Shown: positions 1-64,000 of the stretch, in pieces
Numbering within the stretch: position 1 is the first letter of the stretch
Layout of the letters: each line of letters starts with the position of its first letter
DNA from: Mytilus trossulus
Lineage: Eukaryota
Direction: 5' to 3'
DNA length: 64,000 bases
Assembly (NCBI RefSeq): GCF_036588685.1
Contig: NC_086379.1
Location: forward strand, 84,072,001-84,136,000
Program-made: the position numbers and the translations under genes
Notes under the pieces: model-generated
Seen by the model: only the letters and a program-made list of their open reading frames with translations
Database searches by the model: none
What the model was told of the DNA's origin: nothing

Positions 1-1619
1 CATATTGATATGTATTTTAACATAAATGTTATTTTTTCATATTAACTTCTAGTGAGGATATTTAAGTTGGTGCATTAACTACATGATTTCTTTAGTAATT
101 TCACGTTCCCAATACCGCCGTTGGCCGCTTATTATAAGAATAGCAATGAAAGACAGGAGTATAAACCATTGTTCTAACTTTCATCTCAGAGATTGTTAAT
201 ACTATTTGACTCATCCTCATATTAAATAATAAAATCAATGACCATAAAATATCTAAATCCTCCACCATATGGTATACCTGACTTAGGTTTGGGGGACTAA
301 AGACAAGCGTATATATTGTAAATAAAACGAAGAGTTTTCAAATTGTCATCCTTTTACTTTTCATTCAAACGCCAAAATAGCCTGATACATGTAATCATCA
401 AAACAATCATGGTTAAGACAATACAACAGTTCCGGAAAGTACGGATTCCACATACAGATATATAACAGTTGACCCTCAAACGTGTCAACCTTATTCTAAT
501 TAAAAAAGGGTTTAATCAAATGCATGCGCGAAGAGAGCTACCAAAAGGAATATTGTGGTCTATAACTGAAGAGGTGAGATGGAAACAAAGGTAGATTCTC
601 AATTTAACTTATAAATATAGCATCCCTGTAAAATCCATGATACTTTTACTTTTTTAGTCTGAAATGTAGAAACTATTTAATTCATTATTTCAAACATAAA
701 CATGCCACAGATTTGCGATTCAAGGAATACGACAAATTGTCGTACATATTAATTGTTTTTATGTTTCCCATCCAATATCAATACACGTTTGAGGTTTAGT
801 TAGCTATAACACCAGATATAACCCATTATATTCTTTGAAAAATGCTTGTACGAAATATGACAGTTGCCTTTATCCGTTCCATTGATTGGTTAAGTTTTAA
901 TTTTTCACGGGTATAAATGAAAGATGAAAGTATCTGTTGTTTAGGTTGACTGATTTTACAACGCCATGTAAGGTATCTAGGCAGACACAAAATAAATTGC
1001 ATGCGACGATTTACAACATTGTGTGCGCTCAAAATATATTTTGTTCGCTTAATATTATATGAAGCGCAAATAAATACATTTGTTCTATTACTCGATTTAA
1101 AACAAATTTGGGCTGGAATTCAAAGTTTGGTCACTCACTATTACATGAAGCCCACACAAATATTTTTGTTTGTTGTTCGATATTAAATTATTTTGGGATG
1201 AAATTAAAAGTATCTGCGCTAAATATAATCTATTGTGAACACGAATTTAAATGGAGTTTATATGTGGTAGTGCTATCTAATATGTCCTGATTAGGGAGAT
1301 GAATCAATCACAATGGATTTTATAATGTCATATTTTGACACGAGGTGAAAATATAGGAAAGCTATCTCACTTCTTGTAAAATATCATCAATAATGTATTT
1401 TTTAAAAATCTAACACGTGAAACGATATTACGGAAGCTTCGTTTTAATATTCTTCCAAATAAGCTATGGTCCGCATGAAGATTTTGATGCATTAATCAAA
1501 AAGAAATTTTTGATTCAAATTACACATTTCCGCCTAAAAGAAATATATATTATTGCTGAACTAAATTATGGTTCTCTGAAAGGAGACAATAACAATCCAA
1601 AAACCAAAGAGTAAATAAA

Positions 1620-2200
1620 GACTCACAAAACCAAAGGACATTTACATCAACAGTTATAAAAAATTAATAAGAAACAACACGAACTCCACTAAAAACCGGG
1701 AGTGAAATCAGGTAATCCGGAAGGGTAAGTATTTCCTGCACCGTATACAGCACCGTGTTATTTCTTTTTTTATTTTTGTTAATATTGAAGGTTATTATGA
1801 CTGAGGATGAAAATCAGATATGATTTCTGACACACTTTTGTCATAATGAACAATCAGCTCATGATTGCGACCGTAAAATTTCTGGATTGATGACCTTAAT
1901 TTGATTGATTCATAGCCCTGTCTTAGCAACTTTTGAGAAAACAGTATTCCTCGTTCAGCAAAATCGACGTACTTTGAGCTAGCAATATCGTATCAACGTA
2001 GTAACGTATCAATTGAGACCCATATACGCCATAAGCTGGTGCCGCTGGGATGTTGCTTCAAAGAAATGGAACGTTGACTATAGGAAAATTAAAATCATCG
2101 CGTTTATCATAAATTTTGGTATTTAACCTACCATCAGTAGCCATTTCGAGAAAAAAGGTATAAATATGAAGCAGATTTATCTGTGTTGGTAGTATCTTCA
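1620..2200 (-). mobile_element. Penelope-like RT fragment
   Basis: DGRLNTKIYDKRDDFNFPIVNVPFL. Confidence 0.6.
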
Positions 2201-3849
2201 ATTTCAAGTTCACTTGGACTTGAATGTACGTGATCACTGAATCTATTATTATAAAGAAACAGTACATCATCAGTATACCGACAGGTGGCGTTAATAGACT
2301 GGGCTATTTTTTTCTTTTTCTCCTAAGATTGAGAGAAAATCTTATTGCAGTTGGAGACAACGTGGCTTGGTGTTTATACACCCGCTTTCGTGTATTTAGT
2401 TGTTACTTTCGTATGCATTAGGGTTCGATAGGTCATTTTGTGTTGAGCTGTTGTCTATTTATTCCGTTTGTGGTATGAATTAGGTACTTGGCTTAATTCT
2501 TAGAATAGCCGAGTTACTCGTTGTTTGTCTACAGGGTTTTAGATCAATGTTGTTTGTTTACATGTGTGCTTACTCCTTTGTCCTACATGATCTTGTCTAT
2601 TATTATCGTAAATTTATTTTCTATATATATATATATGAACGTTAAAGTGTAGATAAAACTATATGCTACTTCATTTATATGATTTAAAGCTGAAAGTCAC
2701 TAGGTGAACATGGTAATTTAGTTAATAGATATAAGAAGGTGTGGTGTGAGTACCAATGAGACAACTCTCCATCCAAATAACAATTTATAAAAGTAAACCA
2801 TTATAGGTCAATGCACGGCCTTCAACACGGATCTTTGGCTCACATCGAACAACAAGCTAAATAAAGGGCTCTATAATTACTAGTGAAAACCATTGAAACT
2901 GGAAAACCAACGGTCTAATCTATGTAAAAAAAAACAAGAAACGAGAAACGGATATAAATTACATAAACAAACGACAACTACTGTTCATCAGATTTCCGAT
3001 TTAGGACAGGTGCAAATATTTGCATCGGACTAAACGTTTCAATAGTACCAAAACTTCTCCCTTTTTCTGAAACAAAAGCATAACATCACAACATAGACAA
3101 ACACAAGCACAGTTTTTATTAAGAAGAAAAACCGACAGGATTAGAAAATAACACAGGAAACTACAGCATTAACACCATTACAAACATATTTCCTTTTAAT
3201 ATTGACATGATTTGTGCGAACTTACTAATATATTGATTGATCGATATTACAAAATTGTGGGTATCAATTAATATTTTGTGCGTTAAATATAAATATATTG
3301 TACGGACAAATTCATATGGAGTTTACGTGTGGTAGTGCTGTATAATGTCTACAGTTCAGAGAGATTCATCAATTAATAATAAATTTGAAATGGTTTTACT
3401 TTGATAAGAGGTTGGGTATTGGTAAACGATCTCACTTCTCGCAACATATCATCAATTATGTAAAGTTTTTTAAATCAGCACCTCATACGATATTCTGGAA
3501 GATTCGTTATAATCTGCCCTCGAAAAAACTAGGTCACACAAATGAAGATTTCGTTAAAATTCACCAAAGAAGAAACATTTGGATTCCAGTAAAAAATATC
3601 CACCTTATGGAAAAAAAATATTATTGCTTAATTGTATTGTTTTTATCAAATGTAAAAGTTAGTGAATAAATCGTTTTTAAGCACTTTAAAAGTCAGTTAC
3701 ATCATAAGAGTTACATATCAAGTTTGAGTATCTTCTTGACGAAAATATTTTGCGGAAATTTTGGCCCATCTTTTTATGAATATCTGAATTAATTGATCCA
3801 ATCTAATAAAAAGTATATCAATTTTATTTTTGTAACAGTAAATTGCTTT

Positions 3850-5300
3850 TACCTTGAAATAAATGCACCAGGTATTGGGTACGACCAGAGAGAGAAATGT
3901 CCATTACATGGATAAATACTCTTTCCGTAGTCAATGAGGGTCGTCAGAAATACTCTTACACAATTTACTCGTGTAGTAGTTTTAACCATATGTGTGTTCT
4001 TAAAAACTCTGAAGAACTTATCATTAAAACCATCTGTTAAATATTTCTAAAAAGATCTTTTGTGAATAAATAGTTCACAGCTGCTTCACATTTTGCTGGT
4101 CTGATATTTTCATGTAGTGGCTTATGCAACGCACCTCCCTTTTCAATTTGAGTGGAGTATTATTGTTGTCATCAGTTCTTCGTGGCAACGATCAACACGT
4201 AACTGTACTAATGTCGTCAGAAGGAACATTCACGACATTGGCTTTCATCAAATATTGTCCACTTCTATGTAATTCCATCATTTGCAAAAAAAGAAAGAAA
4301 AAAAAGAAATAATTGGAAATACCAATCTCTTCTCTAGTTGATCAAGTTTAATGCAGGTGTCTTGTTGTGGAAACCCAAGTCTTTCTTAGTGGATAATGAG
4401 GGTCTTATACCTGTTCTCATTGGCAAAAGTGTGACATATCCATTCACCATTTCATCTTTATACTTAGATTCAGAAACATCAGAATCGTTTAACCAAATTT
4501 TCTGCATGAGCAACATACATATATACATCCATGCTGAAGAGATGACTTGAATGCTTTTGCAAGTTCGTCTATGGATTTAGCTGCATCATTTTGTGTTTAT
4601 TTTCATTCTTGTCGTCTATGTAAAAAAGAAGATGTGGTGATTGTCAACAGGACAACTCTCCACGAGAAAGCAATTCTTTTTTTCTCAAAAGTATGAGTAG
4701 TTCTGTTGGTTCTTTCATGATTCAATTCCTTCTGCTTAAAATTAATCCTTTTTCATTTGGTTCTTTTCTGATTCAATTCCTTCTGCTTAAAAAAAGGACT
4801 TTCCTTCTTTATTTTGTTAATTAATTCCTTCTTCTTCAAATCAAGGCTTTCTTTTCTGGTTCTTTTGTTATTCGATTACTTCTGCTGCAAAAAAATCTGA
4901 TGTTGACCTTTCTTCTCATATAACTCATTCTGTTTGCAAATAGGATCTTGTTGTCTGTTTTTTTTAGTTCGATTTCTGTATTTAAAGCATCTGATCTTTG
5001 TTTTTTTTAACTTGCCTTAATAATCTTATCTTAAATCTGTGTATGTAGGAAAAAAGTTCTACTAATTCGGTTTTAATACAATGTCTTTGAATACATGCTC
5101 TCTCATATATGGTATCATAAACTGTTGTATTTGTGTAGAAACTCTTCATACAAAAGTGAGGCAATGTGGACAATTATGTCTGAGTAATGTTTTTTTTTAA
5201 ATTTTCTGTAACATTTTGTGCATTCATAATTAATAGTTTTATGATATAAATGTGCTCTTTTGATGCCAATAAGATAATGCTTCCCCTGCATTGTATTTCT
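3850..5300 (-). pseudogene. Decayed Helitron/Helentron RepHel N-terminal region
   Basis: Minus-strand fragments NVVNVPSDDISTVTC*SLPRRTDDNNNTPLKLKR...SHYM resemble the pre-Rep (DUF6570-like) region; preceded by a K/E/R-rich repeat; many stops. Confidence 0.55.
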
Positions 5301-5789
5301 GAAATAAAGAAATATGAAAATTCAATGTAAATTCAATATAATGCCATTTAAATAACAGAATGTGTAATAACCTTTGTTTTTTATCAATAATAAACCATTT
5401 GATTTATTATTGATAAGTGTTTGTTGAATTACCAAATACTGATGCACAAGTAACAGGATATCTGGTAAATGTGCATAAGACTTCGTCTTATAATGTTAAA
5501 GTATAGATAAACGAATAAAAATACTGTATTATTTATTTGTAAGTGTAACCTCTGAAAACGACAAAAAAATCTCCATATGGCAAGAGATAGGGATGAACCT
5601 TTTAAAAATTTGACATGTCAAACAGGAATATAAATGATTCAGAGATTGGATCTAAACAGTTTACCAGATATGACAAGAAAATATATGGGTAATGAGTTGG
5701 GATCTAATCATGGTTTCTGGTTGGGAATATCACGTTTGATAAGAAGATGGTCGGTTGAAAACAAAAATTTACGACAAAACAAAACAAAA

Positions 5790-6390
5790 CTTTACGACAA
5801 ATGAGATTATTTCAGCTTTCCATTTCTAAGTAGCAACATTCCAGCAGCACCTGCACACGGGGTATATATCTCCCAATCGATACGATATTCCCGTGTTTGC
5901 ATTTCCTATCATGATTTTCTTGATAGAGGGTTGCTGCTCACTAGGAAGCTATTAAACCAAGAGTTCCAAATGGTGAAGTTGAAATCATCCCTTCGTACAT
6001 TTTACGGACGCCATCACAAGTTGGTAGACCGTTATGGAATAACCGTTTCACATATGATATCGGATATGTTCCTTACGTCGTAACTTCAACCCCCTTCCCT
6101 TTCATGAATGTGACCTACCCTATTATACTTTCTGCCGGATTTGTTATCACACAAGCAACATGATGGGTGCCACATGTGAAGCAAGATCTGCTTACCCTTC
6201 CGGAGCACCTGAGATGGTTCCTAGTTTTTGGTTGGGTTCGTGTTGTATATTGTTTAGTATTCTATGTTGTGTCATGTGTACTATTGTTTGTCTGTTTGTC
6301 TATTTAATTTTTAGCCACGACTTTGTCAGTTTATTTTCTATTTATGAGTTTCACTGTCCCTTTGGTATCTTTCGTCCCTCTTTTACAAGA
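5790..6390 (+). mobile_element. 3' fragment of a Penelope-like retroelement RT
   Basis: LYDK.DYF.F...SSNIPAAPAHGVYISQ.IRYSR...FLDRGLLLTRKLLNQ...FYGRHH. Related fragments at 1620-2200(-), ~25240-26800, 43480-44450 and 58400-58680. Confidence 0.6.
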
Positions 6391-6657
6391 TAGGCTTATG
6401 TTCTCTTATGAAAGCGATAGGAGTTCAGCCCTGGGTTTCATTCTATATTTGATTTATTTGTTTTATCTTCCTAAAAAAATATTTCCACAGTACACAGATG
6501 CCCCACTGCCACTATTATTTTTTATGTTCATTAAACAATAAAATTGCGGTCAAAACACTAAGTTGGTGTACCATTTAGAAATTTCACATAATAATGAACA
6601 TTTGTATTTGTGTTTAATTAAACTCATCATAGATACCAGGACAAAATTGAGTGTATA

Positions 6658-6699
6658 CACCAGACGCGCGTTTCGTCTACAAAAGACTCATCAGTGACG
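6658..6699 (-). ncRNA. Type I hammerhead ribozyme (family A)
   Basis: Core CTGATGA...GAAA...GTC intact on the minus strand. Confidence 0.82.
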
Positions 6700-6956
6700 C
6701 TCGAATCCAAAAAAGTTAACTTCAACATAAAACATAGATTACCTTACCAAAAAGACTATAAAATGTAACCAACTGTTATACACTATCACATTTCTATTTT
6801 CAGTGAACAATTACTATATAAAAATACTTCAAAATGTAATCAAGGATACCAAAGGGTCAAAACTATATTTGGATGTTCAAAACTTATGAAGGTTATTTAC
6901 GTGCAAATATTATGTTTTGTTCTTTAATATTTTATGAAACACTTTTATATAAAATG

Positions 6957-8250
6957 TTATCAAAGGTACCAGGATTATTATTTACGCCAGACGCGCATTT
7001 CGTTCACATTAGACTCATCAGTGACGCTCATATCAAAATATTTATAAAGCGAAACAAGTTCATAGTTGAAAAGCATTGAGGATCCAAAATTCCAAAAAGT
7101 TATTCCAAATACGCCTAAGATAATCTATGCCTGGGATGCGAAAATCCTTATTTTTTTTTCGATAAAATCAAAGTTTTGTGAACGGGAAATTTATAAAAAT
7201 GACCACATTATTGATATTCATGTCAACACATAAGTTTTGACTACTGGGCTGGTGATACCCTCGGAAAAACGTCTACCAACAGTGGCATCGACCCAGTGGT
7301 GTAAATATTTATCATAGGTACCAGGATTATAATTTAGTACGCCAGACGCGCGTTTCGTGTTACATAGACGGCGTGCACAAAGCTGAGTCCACAAACGTAA
7401 CGTCTTCAAATTATTAAAATCATATACGACGACGGCATTTTCCCCCCGAAAACAAGCGAGTAACAAAAACGCTGGACACTTAGTTTATCACATAACTTTA
7501 AATATTTACGTTCAACATATTTCTTTTTTCTTTCGAACAAAAAAGTGCAGTAAATGCACATTCTGGAAATATAGATAAATATATGCTCAGAGTAGTGAAA
7601 GTGAAATAGAAATGATTAGCGACTATATCGTGGAATCTTTTCAGAAAATAGCGTTAAAACGTCATTTCTTAAGAATGTAACATAATTGCTGGACATTAAA
7701 AAAAAATCAGGTGTTCAGTATGGACTATCGAAAGATTGCAATAACATGTTTTTTCTTGCCGATTCTTCCATTTTGATTATTAGTCCTTCCAAATTACTAC
7801 TTCTTACACATAACGAAGATCATTCCAGACTTATCATCATGATCGTTTTTGATTTTCATGGCGATGAATTTCGTGTGATTTCCGAGTCCGAATCCGAACA
7901 GTTCTATTATACGAAAATGCAGGAAAATATGTCGAATATGTATAAGTTTTAGGTCAATAACTCTTATTTATGCTTATTTAATGTTACAAGTTACACCGTA
8001 TTTTTGCGGTTTTCTATATGTCTGTTTCATGCTTTACAGATAAAGTTTTAATTAACCTTAATAGTAAGGTGGATTTAAATGCCATGCATTCATCATTTTA
8101 TCATAGAAATTTTTTATTCTCATTCTTATTTAAACATATTTTAAACACGGTTGTATAAAACTTTTTAAAAAGCGCATTTTTCAGTTGTCGTCAACTTTGT
8201 GCACGCCGTCATAAGACTCATCAGTGCGCTCATATCAACATATTTATAAA
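6957..8250 (-). mobile_element. Retrozyme-like tandem unit (~355 bp) with hammerheads at 6985-7026 and 7340-8230; the second is split by a MITE
   Basis: ggtaccaggattat...gccagacgcgc recurs at 6965 and 7317; the hammerhead sequence resumes at 8211. Confidence 0.75.
7367..8210. mobile_element. Non-autonomous DNA transposon/MITE, 844 bp
   Basis: TIR GACGGCGTGCACAAAG(c/t)TGA at both ends; 3-bp TSD ATA (7364-7366, 8211-8213). Confidence 0.85.
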
Positions 8251-8269
8251 AACAATAATTCTTAAACTC

Positions 8270-9540
8270 ACATTTTCCCATATTTTGACTATTTTATTTA
8301 TTGTGTCTGTTTATGTAACGCATCAATGTAAATATAACGGAATTTGATGAGACTGTCATTAAAGTGAGAGGGTTAGCGCTATAGAACCAGGTTTAAAATT
8401 TTTTTTTTTTAAATTGTCTGTATGCACATTGAACATCAAATTTATGTGACGTATATAATTTTTCTAACGTCAGACACTCAAATCAATCCATGTGTTCTTA
8501 GACAGTAGATGTTATTGTGTCCTGTTAAATTGTTCCCTTTAAAAAGTTTTGGATTCTCATATATTCTATGTATAATTTTTGGACTAGTTTGAATCTCGGT
8601 CTATTTCTGTAATTTATTCTTACATACTTTTGATTTTTTAACCCTGTATGCGTACATTGCCTATGTAAATTTTAAAATTGTTTGTATGCACATTGAACGA
8701 CAAATTTATGTGACGTATATAATTTTTCTGACGTCGGACACTCAAGTAGATCCATGTGTTCGTGGATAGGTTTTTGTGTCCTGTTAAATTGTTCCTTTTA
8801 AAAGTTTTGGATTCTCATAAATTCTATGTATAACTTTTGGACTAGTTTGATTTCTGTAATTTATTCTTACATACTTTTGATTTTTTAACCCTGTCTGCGC
8901 TCATTGCCTATGTAAAATTTAAAATTGTTTATAATCCAGGTACTTTTGATAACTATTGTATGCACATTGAACGACAAACTTATGTGACGTATATAATTTT
9001 TCTGACGTCAGACACTCAAATCAATCCATGTGTTCGTAGATAGCAGATGTTGTTGTGTCCTGTTAAATTGTTATACGATGATGACTGATGTTCCCATATT
9101 TTGACTATTTTATTGATTGTGACTGTTTATTTAACGCATCATGTAAATGTAACGGAATTTGATGAGACTGTTATTAAAGTGAGAGGGTTAGCTCTATAGA
9201 ACCAGGTTTAATCCACCATTTTCTACATTTGAAAATGCCTGTACCAAGTCAGGAATATGACAGTTCTTGTCCATTCGTTTTTGATGCGTTTTGTTTTTTG
9301 ATTTTGCCATGTGATTATGGACTTTCCAAATTGATTTTCCTCTGAGTTCAGTATTTTTGTGATTTTACTTTTTAATCCACCATTTTCTACATTTGAAAAT
9401 GCCTGTACCAAGTCAGGTATATGACAGTTCTTGTCCATTCGTTTTTGATGCGTTTTGTTATTTGATTTTACCATGTGATTATGGACTTTCCGAATTGATT
9501 TTCCTCTAAGTTCAATATTTTTTGTGATTTTACCTTTTTC
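8270..9540. repeat. Abundant interspersed repeat with internal tandem subunits; other copies at 37432-38291, 39590-39865, 57385-57950
   Basis: Shared core gtgagagggttagcgctatagaaccaggtttaatccaccattttctacatttgaaaatgcctgtaccaagtcagg. Confidence 0.85.
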
Positions 9541-10315
9541 TATTACAAAACACATCAACCTTATTTCTTTCAATCAATAGTTGTCAAATATAATTGTCAA
9601 CACTAAACCTGTCCTTCTATTCTATCAAAGTAAATAGTTTTACTTTACTTATACAATAATATATTTTGTTAAATGATCTACCTAACTCTGCACAAAGAGA
9701 GATAACTCAAAAAATAAAATTATTCGTTTGACTTGACAAAGGACAATTAAACAAGGACAATAACTCTGTAAAAATAATCTAACCAAAATCAATATCTTCC
9801 AGCATGAAAAAATGTATGAGAAACTGATTTGTGATATAGATGGACTGACAACCAGAACATGTTGAAGTCCATTTCAGCTTAAGAGACTAATAACTAATAA
9901 AAAACTTTGATAGGCAAAAACAAATTACAAAAATACTGAACTTAGAGGAAAATCTAATCGGAAAGTCAATAATCACGTGGCAAAATCAAATAACAAAAAA
10001 CATTCATAGAGTAAATAATATATAAAAAATACACCATTTAAAACTAAAATACTGCAAAAACATGTGGTTCTGTTCAATTGGAAGCCTTTAAATCAGTAAT
10101 TGTCGCTTTTTAGTGTTTGTCATATCCTTTTTATAATTAATTTGTTATATATTGGCATTTGGTTTTCTCATTTCTCATTTTAATTTATACAACATTTTAA
10201 ATTGGTAGAAGCGTTTGTTATAGAAGAAATGTGCTGTCCATTTTGTATATAAATATATATTTTGTGTGGTCAGGTCAGTGCAATGACCTCTTTGATACTG
10301 ATTGAATAATAATAT

Positions 10316-10635
10316 TGTTGTATCTTTACCCTAAGCCCCGGGTTCTCCCTATTAGGGGTAGACAACTGATAACATTCTCCCTGCCAGGAGTAGACGATGG
10401 ACACCAATGGGCCTCTGGTTGGATACAGCGGATGTCAGAGCCTGCGCACGCCTGCAGCGCCTTCTTCACCTTATGGTCAACAATACGTTAGACGCAATAT
10501 AACGAAGACACAGTAACAACGCCCGAGTTATAGATAATTACATAATATTTAAGCCTAAGTACTTCTTATATGTATAAAGTCCAGGTCAGGTCCTTTCAAG
10601 GGAAATAGTCTTTCCCCAAGACGAACACCACATTA
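10316..10635 (+). repeat. 5' LTR (TGTTG...CATTA)
   Basis: Matches 20796-21115 with 2 mismatches (aacatt/accatt; cttctt/cctctt). Confidence 0.95.
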
Positions 10636-10636
10636 T

Positions 10637-10659
10637 TGGTAGTTGCGGGTGGTTCGAAC
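10637..10659 (+). promoter_or_regulatory. Primer binding site, resembling the complement of the initiator tRNA-Met 3' end
   Basis: TGGTAGTTGCGGGTGGTTCGAAC starts 1 nt after the LTR; imperfect match to the iMet-type PBS TGGTAGCAGAGGATGGTTTCGA. Confidence 0.7.
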
Positions 10660-11097
10660 ACACATGGTGTGACCTAGTTAGCCATTTTGGTCAGGGAATT
10701 TTGACTAGGTGCAATCAAGCGTGATTTGCAAAATAATTTTGGCTATTATGAGACTTTGCAAGTTGGATTAGGCTTAAAAGAAAAGCTTTAGAAGCGATAC
10801 CTTATTGAGCAAAGCGTTGTAAGATAAGTTATTCACTGTCTGTGAAAGTTTTCAAACTTTGTCCAAGTCATTGATTTTTTTCAGATTGAGTCTCGCGTGA
10901 TTTCGTGTTACCAGGTAACAGCGATACTTGAGATCAATACCGGAAGCGATTTCCGTGATTTGCTTACATATGCAATACACATCTTTGCTATTTGTAAACG
11001 GGATTTAAATCAATAAAGACTTGTTTATTATTTTGTTATTGTGTTGTCATTTATTTATAGTGAAAGTATCACGGAATATAGGGTAATATTCAGCACA

Positions 11098-13031
11098 ATG
11101 AGTGGGTTTAAAATTAAAATAAACTCCAGTCCGGAGTCTGTTCTCCTACATGTACCTGGCATTGGTACGGCTACTGCTCGTAGAATTATAGTAATGAGAA
11201 ATAATGGCATAACAATAACACCAGAAATATTGGCCCAAATACCATATATGAAAAATAAAATGTCACTTGTGTCCGATATGATTTATTTTTCTCCTTGTGA
11301 ATTCAATGACATGGACAATGTTGATGTCAGGTATCAAGGTCAGCCACATGAGTAACAAGACTATGAGACAGATACACATGTAAAATCACACGAGGGAGGG
11401 GCAGCAAATTTTGTTTCCACACCCTTCACCCTGGGTACTATTAGACGGGAAATTGCTCATTTGCAAGAATTTAACACCGATACACAGAGGTGGATAGACC
11501 AACACGGTTCCACACAGGCACCTGTCCAGGGGGGTGTAATTTATCAAAAACCTAATTTACATCAACCGGTTTTTTCTGACTCGGAGATTGCCATGGATAC
11601 AGTGTGGAATTCGCAGGTTGATCGCCCGTCAATGAGATCCATGCCCTCATGCATTGAGGAAAATGAATATCCAACCCAAGAGATGGATCGTTGCAGAATT
11701 TTTGACGATAATCTGTCCTGTAGTGAGGAATCGTTACTTCCCAGCCAGAAGAAATTGACCCAGCATACGGACCACATTATGTAGAATATGAACCGTCAGA
11801 TAAGCCAGATTTGCCAAGTCTAGATCGGTCTATGAGTATTCAGCATGATAGCACCACTATGATAGAGGTTCAGCTGAATCAGCAACCAAGGTTAGTGGGT
11901 GAACATTGTACAGAGTACGAGTCGTCAACTGCTATGAAAGAGCAACATTTCGAGAACACCCACCTCAACGACAGGTTCCAACAAAGTCAATCAACAATTG
12001 AACAGGACTTTAACAGACAGACTAGGGAACCAATCAATCAGCGCAGTAGGTTGTTAGAAAATTCTGTCAACTATATTCAACCGCCACAACCAACAGTTCA
12101 ACTGCCTGTTGAACATACAGTCAACTTCAACCAACGTCAACAAGCTGTTCAACTACCTGTTGAACGTATCAACCAGCGTCAACAAGCTGCAACTCCCTGT
12201 TGAACATAATGACAACTACCCGCGATCAAATACTAGAGCCATTCATCTACTTGGTGGTCACACAGTCACCAACACACAACCAATTCAACAATCAATTCAA
12301 CAATAAACCCGGCATACCATTAGCAACGTACCACATTAATCACACGGCACATCCGTGCTTAACGGACAATTGCCTACTCAACAAGGTTTCAACAGGTCAC
12401 CTCCGACTGTTGCCAACCAACCAATCAACCACAGGGCTACAGGTCAACAACCACCTCAACCCAATTTCAACAGGTCGAACCCTTTACCTGCACTTAGGTC
12501 TACTCCACCCGTCAGGGAAAGGGAACCTTATCAACAACTTCCACCGACCGCTAACAGGGCCAATCAACCACCCTGTCCCAGTTCAACAGGTCAACTACAG
12601 TCAACTAGACAACAAAACTATACCTTTCCAGTCGGTACAGCCGGACAACAAAACAGAGTGATTGATAATCAACAAGATCAACCACCGATCAACCATCCTG
12701 TTAATATATCACATATCAACAGCCATGTTCCACCGACACAACAATTTAACAGAACAGGTCTATACCAACCTAACACCAACCAGTCAGGTTTTCAACAACC
12801 ACTCAATAACACAATGGGTCAGCAGGGGCAAACGCCTCAGGCCATACATAACCAACAGGAATTTTACAGGCAACAACCGGTGCAACATCTCCAAAATGTT
12901 ACTGCACCTATACATCAGACTCAACAGCCATATGGAAATATACCATATTAGCAAGGGAGGCCCTATCCTTCAACAACACCAATCTTGTACAAGGAACGGC
13001 TCAATCAGGGTATTATGACACAGCTCCACAC
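11098..13031 (+). pseudogene. gag: Disrupted 5' part of gag: N-terminal HhH motif followed by a long Q/P/N-rich low-complexity region
   Basis: ATG at 11098 (MSGFKIKINSSPESVLLHVPGIGTATARRII). The fragments at 11041, 11461, 11811, 12109/12355 and 13032 join into one frame across in-frame stops (11353, 12304, 12949) and frameshifts (~11740, ~12190, ~12965). Confidence 0.8.
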
Positions 13032-16000
13032 TTGCCAGTGTACCCACAACAACAGTTGTACAATAACAGTCCACACACTCAGTTTCAGGATCAACGCAGT
13101 ATGTCTAGTATTACGAGCTGCTCAAATAGTGATTCAGATTCATCTAGTTCTACATCAGGGGTAGTGTATCGTCGGAGTCGTCATAAGAGTAGAAGCCACA
13201 AAACACACTCTGGACTCAGTATATCAAGCAGACATGTTTTACCAGTGGAGGAGGAGGCTAGTGAACACTCATCGCCACACCGAAAAAATTCAGGCAAGAA
13301 GCATGACAAAAAGAGGTCAGACAGACATGGTCAGTCGGAAACGGATGGTCACCATTCCTCAAGCAACCGTCATAGAGCGAAGCCAGCTCCAATGCAACAG
13401 GACAAGAAATTTTTCTTTTCGGTGCCCAAGAACCTTAAGTACACAGGGAAAGGCAACTGGAAGGCATTTTACACAAAGTTCACCGGGTACGCTGAGGCTG
13501 CTGGTTGGACGGACAAACAAAAACGAGAACAGCTTTGTTGGTGCTTGGAGGACAAAGCTAGTGATTTTTATACAGTGCTACTTGAATCCAACAAAGACAT
13601 TGCTTTTAGTGCAGTAGTGACTAAAATGGTGAAACGCTTCGGTTTTCAAGAACCACAAGAAACTTCACAGATACAGTTTCAGACTATAACCCAAAAGAAA
13701 GAGGAATCCCTGGAGGATTGGGCGGATCGTGTATTATCCCTGGCGACACAATCCTTCAAAGACCTCTCTGAAGAGTACATGACAAAACAAACAGTAATGA
13801 AATTTTGTCAAGGTTGCAACGACCCAGAGGCTGGACAACACGCATGTGGGTTTAAACCAGTATCGGTTGAAAATGCAATTGATATAATTAAGTGGTATCA
13901 GCATTCAAGAAAGGCTGTGCAAGCCCATATTGCTCAAGGAAAAACACATGAAGTCAAACAGGCGTCAGCTCCAACACCAACAGCACAAGTTAGTGACACA
14001 CCATCAGTGCACGATGTAGGCTCATCTAAACCAAACATAGACACACGAGTATCTCAAATGGAGCAACAGCTTCGTCAACAACGAGAAGAGCAACAACAGA
14101 GCATGCAACAGATGCAAAGCCTACTGTCCTCAATGGCTACACTTACAGAGGAAATGCGACATTCAAACAGATCTAGTGGTACTTCGCCCAGTCGGGACTA
14201 TAGATCAGATAATACCTCACGTGGACGTGGTCAAGGTAGAAGAGATGGTTATAATAATCGTGCTGGTAACCGCAGGTCACAAACCCCAGACGGGGCATGT
14301 TTTTATTGTCATGAAATAGGACATTTCAAAAGAGATTGCCCAAAGTTAAATAACTCACCTGGCAGCAAACCGCCAACTCAGAATAAGCAAACAGAACGCA
14401 AATCAGTTACAATGAATGTGCCAGAGGACAAAGCTACAGAGGGACCATCTAATGGGTTTACTGTGGTAGGAACAATTGGGACTGATCAACTGTTGAGAGT
14501 AAAGGTACAAATCCAGGACAAGCTAGTAACTGCATTGATTGATACGGGCTCAGAGGTTAACATAATGCAGGACAAAGTTTTTGATTCTCTGAAAGAAAAA
14601 CCTTATGTCATTAAAAAGACACTTATGCATGGAGCAGGCCGAGAAATGCAGATGACCTGCAGAATTACTAATCCTACTCTGTTTAGTATACAGGACCTAC
14701 TTTTCAATCACAACTTATATATCGCTCCAATTGACTGTGAGATGCTACTGGGCCATGACTTCTTAGCTAGTAATAATGTTATTCTCAACATTGGTCAAGG
14801 ATACATGTCCATCAACGACAAGACAGTTAAGCTAGTCTTAGGAGGAGAGATACCATCTGCTCAACCCTCAGTCAGCAGAATTACAATACCAAGCTCGGAA
14901 GTAGTCCCACCTAACTCAGTAATGCGAATGAATTGTACAGTACCAGTACAGGATAATGATTTTGTGATAGAACCAAACTCGAAGACTACACTCTTGATTC
15001 CAAGGTCCGTTTGTGCTAAAGGACAAAGTCCTGTTGTTTGTTTTATGAATGTGACGGACAACCCTGTCCGACTCCATGGTGGAACAGAAGTAGCTGAGGC
15101 ACATGCTGTGACCATAATTGAATCTATGGATGACCCTCAAGAGCTAAGTGTTGGTACTTGTTCAACCAGTAAACAGGGTACCAGTCAAAAGGGTACACCA
15201 CCTAAACAAGAGGACCTCCCAGATCATCTCCAAGAACTCTTTACTACATCCAGTCAGGATTTGACATCAGATCAGAAATCAAAACTGAGATCTTTGCTTT
15301 ACACGTACAGTGATGTTTTTGCAAGGACAGAGTTTGACCTTGGTAATTTTAGTCATGTAGAACATGAAATTGATACTGGCGATGCCAGGCCTATTCAGCT
15401 CCGTATGCGGAGAACACCAGCTTGTTTTGTTCAAGAGGAGGAGGCGCACCTCCAGAAAATGTTAGATGCCGGAGTTATACAACCTTCAACATCAGAATGG
15501 GCTTCAGCACCAGTGCTTATAAGGAAGAAAGATGGCGGGGTACGCTGGTGCATTGATTTCCGGAGGCTAAACTCAGTCACATCACGTGATTTATTTCTTC
15601 TGCCCCTGATAGACGAATGTCTGGATACTTTGGCTGGACACATATGGTATTCCAAACTGGACGCTAATAGCGCATATTGGCAAATAAAGATCAAGCCAGA
15701 GGACCGTAAGAAAACTGCATTTGTCACCAAATATGGATTGTTTGAGTGCGTCAAGATGGCATTTGGACTTTGCAACGCACCAGGTACCTATGCCAGAGTA
15801 ATGAACCTGGTACTCAGAGGTTTAACGTGGAAAACTGTTTTGGCTTTCCTTGATGATATATTGGTTCTACGACCATCTTTTGATGAACATCTCACTAACC
15901 TACAGAATGTATTTGCCAGATTTAGAGAGTATGGACTTAGACTAAAGCCTAAGAATTGTGCTTTATTCAGAACCAATGTGGAACTTTTAGGCAGGAGTGT

Positions 16001-18672
16001 CAGTAACCAGGGCCTCCAAATAGGTCAGCAACATTTGCAACCAGTTAGTGGTTGGGTTGTGCCTACTAGCACAATGGAAGTTGAACAATTCCTGGGATTT
16101 GTGAACTACTACCGTTCATTTATCAAGGACTATGCCAAAATATCTGCTCCACTATATGAAGTGACAGGAAAAAAATTGTTTTCATGGAACCATGAACGTC
16201 AACTTGCATTTCAGACGTTAAAAGACAACTTGTTATCTGCACCAGTACTTACTTTGCATAACAACAAGGATTATTTCACCCTGGATACAGACGCCTCCCA
16301 AAATGCAATAGGCGCAGAACTCATTCAGGTGCAAGATGGAGAGGAACGGACCATAGTATATGGTAGCTTTGTACTATGGGCCGAACAAAAACGTTATTGC
16401 ACAACTAGGAAGGAGTTGTTGGCAGTAATTAGATTTACTAGACAGTTCAGACACTACCTTCTGGGAAGACAATTCACTGTGAGGACAGACCATAGTAGTT
16501 TGACATGGCTTGTCAATTTCAAAGAGCCCCAGGGGCAATTAGTTAGATGGTTGGAAGAGCTCAGCCAATATGACCTGGTCATAAAGCATAGGCCTGGTAA
16601 ACAACACATTGCTGCAGATGTCTTGTCTCGTCTCCCGGATAGGTTAAAAGAATGTCCACATTATACTACAGACACCATACCGGCAAGTTTACCTTGCAAG
16701 GGCTGTAATTACTGCCAGCGAGCACATCAAAGTTGGGCACAGATCTTATGTGATGTAGATGAAGCAGTACCACTGGCTAGAAAAAGAAAGCAAAAGCCAA
16801 GATTACTTAAAAGAGTAGCAACAGCAATGATGATGTTATTTGAAACTCCAGAACAGGTTTCAACCTTGGAACAACCTGCAGTACCAGTTGAATCTGCAGT
16901 TACTGACGACTGTTGTTACACTAGCAGCTTAAACTTAATTGAGCCACTAGCAAGCCAGTCATCTGAGGAATGTGATTTACCACCATTCAGTACAAGTATA
17001 GAATTGATTTTTACTCCATCAACGGTAAGAATTGTAATGGATGACTCTTCTGATTGTGTCGTAGCAGCAATCGCACAAGAAGAGGGCATAACCATCTCAG
17101 GTTTCAGTGAAGAGGATATAAAAACAGGCCAAGAGAGTGATCTAGACTTGATGTTTATCCTCCCGTATTTAAAAGATGGCTGTGAACCACTATCCAATGA
17201 TTTGTTCCTGGCACCACCAGCAGCCAAGAGTCACTGGATAAATAAAGAAAGATTTTTCTTAGACAATGGTATTTTAAAGAGTCAACCCAAAACAGAGGGA
17301 GCCAATACAAGACTTGTTGTACTCGCTTCTTTAAGACAAACAGTAATGGAGCTCTGTCATGAACTGCCTAGTGCAGGACATCAAGGTGTATCAAGGACCA
17401 TGTCCAAGATAAAGGACAAATATCACTGGTATAACATGACCAAAGACATTAACTTGTTTGTACTTAGTTGTGATACTTGCAACAAGAACAAGAAAGCGAG
17501 CAGACATAGTAAATGTCCTCTGACCAAGTACCATGCTGGGTACCCTATGGAAAGAGTCCACATAGATTTTATGGGCCCTTTGCCAAAGACGAAACAAAAC
17601 AATGAACATATTTTAATGATGACAGACCAATTCACCAAGTGGACGGAATGTATACCACTACCGTCACAAACGGCGGAAGTAACTGCTCAGGCTGCCATTA
17701 ATGAGTTTTTTTTACAAGATTTGGCTATCCATTCCAGCTATTCTCAGATCAGGGACGTAACTTTGAGAGCGCACTCCTTAAAGCAGTATGTGATTTGCTG
17801 CAAATTCATAAGGCGAGAACGACCCCATATCGTCCTCAGTCAAATGGACAGGTTGAGAGACAGAACCGCAGTCTCATGGATGCAGTCAGATGCTTTGTTG
17901 ATTCACAACAAGAAAGCTGGGATCAACATATTGCTCAACTAGGGGGAGCCATGAGATCTAGTGTCAACAGGAGTACAGGGTATATACCAAACAAGCTAAT
18001 GCTGGGCAGGGGAACCAATCAGCCAGCAGACCTTATGTTCGGCAGTCAGAGCGAAAGGAAGTATGAGGGTGCTGATAGCTATATAATAGACCTTGAAAAA
18101 GCTATTAAAAGTGCGCATACCATTGCTCGGGATAAGCTCAAGACTTCCCAGGAGAGAATGAAGAGAGACTATGACCTAAGGGTCTTAGAAAAATCGTACC
18201 AGCCGGGGGATCTTGTGTATGTTTTAGACACTGCCCAAATTAAGGGTAAATGTAAAAAATTAGGGTCACCATGGAAAGGGCAAGGCATTGTAATTAGTAA
18301 GGTTACCGGTACGTGTACAAGGTGAAACTCCAACGGGTGATTTTTAACACTAATCATGACCGACTCAAGCCATGTGGGGATAGGAAGATTCCTGCTTGGT
18401 TGGAGACGTGTAGGGACAAATTTAAACAAGGTATTGATGTCTTGGCAGGCAATAAGACCAAGCCTACAACCCCTCAGTACTGTGTGTGTCGGGGCCCAGA
18501 CACGGGTGAGACAATGGTCCAATGTGATTATTGTAGGGAATGGTTCCATTTAACCTGCATAGGTATGTCAATCCAAGAGGCCAATGAGATAGATCTCTAC
18601 ATTTGCCCAAACTGCCAACTTGTCCGTCCTACTCCACCCTCAAAAGATAAAAAAGGGGGAGAAAATGAGTAG
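13032..18672 (+). pseudogene. pol: Gag-Pol polyprotein: capsid-like region, CCHC knuckle, aspartic protease, RT, RNase H, integrase, PHD finger; two frameshifts in the integrase region
   Basis: CFYCHEIGHFKRDC (14298-14339); LIDTGS (~14541); RWCIDFRRLN and FLDD (~15846); DTDAS and RTDH; integrase H-x6-H...CDTC, HIDFMGP, then SDQGRNFES and YRPQSNGQVER after a frameshift in a T8 run (17706-17713); second frameshift at ~18310; stop TAG at 18670-18672. Confidence 0.95.
18478..18615 (+). other. PHD finger (C4HC3) at the integrase C-terminus
   Basis: YCVCRGPDTGETMVQCDYCREWFHLTCIGMSIQEANEIDLYICPNC has all 8 zinc ligands at canonical spacing. Confidence 0.93.
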
Positions 18673-18772
18673 GTAACCATATTGTGTAAATAGTCAGTTT
18701 AATTATTGTGTATTAGATACGTAAATTGTCAGTTTAACTAATGTTTGTTTATTTTTTTTCATATTTTTCAGA

Positions 18773-19693
18773 ATGTCAGACTCAGAATCATTCAGGTCTT
18801 GCTCCAGCGAGGGCAGTGAAGATGAGGAAAGGTCTTGGAGGCCAAGTAGTTGTAACTCCCAGCCGGGAGTGGGCATTCAGCCATTTGATACCACAATCTT
18901 GGATGAAGCCAACCACAGGAGAAGGGTCAGGAGGGAAGTACCTGGCCAGGAAGGACCTGTAGAGGATCCCACAGTACTGCCGGAGGTACCAGCAATACCC
19001 CAAGTAAGTGAGTTAAAGGAACAGGAGGAATCTGTACAGGAACCTGGAGAGTCACTTCCTACTCCAAAGGAGCCTGCAGCCGCTCAGGAGGAAGCAGTCA
19101 AGGAAGTCGACCTTATGGCTTTCAAGAAGGTCATTCCAGAGGCTTGGAAGGGGAAGAAGCACCTGGTATGGACAGGACCATACAGTGGGTTCAAGGAAAG
19201 AACCTGGAGACTGAGTGACAGGGATGTCGCGTGCCCTGTCCCAGACTGTCCGGTGATAACCAGGCACTTGAGAGAACATGCCCTAGCTGACCACTTGTCA
19301 GGGATGTTCGGCAGTAAGTTCTCCCAACAGATCTTGCAGGACAGAGAGTTCCAGCATTTCAGAGGCCAGATGGTCATTCTCATTGCCAGATGGTTGACGG
19401 GGAGAGAGGATGTTACAGCCTCTGAGTTTGTATCATGGCTCCAGCGACGAGCCGGCATCCCAGACGGAGTTAGGATTCAGGGAATTGATATGCCCCCGCT
19501 CCGGGCTGTCTGTTCTGCTATGAAATGGCCACAGCGCAGGGTGTATACGATCCACCCATTTAATAGTCCAGTGGTTGTGCTGTATTGGAGGGTGATGTTG
19601 TCCCTTATTAGACATCTCAGCATGGCAAACAGAATAACCATTGCCATGGACGAATACACCGGGAACAACGGTCCCACTTATGACCTAGTCTAA
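18773..19693 (+). CDS. Retrotransposon ORF3, unknown soluble protein (acidic N-terminus, CPVPDC...HLREHALADH zinc-finger-like motif)
   Basis: 306-aa GC-rich ORF inside the element, directly after a branch point, polypyrimidine tract and CAG acceptor (18738-18771). No evident signal peptide or transmembrane helix. Confidence 0.75.
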   Translation: MSDSESFRSCSSEGSEDEERSWRPSSCNSQPGVGIQPFDTTILDEANHRRRVRREVPGQEGPVEDPTVLPEVPAIPQVSELKEQEESVQEPGESLPTPKEPAAAQEEAVKEVDLMAFKKVIPEAWKGKKHLVWTGPYSGFKERTWRLSDRDVACPVPDCPVITRHLREHALADHLSGMFGSKFSQQILQDREFQHFRGQMVILIARWLTGREDVTASEFVSWLQRRAGIPDGVRIQGIDMPPLRAVCSAMKWPQRRVYTIHPFNSPVVVLYWRVMLSLIRHLSMANRITIAMDEYTGNNGPTYDLV

Positions 19694-19696
19694 CAG

Positions 19697-20113
19697 ATGA
19701 ACTGGAAGTTCATGGCAGCTAAAGTTGTGGCAGAGCCCGCCGTGGCTAAGTCCACAACCAGAGTGCCAGCGACAGAGACAAGCTGTAGCTCTAGCTCTGT
19801 GGATGTCCCACAAGTGACACAGCCATTGCAGTCAGTGCCCCAGAGGGAGGAGGAAGAGATGGTCACTCCACCAGTGGAGGAGCCAGTAGCCGTGGCAACC
19901 AAGCCAGAGGAATCATTGGTGGTTCTAGTGTACCACAACACTAGGAAGTTGGTTGGGGTAACATCTGTTGCTAGTGCTGTTGCTCAGGCTAGGGAGGTGT
20001 TTGACCTGGAAGACCAGGAGGTCGTGCTCACCTACCTGGGAGCGGAGCTGACCAGCTCAGTAAGGATGGAGTTGTTGCCAGCCATGGCAGAACTGACAGT
20101 AACACGCAAATGA
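19697..20113 (+). CDS. Retrotransposon ORF4 or C-terminal continuation of ORF3; last ~65 aa resemble a ubiquitin-like (CIDE-N/PB1-type) beta-grasp domain
   Basis: Same frame as ORF3, separated only by TAA-CAG; motif RKLVGVTSVASAVAQAREVFDL...VVLTYLGAEL...LLPAMAELTV. Confidence 0.6.
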   Translation: MNWKFMAAKVVAEPAVAKSTTRVPATETSCSSSSVDVPQVTQPLQSVPQREEEEMVTPPVEEPVAVATKPEESLVVLVYHNTRKLVGVTSVASAVAQAREVFDLEDQEVVLTYLGAELTSSVRMELLPAMAELTVTRK

Positions 20114-20782
20114 GCCATATATGAGATACGTGGATGATATTCTGGACTCTTTTTGGTTTTGGCTTAGCCTCCGCTTCCTGTCTGGAAGCTGTACTCCCCA
20201 GGATTTGAAAACCAGGCCAGTGTATAAATTGTAAAATAGTAGATTAGTGTTGGACATTTTTACATATCGCCATATTGAAGAACGGTATTGGTGTATACAT
20301 TGTTTTTTATGGTCATGGTTTTCACTTTTTGTTCCATGCTGGAACGGGTGCTTAGTAGATTTAGTAGAATAGCAGGTAGTTTAGATTAATTTGAAATTCA
20401 AGGGTAGCTTAATGAACTGACAGAAATAGAGATCTTTGTAAATTTTTGATTATTTGTAGTAGATTTAGTTTTTGTGTATTTTAGAGATATGTGATTCAGA
20501 ATTAGGACAATTCTAAATCGTAGCTCCGAGTAACTGACATGGATTTTTTTTTTTTATTGTCTTAGGCAAATAGTTCAGTGATTTATTTTTTAAATGTCAT
20601 GTTTTAAGGGAAAAGATAAAATTTCAATAGAGACCCAATAGCCAGGGAACAGGGGGGGGGGGGGTGGATTTTAGAAATAACCCATTCGTTGGTTAGGTAA
20701 TTAACTTAGTATTTTGAATTAAAGGCATAAGGGGCGTCTTCAGTTGTCAGGCCTTTGTCAGAACTTATAGTTCCTCCTTTTT

Positions 20783-20795
20783 AGGAAGGAGGGGG
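20783..20795 (+). promoter_or_regulatory. Polypurine tract
   Basis: AGGAAGGAGGGGG abuts the 3' LTR. Confidence 0.9.
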
Positions 20796-21115
20796 TGTTG
20801 TATCTTTACCCTAAGCCCCGGGTTCTCCCTATTAGGGGTAGACAACTGATACCATTCTCCCTGCCAGGAGTAGACGATGGACACCAATGGGCCTCTGGTT
20901 GGATACAGCGGATGTCAGAGCCTGCGCACGCCTGCAGCGCCCTCTTCACCTTATGGTCAACAATACGTTAGACGCAATATAACGAAGACACAGTAACAAC
21001 GCCCGAGTTATAGATAATTACATAATATTTAAGCCTAAGTACTTCTTATATGTATAAAGTCCAGGTCAGGTCCTTTCAAGGGAAATAGTCTTTCCCCAAG
21101 ACGAACACCACATTA
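20796..21115 (+). repeat. 3' LTR
   Basis: Direct repeat of 10316-10635. Confidence 0.95.
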
Positions 21116-21892
21116 ATATGTATACTGCTCTCAGCTCCCTACATGTAATTTCTATTGTGTATGTAATTCAGGTTTATCATCTAATTGTAACAAGACATGT
21201 TGTATCAACAGGTTAATTTTATAAACAAAAATTTACTCACCATAACTTTGAAATAAAACCTTTTTGGAAATCAAAAATCATTAAATAATACATTTTTTTA
21301 TGATTGAACTACTGTAACACATCTCTTTAACAAATCGCACGTGGTAAATGATCACATGACCAGAATTTAAATGTAATTGAAATTAACATAACAAAAGACT
21401 TGATGTACGGTAACTATGATACTTCTTAATAAATACAGGTAGCTTTTGTGAGAAATAAATAAAGATACAAAACATACTTTATTTAAAAAAATATATGGGG
21501 AGAGGTAAAGATATATAGATCGATAATGATTGCAGGTACATGTACATTTGTACAAGGACAGATAATATTTTTAAAGGTTGATGTTAATAATTTATAGTGG
21601 GGTGTTTTTTTTTCTCATTTGATTTTTCCCCGACAAATGAGACTGTAACAATTGGGGCCCCCTTAGTTGCTCCCCTGGGCAACTGAGGGTTGATGTAACA
21701 GGCGATTGTTAATAAAATATGTTTTATATAAAAAAAAAAAAAGAAGAAATGTGCATGTACTATTTGGGGGAAAATAAAAACAAAATAAGGTAAGTACATG
21801 TATATACAAATCGCAAGAAATATTCTATTTGCATACCAAATTTTGATAAACAGTAGTTGAAAGTGAAATAACAAGACAAAAAAAACTTAAAA

Positions 21893-22130
21893 AAAAATCA
21901 AAATGAATAGTCCATTAAACCATGGCAAAATTAAAAATCAAAATGAATAGTCCATTAAACCATGGCAAAATTAAAAATCAAAATGAATAGTCCATTAAAC
22001 CATGGCAAAATGAATAGTCCATTAAACCATGGCAAAATGAATAGTCCATTAAACCATGGCAAAATGAATAGTCCATTAAACCATGGCAAAATGAATAGTC
22101 CATTAAACCATGGCAAAATTAAAAATCAAA
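21893..22130. repeat. Short tandem array of 27/39-bp units (AAAATGAATAGTCCATTAAACCATGGC)
   Basis: 7 copies of the core. Confidence 0.9.
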
Positions 22131-23267
22131 AGCATCAAACGAACTATAAAAAACGATTTGTTTGTAGAAGCTTTCTCACTGGAAACACAATGGTGTTACT
22201 AATCTGGTGACATACATTTTCTTATTCTAAGTTTATGTGTCAATTATTACTCATGCCAAGTATTTCTTTATTTAAAACAAGAATAAGTTAACGGACACGC
22301 AACGGATATGAACGGAAGTCTAACGGATAAGAACGGACGTCCAACGGACATGAACGGATTGAAAAAAAGTTATCCGTTAGACGTCCGTTCGAGCTATCCG
22401 GTAAGGTGTGACCGAGGCTTAACGCAAACTCCAAAAATAAATAGATGAATGATGGATGTATGAAATACCGAGATACGTCTCATAGCTATGCAAATTCAAA
22501 CTCGGTATAACAGTGATTTTCGGGAATAGGTCACGTTGTGTACTTAACAGACATACAACATATATGTTCAACCACAAGGTAAGACATGGTAAACATTAGT
22601 TTAGACACAAACACATCGTATAAATCAACTAATTCGTGATCGTCAGAATTACGAGATAATTTATACTCTGAAACATTCGTGCCACGGATGTAATGTTTCA
22701 CGCACCTCTGTCGTTTACAAAGAGACATTTCTATATCGTATTGCTATCTTTTATATCTAAACAGGTCATTTTGATAAAAATTTACATTAGCACTTGTCTT
22801 CACAAATCATAACGTCAAACTGTTCAATTTGTTTCCGTGTGACCTTTTTTTGTTTTTAAGATTTGAAAAATGCGAGTCCTTTAAAAAGAGGAAAATCATC
22901 CCAGCAAGAAAGAATCAAATTAAGTGTTTAGTTCATTTTTAATTGTTTAAAACATGAACTTTTAACCAAGGTACTAAGTTTTTATTTTAATTAGGCTAAC
23001 CAAATGGAAGGTTTTCGAGAATCAATGGTAATCATGGGCATGTTCTTTTAAAGTTTTTTTCATATCTGAATTCCGATCAGGTCTTTATTTGCGTTAACGA
23101 TACTTGGCGTAATCTGAACGAAACAGAGCATTATGAGTTGCACGAATGTCTTTCACAAAAATTTATTCTTGTGGATCTGGTTTCAAATTTATTCTTTTGC
23201 TAGTTAGTCTTAGAGTAATATCGTCCTGAACATGCATGAAATAATTCCACTGGACGTTAAACAAACA

Positions 23268-24281
23268 TCAATCAATCAACCTTAAGGTAGTGTAACAATC
23301 AATCAACCTTAAGGTAGTGTAACAATCAATCGACCTTAAGGTAGTGTAACAATCAATCGACCTTAAGGTAGTGTAACAATCAATCGACCTTAAGGTAGTG
23401 TAACAATCAATCGACCTTAAGGTAGTGTAACAATCAATCGACCTTAAGGTAGTGTAACAATCAATTGACCTTAAGGTAGTGTAACAATCAATCGACCTTA
23501 AGGTAGTGTAACAATCAATTGACCTTAAGGTAGTGTAACAATCAATCAACCTTAAGGTAGTGTAACAATCAATCGACCTTAAGGTAGTGTAACAATCAAT
23601 CGACCTTAAGGTAGTGTAACAATCAATCGACCTTAAGGTAGTGTAACAATCAATCGACCTTAAGGTAGTGTAACAATCAATCGACCTTAAGGTAGTGTAA
23701 CAATCAATCAACCTTAAGGTAGTGTAACAATCAATCGACCTTAAGGTAGTGTAACAATCAATCAACCTGAAGGTAGTGTAACAATCAATCAACCTTAAGG
23801 TAGTGTAACAATCAATCGACCTTAAGGTAGTGTAACAATCAATCAACCTTAAGGTAGACCTTAAGGTAGTGTAACAATCAATCAACCTGAAGGTAGTGTA
23901 ACAATCAATCGACCTTAAGGTAGTGTAACAATCAATCAACCTTAAGGTAGTGTAACAATCAATCAACCTTAAGGTAGTGTAACAATCACTCAACCTTAAG
24001 GTAGTGTAACAATCAATCGACCTTAAGGTAGTGTAACAATCAATCGACCTTAAGGTAGTGTAACAATCAATCGACCTTAAGGTAGTGTAACAATCAATCG
24101 ACCTTAAGGTAGTGTAACAATCAATCGACCTTAAGGTAGTGTAACAATCAATCGACCTTAAGGTAGTGTAACAATCAATCGACCTTAAGGTAGTGTAACA
24201 ATCAATCGACCTTAAGGTAGTGTAACAATCAATCGACCTTAAGGTAGTGTAACAATCAATCGACCTTAAGGTAGTGTAACA
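23268..24281. repeat. 27-bp minisatellite, ~37 copies (AATCAATCGACCTTAAGGTAGTGTAAC)
   Basis: Direct inspection; nearly homogeneous units. Confidence 0.97.
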
Positions 24282-24676
24282 TTAGTTAGGTTAATTGAAA
24301 GCCATTAAAATGAGCTGTTTTAGATTAATCTACTCTTAGGAGAGTTTTCCGCAGCACTGTCTTATCTGATTTCACAATTAATGAGTATTTGATTCTGCTG
24401 CTCTGAGAGAGAGTTAAATCACTTTGGTACAGACCTCGTTGATTTTATTTGGTTTTGTTTGGGGCAGGCTTGTTTATGAAATTTGTGTGGGATACCGATT
24501 CATGTTTTTGTCATTGTGTCCGTATATCTTAATGATGACGTCTTGAGAATATAGTGTTTCCTTGATTATTCAATTAAGTTAAAATTCGTGATTTGTTTTG
24601 AATATGATCTTTTAGATGACATATGTATACAATGGACTAAATTTTGCATGGAGCAGATGTGGTAAGACATACTTAC

Positions 24677-24761
24677 TTGCTTGTACTATTGAATTTATCC
24701 AGTCTTTTTCATTTGAGTTCTCTATTTTTACCAAATTTCCATTCATAGTTTGACAATCATC
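24677..24761 (-). CDS. Copy A exon 3 (CTLD helix region)
   Basis: ttttcAG|...|GTAAGT; 85 nt, phase 0 to 1; DDCQTMNGNLVKIENSNEKDWINSIVQA fits C...G.LV.I....E..WI. I did not find the next exon (WIG/EPN/WND). Confidence 0.8.
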
Positions 24762-25160
24762 CTGAAAATGAAAAAGCAATCACAGTTCTATTCTAGTATC
24801 ACCTTAGTTGAACGCAGGTATACAGAAAAACATATAAATTAACTTAACATTGAGTTATCAAGAACACAACACACAAAATATGTTTAAATTAATTGTGCTT
24901 TGTGTATTAATCTGATGGATCATCTTATTTATGATTGTATTCTATTGTTTCTTCAATTGTTGTGACAAATTACCGACAAAATCAAATATAATAACATAAT
25001 CCACCAAACCCAATAAAGACCCGTCAATGTAGTATTTCGTTGATACATTCAACAAGACCTACAGTTATATTGATAAACTGCAACACAACAATGAATGGAG
25101 CTAAGTTTTGCTTTTTGTTTCGAAGGTTTGCATTTGTTGGCAGGGTCAGTTTGATATGAG

Positions 25161-25202
25161 CGTCACCGATCAGTCGTATGTAGACGAAACGCGCGTCTGG
25201 CG
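25161..25202 (+). ncRNA. Degenerate family A hammerhead (core mutated to CCGATCA)
   Basis: cgtcaccgatcagtcgtatgtagacgaaacgcgcgtctggcg. Confidence 0.55.
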
Positions 25203-28200
25203 TATTACATAATAATCCATGTACCTTTGATAACTATTGTTGGTAAACAAAAAAACATAAAGACAACATAAACCCCACCAAAACTTCGGGTGATCCCAGC
25301 CGGAAGGGTAGTGCTCCATATATTGAACCTGTTGTGTTATATTAACAACATACGAAACATATCCGATATTATCTGTAAAACGTATATTTTGTAACAGTCA
25401 ACCAACTCGTTTTCTTTATTACTAAAGAGATGATTTCAACTTAACCATTTTGAAATATTGGTGTAATATCTTCATATGAACAGCCACCATCTATCAAGGA
25501 AATCATAATTGGAAAATCAGTCCGGTAATCTCATATCAAGAGGGAGATATAAATTCTGCGTAAGCATGTCCTGCTGGAATGTTGCTACATAGAAATGGAA
25601 AGTTCATAATTGGGAAGCTAAAGTCGTCTCTTTTGTCTTTTGTCTTTTGTTTTCAACCAACTCTTATTGTCAATTTCTAGATGTAAGTCAGGATAAGACG
25701 CATGATTAAATGCAGTTAAGTCTAGATCGATGGTAAGGATACGTTCAACATTTTTATCAGACGACATAATCTATTCTTCAGCTTCGTATTTTATATGGCC
25801 TTTTATATTCGAGTGTCACGAATGATCTTTTTGTAGACAAAATGCGAGTCTGGCACACATATCAAATTTCATTACTGGTTTTTATATATTATGAGTTTAT
25901 CTTTATAGTAGAAATTTGAATACAAGGATCCTGCTAACGTCCTGTCTGTCTTCATAAGAAATTTCTGTATAAAGTTAGCCTAATAAGAATAAAGAAACAA
26001 GTCGACAACAATAGGGGCACAGTTGGTTTCCACGGGAATGCCGATAGATTGTAGAAAAACACGTCCGTCAAAAGTAAACAAAGGCAACAGTAGTATACCG
26101 CTGTTAAAATGTCTAGAATCGATTGAGAGAAAACAAATCTGGGTATGTTTGCAATAAAGAAATCAAGCATCTTGATGTCAGTTTCATGGATTTTTTTTAC
26201 AAAGTATGATTCATCCGTCCATAAGACAAGATACTTATATCTACGTCGGTCAATTATTTTATGAAACAAAGTAATACCAATTCTTTCAATATTTCTTGAT
26301 ATGGGGAATAGTTGTTTAAAGGGTAGAAAAATCAAATGTTTTAATACTATTTCAAGACGATTGATTCTTAGACTATATTTACTCTACAAGATCTTTGGAA
26401 TTTTTAGTATCCAAATCTGATTCACGCAATCGCGAGAATAGGAAGTTTCACAATAGCTTTAAAGTCCGGCTTTGTTTGCTGATAAGATTGATATTAATTA
26501 TTTTGAAAGAGGTTTCGGAGAGCACTTGGAAGAGCCAGTAATATGGTTGAAATTTCAAAGGAGCAAAGAACAGACATACATATGTATGATTATCCAAGAT
26601 TTCCTCATTAATACGTGTGATCGATACATTTAGATTTCTATCAAATACTCCACAGCCTTAATCCATTCGAAAAGAATATCTCCGTCTTCTATCTTGCGTT
26701 AAATCCATTACTTTTAAGTGCCTAACATAATCCTCGACTAAATTTATTAGTATTTTGAAGTTGTGTTTCCAATTGATGGATTCAGACTCAAGATATTTCA
26801 GAGCTTTAGAAAAACACATTTCTCACGGAAGTGTTTTGAGAATAAGAACGCTGAGCACAGATAAATGCATATCGATGAATAATATAATAATAATAAAATG
26901 ATAACATTATATAGAACAATATCCAAAGAAATCACAATTATTTTCACCATACTAGTTCGAATACTAGTTCGAATAATATTATTATAATTATGACGGCCTT
27001 GCTATTTTAAATCAATTCTGTTATGACTTAATTCACATTTGGACTAACACAAATAAAATTGAGAATATTGAAATGGGGAATGTGTCAAGTAGACAACAAC
27101 CAGACCATAGAACAGACAACAGAGGAAGGTCACCAATTGGTCTTCAATGCAGGGTGAAACTCCTGCGCCCGGAGATGTCCTTCAGCTGACCCCAGAACAA
27201 ATTACTATACTAGTTTAGTGATAATGGACGCCACACTTAATTTCGAATTATACACAAGAAACAAAAATTAAAATCATAGAACATAAAAAAGAAGTTGCGG
27301 TATGATTGCCAATGAGACAACTGTCAACAAGAAACCAAAATGCCACACACATTTTAAAACAACTATAGGTCCTTGTACGACCGTCAACAATGAACAAAGC
27401 CAATACCGCATAGTCAGCTATAAGAGACGCCGATATGACAATGTAAAACAAATCAAAGGAGAAAACTTACGGCCTTGTTTATATATAAAAACCAACTTAA
27501 AACAAATAATTAACACATAAACAAAGTTAACGACAACAACTGAATTACAGGATCCTGACTTGGGACAGGCACATACATAAATAATGTGGCAGGGTAAGAC
27601 ATGTTAGCGGAATCTAAACCCTCCCCTAACCTGGGACAGATGTATACCAGTACAACATTAGAACGAACTATACAAATCAGTTGAAAAAGGCTCCTGACTG
27701 GGACCATGCGCAAACATTGTGCGGGGTTAAACTTCTATACCGAAAAATGAGACATATGTTAAATGTTTCAAAAATACAGAGTTCAAACCACAAACAATAA
27801 GACGTAACGCAAAATCCAACCGAGCTTACGAAAGAAACATCTAAACTGAATACATAAAAGTTGGATGTACAAATACCGAGATTCGTCGTATAGTAATGCG
27901 AATTCACATTCGACAAAATAGTCACATTCGACACTCAAAATACCAGACGACGTAGAAGGTAAACCACAATTTAAGAAGTTGTAAAAGAGGAACGAACTAT
28001 ACCAGAAACAGTCAAACTCATTAATCGAAAATAAACTGACAACGCCATGGCTGAAAATGAAAAAGACAAATAGACAAACAATAGTACACACGACAGAACA
28101 TAGAAAACTAAAGAATAAGCAATACGAACCACGCAAAAAACTAGGGGTGATCTCAGGTGCACCGGAAGGGTCAGCAGATCCTGCTCCAGGCACCCGTCGT

Positions 28201-28826
28201 CTTGTTTTTATAATAACAAACCGGTAAAATCTAATTGTGGTCCGAAGTGCCAATTGAGCTATTTTTATAACTTGGCGTCCGTCGTCTGTCGTCCGTTGTC
28301 ATCATCGTCATGGCATGAGTGGTCCGTATGAGAGGCTGAACAAGGGTTGTTGTTTGTAGCCGATTCATCATCAAAGATGACCCCCAGCGGAGTAATTAGT
28401 TGAACACAGGACCCTATAGGATTTACAAAATAATGTCTTCTTTTAAAGAATCACTAAATGGATTGAAACCAATCATAGTATGAATGTTCTTTATGACGTG
28501 CTGACCAAGTGTTGTTACTTTGAAGACGATTCATCATGTAAAATGGACGCCAGCGGGGGAATTAGTTTAACATTGGACCCTAGGGGAAATTCATACAAAT
28601 GTCTTCTTTTAGAGAACCACTGAATGAAATGGAATTAAACATAGCATGAATGTTCCTTATTAGGTGCTAACAAAGTGTTGTAACTTTGTAGCCGATCCAT
28701 TCGACAATTACACATGCAGAGAAAAGAATATTACAATACAAAAAATTGGTGAAATATACCATGTCTCTCATCCAATCAAAAAACATCATTATTACATAAC
28801 GTTGAATTATACAAAATTGTTCATAC

Positions 28827-28912
28827 CTGAGCATCGTTCATTGACAGTTCATTCAGTCCAAAAAAATAACAGTTGACTTTGAAAGCCTTCCAAGGGTCAA
28901 TACACACGCCAT
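28827..28912 (-). CDS. Copy A exon 2 (start of the C-type lectin domain)
   Basis: ttacAG|...|GTATGA; 86 nt, phase 1 to 0; DGVCIDPWKAFKVNCYFFGLNELSMNDAQ fits the CTLD C-x2-PW-x6-CY-F motif. Confidence 0.85.
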
Positions 28913-30786
28913 CTGTAAAGATAATATGATTTTGTTGATAAATATGACACAAAATTCAGATGATCAATTATGTCTAAGTATGCGAATTCTATATGAGCAA
29001 ACATTCTAATTTTTACAAAAATATAAAATTTCTGAATCCATACCGAAACTAAAAATATGTGGACTAGATGAAGTTTTGCAAAGAATCGCAATGAATCAAC
29101 AATAAATTACTACATATTTATTTTGAAAAACCTTGATATAGTTTATATTAATAATAAAACGATAAGAAAGACAATTATTTGTTTGGTTGGTTTTAATGAA
29201 GCAATTCAGACAATTATATATGTAAAATACTTTATTTGACTGCCACTGCTGAGTCTTTCTTTTGTAAACAAAACGAAAGTCTAAAGTATAAAATTACTTT
29301 ATTGTTAAGCTGTTTTTTTTCCTTCACATTTTTATTATTATAGGAGTTAGATAATGCGATGCATGAAACACCAACATTTTGAAGTTATTATCATGATCTG
29401 CCTGAAACATTTTCCTTAGGCGTTCAAAGACAACACAATTCGTTGTCTTTTGCATGAAGATGATGAAGGTACTTTCTAAGATAAATATTTTTTTTTTATT
29501 TCTTACAATAGTGTTTATTTTTTTAACATAAAAACATGTTGTATCTTATAATAACTCTTTATACAACGGTTCACTTAACCAGTGTAAAGATCCTTACTAG
29601 AAATCCATGAAAGTATTTAATTTTGATGCCAAAACAGGCAAATTTCACTCACATTAATTACACGTAAATTTAAATGCATCTGAATCTCTCGTGAAATTCA
29701 CCTCAATCGAGATGATAGCCAAAAACTCACCTGAAATTAGACCATTTGAGTTTCGTTTGAAACCCAAATAAAATACTTTTAATAATATCTTAAGTTTCCT
29801 ACGTAATTAAAGTCATGAAGATTACGATGTTTTGGGTAGATTTCACGTGAATCTCATGTGAGATGCATTGGAGGTGAATCAAAAATCACGTGAAACTCAT
29901 GCCAGATGCATTGGAGGTGAATCACAATTCACGTGAAACTCATTTCAGGTGCATTGGAGGTGAATCACAATTCTCGTGAAATTAACAGGAAATTTTAACG
30001 TAGGTTTCATGTATACAGAAGCTCTTTTGATGTGAATATCACGTGAAACTGTTCACATGTATCTAATGTGAGATTCTTGATAAATTTACAACAGCAAATT
30101 TGTCTGTGTAGCATATTCAAATCCAAGTTTCTTAACTGTGATGAATATTGATGACAATACGACTTAACCTTTTTCAAGGTATAGAAGTGAACAACATGCA
30201 GAGAACATATAATACGAGAACTAAAAATATGAAATGTAAGCAAGAGCATCGCCTATACGTTTGTACGCCTGATGCATGCAGAGCAATATATCCTTATGAG
30301 TTGTTAAATTTCATAAATTTTAACATTAGCAATTAATTATACCCACACAACATTTACGGAGGCACACAATTTGGTTGACCGTTATAAAAATCTGTTTAAT
30401 AGACATTAGTGACCACACTATTCTTCTCAAATTTGACCTACAGAGTTAAACCTTTCATTGGGTGCAAACTAACACGAGTCACACGACGGATGGAATGTGT
30501 GGAACAGGATCTGCTTACCCTTTCGGAGCAATTGTTCTCTAATTTTTGTGCTATTTTCACATTTCCTGACCGGTGTGAGAAAAATATTTCTCCTCACTAG
30601 TGAAAAATCTGTTCTCGGCAAATGATTAGTCGAAATTTGATTATGACGTCAAAATGTTTTGTTTTCTTCTCAATTTTCCTATTGTGACGTCATCAAAAAA
30701 GGAGACCTTGGCTGATGACGTCGCATAAAAAGAGCACAATTTTCTGATTTTTTTTGAAAAAGGACGATATAAAGCATTAGAGAAAC

Positions 30787-30947
30787 AGATTCCAACACTA
30801 TAACTCGTGTATTACGATATTTCTCCACTCTCGACAGTTAAATTTTATTATTTAAAGGGCTCGGCAAGCCTCGCGCTTTAAATAATAAAATTTAACTGTC
30901 TCGAGTGGAGAAATATCGTAATACACTTGTTGCAGTGTAAGAATCTA
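30787..30947. repeat. Long foldback palindrome (~50-bp near-perfect arms, GC-rich centre)
   Basis: gtgtattacgatatttctccactc...ttatttaaag / ctttaaataa...gagtggagaaatatcgtaatacac. Confidence 0.9.
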
Positions 30948-31269
30948 TAATCTCACCACCGTGTCACGAAAAGTTTATTACAACACCTTATTCAAATTTT
31001 ACTTATGCATATTTGTTGAAAATTAACATGTACAATATAAAAAGAGAAGATGTAGTATGTTAGTTAATAAGAAAACTCAAAAGACCAAACGACACACAAA
31101 TTAACAACTATATATATACAAGTATGTTATGCCGTTATACTAAATATAATACTAGGCTGTCAAACATTTTAAATATCAAATGATAAAATGTGTCCTCTGG
31201 TTGAGGAAGGTCACTTACAATCAATTTATGACTTTGGAGAAACGGTATACTACTATTGTTTCATTTCAA

Positions 31270-33910
31270 CACATTAGACAGCTTAAGACAGGGTTGGTAT
31301 TCCATGCAATTGTAGCGGCGGCGTTTTTTAAACAGCTAAACATAGGGTTTATATAAAAAAAAATTGTATATTTAGAATGATATTATGGTTAATATGCAAT
31401 GAATATCAAAGTATGCTGAATCTTCAATTTTATACATTTTTACTATATTTTCAAGACTTATAATGTCTTTTTCAGTACCTAGGGATTTCATTTATTTCAT
31501 TACTATTTTTCGGAAGTTCTTATTATATGAACAATTGACAAAAAAATGTTCAAAGTCTTCCTTTTTTACAATGCTTTCATAAATTGTCTTCAGTAATTTC
31601 CCACTTTTTTAAAAGTTAATGACTTGGCAGTTTGTAGTGAATAAGTTTCTATCTAAATATTTTCAATCTATTATCAGTGCGATATTGAAAAATAAAACCA
31701 AAAGTATTATTCAATTTCGAATTTAAAAGTTTCTAAAATATTTTTTCCAACATAAGAAAACCATTTGGTTTATCACAACTATCTTTCAGTGTGAATATTT
31801 TATACAGTTCTTTGGTGCGCATTAAGGGAGTAATTGTCCTGTGCATAATTGTTAAGTCATTTATAACTTTAACTTTAGTTTCGAATGAATCTTCAGTAAA
31901 AAGAATTGTTTCCAATCAATTGGTATTGTTTTTTTTTACATATATATTTATCTTACCCAATTTTGTTTACATTTAAGTTTAGTTAAAATGACACTTTCAG
32001 AGATATTGCCCTGATCATCAATTACATCATTTATATTGATAATGTCACTTTTTATCCAATCTCCAAAGTTTAAACATTTTCCATTAAACCGAATAATATT
32101 ATTTCCCCACAAAACTTGTTTTTTAATTTCAAGATTTTTTTTGGGGATATTTTGTAATACCTCCCTTTACACTTATCCAATCTCTAAGTAGTTGTTTAAA
32201 TTTTTTTTAAATTCATTTTAAATTCAAGAAGATGTTTTCCTAATTTGTTGAAGTAAAATTTGGGAATAATTTTCCAGTTGTCATTTTATTTTCACTTAAT
32301 TTTAGAATCCAGCTGATATGCAGTGATTTTATGTACTCATCAATGTCTGTCATCTTAAGTCAACCTTCCAGAAAATCATTTGAAAGTGTTGATCTATTTA
32401 TTCTATCACTTTTGCCTTTCAATCTAAAGTTTATTAAAGTTTTAAAGTCTTGCAACATTTCCTTAGGAATAATATTGTTTGATGCAACATGTGTTAGCTT
32501 TGGCAGAACTAAAGATTTGATGACAACTATTTTTCCTATGATAGTAAGTTTTCTTTTACTTCAATCAGATATCATTTTTTTTACTTTTTAACAGTTGTTT
32601 TTCAAAGTTAAATTTTTGACATTCTTGTTTATTGTAACCACAGTAAACTCCAAGGCTTTTGCAGTAAACCAACTAATATATTCAAATTTTCCCCGACTTT
32701 GTTTAAATTGACCAAGCCATATTCATTCAGTTTTTGCTTTATTTAATTTAAAACCTGAGAGAGTACCAAATATTTCTATTCAATTAATTGATTGAAGAAA
32801 AATATTAGTATCGTCAGCTTATTGACAATTGTTCAGGGTATTACTTTTAACGTCTAATTTTATTTCTAGTCCTTTTAAGTTTTTATTTTTCCTCATCTTT
32901 ATTGCCATAACTTCTACAGCTAGAACAAATAGTAAAGATGATAACAGACATCCTTGTCGGATCCCGCGATATGCCCTAAAACGGGAGGAAACCAATACAT
33001 TTATTATGTTTTCTTTAATACCAGAGTACATTGTCTGAACCCACCTTAAAAATTATCTTTAAATCCAAGACTCAAACATGAAGTCCCATTCTAATGAGTC
33101 AAATGCTTTTGTAAAATCAAGAAATAAAATTTTCCCATCAATTTTTTCAAAAAGTTTACAAAAGTTCAGAATAGTCTATGACATCTTGCATTGTCGAATG
33201 TTGAAACCAATATACCTATTTTTGACATATCCTTTTTGATCAGTATGTAAAATCTTTGGTAGCAGGGGTTTTAATCGTTGTGCTAAAGCATAAGAGTAAA
33301 ATTTAGCATCATAGTTTAAAAGAGTAATAGGTCTTTAATTATCTAGAGAAAAGGAATCATTCTTTTTATAAATAAGAGATATTAAGCCAACCTTCTGAGT
33401 GGTAGGTAGTTCTCTTTTTTCATACCAGTAATTAAAAGTGGAGACTATAAAAGATTGAAGTTCATCCTAGAATATTCTGTAAACTTCCACATTCAGTCCG
33501 TCAAGCCCGGGCGCTTAATTGAGTTTCATTTTAAAAATTGCATCAGTACATTCAACAGTTATTTCCCCTTCCCATAAATTACTTTCAGAGTTAATTTCTT
33601 ATATTCCTTGGTCAATCTAAATACTTTTTAGTTGCTTCTATTTCATTTTTTTTTGTAGAATATACATTTTTATAATAATTTGCTTAAGTTCTACTTTTAA
33701 TATTTTGTATTGACCAATTGTAATTTGACCTTTATCATCATATAATTGGGCTATTTTTTTTCTATTTTGTCTTGATTTTTCCATCCCTAGAAAATATGCA
33801 GAATTTTTTTCTCCTTCTTCAACCCATTTTACCCGTGCTCTTATTGGATTCCCTTTTATTTTGTCTTTATAGAGATTTCTTATTTTATTTTCTATATTAT
33901 CTATTTCTTT
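31270..33910 (-). mobile_element. 5'-truncated, decayed L1/Tx1-clade LINE in intron 1 of lectin copy A
   Basis: RGIRQGCLLSSLLFVLAVEVMAIKMRKNKNLKGL, ADDT, PITLLNYDAK and DFTKAFDSLEWDF motifs; absent from the other duplication arm. Confidence 0.8.
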
Positions 33911-34007
33911 TAATATGTTATTATTGTAAAGTAACGACGAAAGCTGACATGGATCATAATAGATGAAAATACGAAAAGAAAGAAAGGCAAAGAAATGTAA
34001 AACTTAC

Positions 34008-34308
34008 CTGTTTTTTCAATATATAAAACAGAGCTTGTCTCAGAAGCTTCTATTTCGGGACACACGTCTGTTACATGAAGGTAGCACTTGTGTGATGAGG
34101 TGTTAAAACTTGCAGTCCGACATCCTTCCTCCATAGCACATTGCAATGCACACTCAATTTTACTTCTGGAAACATATGATTTAAGACTGCTGATCCCAAC
34201 ACTGCTGTAACCACTTTTTAAATAAAATATGAAAGTATTACCTCGTCCAACAATGTGATTAAATGAAAGTATAGAAATTATGATGCAAAAAGTAAATTTC
34301 AAGCCCAT
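34008..34308 (-). CDS. PAN/Apple + C-type lectin gene, copy A, coding exon 1 (signal peptide + PAN/Apple domain)
   Basis: MGLKFTFCIIISILSFNHIVG signal-like N-terminus; IECALQCAMEEGCRTASFN...CYL PAN pattern; ends in phase 1 at AG|GTAAGT; 301 nt. Confidence 0.85.
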
Positions 34309-37300
34309 TTTTGAGTGTACTCGAATAATGAAAGAAATAAAAGCATATATGTATACGTCATGGAAGTTCAAACTATATGCAAAGATTCATTCAGCGAATC
34401 AAAAACATCCGATAGATAAGTGTTTATACCCTTGGTTTGTCAAAAATCAATGTGTCCACTATATATTTCTCACTAAAATCTATTTATATTCTTAATATTT
34501 TGCGTGTTATTAATCATTAGTCGAATATCTAATGTTTGTAGAAATAAGTTAATCAATAATAAAACAAGTTTCAGTGTTTTTATATATACATTTAGGTCTG
34601 AACAAGTAACAACTCTACGACAGATCCATCCATTTGAACACTAATGAAGTTGATAAATGACTGTACGCATATTTAAATGTTTATTCATTATAACTCTAAA
34701 TATCAGCACATTAATGTTTAATCGAAAACATTGCAGAAACAAAGTGTGTTTTTCCGGCATTCGAACTTATACTAATGAGATATCGGGACTTCCGGCAGAG
34801 TGTCCACCAATCAAGACACTCGACCTTTTAGACTGAACCAATAATCCAGCTTTAGGTGGGCTAGTGTTACTTAAGTTGAAACACATGATATAGTAGACAT
34901 GTAAATGATGGCAATGGATTAACACCAACAAAACTTAATATCTCACCATAGAAAATCCTATTAACGTTTCCTTCCGGTAATATTCACTCACCTCGTCCAA
35001 ATTGTATTGCTATTGTATTCTTAAAAACGATTATATCCCTTTGAGATGTAACGTGAAATATGATTAACTTTTTGTTTGACACTTTAACCCACTTATGTGT
35101 TTTTTTAATTGACGGGTAATATGATATTCTAGCATAATTAAAAAAATTCTCGTTTATTCTTTTAATGATTAGCCATATGTTTTATTTCTATTGTGGAAAG
35201 AAATAAACTTCACTTCTCTGCATAATCCAATGACACTAAATCCATTTCATCAATTTAATTAAATATCCATATTCGGCACCTTCTGAAGGGTGATGTGAAT
35301 CAGATTAGGATATCTAAAGGTCAATTAATTAATGGGGCCAAAATAAGCCCAAAATCCAGTTGCTCCCTAATTATATTGTTGTTTTTAATCTATGAAAGGA
35401 CTTAAGAATGCCATAATGTCCTTTTTTAAACCTTTTCATTGATATTTTTACTTTGCAGTTTTAATTTTTGATTTGGTTCAAAACTGAGATGATACAAAAT
35501 CAACCTTTAGTTTATTAGTGATGACATGACAATAATTTTAGAAATGATGTTATAATGACAAAGGGAAACTTTCAGGGTTTGCGTGAAAATATGTGAGTTC
35601 TAGTTGATTTCTAAAAGTTAGTGGAAATTGAAGTTTCTACTATAAAAAACTAAACCTATTTTGGTTTTTGGTTAACTCTTGTTATAAATACCTTTAATAT
35701 AAGCCTTTGAAAATCACAATGTACCATATCCAATTTCCATCCTTCCTTTGGTCGTGCGTTGTCAGCATTATCCGATCTACATTTGTCTTAAATTATGCAG
35801 AATGTGTCTATTATACAGTTGATTATGTTGATATTTTTTCAGTATGAATAACTTCACAAAGATTTTTCTAGTGTATCAATTTCCCGACATGATAATAAAT
35901 TGTATGTATCATTGGTCAGAAATGTTTGATCTGTACATGTTAAAAGACTTTTAAAGGATATCAACAACACCTGCTTATTATATTTTTTTAGTAATTGAAA
36001 CACTCGGACACTTGTCAAAAACAATGGAAAAAAATCAGAGATGTTCCTTAACTTTTTGTTTAGACACTGGTAAAATTTTACAAAGTCTAATTAAGTGCTG
36101 CATGCTTTTGTATACCGAATAAGTTTGGTAATGAATATCCCATATGCAGGTTTTAACATCTTAATGTGAAAGTAAATGACCTAGTTTTTGTTTTGTTTTT
36201 GACAAGTGTCTGAAGGAACTCCGATTCATATGAAAATAAGAACAGTCGTTCCCATACATATACATGCCATAGGAATTCCAACAATTTGTTGAAAAAGTCT
36301 ACCTTCAAATTCAACAAATATGTTGTAATATAAAAAGCTCAAGGATCCTGATCACTTATTCTCTGTGTATCATGTTGACCTTTTGTTCGTTTTTAATAAG
36401 ACGGTTTATCTCGTTTATAAGATAAACCAATGTCATGAAAGAGAAATGATGACTGCATCATTCGGATGCGGTTCTCGTTTCCCGCCAATCAACGTCACAT
36501 GACTCTTTGACATTACATTGAACTAGCCACTCCTGTAGATATGTAAAAGTTTTAAAAAATGAAATCGTAAAAAAGTCAGTGACATCCGCAGGTTATATTT
36601 CAATATTTTGATATGAAACTATCGTATAGGCAAGGTAATTCTTCAAATAAGAATTTTCATTTGCAAGGTCCAGCAAATGACGTAAATTAAAGGTAAACCG
36701 AACTGTCACCATACGATTTGATGCCATCAACACGAGGACACCTCCAACTTATTTCTACATGCATGGTTGTGTAACGATCATAGAACAATTTAATTAATTT
36801 ATCTTCACCATAAAAGTTATACAATGCGCCAATTACAGGGACAGCTTCCGATTTGTCAGTGGCTCATGGACCGGTGATCAATTGAATGACAGAACAAAAT
36901 TTTCGAATTAAGCCCCATTTATAATTCAACACGGCACAACATGCGCAAGGAAAATACGATTCAAAAGAACAGGAGAACCACTGATCCAAAGAATTCATAA
37001 CCTGGTTCCAGCGGTTTTAGGAATTTCGTCAAACATTAATCTTGGTATGTTGAATTTTAAGATAAAAAATTTGATGTTTTGTGGCGTATATAATTATTCT
37101 AATTCATGTTTATCTTATAATGAATAAGATTAATCTGATAATGATACAGATAAGATTACTGAAAGAATTATTTATTGTTAGTATTTGATGTCATATATTT
37201 AATTTGAATTTCACATGAGCAGAAAGATCGCACTTTGACTTTAATCAGAGACATAAAATATCTCTGCTTTAATGTACACTATTTCATATCAACATACAGT

Positions 37301-37431
37301 CGTGTGAAAGACGCACCTAGAGCTATTACACACAAGAAACATCTGAGGGCAATTCGTGCAAATTCTTAAACCTTTATCTCAATTTAAAAATTATTTAACA
37401 CAAGACCATTTATATAATACACAATTATACA

Positions 37432-38291
37432 CTGTGTCCTGTTAAATTGTTCCCTTTAAAAAGTTTTGGATTCTCATATATTCTATGTATAATTTTTGGA
37501 CTAGTTTGAATCTCGGTCTATTTCTGTAATTTATTCTTACATACTTTTGATTTTTTAACCCTGTATGCGTACATTGCCTATGTAAATTTTAAAATTGTTT
37601 GTATGCACATTGAACGACAAATTTATGTGACGTATATAATTTTTCTGACGTCGGACACTCAAGTAGATCCATGTGTTCGTGGATAGGTTTTTGTGTCCTG
37701 TTAAATTGTTCCTTTTAAAAGTTTTGGATTCTTATAAATTCTATGTATAACTTTTGGACTAGTTCGATTTCTGTAATTTATTCTTACATACTTTTGATTT
37801 TTTAACCCTGTCTGCGCTCATTGCCTATGTAAAATTTAAAATTGTTTATAATCCAGGTACTTTTGATAACTATTGTATGCACATTGAACGACAAATTTAT
37901 GTGACGTATATATTTTTTCTGACGTCAGACACTCAAATCAATCCATGTGTTCGTAGAAAGTAGATGTTGTTGTGTCCTGTTAAATTGTTATACGATGATG
38001 ACTGATGTTCCCATATTTTGACTATTTTATTGATTGTGACTGTTTATTTAACGCATCATGTAAATGTAACGGAATTTGATGAGACTGTTATTAAAGTGAG
38101 AGGGTTAGCGCTATAGAACCAGGTTTAATCCACCATTTTCTACATTTGAAAATGCCTGTACCAAGTCAGGAATATGACAGTTCTTGTCCATTCGTTTTTG
38201 ATGCGTTTTGTTTTTTGATTTTGCCATGTGATTATGGACTTTCCAAATTGATTTTCCTCTGAGTTCAGTATTTTTGTGATTTTACTTTTTA
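37432..38291. repeat. Near-identical copy of ~8515-9372
   Basis: Collinear, with very few differences. Confidence 0.9.
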
Positions 38292-38561
38292 GATGATCCA
38301 GCAGAAGTAAATAAAGTACACTTTATAAATGAGATTTAGAAGACAAATGACAATTTTGTGGCTTTAGAATAAATCCTATCAGAGCCGATGGCTTTGATTA
38401 AAGTAGTTACACGTGCAAAACTTTCAACAGTCTAAAATATTTCCTAATACTGTTTGATGCACTTAAATAGGTATTACTATAAATAAAATGTACATACTTT
38501 ATGTCTACAGTTTTCTCGTTTGACTTGTTTAACACTTTTCTTTTTTTATTACTTACAAATG

Positions 38562-38935
38562 CGATATGGGCTCTGCTCATTGTTGAAGGCAGTACAATGA
38601 ATTATTCTAATAAATGCGGCTTGGGCTCTGCTCCTTGTTGAAGGCAGTACACTGCATTATTGTTATTAATGCGGCTTGGGCTCAGCTCATTGTGAAAGTC
38701 AGAAAATGACTTGTTATTATTAATGCGGTATGGACTCTGCTCATTGTTGAAGGCAGTAAAATGACATATTACTATAAATGTGGTATGGGTTGTTGAAGGC
38801 AGTAAAATGACTTATTGCTATTAATACGGTTTGAGCTCTGCTTATTGTTGAAGGCAGTAAAATGACTTATTGTTATTAATGCGGTTTGAGCCCTGCTCAT
38901 TGTTTAAGGCAGTACGATGCCTTATTGTTATTGAT
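38562..38935. repeat. ~55-bp tandem repeat (GGGCTCTGCTCATTGTTGAAGGCAGTA...) derived from a SINE-like repeat
   Basis: About 7 diverged copies, followed by the gagttgtctcattggcaatca motif shared with the dispersed family. Confidence 0.75.
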
Positions 38936-39274
38936 TTCTTTGCTATTGCATTTGTGAAGAGTTGTCTCATTGGCAATCAAACCAATTCTTATTTACATGA
39001 GTGAGTAATCTTTATCACCTGTTATAGTATTTTTTCATTTGTTTTTATGAACATTTCTTTACCTGTTTAGTAAATTTTTTTTATATCCATTTGTCATGGC
39101 TCTGTTCTAACATATCCCTCCATTGTGTTATTTTTTCTTAATAATTTCATGTATTGTTGTTTTTTATTTTTGCCTATAGCCTTATTGGCTATTTATTTTT
39201 GGTATTTTTGACATATAGCTCTTCAACGATTTTCGGTACTTATACATCTTCGGATTTCAAATGTTTGGCTTTGA

Positions 39275-39316
39275 GCGTTCCTGATGAAGGTAAATCCAGA
39301 AAAGCGCTTCGGACGC
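39275..39316 (+). ncRNA. Minimal hammerhead ribozyme (family C, Penelope-type)
   Basis: GCGTTC-CTGATGA-aGG(taaat)CCa-GAAA-AGCGCT-TC-GGACGC. Confidence 0.7.
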
Positions 39317-41206
39317 AATAAATTATAAAACGTGTTGTTTTCCATTTTTTCAAAAGCTTTTTTGTGTTTCTTTGGCATATATGACGTGGCTCTGTATATA
39401 TAAATCCCCTCATGGTTCTATGACAGTTTTTGTGTTCTTGTCTTTAACTTTTACTAATATGCTTTGTCTTTATGCCTTTATTGTTGTTTTTTTTACATGT
39501 GGCTTCTTACTTATAGATCCTGTCATTTTGTAACAAGATTTTCAAATTTGTTTGTTTTATTAAGTTTATTACTTAATATTGACAGTTGTACCCCTATTTT
39601 TGACATGTTGACTTATTGTGTCTGTTTATTTTGTTCGTACATCATTGTCAATATTTTCGAGTTCTTTGCGACTGGCATACAAGTGAGAGGTTGAGCTAGC
39701 TATAAAACAGGTTTAATCCACCATTTTCTACATAGGAAAATGCCTGTTACAAGTCAGAAATATGACAGTAGTTACCCGTTCGTTTGATGTGTTAAAGCGT
39801 TAGATATGATTAGGGTCTTTCCGTTTTGTATTTCCTCTGAGTTATGTATTTTTTATGATTTTACTATCTTCTAATTTTTCGATTTTTGTCAAAGTTTATC
39901 ATTTCAAATACATATATACAGAAAAACAGTATGACCGAGAACAAATATTTCAAATTCAAGTTATAATCTGTGATAAGTCAATTTCATATAAGTCAATAGA
40001 AAGAATTATTGTCAAAGGTACCACGATTATAATTTTGTACGCCAGGCGTGCGTTTCGTCTCCATATGACGCTCAGATCAAAATAGTTATAAAGCCAAACA
40101 GGCACAAAGTTGAAGAGCAATGAGGACCCAAAATTCAAAAAAGTTGTGCCAAATACGATTAACACACATGTTTCTCAATTTCATAGAATATGATGTTTAT
40201 GACTTCATTTCAATTATTTGTCAACAATTACAATGTATATGCAATAGAAATTTTTACTACAAGAATGTAATGCTGCTTCGATTCTTTTGATAGGAGTAAA
40301 ATATTACCTTTTCAGTGTGTTTTTATCTGTTTGCACTCTTCGTTCCCTTTTCTTGGAATATGATATGTAGTCCTTAGCATGTTACCAATACAAGCTTAGT
40401 TATACACAGTTATTGCAACTAAACTGTTTGCTTATGAATTGTGAAGTTTGATTAAATGTACTGATTTAAACCTACAATTAATTAAAAATCATGCAAATCA
40501 GGTAGAAAGAAATTAATCTGCGATAAGAGTGCATAGTTGTTAATCATTATTTAAATAATATTTACTTAAATGTATACTATCAGCACAAAGGATATAAAAT
40601 TGAAGAATGAAAGGCGGTCACGATTTCTGTGTTTATTAATTTGTGCATATCATATAGTTCTCATTATTTGATTATGATATAGATTCTGGTATAGAATATT
40701 TATTCCAACAGAAAAAGACATTATGACAATGTTTGTAACAAAGTTTCTTTGGAACTTCTGTTAGACGGAACAAATGTACGTTGACAGCTCAACAATATCT
40801 ACATACCCTTTGAAAAACCTTTGATGAATCCAGATTTTAGAAGGTTTTGAGTTATTATGTTTATGACCCCTGTGTAGTTTACTTCGTGTTATGTTTTTAT
40901 ACTTCCGTCTGTCTGTTGGTCATGTGGTATGTCTTTAGATTTCTGAATGTCTTTTCTACGTTTTATGATTTAAGACTGCTGAATGTTTTTTCTTCGTTTT
41001 ATGTCTTGAGAAAAACGTAGGTCTTTTCTTCGTTTTGTGTTTTAAGACTGCTGTACGTCTTTCGACTGATTTATTTCTTATGATTTTTTTGTGTTTTAAG
41101 ACTGCCTTCTGAATTTTCTTCGTGTTGTGATTTAAGACTGCTTCGTGAATTTTCTTCGTGTTGTGTTTTAATTGGTTATCAAAGGTACCAGGATTATAAT
41201 TTATGA

Positions 41207-41248
41207 CGCCAGACGCGCGTTTCGTCTACATAAGACTCATCAGTGACA
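41207..41248 (-). ncRNA. Type I hammerhead ribozyme (family A) in retrozyme fragment 41176-41335
   Basis: Reverse complement reads GTCA CTGATGA GTCT TATGT AGAC GAAA CGCGCG TC TGGC. Confidence 0.85.
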
Positions 41249-41655
41249 CTCAGATCAAAATATTTGTAAAACCAAACAAGTACAAAGCTGAAGAGCATTG
41301 AGGACCCAAAATTCCAAAAAGTTGTGCCAAATACGTAGACTGCACATGCTTTATGTGTTTACTTCGTGATGTGTTTTAAGACTGTTGAATGTCTTTTATT
41401 TGTTTTGTGTCCTTAGAATTATATATGCCTTTTCTTTGTGTTGTGGTTAATTAGATATAGGAAGATGTGGTATAAGTTCAAATCAGACAACTCTCCATCC
41501 AAATAACAATTTATAAAAGTAAACCATTATAGGTCACGGTACGGTATTAGGACTGCTGAATGTCTGTATTCGTGTTGTGTTTAAAGACTGTTCAATGTTT
41601 TTTCTTTGTTTTGTGCCTATGTAAAAAAATGCCTGCACCAGGTGAGGAATATTAA

Positions 41656-42378
41656 GGTAGCACACTAAAAAGATTTTACAACTCCAACTCCCAAGTTTTA
41701 AAATGCTGTAACTTTCATAATAATGCTTGAAAATTTATAAAAGTGACAGTTTTGGATAGCTAACAGATTACTCTTTTCAATTAATGCAATGTTAATATTG
41801 AGCAACAATTACGTAACCAATTATAAGGTTAACTGTGTCTAAAATATTTTTCACCAAATTTTCACTTTCAAATGGAATTAGCTTCTGCATAGGTATCTCT
41901 AGATGGTTGATTTTATTATATGTTGTTCCTATGGCCATTATCTACAAAAGGGTGTCTCAGATTTCAGATAGAATGTATAGAACAAATTTTACACCTAACT
42001 AAACATTATCTTCTTTAATGTGGTTAGGATGTTTACACTAATTAGAGATGTATGAGAGAATGGAATACCATCGAGACAATCTGAGACACCCGTTTGAAGC
42101 TCATGATGTGTTGATTAAGATTGCGTTAAAATGTGTTGTATAGTTAAAGAGATGAAAGAGCTAAATTCATTCAAGTGAACTTACCAAGATTTTGCCACTA
42201 AATGCATAATAATTGATTACATAATTATTGCATAATAAAAATATTGCATTCATTTAAAAGTTTAATCTTTTATCTATCTATTTATACCTCGTTTATTATT
42301 TTCTATGCATTCATAAGAAAGTTACAGCCTTTCAAAGGTTAGTGATTGGAAGTAAAAAAATCGTTGTATTGTGGTACC
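41656..42378. mobile_element. Non-autonomous TTAA-targeting transposon (Kolobok-like), copy 1
   Basis: TTAA|GGTAGCAC...GTGGTACC|TTAA; homologous to 55831-56519 in inverted orientation. Confidence 0.8.
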
Positions 42379-44251
42379 TTAAAGTTGTCCATTTGTTTGA
42401 GCGTTCGATTTTTTCCATTTCTGTAGGGACTTTTCGTTTTGAATTTTTCTCTAAAAGATCTTTGGTCAATTAACAAGTTTTTGAAAATGTTTAATTGAAG
42501 GAAAGGGCGACTCAGCAATTGTTATAGTATCCCCCTAAACTAATTTTAAACAATAATTTATCCCAATGCATGTTATTTTTTATTTCACTTGTATGACGAT
42601 TATTGTTGATGAACATGAATTACAAACACACGGTATGATTATGTTATACTTATCAATTGAAGTAAGTTACAGTATACTTTGCTTCGACTTTTCAGACCAT
42701 ATAAGGTACAAATTAGTGTATTACATTTTACAAATAACTTATTAAAAGTGAAACATAACACAATCAAAATGTTTAAAATGATAATAGTCCAAATCAACCT
42801 GAACTAGGTTTTAATATGTTAATTAAGTTTTCTACGGTACATTTATACCTCAATTAAAACGAATGAACAATTACAGATAGAAAGCAATTAAAATGATGTG
42901 GTAAACCATAGCATGTATTTTTGTGTTTTGATTACAAGTAAAGAATAAATAACCAGGCGTGTTGATAATCAGTACAAAACTTTTAACAAATGAAAATATA
43001 TTTATTTATTAAACCATTATGATTTTATGGATCTTACAAGTGTTAATTAGCTTTTTATAATTTGTGTCTAATACCGCATTATGCAATTTCACATGTTTCA
43101 TCTTCAGAATAAAATAATTACAGAAAAAACAACAAATGAAGATCAAACATTTTCGATCAGTGATAAATATAATTTAATACACTGTTGGGAACATGATGCA
43201 GTAGAACAATCTTTGTGACATCATTCACTGAAAAAATTATAAAGAGTATCAACAGTATAAGAGACACGCTCTGAATAATTGATAAACATGCTTTTATGAA
43301 AAGAAAGATAGTATAATGCTGACACGACAAGAACAAAAGAAAGATTGAAACGGGATATGGGACGTTTTACTTTTCATAAGCTTACTGTTAAAGTATTTAT
43401 ACAATATTAACATAAAACTAAAATACTAAATATATAATATAGTTCTTTATAGGAGATATGTTCGACTCGCACTAGCATTGCTAATTTGTTAAAGAAGAGC
43501 ATGAGACACCAGAGAGACATTTAAACAAACAAATCGAAAACAAACTAACAAAAAAAACAAAAATTGCAAACAGACACACACAACAAACAAAATAAAGAAT
43601 TAGCAAACGATCCTCGCCAAACACTGGGATTGATCTAAAGTGCGTTGGAATGGAAGTTAGATGCTGCTCATGTGACATTTGTCGTGTTTATACTCGGTAG
43701 GTCATATTCGTGAAATGAAAACGTGATTGTAGTAACGATATAAGAAACCTATCCGTTATCACATGTAAAACAGTTATGCCATAATGATCAACCAACTTGT
43801 GATAGCGTCCATCAGGTTAACGTGTTTTTCAACAAATTATCGACATTCCTATGTGAACCAATTGTTTCCCTCTTTTTGACGATATGATCCTCTATTATTA
43901 TGCGACTGACTGCATACAGGAACTTCTCAGGAAGACAGAAAAGAAGTTTCTAGTTTCTTTTATCTTTACTTTCAGCTTTAAAGATAATTTTCTCTCACTA
44001 AATAATAAGGTAACTATGTTGAACTATGTTTCACGCATTTATCCCATTGAACTAGAGATAAAGGATACAACAGATGAAGTTATTTCTGCCTCATAACTTG
44101 ACTTACATCAAGAAATAGACACTGAGGGTCAGCTGAAAACAAATAAAAAAAGATGATTTTAGCTCCCCCAAAGTCAATATTCCATTTTATAGTAGCAACA
44201 TTCCAGTAGCCCCTACATACGGAAGATATATCTCCCAATTATTTGATACTT

Positions 44252-44350
44252 CTGCAGCCGGTTGTACGAACATGTCATTGCAACTTACCACTCGGACTAA
44301 ATTAAAGTATTGACCCCCAGTCAATCACACGTTTGTTCAACCGGCTGCAG
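44252..44350. mobile_element. 99-bp mini inverted-repeat element inside a Penelope-like RT fragment
   Basis: ctgcagccggttgtacgaac...gtttgttcaaccggctgcag. Confidence 0.6.
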
Positions 44351-45499
44351 GGCTTCTATTGCATATCATGATTTCTTAGATAGAGGGTTGCTGTTTACAA
44401 AGAAGCTGTTAAACCAAAAGGTATAAATGGAGAAGTTGAAATCATCCCTATTCAACATTAACCCTTATGTTATTGGAGAAAAGGGGGATTTACAAATTTC
44501 AAATCATGTTTCATCTCCTTTTTGTTATTGGTATGATATAAAAAGTGTAGTTACAAAACTCCAAATTGTTGGTTCAATTTAAATATACACAGAAAAGTTA
44601 ATAAAACCTGACAAAAACATGCTCGCCTATATTAACTAACGACACTACAGAAATATCTGACTTGGTATAATTATTTCCCAAATTAAACCCCTTCCGTACA
44701 TAGCAAGCAAGTTATCAATCATTGTACCAAGCATTTTTATAATGTTAGTTTCTGAAACAAAAATATGTTTTAGTCCGAGTGGTAAGTTGCAAAGTATTCT
44801 GTATGTCTTATATCAAAGCAGACCATTTTGATATAAAAAAAAGTAGACGAATATTTCAATCAGTTTCAATTTTGAATTAGATATAGAAAAGTTAAAATTG
44901 ATAATAAAATGTTTTTACAATTTAAAAGAGACTAAGATTGTGATTGCAAATGGGAAAAGTATTCACCAGAAAACCAATGACATGTATTTTGTCTTAAGAA
45001 CTCCAAAAATTAACAAAACCCATACACCATCATATCGAAAACAAACTGAGCTACATGCCTGTACCTGTATAAATGAAATGATTTGTGGATTACACATCTT
45101 TCACACAGAACAGCAATCATGACATCCTGATATCTAACATAGGTCACTGTACTTCGCAGATTTTTTATAGCTTTTTAATATTTGAAGCACACCATGGTGA
45201 AAATCTTGTTTTAATGTTGTTATATTTGATCCTTTAATTGCAAATTATATTGTAGGGTTCAGTTTTTTTGGTGTTCGTTCGAGAATAAATTTCTGGCATG
45301 ACAGTCTTTCAGATTTACCGAACAATAAATTAAGAATGAATGAATCCACAAAAATGTATATGACTTTTCTTGTGTGCATTTTAGGAATACTATACTCATG
45401 GCTTGTAAATAGTTCTATTACTAAGGAATTACAGAAAAATGCATTTGACTTAGGTAACATAATGTTATCCTAAAGTTCTTTCTTTGTAATATAATATTA

Positions 45500-48400
45500 T
45501 TTCAAACTCCATTTCTTTATTGGTTCAAACAACGAAGTTCACGTTTAGTTAAAGCTAGTTGTCCCTGAACATGATAATAATATGAATGACTTAGTTTAAG
45601 TCTAAAACGCCCAATATTATCCAGTTCACAACAAAAATTACTCTGTCTTACCACTTCTAACGGATGCATCTCTCTTAGGGTATAGTTACATTTAACCTCA
45701 ATCTCACCATGAGATGATTTACAATGATATGGTTTACAATGCAGGCAATAAACAAATCCATCAGGTGTAGCACCCAAATGAGGCAAATGTTCATTTATTA
45801 TGACACCATTTTTGTAGATGTGAGTGGTGGATGACTCCCCCTTACACAAATGAAGTAGCTATCAACTTTAACCTAACCTTTAACCTGAGCATGGCACTGT
45901 CTTTTTCTTTGTTAAGTGGACCGTTGAACTGGGAGTCAATACTTTAAATTGGCATTAAAATTAGAAAGATCATGTCATGGTGAACATGTGTACTAAGTTT
46001 CAAGTTTCAACATCATTAAAAACTACCTTGACCAAAAACCTTAACCTGAAGGGGAACGAACGGACGCACGGACAAACGAACGGACGCACGGACGCACGGA
46101 CAAACGAACGGACGCACGGTACAACGAACGGATGGACGAACGGACGAACGAATGGATGCACAGACCAGAAAACATAATGACCCTCTACTATCGTAGGTTG
46201 GGCATGAAAATGTTGAACACACTCAATTCAATATCAACGGTATCCATGTACAAAAAGTTAATGTTATGAAGTTTTTGCAATGTTGATACACTTGTATTAT
46301 TCTCACATGAAGCTGATGTTTGTGGAAAATGCATTAACCAGCCATTATCAGGGGTTATGTTCATCAGTCTTTCATTTAAGCGCAGAGTTGCTGCAGTTGA
46401 CAGATCTTTTGAGAACGATGCATTTACATGGTGAAGGGCAACCTTTTTATCGGGAGACATACATTTATTGAAAACAATTTCTTGCGAATTTTTTGGAAGA
46501 CAGGTTCCTGTTGCGTGACCTTTTTTTTTCGTTCACTAGCCTTTGAGGTTGCCTCAATCTTGCAAAAATACTTTTGTTGTGTTATGTCTACTGTGCCATT
46601 CAGAAGAGCTGCTTTTTGACTACATGACTCTCCAGCCCTGCAAAAACTTCTATATCAATACTTGTAGTTAACTAACTATAAAAACATAGGAAACAAATTG
46701 TTGAAACACTTCAAAAGAAAACCTTAGTAACAATAATATAAATCTATTGGAACTAGATTAGGGATAAATAGGAAATGTACATTTAGATATTAAAAGTAAA
46801 CTTGCTTCTACATTATAAAAATGGTTATTATTTTATTTCCATACTATAATTAATGATTAGTAAGTTAATGTTAACATTTCATGTTGCTTTAAATAATTAA
46901 CTTTGAAATTATTTAATTTAATTCTCAACATGAATCTTGATTGTGAAAAGTTGTCAAAATAAACGTATGTTCTTTCTATGACAATATTATGTATTTGACA
47001 CCTACATTAAATTTAATCTTGATTGGTCCAGTATATTTATGTATTACAGGAAAACATGCAATTTTACCAAATTTAGGCTTTCTGCACAGCTTAGTCTCAT
47101 CACCAGCTGGTTTACAGGAAATAACATATACAGTAATTTAATTGAATATGATTATTTGATCAAAACGAGATAAAAAAAAAGAAATAGGACATTTATTATG
47201 TGCATATCTTTTTTTTAGTGAATATGTGTGATAAATTCAACCCCAGAAAGGCTATATCAAAAAACTTTTAAAAAATGCAATAGTAGCAATACAAAAAATG
47301 TATGTAAACATATCTTAAATGGTAAATTAATGAACAACAAAATCCAATCAAACCCAAATAACTTAATTTGGGAATAATCTTGTTATTAAAGTTATAAAAT
47401 ACACTAAAAGAGGAGATTGAAATCATCAATAGTAAAATATTTTTACGGGTCTATTCTTACATAGCAAGATCAACAAAATAAAAATATTTTATCTATAGCA
47501 ATAGTAACTTTTCTTTATATAGAAATTGAATGCAGGTGATGATGCATGAACAAATAATGTTTGCTTTATACTGAGGATTTTTCACACATTTTGCAAATTA
47601 ATAAATATTCTAAAGAGACTTACCCTGCTACACAGTTACACTCATCATTATGAACTTTCGACAAATACACCTGGTATGCTGGCTTCTTTTTCTTGTCCTT
47701 TGTTGGTATAGATGGAAGATAGTGACACTTGATGATACAGTGGGAGCACTTTTCAAATATTTGGTGGCACTTCATGTTAGAAATGTGTCCTTCCTGGTAA
47801 AAAGACCTTTGGTTTTAGTTAACGTCTAGCTCCCATTTTACTGGCATCGTAAGACCTATGTCTACACAAAACTTACAAGAATGTGTCCACAGCACACGGA
47901 TGCCCCACTCGCACTATCATTTTCTATGTTTACTGGACCGTGAAATTGGAATAAATTCTCTAATTTGGCATTCGAATTAGAATGATCTTATCAAAGGAAA
48001 CATGTATAATAAGTTTCAAGTTGATTGGACTTCAACTTCATCAAAAACTACCTTGACCAAAAACTTTAACCTGAAGTGTAACAGACGGAAGAACGAACAG
48101 ACGGACAGACGGACGGACGGACGGAAGGACGGACGAACGAACGGACGAACGAACGGCCGAACGGACACACAGACCAGAAAACATATCTTCTATCGTAGGT
48201 GGGCATAAAAAGTTATATAGGTCTTTGTGTGTGAAGTCCGGAAATTGGTTAGCGTTAGTTGACCTATCCTCTTTTAATTCTGATGGACTAGGTTATTTTG
48301 CACCTAATGACGTGAAAAGATGCGACTTTATATCATCTAGCACTCGGGGTGCATTATTGATTATATCTAGGCCCAGATCTTTAACACCTTTTGCCCGTTT

Positions 48401-48500
48401 ATTAATTCAGACATATTTCCGAAAGTTGGTTGGTAACACTTCTACAGAAAATCATGTAACTCTTTCTTTTTTCCAAGTATTGAAGTCCCTTCCAATTGCT
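45500..48500 (-). pseudogene. Decayed intron-containing SWIM-finger + YqaJ (lambda exonuclease-like) transposon gene (KolobokP/ISL2EU-type accessory ORF)
   Basis: HLGATPDGFVYC...EIEVKC...YYYHVQGQLALT (45517-45849); CNCVAG followed by GTAAGT at ~47625; FPDFTHKDLYNF at ~48230. Confidence 0.6.
47876..48210. repeat. Short non-autonomous element with internal (GGAC/GAAC)n microsatellite; related copies at 45890-46210 and 6480-6600
   Basis: Shared flanks ...aactaccttgaccaaaaac...(cgga)n...cagaccagaaaacata...cgtaggtgggca. Confidence 0.7.
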
Positions 48501-48717
48501 ATCTATAAAAACTGTCCTGTTTCAGGTAGATATCGATATATAGTAAACTAGGAACTGATGAAGTGGGCATTTTTATGAACGGTGGTATGTAGTAGGTTGT
48601 ACCTACCAGAAGCAGTAAATCTCTACCTAAAGGGAAATAACCTAGTAATCGGAAAAGGCTATAGAATCCTATTACAGGTATCTTGACTCTTTGATATATA
48701 TCTCATTTGATTCACTT

Positions 48718-49110
48718 AGATATAGGAAGATGTGGTGTGAGTGCCAATGAGACAACTCTCCATCCAAGTAACAATTTAAAAAGTAAACCATTATAGGTTA
48801 AAGTACGGCCTTCAACACGGAGCCTTGGCTCTCACCGAACAACAAGCTATAAAGGGCCCAAAAAATACTAGTGTAAAACCATTCAAACGGGAAAACCAAC
48901 GGTCTAATCTATATAAACAAAACGAGAAACGAGAAACACGTATATATTACATAAACAAACGACAACTACTGTACATCAGATTCCTGACTTTATAACTATT
49001 TTGATATGAGCGTCACTGATGAGTCTTATGTAGACGAAACGCGCGTCTGGCGTACTAAATTATAATCCTTGTACCTTTGATAACTATTAGGACAGGTGCA
49101 AACATTTGCA
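48718..49110. repeat. SINE-like interspersed repeat; other copies at 2725-3110, 41453-41545, ~27290-27660
   Basis: agatataggaagatgtggtgtgagtgccaatgagacaactctccatcc core. Confidence 0.75.
49011..49052 (+). ncRNA. Type I minimal hammerhead ribozyme (family A), intact
   Basis: CGTCA-CTGATGA-GTCT(tatgt)AGAC-GAAA-CGCGCG-TC-TGGCG: full core, stems I and II, palindromic stem III, GUC cleavage triplet. Confidence 0.88.
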
Positions 49111-50007
49111 GTGCGATAGCCCTTTAGAAAGTCCGAATTCGGATACAGTAATAATGAATTTCATTGATGATATGAATATAGTGTCGTTGGATTATGTACT
49201 TAAAGGCAGCAGAAGTATACCGCTGTTCGAAACTCATAAATCGACAGAAAAAAAAAAAAAACCGGATTACAAACTTAAACTGAGGGAAATGCATTCAATA
49301 TAAGAGGAGAACAACGACACAATACTAAAATGTTACAAACACAAAAAACAAGTGTTGTTAAGAATACAATAGCAAAACAATTTGATCGAGGTGAGTGAAT
49401 ATTACCGGAAGTAAACGTTAGTTTGTATTTCTTAGGTAAAATATTATGTTTCGTTGGTGTAAACCCATTGTCATCTGCCCACCTGAAATTTAGGTTTAAT
49501 CTAAATATTCGAGTGGCTTGACCGATTCACACATTGCACGAGAGCACGATGACTCAATAGCAATGAGTTCGAGTCACAGCAATTTGTCAGATTTGACCTT
49601 GATGTGCTGATATTTAGAGTTATTATAAATAAACATTTAAATACTAGTATGCGTTACAGCCGTGTATCAACTTCATTGGTGTTCAAATGGAAGGATCTGT
49701 CGTAGAGTTGTTACTTGTTTATACCTAAATGTATAAATACAAACACTGAAACTTGTTTTTATCATTGTTTAGATTATTTCTTTAAACATTATGACATTCG
49801 ACTTATGATTATTTACACGAAAAATATAAAGAATAAAAATAGATTTTAATGATAAATAGTGGATACATTGATTTTTGACAACCAATAATATTGACACTAA
49901 TCTATCACGTGTTTTCAATACGCTGATTAAGTTTTTGCATATAGTATGAACTTTTATTGCGTAACATACCTATTTTGATTTCTTGTATTATTTGAGAACA
50001 CTCAAAA

Positions 50008-50308
50008 ATGGGATTGAAATTTACTTTAAGAATCATATTGTCTATACTTTCATTTAAACACATTGTTGGACGAGGTAATACTTTCATATTTTATTCAAAA
50101 AGTGGTTACAGCATTGTCGGGATCAGCAGCCTTAAAGCATATGTTTCAGAAAGTAAAATTGAGTGTGCAGTTCAATGTGCTATAGAGGAGGGATGTCGGA
50201 CTGCAAGTTTTAACAACTCAGCACACAAGTGCTACCTTCATGCAACAGACGTGTGTCCAAAAATAGAAGTTTCAGAGACAAGCTCTGTTTTATATATTGG
50301 AAAAACAG
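50008..50308 (+). CDS. PAN/Apple + C-type lectin gene, copy B, coding exon 1
   Basis: Close paralogue of 34008-34308 with the same 301-nt length; weaker donor AG|GTTGGT. Confidence 0.8.
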
Positions 50309-50578
50309 GTTGGTTTTATTTCTTTATCTTTCTTTCGTTTGGTAATATAATTTAATATGATCTATGTCAGCATTCGCCGGTACTGGCATGAAAATACTGA
50401 TTTTTGTGTTATTAAAATTTGCTGTTACAAATATTAGAAATTATTATTATTAAGGAATGTATCTCCCTCGTGCAAAGCTCTGATTCCTTTCACGGATTTG
50501 GCTATACTTTTTGGACCTTTTGGATTATTGCTCCTCATCTTTTATATAAGCTTTGGGTTTTTAATATTTTTGCCACGA

Positions 50579-50622
50579 GCATCACTGAAGAGACATGTAC
50601 TGTCGAAATGCGCATCTGGTGC
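50579..50622 (+). ncRNA. Type I hammerhead ribozyme (family B, CUGAAGA core, AUC site) in retrozyme fragment 50378-50645
   Basis: GCATCA-CTGAAGA-GACA(tgtac)TGTC-GAAA-TGCGCA-TC-TGGTGC. Confidence 0.85.
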
Positions 50623-52649
50623 AAAAAAATTGGTACCGTTTATTTATTACAAATCACAAAATCAATTGAATTCTTACATTTCATTTTCTTAAAAAAAGAG
50701 AAAATGACCTATATATCAAGCTTAAACATTTTAACTAAGTATAATTTGCAAAGTCATAGAATGAAAGATTGGTTTAAAATTTCTTAACAGAAGAAATGTG
50801 CCGTTCCAATGATTAAACAAGTACATTAAAAATATCATTAACCACTAGAAGTTTATTTTCACTTAAATGATCTTCTTACAAATGACTTTTCTGTCGACGC
50901 CCCGACGCTGCCGCTACAATTGCACGGAAGACCAAACCTATGTCTAGTTGTATCGACTTCATAGAAAGAAGACAATAATACAACTATTCAGAAACTGAAA
51001 TGTAATCTCAGCTATTTATTTACTGCTGTCTTATGTAAATGAAGCAAAAGTAGTATACCGCTGCTCCAAAGTCATAAATTTATTGTAAGTGGCCGTCCTC
51101 AACTAGAGGACACATTTTACCATTTGATATTTATAATGTTTGACAGCCTAGTATTATATTTTGTATAACGGCATAAACAAGTATAAAGATCTCTTGTGAG
51201 AATTTTTTTTATTGGCTATCATACAACATCTTCTGTTTTGAAAATTGTACATACTAATTTTAAACAAATACACATTAGTTGATAATAGATTGAAAATAAG
51301 TAAAAATCTAAGAATATCTATAAAAAAATGATGCATATCAAAACCAATTTGATTTTAACTGTTTGCCAATGAATTACTCATTTTTATAAATGAAGAAATT
51401 TTGTTGGAGATGATTTTGAGGCCAATTTTCTGTTTTCTTCATCACTTACTCTTTTAAGGAAAATAGATTTATTGTTATTTTACAGGTCACCACTTACCAA
51501 ACTATGCAGACATTGCTATTTATTTCAGCTTTATATTCTATTTTTTTTTTACTTTAATGTTTAAAAGCTGTCAAGATAACAAATATAATGGCATGTTCAA
51601 TATTTTCTATAGAATTCCTGAGCAGTAGATGAGTAGTATATTCCCAAGGCTAGTTTTACTGTCACTCAAGATAACTTTTCTATGATGCATGTCACATAAT
51701 GCATTCAAACTGCATAAAAACACTTTGTTTATACTTTGTATATAGCAATTTTTCATGAATTTTTAATTACAAACTATGGAATTGTGATGCCAGACTTATT
51801 TATTAGTTGATCTATCACTCATTTGCTATTGTATTATATTTGTTAAATTGGTCACTTATGATATATTACAACATAGCAACACTACAAAAGGTTCCTTTTA
51901 CAATTATAGTCTTATTTCAAAAGTATTCTATTATTCAAATATCAATTTCATACTTAAACAAAAGGTTTGGACAAAAGGGAACGCCTCTACAAATCCTTTC
52001 CAACACAAGATGAGTCGAATGAAAAGATAAAGGTGTGGTAATAGTAATTTTTGTGTTACTCGTGTTAGTTCGCATCCAGTGATAAGTTTAATTCTGTAGG
52101 TCAAATTTGAGAAGAATATTGTGGTCACTACAGTTGGGACATGTATGTCTTAATCTATTTAACAGATTTTATATAACGGTAACCAACTTGTGTGGCGTCT
52201 GTTAATGTTTCGTGGGGATAATTAATTGTTGGTGTCAACATTTATGAAAGTTGACAACCTCTGGATGCAGGAAATTTCTCGCTACATTGTAGACCTGTTG
52301 GTGACCTTCTGCTGTTGTTTTTTCTATGGTTGGGTTGTTGTCTCTTTGACACATTCCTCATTTACATTCTCAATGTTGTGAGCATATATTGCTTTACATG
52401 CATTAGGCGTACCAACGTATAGGCGACGCCCTTGCTTACATTTCAGATGTTTAGTTCTCGTATTATATGTTCTCTGCATGTTGTTCACTTCTATACCTTG
52501 ACAAAGGTTAAGTCGTATTGTCATCAACATTCCTCACAGTTGAGAAACTTGGATTCAATTATGCTACACAAACAAAATTTGCTTTTGTAAGTTTAGCTAG
52601 AATCTCACATAAGATGCAAGTGAACAATTTTTCAAAAGAGCTTATACAT

Positions 52650-53047
52650 GAAATAAAATCAACGGTACCAATTTTGTTGCACCAGATGCGCATTTCGACA
52701 ATACATGTCTCTTCAGTGATGCTCGTGGCCAAAATATTTGAAATCCAAAGTATATATAAAAGATGAAGAGCTATAATCCAAAAGGTCCAAAAAGTATAGC
52801 CAAATTCGTGAAAGGAATCAGAGCTTTGCATGAGGGAGATACGTTCCTTAATTTATAATAAATTTCTAATATTTTGTAACAGCAAATTTTAATAACACAA
52901 AAAATCCGTATTTTCATGCCAGTACCGAAGTACTGGCTACTGGGCTGGTAATACCCTCGGGGACTAATAGTCCACCAGCAGAGGCATCGACCCAGTGGTA
53001 GTAATAAAATCAACGGTACCAATTTTGTTGCACCAGATGCGCATTTC
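52650..53047 (-). mobile_element. Family B retrozyme unit (~351 bp): hammerhead at 52679-52722 and a truncated second one at ~53030-53047
   Basis: aataaaatcaacggtaccaattttgttgcaccagatgcgcattt is repeated 351 bp apart. Confidence 0.8.
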
Positions 53048-54796
53048 AAGTTACGAGAACATTTCCTGTGAATTTCAAGTGAATTGAGACTCACTTCTAA
53101 TGAATCACACATGAGTTTCACGTTAATTATACGCCCACAAAATGTAATCGTCATGATTTTAATTCCATATGAAAGTTAAGATGTTATTAGAATTATTCCA
53201 TTTAAAAAATTTACATGAATTTTATGTGAAAAAAAAGTTGATGTGATTATCACGTTAATCATGCATGATCTGATTCCTGGTGAGTTTTTCCTATCAGCTC
53301 ATTTGAGTTAAATTTTACGTGAGATTCAGATGAATTTTTACTCACGTGAAATTGATGGGAGTGACATTTGCCTGTGTTGGCATTAAAACAATACTTTCAC
53401 TGATTTCGAATATCAATCATCTTTACACTGGGTAAATTTGCCCCTCTATAAAAAGTTATTCCAAGTTAAAACTTAATTTTATTTTAAGAATAAACACAAT
53501 AGTGAGAAATAAAATTGTAACCTATTTATTATCAATTGTAAAATATCTTATATGTGTCTGAGAAAACACCTTAAAGTATTGTTATCTTCGTGTGAAAGAC
53601 AAAGAAATGTGTTGTTCTTCAACGCATAGGGAAAATGTTTCAGGCAGATCATGATAATAACTTCAAAATGTTGGTGATTCATGCATCGCATTATCTAACT
53701 AATATAAAGGATCTGTAATTTTAATAATTAAATTGTAAAAAAACAACAGTTTCAAGATAAAGTAATTTAATACTGTCTTCAGACTTTTGTTTGGTCTACA
53801 AAAGACCCATTAGATGCGCTCGATCAAAGTATTTTGCATATATAACTGTGTTAAATGCTTCATTCAAACCAACCAAACGATTAATTGTCTTCCTTAACGT
53901 TTTATTATTTATTATTTATTTAAAACTGAGAATGGAAATGGGGAATGTGTCAAAGAGACAACAACCCGACCAAATAAAAAAAAAACAACAGCAGAAGGTC
54001 ACCAACAGGTCTTAAATATAGCAAGAAATTCCCGCATCCGGAGGCGTCCTTCAGCTGGCCCCTAAACAAATATATACTGGCCATACTCATTTCCAAATTG
54101 TACACAAGAAACTAAAATTTAATTTAATTAAGGACTAACAAAGGCCAGAGGCTCCTGACTTGGGACAGGCGCAAACATATTGCGGGGTTAAACAATCTTA
54201 ATCCTCCCCTATACCTCTAACTAAAGTAAAAAATTAAACGCATAACAATACGCACATTAAAATTCAGTTCAAGAGAAGTCCGAGTCTGATGTCAGAAGAT
54301 GTAACCAAAGAAAATAAACAAAATGACAATAATACATAAATAACAACAGACTACTAGCAGTTAACTGACATGCCAGCTCCAGACTTCAATTAAACTGACT
54401 GAAAGATTATGATTTCATCATATGAACATCAGGCACAATCCTTCCCGTTAGGGGTTTAGTATCATACCATCATAACATATATGAGAAGAACATAACCCGT
54501 GTCATGCCAACAACTGTTTTTATATGTCTTTAATGACTTGACAACAGTATATATAATATATCAAAGTTTTTCAAAACAAATATGTATAAAGATACTGTTG
54601 ATTCATTGCGAGTCTTTGCAAAAGTTCATCCACATTTTTTTCCACATTTAAGTTTCGATATGGATTCAGAAATTTCATATTTTTGTAAACATTTATTAAA
54701 AAGTTTGCTCATATAGAACTCGCATACTTAGACAGAAATGATTGATCATCTAAAGTATGTGTAATATTTATCAACAAAGTCATATTATCTTTACAG

Positions 54797-54882
54797 ATGG
54801 TCAGTGTATTGACCCTTGGAAGGCTTTCAAAATCAACTGTTATTATTTTGGTCAGAATAAGCTGACAATGACTGAGGCCCAG
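54797..54882 (+). CDS. Copy B exon 2
   Basis: ttacAG|ATGGTCAG...GCCCAG|GTATGA; 86 nt; DGQCIDPWKAFKINCYYFGQNKLTMTEAQ. Confidence 0.82.
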
Positions 54883-55830
54883 GTATGAATCTTTTTTATT
54901 AAATTAACGTTATGTAGTTATGATGTATTTTGATTGGATGAAAGACATGGCATATTTCACCAATTTTTATGTATTGTAATATTCTTTTCTCTGTCGGTGT
55001 AACTGTCGGATGGATCGGGTACAAAGTAACAACACTTGATTAGCACCTTATTTTCATGCTATGTTTATTTCAATTCTATCCAGTGGTTCTACAAAAGAAG
55101 ACATTCGTATACATTTCCCATTGGGTACTATGTTAAACTTAGTGCCCCACTGTCGTCCATTTTGTATAATGGATCGTCTACAAAGTGAAAACCTTTGGTC
55201 AGCATATCATAAAGAACATTCATACTATGATTGGTATTATTCCATTTAGTGGTTCTTTAATAGAAGACGATTTTATGTAATTCCTATTGGGTCCCATTTT
55301 CAACTAATAAATCCGCTGTCGGCCATCTTTGACTATGAATCGGCCACAAAGTAACAACAATTGGTCAGCCCCTCAAACGGAACATGCATTCCATGCATGG
55401 TTCCATTTCATTCAGTGGTTCTCTAGACGAAGTTAAAAATGTAAAAAAAACACCGAGGACGACGACGACAACGGACGACGGACGCGAAATTATTAGAATA
55501 GCTCAAGTGGCCCTTCGGACCAGGTGAGGTAAAAAGGAAAATCAGTAAGCAAATGGTAAAATCAAATGTTCAAACAAATGGATAACAACTGAAATATATC
55601 TGACTTTGTACACACATTTTCCTATGTCAAAAATGAGGAATTAAATCAACGATATGTGAACAAAACAAACAGACATAATAGGGTAAAAATGTCAAAATAG
55701 GGGTACAGCAGTCAACATTGTATCACTGTACAAACAAACAAATGTTTAATAAAGAGGCACAACATGGTATATAGACCAAGCATGTGAGGAAAGAATAAGA
55801 AAAAGATATATCTACACCGAATATATTTAA

Positions 55831-56519
55831 GGTAGCACAATACAAAGATTTTTTTTACTTCCAATCACTAACCTTTAAAATGGTGTAGCTTTCTTATTAA
55901 TGCATACCAAATAGTAAAGAGGTATAGATAGATAGATAAAAGATTAAATCATTATGTAATCAATTATTATGTAATTAGTGGTAAAATCTTGGTCAGTTCA
56001 CTTGAATGAATTTAGCTCTTTCATCTCTTTAACTATACAGAAAATTTTAACGAAATCTTAATCAACACATCATGGGCTTCAAAAGGGTGTCTCAAACTGT
56101 CCCTATGATATTTCACTCTCTCATAAATATCTAATTGGTGTGAACATCCTAACCACATGAAAGAAGATAATGTTTAATTAGGTGTAAAATTTGTTCTATA
56201 CAATCTATCTGAAATCTGAGACACCCTTTTGTAGATAATGGCCATAGGAACAACATATAATAAAATTAATCCTTTATGAATACCAATGAGGAAGCTAATT
56301 TCAATTGAAAGTGGAAATTTGAGGATTTGTTTTTAGACACAGTTAACATTATAATTGGTTACATAATTGTTGCACCATACTTACATTGCATTTATTTGAA
56401 AGAACAATCTGTTAGCTATCCATAACTACCACTTTTATAAATTTTCAAGCATAATTAAGAAAGTTACAGCATTTTAAAACTTGGGCGTTGGAGTTATTAA
56501 ATCTTTGTATTGTGCTACC
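55831..56519. mobile_element. Non-autonomous TTAA-targeting transposon (Kolobok-like), copy 2
   Basis: TTAA|GGTAGCACAATACAAAGATTT...AAATCTTTGTATTGTGCTACC|TTAA, perfect 21-bp TIR. Confidence 0.85.
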
Positions 56520-56630
56520 TTAAATTGAACATCTCTTTACAGGTGGAGATAAAAACATTACTTGAAAGCTGTTATTCATGTTTATGCATAATTTTGAGGA
56601 TAAGAGGATATTGAACAGATACTAGTATAT

Positions 56631-56750
56631 CATGTTATGGAGAGGTATTTGCGAAAAAAACAAGTCGCGGGACTTAAATTTCCCGAGCCGCTTGGCAAGG
56701 GAAATTTTGTCCCAAGACTTGTATTTTTAGCAAATACCCCTCCATAACAT
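56631..56750. repeat. Second foldback palindrome of similar architecture
   Basis: atgttatggagaggtatttgc...aaatttccc-gagccgcttggcaa-gggaaattt...gcaaatacccctccataacat. Confidence 0.8.
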
Positions 56751-58919
56751 AATATATCTGTTTAAATACACCGAATAAATTTTAATCTAAACTCTCTGCA
56801 TTAGGAAAAGGAAATATTTATTTGAGGACAAGAACTGTCATAAAATATACCGCGGGAACTATACAGATATGTATACGCGTTCGCGCTGTCTTTATGTAAC
56901 GTCATATCCGAACAAATGGCGGGAAGATGCTCGCGAGGGTAAAAAATGAATATCCAAAATTGCAAATACCATGGTATTTGACGCATATTCACCGGCAGTG
57001 GTAGATTCGTTTGAAATGAGGAAAAAATGTTAGATTATGCGAAAATACACTGACTATCAGCCAATCAAAAGCTGGCATTCTTATATAAGGTGTAATTATA
57101 TCATAGAACCGTGGGAATAATACCTGTACTAATACGCGTTAACTCTCTTTTTTTCATATAACGTCATATCCGAAAAATAAATCCGTAAAAAAAGAATATC
57201 CAAAATGGCAAATATCATGCGACTTTTTGTCTTTCTTGTGTTTTTATTACGTGACTCTGTAATTTAAAAGATCCCGTAAGTATTATATTGGTCTATTATA
57301 TATCATGATATTTCTATTATGAATTACTATATACGTTGAACCACAAACGTCAAAATCATTCAATCGCGTAGTGGTATTAACTATTTTTGGGTTCTCATAA
57401 ATTCTACCTATAACTTTTGGACTAGTTTTAATATCGGTCTATTTCTGTAATTTATTCTTACATACTTTTGACTTTTTAACCCTGTATGCTTACATTGCCT
57501 ATGTAAATTTTAAAACTGTTTGTATGCACATTGAACGACAAATTTATGTGACGTATAATATTTTCTGACGTCAGACTCTAAAATCAATTAATGTGTTCGT
57601 AGATAGAAGATGTTTTTGTGTTCGGTTAAATTGTCCCCTTTTAAAATTGTTATACGATGATGACTGATGTACCCATATTTTGACTATTTTATTAATTGTG
57701 ACTGTTTATTTAACGCATCATGTAAATATAACGGAATTTGATGAGACTGTTATTAAAGTGAGAGGGTTAGCGCTATAGAACCAGGTTTAATCCACCATTT
57801 TCTACATTTGAAAATGCCTGTTCCAAGTCAAGAATATGACAGTTCTTGTCCATTCGTTTTTGATGCGTTTTGTTATTTGATTTTGCCATGTATTATGGAC
57901 TTTCCTAATTGATTTTCCTCTGAGTTCAGTATTTTTGTGATTTTACTTTTTAAGGCAATTTCAACTGCAGTGGTGAAAATAGGCAAATTCGTTTGAAATG
58001 AGGAAAAAATATTAGAATATGCGAAATATACACTGGTTATCATCCAATCTAAATCTGGCTTTCTTTTATAAAGTGTTATGAAAGTACATAGCCACGTCAT
58101 ATTTGTTAACTTCTTAACCGGTATGTTTGGGAAATACCCCTTGTACATGTAAGCATGATATGTTTGTATAACATCATGTTTTCATGCAAAATTACATTGG
58201 CATTTAATTATCTTAATTAACTTGTTTGATTTAACAAATTTAAGTTGCAATGTTTTATGGTAGACTTTGAACAAATAGACGTCGTTTTTTTTTTCATCAA
58301 ATGAAAAATATAGTCGCTAGAAGTTTTTTTTTTATTCCAAACAAAACAGTCACGTCCTTTTTCATACATTGGGAAAGGTGGATATAAGTTTTGGGTTATA
58401 AATTCACTGAAGATGATATAATTAAAATGATGGACTTTTTAATTAATCGACACTATTTGTTTGTAGGATTGATATTTCAACGAACAGTCGATATTTCAAT
58501 GAGTACTTATTGTATACCCCTTATAGATCTGGTCGATTTGTTTTTGTACTGGTATGCAGCATAATGCATTCAGAAACTTCTTAAAGAAAAAAAGAAAGTG
58601 CAACTTGCTAATATTTTAAAGTTTTACTTAAGGTATATTGATAATGTACTTTCACTGAATAACCATTATTTCAGTTATAATAATTATAATTATATATTAA
58701 TACCTTTATTTAAAGAGAGTAACTTATTTGGAATAAACCAATTCTCTCTACATACACTGTTAACAATATGAATAAAACAGAATTATACATAATTAATCTA
58801 CTATTACACACACGTAAACAATAGACGTATATAAAGAAATATAACAACAACATTTGAAAAACCATATGATATACATTGTGGCTTAAATTAAACACTTTAA
58901 AAAATATAATGACTTGTAA

Positions 58920-61900
58920 GAGTTTTTAATGCAGATATACTTTTTAATTTTTAATTACACTAGATAGTGATTGCCACACTTTTGGAACACAAAAAGAAAA
59001 ACTTGATTTGTATAATTCTGTTTTTGATTTAGGTACAATAAAATTATTCGAAGATGAAAGTCGAGTATTGTACGATTGTTCACTACTTGTAGGCACAATA
59101 CAATTGGATAAATATTTTGTTGCCAGTTGGTGTTTTGATCTATACATTAATAATATTTTGTGGTAAAGTATTTTCTTGGTAACAGGAATTATACCAGATT
59201 CCTTAAATAGTTCCATAGATTGTTTACGAATATCGTGTTCGTTTAAAATAATTCTAGCTGCCCTCTTTTGCAATTTTAGTTAACTGTAAACTAAACACTT
59301 ATTACAGATTCCCCATACTGAACAACAGTAATCCAAATTAGGAAGAATGTGCATTGTAAAATAGAATTCGTTCATTGTTATTCAAGTATTTCTTGATTCT
59401 TTTAAATAAAGCTAATGAAGATTTTTTTTTATTATCTTATGAATAATTTGATAATACCAAGAAAGAGTGGTGTCAACAAAAATACCCAGGACTTTTCACA
59501 GTGACTTTCAATAATCTTTTGGCCCTTAATGGATACATTTTATGTGTCATTACACATGACAGACAGTTTTTGTTTTGAACCCATACACATTGTCTTAGTT
59601 TTTGACATATTAAATAACATTTTGTTTTCATCAATCCAATGACAAATATTTTCTAATACAACATTGAGTGTCTGACTTATAAACCTTTTGTCTTTTCCAA
59701 TTACAGAAATAGTGCTATCATCAGCAAAACGATCGAGATTATAATTCGGATTACACAAAGGCAAATCATTAATAAATATTGAGAATTAAATAGGACATAA
59801 AACAGACCCTTGAGGTACACCTGCTTTCAATGTGGATACATCTAAACAAATGTTTGAAATTGATACGACCTGATGTCTATCAGCTAAATACGAAGTAAAC
59901 CAATGAACTTCTGTATTATATTTAGGAGCAGTTTATGATTTAAAAGATCAAAAACTTTATACAGATCTAAAAATGCTGCCACTACTAAATTTCCTTCATC
60001 AACGACTTTTAACAATTTATCCAATAATATAAAGATGTCATAGCAGTTTGACATGAATGGTTTGCATGACAGCCTTATTGAATGACATACAATAGATTAT
60101 ATTTGGTTGGGAAATTTATCAAATGAGATTTTACGACAGTGTCACTCAAGGATCTTAGATAGTTATGGTGAAATTGCAATAGAACTGTACTCCAAAACAT
60201 CATTTTTAGAATTTTATTTTTAAATACTGGTAGAAATTTAGCCAATTCGAATAACAATAGGTTAATTGATTTTTTTTATGCTTAAATTAAAATGTGCCAT
60301 AATGGAACTGAAATTAGGTGTGATAACATTTTTAAAAACTTTGCAATGATATTATTAAGACCTGTTTTTTTTCTCATCAAGTGTGATTGACTGATGGAGA
60401 ACAAACTCATTAGTTTTGTGGTATGGTAAACAAGAAATTTTCTGGGACACGTCCCGAAATATATTGATCAAGTTTTCCAGAACAACTGGTGCTCGAGTTT
60501 GAATTAATATTAACCTTTTCAGTAATATTTGTAAAATAATTATTGAAAGTTTCAGCAATACTTTTAGGGTCTGTAATTGGTTTATTGGTACAGTCATTTA
60601 AGATTGCGTGCTCATAATAATTTGCACTACCATTTACATTATGCAATTTTTTCATAATTTGCTACTGTTTCCTTTTTCATGTACTAATACGTTAGTATAC
60701 ACATTTTGTTTTGAATTTTCTGTGAGGTATTTAACCTTGTTTATCCAAAACTTATAGTTATATGTGTATTTTTTCTTATGATAAAAACCAGGTGTTTTCA
60801 TGCATTCCTTAATTTCATCATTTATCCACTCATTTTGAAAAACATGTTTAACTCGCTTTTTAATGAGTAAAGAATGATGATTTAACACTTCAGTAAACAT
60901 ATTTATAAACTTAGTAGCACTCCATCAGGATTATTAATTTCTAGTAATTTGTCAAAGGAACACTGAGATAAATGGTGAAATATTTCGTAGATCTTAAAGT
61001 AATATACGTATGGATTTGCCTTTTCGTTTTTAATTCTCTTTTATGAGAAATACATACTGGATAGTATAAATTAATAAAGTCATCATAGAAACCGGGACTA
61101 AATTAAGTGTATACGCCAGACGCGCGTTTCGTCTCCAAAAGACTCATCAGTGACGCTCGAAACCAAAAAAGTAAAAGGCCAAATAAAGTAAGGAGTTAAA
61201 GAGCATTGAGGACCAAAGTTCCTAAAAATTTTGCCAAATACAGCTAAGGTAATCTATGTCTGAGGTAGAAAAGCCTTAGTATTTCAAAAATTCAATTTGT
61301 AAACAGTAAATTTATAAATATAACCATATCAATGACAATTCATGATAGTACAAAAAGTGCTGACTACTGGACTTGTGATACCCTCGGGGAAATAAATCTC
61401 CACCAGCAGTAGCATCGAACCAGTGGTTGTAAACAAACTCATCATAGATACCAGGACTAAATTTCGTGTATACGCCAGATACACGTTTCGTCTACAAAAG
61501 ACTCGTCAGTGACGCTCGAATCAAAAAAAGGTTGAAAAGGCCAAATCAAGTACGAAGTTGAATAGCATTGAGGATCAGAATGCTTAAAGTTTTACCAAAA
61601 ACAGCTAAGGTAATCTATGCCTGAGGTAGAAAATCCTTAGTATTTCAAACAATTCAATTTGTAAACAGTAAATTTATAAATATAACCATATCAATGACCC
61701 CTCGAGAAAACAAATCTCCACCAGCAGTGGCATCGACCCAGTGGTTGTAAATAAACTCATCATAGATATCAGGACTAAATTTAGTATATACGCCAGACGC
61801 GCGTTTAGTTTACAAAAGACTCATCAGTGACGTTCGAATCCTCTAATTAACTGATTGCATATTTTGGAACAGCAATATAATTAATATTTCTGGCACATTA

Positions 61901-62400
61901 CAATACACATGGTCAATTAAAATGGATGAAGTTTAAGTTACTCTGGTAGGTTCTGTAACTCATGTTGAAATTTTTTTTGATGTGTGACCACTTAGAATGA
62001 TTTTTAATTGACATTATATCAATACAAAAATCACCCATAATAATAGTTTCCTTATCTTCAGTGTTAACTTTTAACATCATGGTTCGGATCTTAGTAACCC
62101 AGTCAGCATTACTGTTAGGTGGTCTATATACATAACCTATTAAAATAGGCTTTTGATGAACATTAATAAGTTCTATCCACATTGACTCAATTTCTTTCAT
62201 ATCCAAATCGTCCCTTCTACGCATATTTATTTGTTTTGAAATATAAAGTAAACGCCCAACCCCAGATTTATCAATTCTGTCTTTTCTATGTTAATTGTAC
62301 CCTAGAAAATGGATTTTATTTTTAAGACACTATTTGACAAAAATGTTTTTCTCAAACATAAAATATCCGTGGTTGATTTTTGATTCCAGATTCAAAAGTT
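58920..62400 (-). mobile_element. Decayed CR1/L2-clade LINE ORF2 (APE endonuclease + RT), interrupted by the retrozyme array
   Basis: ESMWIEL...KPILIGYVYRPPNS...IMGDF; GVPQGSVL; FADDST; LQKRAARII. Confidence 0.85.
61075..61842 (-). mobile_element. Tandem hammerhead retrozyme array inserted in a LINE; hammerheads at 61114-61155 (intact), 61473-61514 and 61791-61832 (degenerate)
   Basis: Units of 359 and 318 bp, each delimited by a hammerhead motif. Confidence 0.82.
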
Positions 62401-63216
62401 GCCTCTAATTTCAGACGTTTGGACGAAATGAATGTGGATGTTGATTGGTAGTCTCTAATGGCACATATTTCCTTCCTGTTATCCTCTTTGATTATAATTT
62501 TTGTTCAACGTGCTAATTTGAATCATACAATCTAAGCATTGTGTTAACACAAGAAATTATGGTATGGCTTTGAACTTAAGCACCGCCTACGTTGGTATGT
62601 ACATGGTCCTGAAATAGCAATTTATTAGGACGATTGCTGTACAGAAAGTCTAACGTGTGATCAAGTATTTTCACTTGATTATCTTTCAACTTTTAGTAAC
62701 TACTGGTTGACTTTAGAAATAATCTGGTTTGACTTGTAATTTGTACCTTGGTAGAATTTATGAAATCATTATGTGCGTTTCCTGTAAGCTCTGTTTCATC
62801 GTGTGAATAAGATTTTTATAATCATTTATTTTAGTACGAATCGTATCTCTTTCAGACTTATTGTTGGTTCCATCATGCACAGCTATGACTTCAAATATAT
62901 ATATTATCTCAGGCAATTCTCAATATTCCTTGTTTTTCCTTCACGGATAGTGTTTACTTTTGTTGGGATGCTATTTGTTGTCATTTTTCTGGCCGATATT
63001 CGTTTGAGTGTAGAACTTCCTATTAGAAATATGTTTTTTTTTGTTATTGATTTTCTCAAATAATGGATATTTGGGACGTTCCAATTCTGTCACATGATAC
63101 TGAACGTTTGATAAACTTTTGGTATTTCTTAAAGACGGTTCTATAGTTGAGTGGCTATACTATATCCACTTTTTACTGCATTATTGTATATTCTAGGTGT
63201 CATTCAAGCATGCATA

Positions 63217-64000
63217 TGTTAGCGGCAATAAGTGAAATTAGGCATTAAGCTTAAATCCTAGGCAATAAGCTAACGCCTAGGCATTAAGTCTAATGCCTAA
63301 ATGATGTTAGGCATTAGTCTTAAATCCTAGGATTTAAGCTTAAATCCTGAAAATTGTGTCCAGGCATTAAGCTTAATGCCTAAAGTATAAATGCGAGTAA
63401 ATACAAACCATCTATTTAATTAAATTAAAATTATACATTTGTTGCATAATAACGTAACGAGAACTGAAGTTAAAAATGTCATCTACTGGAAATAATATCA
63501 CAGATAAAATATGTTTTCTGTTTCATTTTCACTTACAGGTTGATCATTTACAGACTATGTCTGGAGCTTTAGTAAGTCCTTTTCTTTTTCTAAGGTCATA
63601 TTTCTTTCGGAATTTGGTTTCTGATGTTAATCCAATTTCTGCACATTTACCAAATAAGACTTCATAGGGGGACCTTCCAATGCCGTTGTTTAGAGTTGAT
63701 TTTTTTTAATGTGGACAAACTTGATACCAGTTGACCACTTTGTTGATTCATTGTTCCTCAGACATGCAGTTAGCATGTCATGGATATCTCAATTTGATCG
63801 CTCAATGCTACCCTGTGATTGGGGATGTCTCAGTTTCCCATGAAAGATAACAAGTTATGGCCACATTAATTTTAACTCAGATATGACCAAAGCTGTGAAT
63901 TCCCGACCATTGTCACTTTGCAGTATATGGGGCGCACCAAAAATTCTAAAAATATCAATTAGATTAAAAGCCACCTCTGATGCACATTCCGAGGTAAGGG
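63217..64000 (-). mobile_element. Ginger2/Tdd-like (KRBA2/SCAND3-type integrase) transposon remnant, cut by the window end
   Basis: Minus strand EVAFNLIDIFRIFGAPHILQSDNGREF...RHPQSQGSIERSN; TGT start and short internal repeats at 63217-63385 as a probable terminus. Confidence 0.7.

Follow-up and report, generated by a model that had tools for sequence, protein, structure and literature searches.

Results

The window analysed here is a 64,000-nucleotide stretch of the Mytilus trossulus genome (contig NC_086379.1, positions 84,072,001 to 84,136,000), and it carries a 10.8-kb Ty3/Gypsy element that, including both LTRs, occupies positions 10316-21115 (Table 1). Direct LTRs with a 4-bp target-site duplication and a Gag capsid followed by protease, reverse transcriptase (RT), RNase H, and integrase place the element in Ty3/Gypsy, and the Pfam matches within it run in the order capsid, CCHC, protease, RT, RNase H, integrase, PHD. 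All nine of the closest proteins come from Mytilus edulis, M. galloprovincialis, or M. coruscus. The LTRs terminate in TG...TA and not in TG...CA (positions 10635 and 21115); a CA is found three bases further in, and the 4-bp target duplication consists of A and T only. X24 and X14 reads leave position 10315 into sequence resembling the right flank, which would correspond to an empty site or to another copy of a host repeat.

Table 1. Features of the Ty3/Gypsy element in the window
Feature	Positions	Strand	Basis and remarks
Left target-site duplication, 4 bp	10312-10315	.	Same four bases at 21116-21119
5' LTR, 320 bp, ends TG...TA	10316-10635	+	318/320 identical to 3' LTR; loose read ends behind 10635
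PBS-like stretch, TGG start	10637-10659	+	Sequence read directly; one base past LTR
ComEA-type HhH, Gag residues 1-65	11098-11292	+	Pfam, AlphaFold2 model, fold and profile searches
Gag linker, long, P/Q/S/T/N-rich	11293-13406	+	ORF list, tblastn with P0105, composition
Linker stops in this copy	11353, 12304, 12337, 12949	+	ORF list
Linker frame breaks	near 11736-11748, 12187-12245, 12981-13011	+	ORF list, tblastn with P0105
Gag capsid domain	13407-13946	+	Pfam PNMA 30.1 bits, Retrotrans_gag E 6e-4
CCHC zinc knuckle	14295-14345	+	Pfam zf-CCHC E 7e-4, 20.1 bits (slightly below the cut-off of 20.8)
Aspartic protease, in the gag frame for the family of the window element	14499-14768	+	Pfam gag-asp_proteas
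Reverse transcriptase and RNase H	15432-16571	+	Pfam RVT_1, RT_RNaseH
Integrase over three frames; breaks near 17705 and 18301-18325	17313-18408	+	Pfam Integrase_H2C2, rve; profile matches
PHD finger, PHF2/PHF8-like, integrase C terminus	18478-18618	+	Pfam PHD 44.9 bits
ORF3 (third gene), stop 19691-19693	18773-20113	+	Homology to ORF3 of relatives; single frame in P0105 and P0006
Polypurine tract	20783-20795	+	Sequence read directly
3' LTR	20796-21115	+	LTR comparison
Right target-site duplication	21116-21119	.	Sequence read directly

The copy in the window is interrupted by at least five stops and at least five frame breaks, yet its LTRs differ at only 2 of 320 bases; the element is young but broken, probably a recent copy of an already dead template that was mobilised by working copies. 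Some of the frame breaks may be assembly errors. Among the rows listed for four public runs, other copies differ from the window at three of the four linker stops and at two of the three linker breaks. One raw RNA run gave 271 reads across 10.6 kb of the element, mostly with the first mate on the + strand, an orientation that in most stranded libraries denotes antisense RNA; expression of the element is thereby not demonstrated. A splice joint to ORF3 was not seen among these 271 reads.

Outside the element, an ORF with a PAN domain (positions 33910-34386 on the - strand; Pfam PAN_1, 30.6 bits) is probably a host exon. Arrays of a 27-bp tandem repeat fill positions 21872-24300, and the long minus-strand ORF at 23268-24281 is part of them. 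A dispersed AT-rich repeat of ~1 kb is present in three copies (8272-9522, 37433-38275, and 57354-57937), two of them nearly identical. Matches to leucine-rich repeats were rejected as composition matches.

The first domain of Gag was examined by profile and structure comparison. The peptide quoted in the first-pass annotation was confirmed from the ATG at 11098, within the open frame 11017-11355, and Pfam HHH_3 matched residues 5-54 with 27.2 bits (cut-off 27; E 4e-6). HHH_3 was likewise matched by all 16 aligned family members at E <= 0.01. The AlphaFold2 model, built from an alignment of 9 sequences, reached a pLDDT of 86.7 and, among 48,161 chains searched, lay nearest to ComEA (8dss; Z 10.2, rmsd 2.1, 65 aligned residues), followed by the ComEA-related 2duy (Z 8.4) and Tex (Z 8.0) and then by TEFM (5.7) and Spt6 (5.4). 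Foldseek also ranked 8dss at the top (TMq 0.81), yet with an E of only 0.01. In a search with a profile of 16 sequences, EEPD1 (PDB 9yi2) ranked highest when scores were summed, and ComEA when single domains were scored (39.9 versus 30.7 bits for EEPD1). A homodimer prediction for the domain, run without an alignment, scored 0.06 against a mark of 0.32, a value that argues neither for nor against a dimer. Overall, the results confirm that positions 11098-11292 encode a ComEA-type helix-hairpin-helix (HhH) domain, which ends at approximately residue 65.

In the window copy, the HhH is not contiguous with gag because its frame ends at 11353-11355, leaving an ORF of 85 residues. The Mytilus gene models P0105 and P0006, both predictions, follow the window in collinear order from the HhH as far as the capsid or the protease. 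Relatives were collected with a capsid query (13 loci from metagenomes and 8 from prokaryote assemblies) and with an RT query (53 loci, of which 5 were shared with the capsid set). HhH and capsid share one open frame in 22 of the 28 related loci that have both parts and are broken apart in the other 6. An extra match in locus L019, weak and partial, lies in the capsid frame, and in L021, a decayed locus with sufficient flank, the HhH was not detectable. A capsid-only search returned eight proteins: the seven close ones start with or inside the HhH, and the distant eighth (26%) is without it. Because a single assembly (Sedimenticola sp. isolate 2 TCF1) supplied many of the loci, these represent distinct families and not distinct hosts. 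Gypsy contigs filed under symbiont names are presumably animal DNA binned with the symbionts.

These data bear out the HHH_3/ComEA pattern noted in the first-pass annotation and its remark that this is not a standard Gag domain. The proposed span of 11098-11260 was right at its start and slightly short at its end. That Gag itself begins with the HhH describes the relatives well, and in the window copy the frame is broken. The HhH profile match was significant, and in intact relatives the domain is contiguous with gag.

Many of the Gypsy elements lie in assemblies named Sedimenticola sp. or SUP05 (L014-L020, L022-L029, and L032-L043), likely as host DNA. Separately, P0047, an HhH-Gag fragment of Mytilus coruscus, is labelled ZFHX4 in NCBI and UniRef, which is evidently a misannotation.

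Across 120 pairs of 16 Gags, mean identity was 37% in the HhH, 49% in the capsid, and 14% in the linker, which varies in length from 89 to 724 residues. HhH similarity tracks capsid similarity in the same 16 Gags (Mantel r 0.29, p 0.006). In a tree of HhH sequences, a single branch (support 100/99) splits 24 Gag-type rows from 44 non-Gag rows, the latter being every fourth of 173 matches and EEPD1 being absent from the tree; 5 of the 24 Gag-type rows (P0010, P0032, P0058, P0070, and P0096) were assigned by likeness, their proteins showing no capsid. Judged from these sequences, the Gag HhH may stem from a single capture. It may be a captured ComEA/EEPD1-type fold, for which bacterial ComEA and host EEPD1 are candidate donors.

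The distribution of the domain was traced on an RT tree of 51 rows, built only from the loci collected here, from which loci with <140 RT positions were excluded and which is rooted at the midpoint only. A core clade of 25 rows (SH-aLRT 98) has the HhH in 22 (L019 having been added by hand), and the three negative rows, L009, L030, and L031, stop short of the gag start. A PHD finger follows the integrase in all 12 core elements that extend past it. TatD is found in 10 of the 11 core elements that are complete to the end of ORF3 (interrupted in L005), the exception being the family of the window element; of 4 ORFs checked, 3 had complete TatD motifs. The assemblies of 11 long relatives collapse or cut repeats at the LTRs. 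Two members of the sister clade, L032 and L036, also have an HhH (Pfam E 7e-4 and 8e-6, respectively), and L035 is truncated by a contig edge. L032 combines an HhH-Gag and TatD with a complete integrase that has no PHD; the HhH therefore predates the PHD, or the sister clade has lost its PHD. No HhH was found in L040, L041, and L042, which are more distant and have a complete gag start. Searches of viral contigs by capsid or RT returned no relative, and Atlas searches returned only leads <0.9. We conclude that the Gag HhH is a marker of an old Ty3/Gypsy lineage of marine invertebrates, seen in Mytilus and presumably shared by other hosts.

In all seven intact relatives tested, pol lies in a separate -1 frame, so that most Gag molecules would lack a PHD, making the HhH abundant and the PHD scarce. 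In the family of the window element, gag and pol form one frame.

We then compared the residues that bear on DNA binding. Two positions, G23 and R34, are invariant in the 37 aligned Gag HhH domains, and N9 (34/37) and G21 (33/37) are largely kept. By spacing, G23, T26, and R34 correspond to G60, K63, and R71 of Vibrio cholerae ComEA, the lysine position having been mapped through 8dss. The first GhG hairpin is intact in the window HhH and the second is degenerate; an intact second hairpin occurs in none of the 37 Gag domains versus 112 of 167 non-Gag matches. The ComEA lysine (K63/K164 in V. cholerae/B. subtilis) is replaced by threonine (T26) in the window copy and is Lys or Arg in 4 of 37 Gag domains; only 27 of the 167 non-Gag controls (those scored of 173 matches, a set biased toward the query) have Lys or Arg there. 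A Lys or Arg directly after the first hairpin is present in 21 of 37 Gag domains. The mean net charge of 21 Gag HhH domains is about zero (-0.3), and a clade-specific C-terminal (D/S)-F motif has F or W in all 37.

Published passages on ComEA indicate how these positions matter. In V. cholerae, bulky changes at G60 abolish transformation, K63A lowers it about 250-fold, and ComEA minus either HhH motif behaves as non-binding (passages of PMC3879209); the equivalent change in Geobacillus stearothermophilus, K166A, gives no DNA shift (passages of PMC9747964), and both sources describe this lysine as required for DNA binding. With its second hairpin lost and the key lysine rare, the Gag domain is therefore ComEA-like in fold and fails two ComEA features. 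With a single intact hairpin, weak binding is to be expected, and the many copies on a particle could amplify it. We consider it likely that the Gag HhH, a putative dsDNA-binding domain, does bind dsDNA.

At the other end of the polyprotein, the best PDB matches of the PHD finger are PHF2 (E 3e-16), PHF8, KDM7A, CXXC1, and BPTF. Residues Y/F, M, and W, at what we take to be the aromatic-cage positions of an H3K4me3-reading PHD, are found in the window domain and in 5/5 loci listed. ORF3 begins directly after a splice-acceptor-like sequence that precedes its ATG, and in the window element it contains a conserved Cys2-His2 and a helical core (19208-19690), in a family without TatD. The core was modelled at a pLDDT of 85; its best fold match reached Z 3.2 (pdb_via_wide), and Foldseek gave no match at E <= 0.001 in PDB or BFVD, a result that does not prove a new fold.

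Several further observations concern third genes. The conserved core, with its Cys2-His2 and a helical bundle, spans ~150 residues and precedes TatD in relatives (L004:7599-8072, L005, L010, and L020). In the window, the position that TatD takes in the relatives is occupied by a C-terminal domain of ~65 residues (19910-20110) that by eye suggests a small alpha/beta fold and for which Pfam gave no family at cut-off. In L037, a Gypsy element that is more distant, the third ORF (L037:7304-8113) looks by eye like an SGNH/GDSL hydrolase, with no Pfam match at E 0.01, and the outgroup ORF3 sequences L040:7637-8932 and L061:3055-4065 have C2H2-like zinc fingers and, over the part covered, no TatD.

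Discussion

In retroviral and Ty3 Gag proteins, the residues that precede the capsid domain are usually found outside the shell, and the HhH would accordingly face outward on the particle. Our best reading, which we hold tentatively and somewhat short of probable, is that it would act as a multivalent weak DNA tether that keeps the particle or pre-integration complex on chromatin. Through the remaining intact hairpin, the HhH would bind dsDNA weakly and irrespective of sequence, and hundreds of copies would be suspended from the capsid by the flexible linker, so that weak binding would sum and host chromatin would retain the particle or complex. In elements that have one, the PHD of the integrase would then bias the final site toward H3K4me3 chromatin. 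For the tether count the fold and profile match to ComEA/EEPD1, the finding that 22 of 28 loci read HhH and capsid as a single open frame, and the invariance of G23 although the second hairpin has lost its glycines, together with the precedent of murine leukemia virus (MLV) p12 and foamy virus Gag, which passages of PMC12336834 describe as tethering integration complexes to chromatin. Against it count the second GhG hairpin absent from 37/37 domains, the rarity of the key lysine, the near-zero charge, the HhH without PHD in L032, and the binding of p12 and foamy Gag to nucleosome protein and not to DNA (passages of PMC12336834). The first-pass annotation had called the module an established DNA-binding one and had suggested that it could tether particles or cDNA to chromatin in concert with the PHD; the former is true of ComEA and does not carry over to the Gag HhH as established, and the latter agrees with co-occurrence in the core clade, where the pairing is regular, but the partnership is not obligate.

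Other roles would use the same fold differently. The HhH could bind the element's own cDNA, compacting and shielding it like BAF, which would block self-integration and hide the cDNA from cytosolic DNA sensors, with the ORF3 TatD clearing surplus or damaged cDNA. One working hairpin beside a degenerate one is a BAF-like trait, and the HhH accompanies a TatD-bearing ORF3 into the PHD-less sister lineage (L032). We nevertheless regard a cDNA shield as unlikely: a domain outside the shell would be apart from the cDNA until uncoating, the family of the window element keeps the HhH without TatD, and no BAF chain appears among the fold matches listed. These points stand against passages of PMC3381236 in which BAF binds dsDNA through an HhH motif, compacts viral DNA, and prevents autointegration.

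Repurposing as a protein-contact module for Gag assembly, trafficking, or a host partner, with nucleic acid binding lost, would fit the missing second hairpin, the rare lysine, the neutral charge, and the conserved (D/S)-F motif, and HhH-type folds with other jobs (GspK and PsbU) do occur in the fold list; it appears improbable to us, as G23 is invariant and G21 nearly so, whereas hairpin 2 has lost the same glycines without loss of the fold. We give little credence to binding of RNA or DNA-RNA hybrids, such as Tex/Spt6-like pick-up or export of genomic RNA. A retrotransposon Gag first meets RNA, and Tex, TEFM, and Spt6 rank after ComEA in the fold search, but sequence and fold are nearest to ComEA and EEPD1, Gag already has a CCHC knuckle, and the HhH is not basic on average. 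A chance motif or unrelated fragment upstream of gag might be suspected from the 85-residue ORF that ends in the window copy and from a Pfam score barely above cut-off; this is already refuted by the 22 of 28 loci in which HhH and capsid are read in one frame, by conservation well above that of the linker, and by the confident model, and we assign it next to no probability.

To our knowledge, the route to chromatin and the choice of site are known for few lineages of animal LTR retrotransposons. In the present lineage, the modules at the two ends, the HhH on Gag and the integrase PHD, are small, soluble, and open to separate testing, and natural variants that have or lack PHD or TatD exist for comparison. 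Many HHH_3 proteins annotated as "uncharacterized" in mussels are explained as retrotransposon parts, and so are HHH_3 or TatD genes recorded on contigs under symbiont names; such likely host sequence among symbiont bins will give rise to spurious bacterial TatD and HHH_3 records. A wider proposal, which we regard as rather doubtful, is that the lineage itself encodes counterparts of three helpers, which retroviruses borrow from the host or make in another way, namely a multivalent Gag DNA tether or BAF-like shield, an integrase H3K4me3 reader steering insertion to active promoters, and a TatD trimming or clearing cDNA; if so, its Gag would be the first one known that holds chromosomal DNA directly by means of a folded HhH, possibly derived from a bacterial competence protein. 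If true, the tether would be a third chemistry alongside p12 and foamy Gag.

In its LTRs, target-site duplication, PBS-like site, polypurine tract, capsid-CCHC Gag, and PR-RT-RH-IN order, the window element resembles other Ty3/Gypsy elements (Metaviridae), including the mollusc clades of Thomas-Bulle et al. 2018 (PMC6238403, as represented by its main text, in which the terms "PHD" and "helix" are absent). Unlike usual Ty3/Gypsy elements, its lineage has a Gag N-terminal HhH, a PHD past the integrase, and an ORF3 with a Cys2-His2/helical core and usually TatD. A literature search that largely excluded subscription papers and Repbase reports found no description of an HhH-Gag, a PHD-integrase Gypsy, or a TatD-Gypsy, and the passages available of PMC13524379, PMC8220671, PMC5408684, PMC2836005, and PMC12440569 do not mention HhH. 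The HhH-Gag Ty3/Gypsy element is a real, clade-wide, new variant, the function of which we infer.

Partial likenesses exist on several sides. The Juno and Vesta elements of bdelloids also have a nuclease as third gene, but a DEDDy exonuclease and not TatD (passages of PMC5408684), and the Ginger1-9_HM transposase also has a PHD behind a Gypsy-like integrase, but Ginger is a DNA transposon (passages of PMC2836005). The one literature match, on C. elegans Cer1 CERV/GAG, describes an H domain as "helix-hairpin-helix" beside a Gypsy gag, whereas this domain has a leucine zipper and the passage concerned (PMC10309623) makes no tie to the GhG DNA-binding motif. With ComEA (HHH_3; 8dss and 2duy) and animal EEPD1 (9yi2), the Gag HhH has in common the fold, the IN motif, the first GhG, and the arginine matching R71 (37/37), and it differs in the lost second hairpin, the rare lysine, and its occurrence as a single domain fused to a capsid protein. 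BAF is alike in non-specific dsDNA binding through an HhH at the pre-integration stage, but it is a host protein that acts as a dimer (passages of PMC3381236), and no match to it in sequence or fold is among those listed. Finally, as in MLV p12 and foamy Gag, a Gag-encoded part is proposed to hold the integration complex while a reader on the integrase side picks the site; p12 and foamy Gag are short peptides on the nucleosome acidic patch (passages of PMC12336834), whereas the Gag HhH is folded and putatively DNA-binding, so that the analogy is functional only.

What the first reader, a model, noticed from the sequence alone, without database searches (positions are those of the whole stretch)
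18313..18672. Gypsy integrase ends in a PHD finger: a candidate chromatin-reading retrotransposon with PHD in place of a chromodomain
Seen: after the integrase core and a degenerate GPY/F-like region (SPWKGQG), Pol continues across a 1-nt frameshift at ~18310 into a complete C4HC3 PHD finger. The Tyr before Cys1, the Met of MVQCD and the Trp of EWFH are all present. Established: these residues form the aromatic cage of H3K4me3-reading PHDs (BPTF, ING, PHF2/8, CXXC1 type), and chromoviruses carry a chromodomain at this position to steer integration. Inference: this lineage may target H3K4me3 chromatin using a captured host reader. PHDs are known from some other transposons (Ginger, some LINE ORF1s), so novelty needs checking.
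Basis: partly seen in the sequence, partly recalled or inferred. Interest (0 to 1): 0.88.

Follow-up and report, generated by a model that had tools for sequence, protein, structure and literature searches.

The report
Gypsy retrotransposon integrase ending in PHD
A recently active Ty3/Gypsy retrotransposon in a mollusc genome carries, at the end of its integrase where chromoviruses carry a chromodomain, a conserved PHD finger of the type that reads the active-promoter mark H3K4me3; the fusion is real and widespread, but its effect on where the element inserts is untested.

Summary
Window 18478-18615 encodes a complete C4HC3 PHD finger (Pfam PF00628, E 1e-11), directly downstream of the integrase GPY/F module. 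It lies inside a 10.8 kb LTR retrotransposon (10316-21115; LTRs 99.4% identical, 4-bp ATAT duplication).

The window copy is broken by two private frameshifts: +TT at 17706-17707 and one G missing after 18307. It also has a private Pro-to-Gln change in the GPY/F motif. Four of eight same-family copies, three more diverged families in this genome, and contigs of independent runs keep RNaseH-IN-PHD in one frame.

At least 94 protein clusters from bivalves, gastropods and a sea urchin share the architecture. On an integrase tree they form essentially one clade. The PHD is under purifying selection (dN/dS about 0.15). The cage Tyr/Phe, Met and Trp are as conserved as the zinc ligands. The nearest sequences and structures are all H3K4me3 readers (PHF2/PHF8/KDM7A, CFP1/Spp1, BPTF, DIDO).

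H3K4me3-guided integration remains an inference. Flanks of 24 loci show no CpG-rich signal, and copies cluster on one chromosome. PHD-retrotransposon fusions are already catalogued (Grau-Bove 2022), so this is a new member of a known kind. Two other first-stage notes flagged the same fusion elsewhere in this genome.

The parts
10312..10315 (+). Target-site duplication ATAT, left copy
   Evidence: Same 4 bases at 21116-21119. Five other insertions of the family also show matching 4-bp duplications.
10316..10635 (+). 5' LTR (320 bp, TG...TTA)
   Evidence: 99.4% identical to 20796-21115.
10637..10659 (+). Primer-binding-site-like stretch starting TGG, two bases after the LTR
   Evidence: Read and conserved after every 5' LTR of the family. 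The primer tRNA was not identified.
13032..17942 (+). Gag-Pol open frame: gag (PNMA/Retrotrans_gag-like, CCHC knuckle), protease, RT, RNase H, integrase H2C2 finger and start of the integrase core
   Evidence: Pfam hits.
17706..17707 (+). Private 2-nt insertion (TT) that breaks the integrase core frame in this copy
   Evidence: Absent from 6 of the 7 other copies; the seventh has only one of the two T's. Absent from contigs of runs X1, X15 and X16 (table 4).
17795..18325 (+). Rest of the integrase core and the start of the C-terminal SH3-like GPY/F module, in the second frame
   Evidence: rve_3 hit. Continuous with the upstream frame in other copies.
18266..18375 (+). GPY/F module (WKGPG...NHDRLKPC in intact copies). 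The window copy has Pro-to-Gln at 18281-18283 and a missing G after 18307.
   Evidence: The model shows an SH3-like beta domain with pLDDT 86-91.
18376..18477 (+). Linker: a conserved DRxxPxW helix followed by about 20 poorly conserved residues
   Evidence: Alignments A1 and A2. Helix at model residues 361-371, then a low-confidence stretch at 380-388.
18478..18615 (+). PHD finger from the cage Tyr to Cys8 (C-x-C-x11-C-x2-C-x4-H-x2-C-x15-C-x2-C)
   Evidence: PF00628 E 1.1e-11. PDB neighbours PHF2/PHF8 at E 2e-16. Model core pLDDT 86-95, and the 35 matches at E<=0.001 are all PHD fingers, most solved with an H3K4me3 or H3K4me2 peptide.
18670..18672 (+). Pol stop codon, 18 residues after the last PHD cysteine
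   Evidence: In homologues a median of 4 residues follows the last Cys.
18773..20113 (+). Accessory ORF3 (18773-19693) and ORF4 (19697-20113) in the env position. They are part of the element but not of the PHD finding.
   Evidence: No Pfam family. ORF3 is conserved downstream of pol in families A, B and C. RNA-library contigs cover this part.
20783..20795 (+). Polypurine tract
   Evidence: Purine run directly before the 3' LTR in all copies.
20796..21115 (+). 3' LTR
21116..21119 (+). Target-site duplication ATAT, right copy

Best explanation
This is a dead copy of a recently active Ty3/Gypsy LTR retrotransposon family in a mollusc genome. Its Pol polyprotein ends integrase core, then SH3-like GPY/F domain, then a short helix and flexible linker, then a PHD finger.

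The PHD is a conserved, functional module of a large clade of marine-invertebrate Gypsy elements. It is of the CFP1/Spp1 - PHF2/PHF8 - BPTF - DIDO type.

The most likely mechanism is this. The PHD binds the N-terminal tail of histone H3 carrying K4me3. This tethers the integrase-cDNA complex to nucleosomes of active, promoter-proximal chromatin. It would be the euchromatic counterpart of the chromodomain tether of chromoviruses.

Shown here: the architecture, the in-frame fusion, the single clade on the integrase tree, purifying selection, the fold and the conserved cage residues.

Inferred: binding to H3K4me3 (about 0.7) and steering of integration (about 0.45).
For: Element anatomy: LTRs, 4-bp TSD, PPT, PBS-like site, and the domain order gag-PR-RT-RH-IN.

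In-frame fusion:
- 4 of 8 same-family copies are open over 837-856 aa; three run to the locus edge and the fourth stops 58 nt short of it.
- Family B (71% nt identity) is open in 3 of 6 copies.
- A 69% relative and family C (64%) are also open.
- RNaseH, H2C2, rve and PHD all score above the Pfam cut-offs in three families.
- Independent sequencing runs carry the in-frame state.

Spread: 94 of the 120 listed homologue clusters have the PHD at the very C-terminus. They include Mytilus, Pinctada, Pecten, Nucella and Lytechinus. About 60 of the top 150 clusters at 50% identity match GPY/F plus PHD in one stretch.

One clade: a 103-row integrase clade (SH-aLRT 96) holds 93 PHD-bearing rows, 6 with remnants and 4 without.

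Selection: dN/dS is 0.155 between families A and B and 0.145 between the 69% relative and family C. The other pairs are saturated at synonymous sites.

Cage residues over 90 clusters: Tyr/Phe 86, Met 89, Trp 90.

Nearest solved proteins: PHF2/PHF8/KDM7A at E about 1e-16 for family A, and CFP1 without gaps for family C. All 35 Foldseek matches at E<=0.001 are PHD fingers, most of them solved with an H3K4me3 or H3K4me2 peptide, with rmsd mostly 0.9-2.3 A over about 50 residues.

Cage rules come from PMC3241642. An engineered ING2 PHD fused to the LEDGF integrase-binding domain redirects HIV-1 integration to transcription start sites (PMC8149907).

Three full-length copies have identical LTR pairs, which indicates recent activity.
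Against: - No binding or integration data exist for this element.
- Flanks of family-A insertions (28 sides) have GC 0.324 and CpG o/e 0.69, against 0.315 and 0.77 in window background (Mann-Whitney p 0.12). That gives no promoter or CpG-island signal. The test is weak: small n, background from one region, and old copies filtered by selection.
- The window copy sits between tandem repeats in AT-rich DNA with no long ORFs nearby.
- 10 of 24 loci lie on one chromosome at 46-87 Mb. This looks like accumulation in a TE-tolerant region.
- The fourth cage position is Asp in this family, not aromatic.
- In clear RNA libraries, contigs cover ORF3/ORF4 only and not pol.
Confidence: 0.55

Rival explanations
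1. The PHD does bind methylated H3K4 but does not choose the insertion site. It might instead keep Pol or the pre-integration complex on chromatin (nuclear retention, mitotic tethering). It might also favour expression or escape from silencing after integration.
For: The homology, conservation and fold evidence is the same as for the main reading. Retained copies show no promoter-like flanks and cluster in one chromosomal region.
Against: The position at the integrase C-terminus matches the chromodomain of chromoviruses. That chromodomain does direct integration (Gao 2008, cited in PMC6673714). Engineered PHD tethers also retarget integration.
Confidence: 0.2
2. The PHD reads another ligand: H3K4me0, H3K4me2, or a non-histone peptide that mimics the H3 tail, as PHF2 does with VRK1. 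It would then tether the integrase to a different partner.
For: The top structural match is PHF2 bound to a VRK1 peptide (7m10). The fourth cage wall is Asp in this family and varies (Asp 48, Trp 23, Tyr 12) across the clade.
Against: The invariant Trp, the aromatic residue before Cys1 and the Met are the H3K4me3 signature. There is no acidic cluster before Cys1 as in H3K4me0 readers (PMC3241642). CFP1 and Spp1, which have the same loop length, bind H3K4me3 (9c0o and 6j2p titles).
Confidence: 0.15
3. The PHD is a passenger. It could be a decaying host exon read through by chance, a gene-model artefact, or part of a domesticated integrase gene (NYNRIN-like) rather than of a mobile element.
For: The window copy is frameshifted just before the PHD. 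Database names such as 'COMPASS component SPP1' and 'NYNRIN-like' suggest host genes.
Against: The frameshifts are private to this copy. The fusion is in frame in four diverged families. dN/dS is about 0.15. The element has LTRs, a TSD and multiple copies, three of them with identical LTRs. The database names are automatic.
Confidence: 0.03

Closest known systems
Chromoviruses (chromodomain-bearing Ty3/Gypsy elements such as MAGGY and Tf1)
   Same: Both are LTR retrotransposons whose integrase carries a histone-methyl-lysine reader directly after the GPY/F module, at the very C-terminus of Pol.
   Different: Pfam finds no chromodomain. The expected target is active chromatin rather than heterochromatin. 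RT-clade membership was not tested.
Retrotransposon-PHD fusions catalogued by Grau-Bove et al. 2022 (cnidarian elements with PYGO1/2-like PHD)
   Same: RT or integrase and a PHD reader lie in one gene model. The PHD is of a kind that recognises methylated H3K4. The authors propose chromatin-guided insertion or evasion of silencing.
   Different: The PHD subtype differs (CFP1/Spp1 - PHF2/8 - BPTF type rather than PYGO type), and so do the hosts (molluscs and an echinoderm). Here the position after GPY/F, the single clade and purifying selection are documented. The text of that paper does not mention molluscs, CXXC1, PHF2 or PHF8.
PHD fingers in other transposons: CR1-like LINEs (Kapitonov and Jurka 2003), Ginger1-9_HM transposase, Chlamydomonas REM1 and Chlamys PLEs, Rehavkus
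   Same: Each is a PHD finger carried by a mobile element as an accessory domain.
   Different: These are other element classes with other positions in the protein. In Ginger1 the PHD accompanies a Ulp1 protease domain. None is an integrase-C-terminal PHD of a Gypsy element.
RAG2 PHD finger and RAG-like transposons
   Same: A PHD that binds H3K4me3 couples a DDE-type recombinase of transposon origin to active chromatin (PMC3241642 table). RAG-like transposons occur in molluscs (PMC7204232).
   Different: There the PHD is on a separate subunit (RAG2), the element is a cut-and-paste DNA transposon, and there is no reverse transcription.
Engineered LEDGF IBD - ING2 PHD fusion
   Same: An H3K4me3-reading PHD tethered to a retroviral integrase redirects integration toward TSSs and active genes (PMC8149907). 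This is the proposed mechanism in artificial form.
   Different: It is artificial and indirect, acting through a host cofactor. Here the PHD is covalently part of the integrase and evolved naturally.
CopiaMBD elements of arthropods (de Mendoza 2019)
   Same: A host-type epigenetic reader domain was captured by an LTR retrotransposon, and a role in insertion-site choice was proposed.

Membership tests
Ty3/Gypsy (Metaviridae) LTR retrotransposon | Direct long terminal repeats flanked by a short target-site duplication | tested here: met
   320-bp LTRs 99.4% identical, with ATAT on both sides. Matching 4-bp TSDs at five further insertions.
Ty3/Gypsy (Metaviridae) LTR retrotransposon | Pol domain order protease - RT - RNase H - integrase | tested here: met
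   Pfam positions along the 1636-aa ORF and in intact copies.
Ty3/Gypsy (Metaviridae) LTR retrotransposon | PBS complementary to a host tRNA 3' end, and a PPT before the 3' LTR | tested here: inconclusive
   The PPT is present. A TGG-initiated PBS-like stretch is conserved. No matching tRNA gene was found with a 21-mer allowing 1 mismatch.
Ty3/Gypsy (Metaviridae) LTR retrotransposon | GPY/F module at the integrase C-terminus | tested here: met
   WKGPG...NHDRLK is present in all in-frame copies and homologues. It is mutated (GQG) and frameshifted in the window copy.
Chromovirus | Chromodomain after the GPY/F module | tested here: not met
   No PF00385 hit in the window Pol or in three intact families. 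A PHD occupies that place.
Chromovirus | RT groups within the chromovirus clade | not tested
PHD finger (PF00628) | C4HC3 zinc ligands with canonical spacing and a score above the Pfam gathering cut-off | tested here: met
   All 8 ligands are present. Scores are 45 bits against 24 for the window and 34.7-42.2 bits in three families.
PHD finger (PF00628) | PHD fold | tested here: met
   AlphaFold2 core pLDDT 86-95. Foldseek rmsd mostly 0.9-2.3 A to solved PHDs.
H3K4me3-reading PHD subclass (BPTF, PHF2/8, CFP1/Spp1, DIDO) | Invariant cage Trp two residues before the zinc-ligand His | tested here: met
   Trp77 in the window. 90 of 90 clusters carry it. The rule is from PMC3241642.
H3K4me3-reading PHD subclass (BPTF, PHF2/8, CFP1/Spp1, DIDO) | Further cage walls: an aromatic residue before Cys1 and Met or an aromatic residue three residues before Cys3 | tested here: met
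   Tyr56 and Met68 in the window. Tyr/Phe in 86 of 90 and Met in 89 of 90 clusters. These align with the cage positions of PHF2/PHF8.
H3K4me3-reading PHD subclass (BPTF, PHF2/8, CFP1/Spp1, DIDO) | Fourth cage wall (aromatic in BPTF and PHF8) | tested here: inconclusive
   Asp63 in this family, within a loop one residue shorter than in PHF8, as in CFP1. Across the clade this position is Asp 48, Trp 23, Tyr 12.
H3K4me3-reading PHD subclass (BPTF, PHF2/8, CFP1/Spp1, DIDO) | Measured preference for H3K4me3 peptide | not testable with these tools
   This needs peptide binding assays. The complex prediction with the unmodified H3 tail gave no verdict.
TE - chromatin-reader fusions (Grau-Bove 2022) | TE catalytic domain and reader domain in one uninterrupted coding sequence | tested here: met
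   rve and PHD lie in one open frame in three families and in 94 database clusters.

The most novel reading that the evidence does not exclude
A large, old clade of marine-invertebrate Ty3/Gypsy elements uses a PHD finger fused to the integrase to read H3K4me3 directly and insert next to active promoters. That would make it the first natural integrase steered by a directly read H3K4me3 mark, a euchromatic mirror image of chromoviruses. PHD-less sister lineages carry a different basic C-terminal tether.
Probability: 0.4. Interest if true: 0.72.

Novelty: new member of a known kind. Interest (0 to 1): 0.5.

Why it matters
Where a retroelement lands decides both its own fate and its damage to the host. 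Chromodomain tethering to heterochromatin is the only well-studied case of an LTR-retrotransposon integrase that reads a histone mark by itself.

A natural integrase-PHD fusion of the H3K4me3 class would be the opposite strategy. It is close to what gene-therapy engineers built artificially with LEDGF-PHD fusions.

This family has copies with identical LTRs in a chromosome-level mollusc assembly. Sister lineages without the PHD also exist. The idea is therefore directly testable, by peptide binding and by comparing polymorphic insertions with H3K4me3 maps.

The fusion as such is not new to the literature, which limits the surprise.

Tried and rejected
- **Family consensus.** Individual copies were compared instead.
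- **Complex prediction.** PHD plus two zinc ions plus residues 2-40 of this genome's own H3 gave no verdict: score 0.30 against a mark of 0.34, and controls were not run. This is not evidence either way.
- **Random genomic controls.** Only the window's own distal sequence served as background, so the flank test is weak.
- **Primer tRNA.** A 21-mer search found only the elements' own PBS copies.
- **Cluster look-ups for taxonomy.** These returned almost no names.
- **Literature.** Searches for a described animal Gypsy integrase-PHD lineage found none. The mollusc LTR survey PMC6238403 shows zero occurrences of 'PHD finger'. Subscription journals and Repbase are not covered.
- **tRNA-gene targeting.** I considered this and dropped it; there is no tRNA in the window.
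- **RT clade.** It was not determined because no reference set was available.
Full report
**1. The observation**

Window 18313-18672 is an open frame of 119 codons. Residues 57-101 carry all eight ligands of a C4HC3 PHD finger, with spacing C-x-C-x11-C-x2-C-x4-H-x2-C-x15-C-x2-C. Pfam PF00628 scores 45 bits against a cut-off of 24, E 1.1e-11. The Tyr before Cys1, the Met three residues before Cys3 and the Trp two residues before the His are all present.

**2. What surrounds it**

The finger lies inside a 10.8 kb LTR retrotransposon at 10316-21115.
- The LTRs are 320 bp and differ at 2 positions.
- The element is flanked by a 4-bp duplication, ATAT.
- A TGG-initiated PBS-like stretch follows the 5' LTR, and a polypurine tract precedes the 3' LTR.
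- One long frame, 13032-17942, encodes a PNMA/Retrotrans_gag-like Gag with a CCHC knuckle, then protease, RT, RNase H, the integrase H2C2 finger and the start of the integrase core.
- Pol then continues in a second frame (17795-18325) and a third (18313-18672).
- After the Pol stop (18670-18672) come two unannotated ORFs (18773-19693 and 19697-20113).
- No chromodomain is found anywhere.

The host genome is 1.3 Gb with about 32% GC. Sequencing runs that hold the stretch are labelled mollusc or food metagenome. The best named protein hits are from Mytilus. A mytilid mussel is my inference, not a tool result.

**3. Are the frameshifts real, and is the fusion in frame elsewhere?**

A search of the whole genome found seven other copies of the family at 93-98% identity, plus more distant families. 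Aligned to them, the window copy has two private changes of length:
- Two extra T at 17706-17707. Six of the seven other copies lack both, and the seventh has only one.
- One G missing after 18307. All seven other copies have it.

Contigs from three independent runs (X1, X15, X16) also lack the TT and carry the G (table 4). Other copies read WKGPG.

In-frame copies:
- Four of the eight same-family copies keep a single open frame of 837-856 codons from RNase H through the PHD. Three of these frames run to the edge of the fetched locus; the fourth begins 58 nt inside it.
- So do three of six copies of a family at 71% nucleotide identity.
- So do a 69% relative and copies of a family at 64%.
- In three of these families RNaseH, Integrase_H2C2, rve and PHD all score above the Pfam cut-offs within one polypeptide.

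The integrase-PHD fusion is therefore the normal state. The window copy is a mutated one.

**4. Is the PHD maintained?**

Between families the finger shows dN/dS of 0.155 (A against B) and 0.145 (the 69% relative against C). The other pairs are saturated at synonymous sites, with dN of 0.12-0.58.

A search of 5.8 billion protein clusters with the integrase C-terminal region gave 135 hits. Of the 120 listed, 94 carry an intact C4HC3 pattern, and 90 of those have exactly the same spacing. A median of 4 residues follows the last Cys. Named sources are Mytilus galloprovincialis, Pinctada imbricata, Pecten maximus, Nucella lapillus and the sea urchin Lytechinus pictus. There are also host contigs mis-binned in bivalve-symbiont MAGs.

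An exhaustive HMMER search of 1.84 billion representatives found about 60 clusters at 50% identity, among the top 150, that match GPY/F, linker and PHD in one stretch.

Over the 90 clusters the cage positions are as conserved as the zinc ligands:
- Tyr or Phe before Cys1: 86 of 90
- Met: 89 of 90
- Trp: 90 of 90
- The position after the conserved Pro: Asp 48, Trp 23, Tyr 12

An integrase-only tree of 114 rows, with the PHD columns excluded, puts 93 PHD-bearing rows, 6 with truncated remnants and 4 without a PHD into one clade (SH-aLRT 96). Of those four, two are truncated proteins and two have a repeat tail instead. Nine PHD-less relatives and one long-branch PHD row fall outside. This fits one old acquisition with sporadic loss. 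The tree is rooted at the midpoint only, so the direction of change is an inference.

**5. What kind of PHD?**

By sequence, the window family's finger is closest to PHF2, PHF8 and KDM7A (E about 1e-16, roughly 50% identity). CFP1/Spp1, DIDO1 and BPTF follow. Family C is closest to CFP1, aligned without gaps, then to BPTF, PPS, Spp1 and PHF2.

The loop between Cys2 and Cys3 has 11 residues, as in CFP1. That is one fewer than in PHF8 and BPTF. The second aromatic wall of those cages is replaced here by Asp.

A model of the finger with a 32-row alignment has a core pLDDT of 86-95. All 35 Foldseek matches at E<=0.001 in the PDB are PHD fingers, and most were solved with an H3K4me3 or H3K4me2 peptide. 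The rmsd is mostly 0.9-2.3 A over about 50 residues.

The model of the whole integrase shows an SH3-like domain (pLDDT 86-91), a short conserved helix, a low-confidence linker and then the PHD.

[quoted passage not shown] H3K4me0 readers lack the cage and have an acidic cluster before Cys1. This finger fits the first description. A single donor gene cannot be named from 45 residues.

**6. Mechanism**

The best-supported reading is that the PHD tethers the integrase-cDNA complex to H3K4me3-marked nucleosomes. Three analogies support it:
- Chromoviral chromodomains direct integration to H3K9-methylated chromatin (cited).
- The RAG2 PHD couples a transposon-derived recombinase to H3K4me3.
- An ING2 PHD fused to the LEDGF integrase-binding domain redirects HIV-1 integration to TSSs.

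This step is inference. The only test I could run does not support it, and it is a weak test:
- The 28 host-side flanks of family-A LTRs have GC 0.324 and CpG o/e 0.69, against 0.315 and 0.77 in distal parts of the window (p 0.12).
- The window copy sits between tandem repeats in AT-rich DNA.
- 10 of 24 loci lie on contig C5 between 46 and 87 Mb (P about 5e-5 or less).

The flank test has few sites, background from one region, and a crude proxy for H3K4me3. Fixed copies are also what selection has left behind. A complex prediction with the unmodified H3 tail gave no verdict.

**7. Activity**

Three of the eight full-length copies have identical LTR pairs. The others are 97.1-99.7% identical. 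Target duplications are 4 bp and differ between sites. The family was therefore mobile very recently. I describe this only and single out no copy.

**8. What is known**

PHD fingers have been reported in several element classes:
- CR1 LINEs
- One Ginger1 family
- Chlamydomonas REM1
- Chlamys PLEs
- Rehavkus transposons

Grau-Bove et al. 2022 catalogued 823 gene models that fuse TE and chromatin domains. Most involve PHD or Chromo domains, and some involve reverse transcriptases and integrases. They also describe cnidarian retrotransposons with PYGO-like PHDs. Molluscs, CXXC1, PHF2 and PHF8 are not mentioned in that text.

The dedicated survey of mollusc LTR retrotransposons (PMC6238403) shows no occurrence of the term 'PHD finger'. 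I found no paper describing this clade or testing any TE-borne PHD for targeting. The library lacks subscription journals and Repbase.

**9. Verdict**

- Observation: confirmed.
- Architecture and conservation: firmly established.
- H3K4me3 reading: likely.
- Integration targeting: open.
- Novelty: a new, large and well-delimited member of the known class of reader-domain-bearing retrotransposons.

Two other first-stage notes (s1-823709, s1-824015) flagged the same fusion on other pieces of this genome.

Noticed in passing
window 18773-19693; L003, L006, L007, L010, L014-L020, L025-L028: ORF3, in the env position with no Pfam family, is conserved downstream of pol in all PHD-bearing families of this genome (27-38% aa identity between families). 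Within family A it is strikingly variable: 47-57% identity in four copies whose pol is 95-98% identical. This suggests modular exchange or fast evolution.
   Followed up: partly
window 18770-20198: Contigs from a clear RNA library (X17) cover only ORF3/ORF4, not pol. One contig of X16 starts at 18770, at the AG of the predicted acceptor, preceded by 25 letters that resemble the LTR around 10510-10530. This could be a subgenomic or rearranged RNA. No joint spanning the proposed 103-nt intron (18661-18780) was seen.
   Followed up: partly
G000 contig C5, 46-87 Mb: 10 of 24 family-A LTR-bearing loci, and many related pol hits, lie in this part of one chromosome (binomial P about 5e-5 or less). 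It may be a TE-tolerant or low-recombination region, or a site of local duplication. L011 and L012 are 7 kb apart.
   Followed up: partly
P0111, P0113-P0115, P0117, P0119 (PHD-less relatives): The PHD-less sister lineage keeps the DRxxPxW helix after GPY/F but ends in acidic or low-complexity tails with a short basic motif near the C-terminus (roughly GR-x-[IV]-[RK]-x-P-x-[RK]-[FL]). This could be a different chromatin tether.
   Followed up: no
G000 family-A copies (L031-L052): Three of eight full-length copies have 100% identical LTR pairs, which indicates very recent transposition in this lineage.
   Followed up: yes
window 21872-24300 and 8300-9520: The insertion is bracketed by tandem repeats: a 27-bp unit in at least 37 registers downstream, and repeats of about 264-274 bp and 164 bp upstream.
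   Followed up: no
G000 C9:27.63-28.21 Mb and C6:33.65-34.09 Mb (L061-L064): There are two large tandem arrays of histone repeats with a period of about 5.6 kb. Together they hold at least 150 identical-scoring H3 genes.
   Followed up: no
window 11811-13018: Upstream of the long Gag-Pol frame lie overlapping Gln/Asn/Pro-rich ORFs in three frames. This is possibly a frameshifted low-complexity N-terminal Gag extension.
   Followed up: no
one search runs X1-X16: About half of the sampled 31-mers of 17600-20200 are held by DNA runs under at least five organism labels, plus mollusc and food metagenomes. Near-identical copies therefore occur in several samples or related taxa.
   Followed up: no

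Follow-up and report, generated by a model that had tools for sequence, protein, structure and literature searches.

The third open reading frame (ORF3) of a Ty3/gypsy LTR retrotransposon lying in a 64,000-nucleotide stretch of Mytilus trossulus DNA (the window, as the whole stretch is called below) is very probably one spliced accessory gene made up of a module, here named X, and a tail, in which a CIDE-N-like domain stands in the place of the TatD domain of related elements. Animal Gypsy ORF3s that are not env are known, and the mussel lineage amounts to a natural experiment on their role: one and the same putative targeting module bears either a predicted DNase or a candidate docking domain of the apoptotic DNase type, never both in 61 regions. 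This alternation makes the function of ORF3 directly testable, and with a domain of only 69 residues.

The element is 10.8 kb long and is recognizable as Ty3/gypsy by its LTRs, target duplication, primer-binding-site position, polypurine tract and the order protease, reverse transcriptase (RT), RNase H, integrase. Its parts are as follows.

10312-10315 and 21116-21119: target duplication ATAT (4 bp), flanking the element
10316..10635, + strand: 5' LTR, 320 bp, two mismatches to the 3' LTR
10637..10655, + strand: primer-binding-site position, beginning with TGG
11098..18672, + strand: gag-pol, with HhH, Gag, CCHC, protease, RT, RNase H, integrase and PHD
18481..18615, + strand: PHD finger at the end of Pol (Pfam PF00628, E 1e-11)
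20783..20795, + strand: polypurine tract
20796..21115, + strand: 3' LTR, partner of the 5' LTR

The HhH motif is the start of Gag and the PHD finger the end of Pol. In the window copy gag-pol is disrupted by stops and frameshifts; in a sister copy it is a single open frame of about 2,500 codons. The GC content is 52% and 55% in the two open parts of ORF3, whereas pol has 42% and the window as a whole 34%. The LTRs have the form TG...TA rather than TG...CA, as do those of related tail-bearing families, and the LTRs of the TatD families checked end in CA. Two 27-bp tandem arrays lie 3' of the element (window 21872-22154 and 23144-24281), the second of which yields a long spurious open frame, and another dispersed repeat occurs in three copies (8326-9522, 37433-38275 and 57354-57937), two of them almost identical.

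The earlier note on this DNA had seen two successive frames, ORF3 and ORF4, in the env position. Their limits stand: the pol stop TAG occupies 18670-18672, the ATG follows 100 nt downstream, preceded by a branch point, T tract, CAG and one base exactly as described, the first open part runs for 306 aa from the ATG at 18773 to a TAA, and 139 more codons (138 if counted from the Met) come after it. Their separation does not, for all 12 matched distinct sister copies have a sense codon at the stop (14 distinct close copies were examined, two of them without a motif match), sister copy L051 holds a single ORF of 446 aa, and a database protein (P0001) of 446 aa is 98% identical to ORF3. The internal stop is thus private to the window's decayed copy, and the gene is laid out as one.

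18773..20113, + strand: ORF3, one gene of 446 codons, with a premature TAA (19691-19693) in this copy only
18773..19153, + strand: variable, acidic, low-complexity N-terminus, unalignable between families
19154..19690, + strand: module X, a C2H2-type finger plus a helical domain ending in a P-x-x-S-P...(H/Y)WR block (alignment, profile)
19904..20110, + strand: CIDE-N-like beta-grasp domain, 69 residues (profile, predicted fold)

Close database homologs number 20, and all 18 that are named belong to Mytilus; a search of the mussel's own genome with the ORF3 core returned 78 matches. The statement that the product is not an envelope protein holds: its best 19-residue hydropathy is 1.37, there is no TM helix, and a search for errantivirus env features by hydropathy and Pfam gave best hydropathy values of 1.37 and 1.02 and no env hit. 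WPQ and TIHPFNSPVVVLYWRV, which had been singled out as a conserved-looking block, are found in the sequence. The basic patch HRRRVRR is likewise present, yet it sits in the variable N-terminus of this one family and is not conserved.

How would such a gene be expressed? Two sites frame the proposed intron.

10510..10539, + strand: end of the leader exon and splice-donor site inside the LTR (10533|10534), from the loose ends of contigs and six sister copies
18738..18771, + strand: branch point CTAAT (18738-18742), pyrimidine tract and CAG (18769-18771), the exon starting at 18772

The predicted use of the acceptor is borne out in two of four contig runs, X2 and X3, which come from two studies and two organisms other than that of the window and whose status as RNA is a guess. 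Contigs of both start exactly at the acceptor AG (18770), and their loose ends, 22 and 25 letters long, match the LTR immediately upstream of 10533. The donor had been sought near 10915; the one that is joined lies instead within the 5' LTR, at 10533|10534. It is canonical in six sister copies and non-canonical in both LTRs of the window copy, and a donor-like site lies 22-89 nt from the LTR end in all of the five other families with delimited LTRs. The window copy has kept neither the donor nor the open frame, and the full protein is not expected from it. No LTR-ORF3 joined form was present as DNA at the 26 LTR-motif places in genome G000, where a 16-mer of the joined form has 10 matches, the two inspected being unrelated. 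Four raw-read RNA runs (900 reads, low depth) contained no joint at the acceptor, and in two of them 9 and 23 reads cross the tract unspliced; unspliced genomic RNA is expected beside a spliced ORF3 mRNA. Four sister copies conserve, within the 5' leader (window 10870-10920), a further acceptor-like site (10885) along with a donor-like one (10914); no joint at either was seen in the contig runs.

The ORF3 message would accordingly join the LTR donor directly to the acceptor, leaving out the primer site and gag-pol, the primer-binding-site position falling inside the stretch that is removed. Errantiviruses and retroviruses express env as a 3' ORF spliced from a 5' donor; the ORF3 donor differs in its place within the LTR, ahead of the primer site, and the product, unlike env, lacks a signal peptide, a TM helix and fusion architecture. 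Could the 104-nt spacer itself be a short intron, the removal of which joins Pol (integrase-PHD) in frame to ORF3? A donor-like GT does overlap the pol stop, in a phase that fits the acceptor, here and in three related families, and Pol and X share a frame in one TatD family. An acceptor is found shortly upstream of the ATG in all 15 families compared, in eight of them as AG-N-ATG, an arrangement that is accounted for by the placing of an A at -3 of the start codon. Since, in addition, no Pol-ORF3 joint occurs in eight runs, only about half of the families have a G before the pol stop and two of the candidate introns would measure merely 41-49 nt, we regard this short intron as quite improbable and retain the LTR donor.

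The gene is under purifying selection, as expected of a functional accessory protein by the earlier note. In four pairs of close copies dN/dS of the ORF3 core is 0.04-0.15 (Fisher P 9e-4 to 4e-10), and in the two pairs tested that of the tail is 0.07-0.17; other close pairs with few changes gave 0.25 and 0.44 for the core and about 1, on 4-5 changes, for the tail. Two ORF3 alleles are only 64% identical in the core, with synonymous sites saturated, whereas their backbones share 95-100% DNA identity over LTR and gag-pol. Alleles so divergent on backbones so nearly identical suggest that the ORF3 cassette has been swapped between backbones through recombination.

That relatives might append an enzyme domain had been raised as a possibility, and they do: elsewhere in this genome, more distantly related Gypsy families have TatD (Pfam 120-127 bits) after X, with the HxH and other metal-site motifs in all 13 checked. 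HxH is the mark of Group II TatD nucleases (PMC10085689, in the sections drawn upon here), and by these motifs the retrotransposon domains, which resemble the TATDN2/3 type, are predicted nucleases. The genome holds 140 TatD matches. Among 61 regions selected through X or TatD matches, 36 carry TatD, 22 the short tail, none both and three neither; no TatD was found in the window element or in any of the 22 tail-bearing regions. TatD families without PHD have a related two-finger N-terminus by eye, with a profile match in two of them. An RT tree of 37 rows with a midpoint root, built without six elements whose RT is split, joins the 11 tail-bearing rows in one clade (100/99). This clade lies within a 22-row PHD clade, the other lineages of which carry TatD, as do all 15 rows outside the PHD clade. 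Because the tail clade is nested among TatD lineages, TatD is likely the ancestral state, replaced once by the tail.

Two further arrangements show X in other company. One is a non-autonomous family that has LTRs of its own but neither RT nor integrase; its single frame reads HhH-Gag-protease-X-tail, and X and the tail are kept under selection within it. This family (L035/L036, L033/L034 and L018-L029; at least 12 matches) has a frame of about 1,500 codons, and its gag is under purifying selection when compared with autonomous relatives. In a TatD family (L043:7340-9823, L047, L089, L091 and L098) integrase-PHD runs in frame into X, and an acceptor-like site is retained directly 5' of the ATG.

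The finger of module X lies at 19232-19294. A Cys/His motif is indeed there, as reported earlier; H165, which had been counted in it, lacks conservation and is reached by a spacing of x5 where x6 had been given. The conserved ligands are C154, C159, H169 and H174 (C-x4-C-x9-H-x4-H), invariant in all 13 aligned rows. The module has a confident predicted fold for which Foldseek returned no match, its profile gave weak matches to C2H2 fingers in the PDB (E 0.24-6.4), and a profile search reached 529 protein clusters at E 0.001; X is in this sense an unnamed domain. Mytilus and Ostrea supply its named members; a member recorded as a bacterial MAG protein is likely host contamination. Among the best 150 of the 529 clusters, 81 representatives have at least 100 residues C-terminal of X, of which 57 have TatD there, seven the tail by profile and five more the tail by eye. 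Many bivalve ‘TatD’ and ‘uncharacterized’ database proteins are retrotransposon cargo by this finding. Three proteins, P0035 (Ostrea), P0045 and P0046, have two X matches each, in two of the three ahead of TatD.

The window tail has no Pfam hit; a relative, P0107, passes the gathering cut-off for CIDE-N (PF02017), and four others score below it. Sequence profiles gave CIDE 18-37 bits against at most 1 bit for ubiquitin-like controls, while the window tail itself reached 5 bits against the DFF40-CIDE profile and a narrower alignment of eight sequences 0.8% against DFF40. The predicted fold, a beta-grasp alpha/beta roll, is common to CIDE-N and ubiquitin. Is the tail, then, a generic ubiquitin-like fold, a decoy or degradation tag unrelated to CIDE? 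The 50 best Foldseek matches are ubiquitin-, ISG15- and SUMO-type chains with no CIDE among them, those to ISG15 and ubiquitin reaching a TM of about 0.8, and the VIA CIDE rows are level with ubiquitin within 1 Z. The profiles nevertheless favour CIDE, and the search for features of a ubiquitin-like modifier found neither profile similarity nor a C-terminal di-glycine, the protein ending in TVTRK, which leaves the generic fold with a very slender chance. The tail shares with the CIDE-N domains of DFF40/CAD, DFF45/ICAD and DREP1-4 the beta-grasp fold, profile-level similarity and a basic RK in the second strand (PMC8891305, PMC8647176, in the portions consulted). It differs in being C-terminal, intronless and transposon-borne and in having neither the DFF40 nuclease nor the DFF45 inhibitor domain. 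As judged by alignment, the basic RK is kept, the acidic EDG-x-x-V-D-D face is retained in P0036/P0040 and it is eroded in the window family.

CIDE domains pair through basic and acidic faces, DFF45 keeps DFF40 inactive, and charge-driven CIDE filaments are needed for DNA laddering, as the same portions describe (PMC8891305, PMC8647176). The host genome has a DFF40 gene and 21 CIDE-N matches. What might the element gain from such a domain? The fusion of X into Gag-protease in one family and its place in the Pol frame in another suggest that X would direct ORF3 to the element's particle, nucleic acid or integration complex. There the TatD of the ancestor would have processed nucleic acid; once the swap had been made, a host nuclease under CIDE regulation would be borrowed or blocked through the tail, in place of the element's own. 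That ORF3 is an X adaptor whose CIDE-N-like tail docks on host CIDE proteins, for example the DFF40/DFF45 system, is to us a plausible reading, if somewhat short of probable; that the clade captured a CIDE domain in exchange for its DNase and uses it to hijack or jam host DFF40/DFF45 is a tentative and rather doubtful one. Were it correct, a transposon would encode its own mimic of the CAD/ICAD switch, and the exchange of ORF3 alleles as cassettes would be part of a conflict with the CIDE family, which is expanded in the host. The strongest argument against host docking is the divergence of the tail against a conserved DFF40: tails are about 20% identical between families with RTs that are 91% identical, a poor fit to one conserved host partner, as is the erosion of the acidic face in the window family.

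The same divergence fits two co-evolving faces of one protein, and a close rival of host docking is therefore that the tail is a self-assembly module, a head-to-tail polymer that gathers X on the element's RNA, cDNA or particle with no host partner. CIDE domains do build charge-driven filaments (PMC8647176, in its consulted portions), and the selection on X and tail within the Gag-protease frame of the non-autonomous family agrees with such a role. The window family, however, is without most of the acidic face that head-to-tail chains require, and the exchange of strongly divergent ORF3 alleles on a shared backbone resembles conflict with the host more than a structural role; on balance we consider self-assembly somewhat unlikely. 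The first choice of the earlier note was a nuclear transactivator or anti-silencing factor; on this reading it would be diffusible and contact the LTR with its zinc finger, the tail being a generic interaction domain. Its own subgenomic mRNA, the acidic N-terminus, the C2H2 finger with its PDB matches, the allele swapping and the selection on X without any nuclease would all suit that role. Yet this clade has only one finger and the basic patch lacks conservation; TatD follows the module in most of the long representatives counted above; and a non-autonomous element, for which a diffusible factor would be there to borrow, still has X within its Gag frame. The history of the module, with its nuclease partner, Gag-protease and Pol fusions and CIDE-like tail, favours nucleic-acid handling with the particle or cDNA and CIDE-type docking, and the nuclear factor is, in our estimation, unlikely.

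Non-env ORF3 cargo is already known, and no paper was found on the CIDE swap. In Juno and Vesta, LTR retrotransposons of bdelloid rotifers, ORF3 encodes a DEDDy exonuclease or a GDSL esterase (PMC5408684); the sections consulted describe cargo other than env, a nuclease among it, at the env position, with family-specific gain and loss and spliced messages, all of which recalls the mussel element. The enzyme families are others, TatD being mentioned nowhere in the text, and those sections contain no zinc-finger/helical module X or CIDE-like domain. A literature search, with Repbase outside its range, found no description of TatD or CIDE as a retrotransposon ORF3. Nor is a TatD or CIDE ORF3 described in the consulted parts of two bivalve transposon surveys (PMC6238403, PMC10294476), the former of which, on the mollusc C-clade and MolGy Gypsy clades, has no ORF3 or PHD description there.

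Module X also occurs in a 2,373-codon open exon (L031:3659-10000; L032, at G000:C11:65.21-65.22 Mb; L102:2454-9641), near which no gag, pol, TatD or LTR was found. Proteins of two other Mytilus species match the exon at 83-94% identity; their gene models splice to PDCD6/ALG-2-like EF-hand exons, and the exon is possibly a domesticated X module in a host gene.
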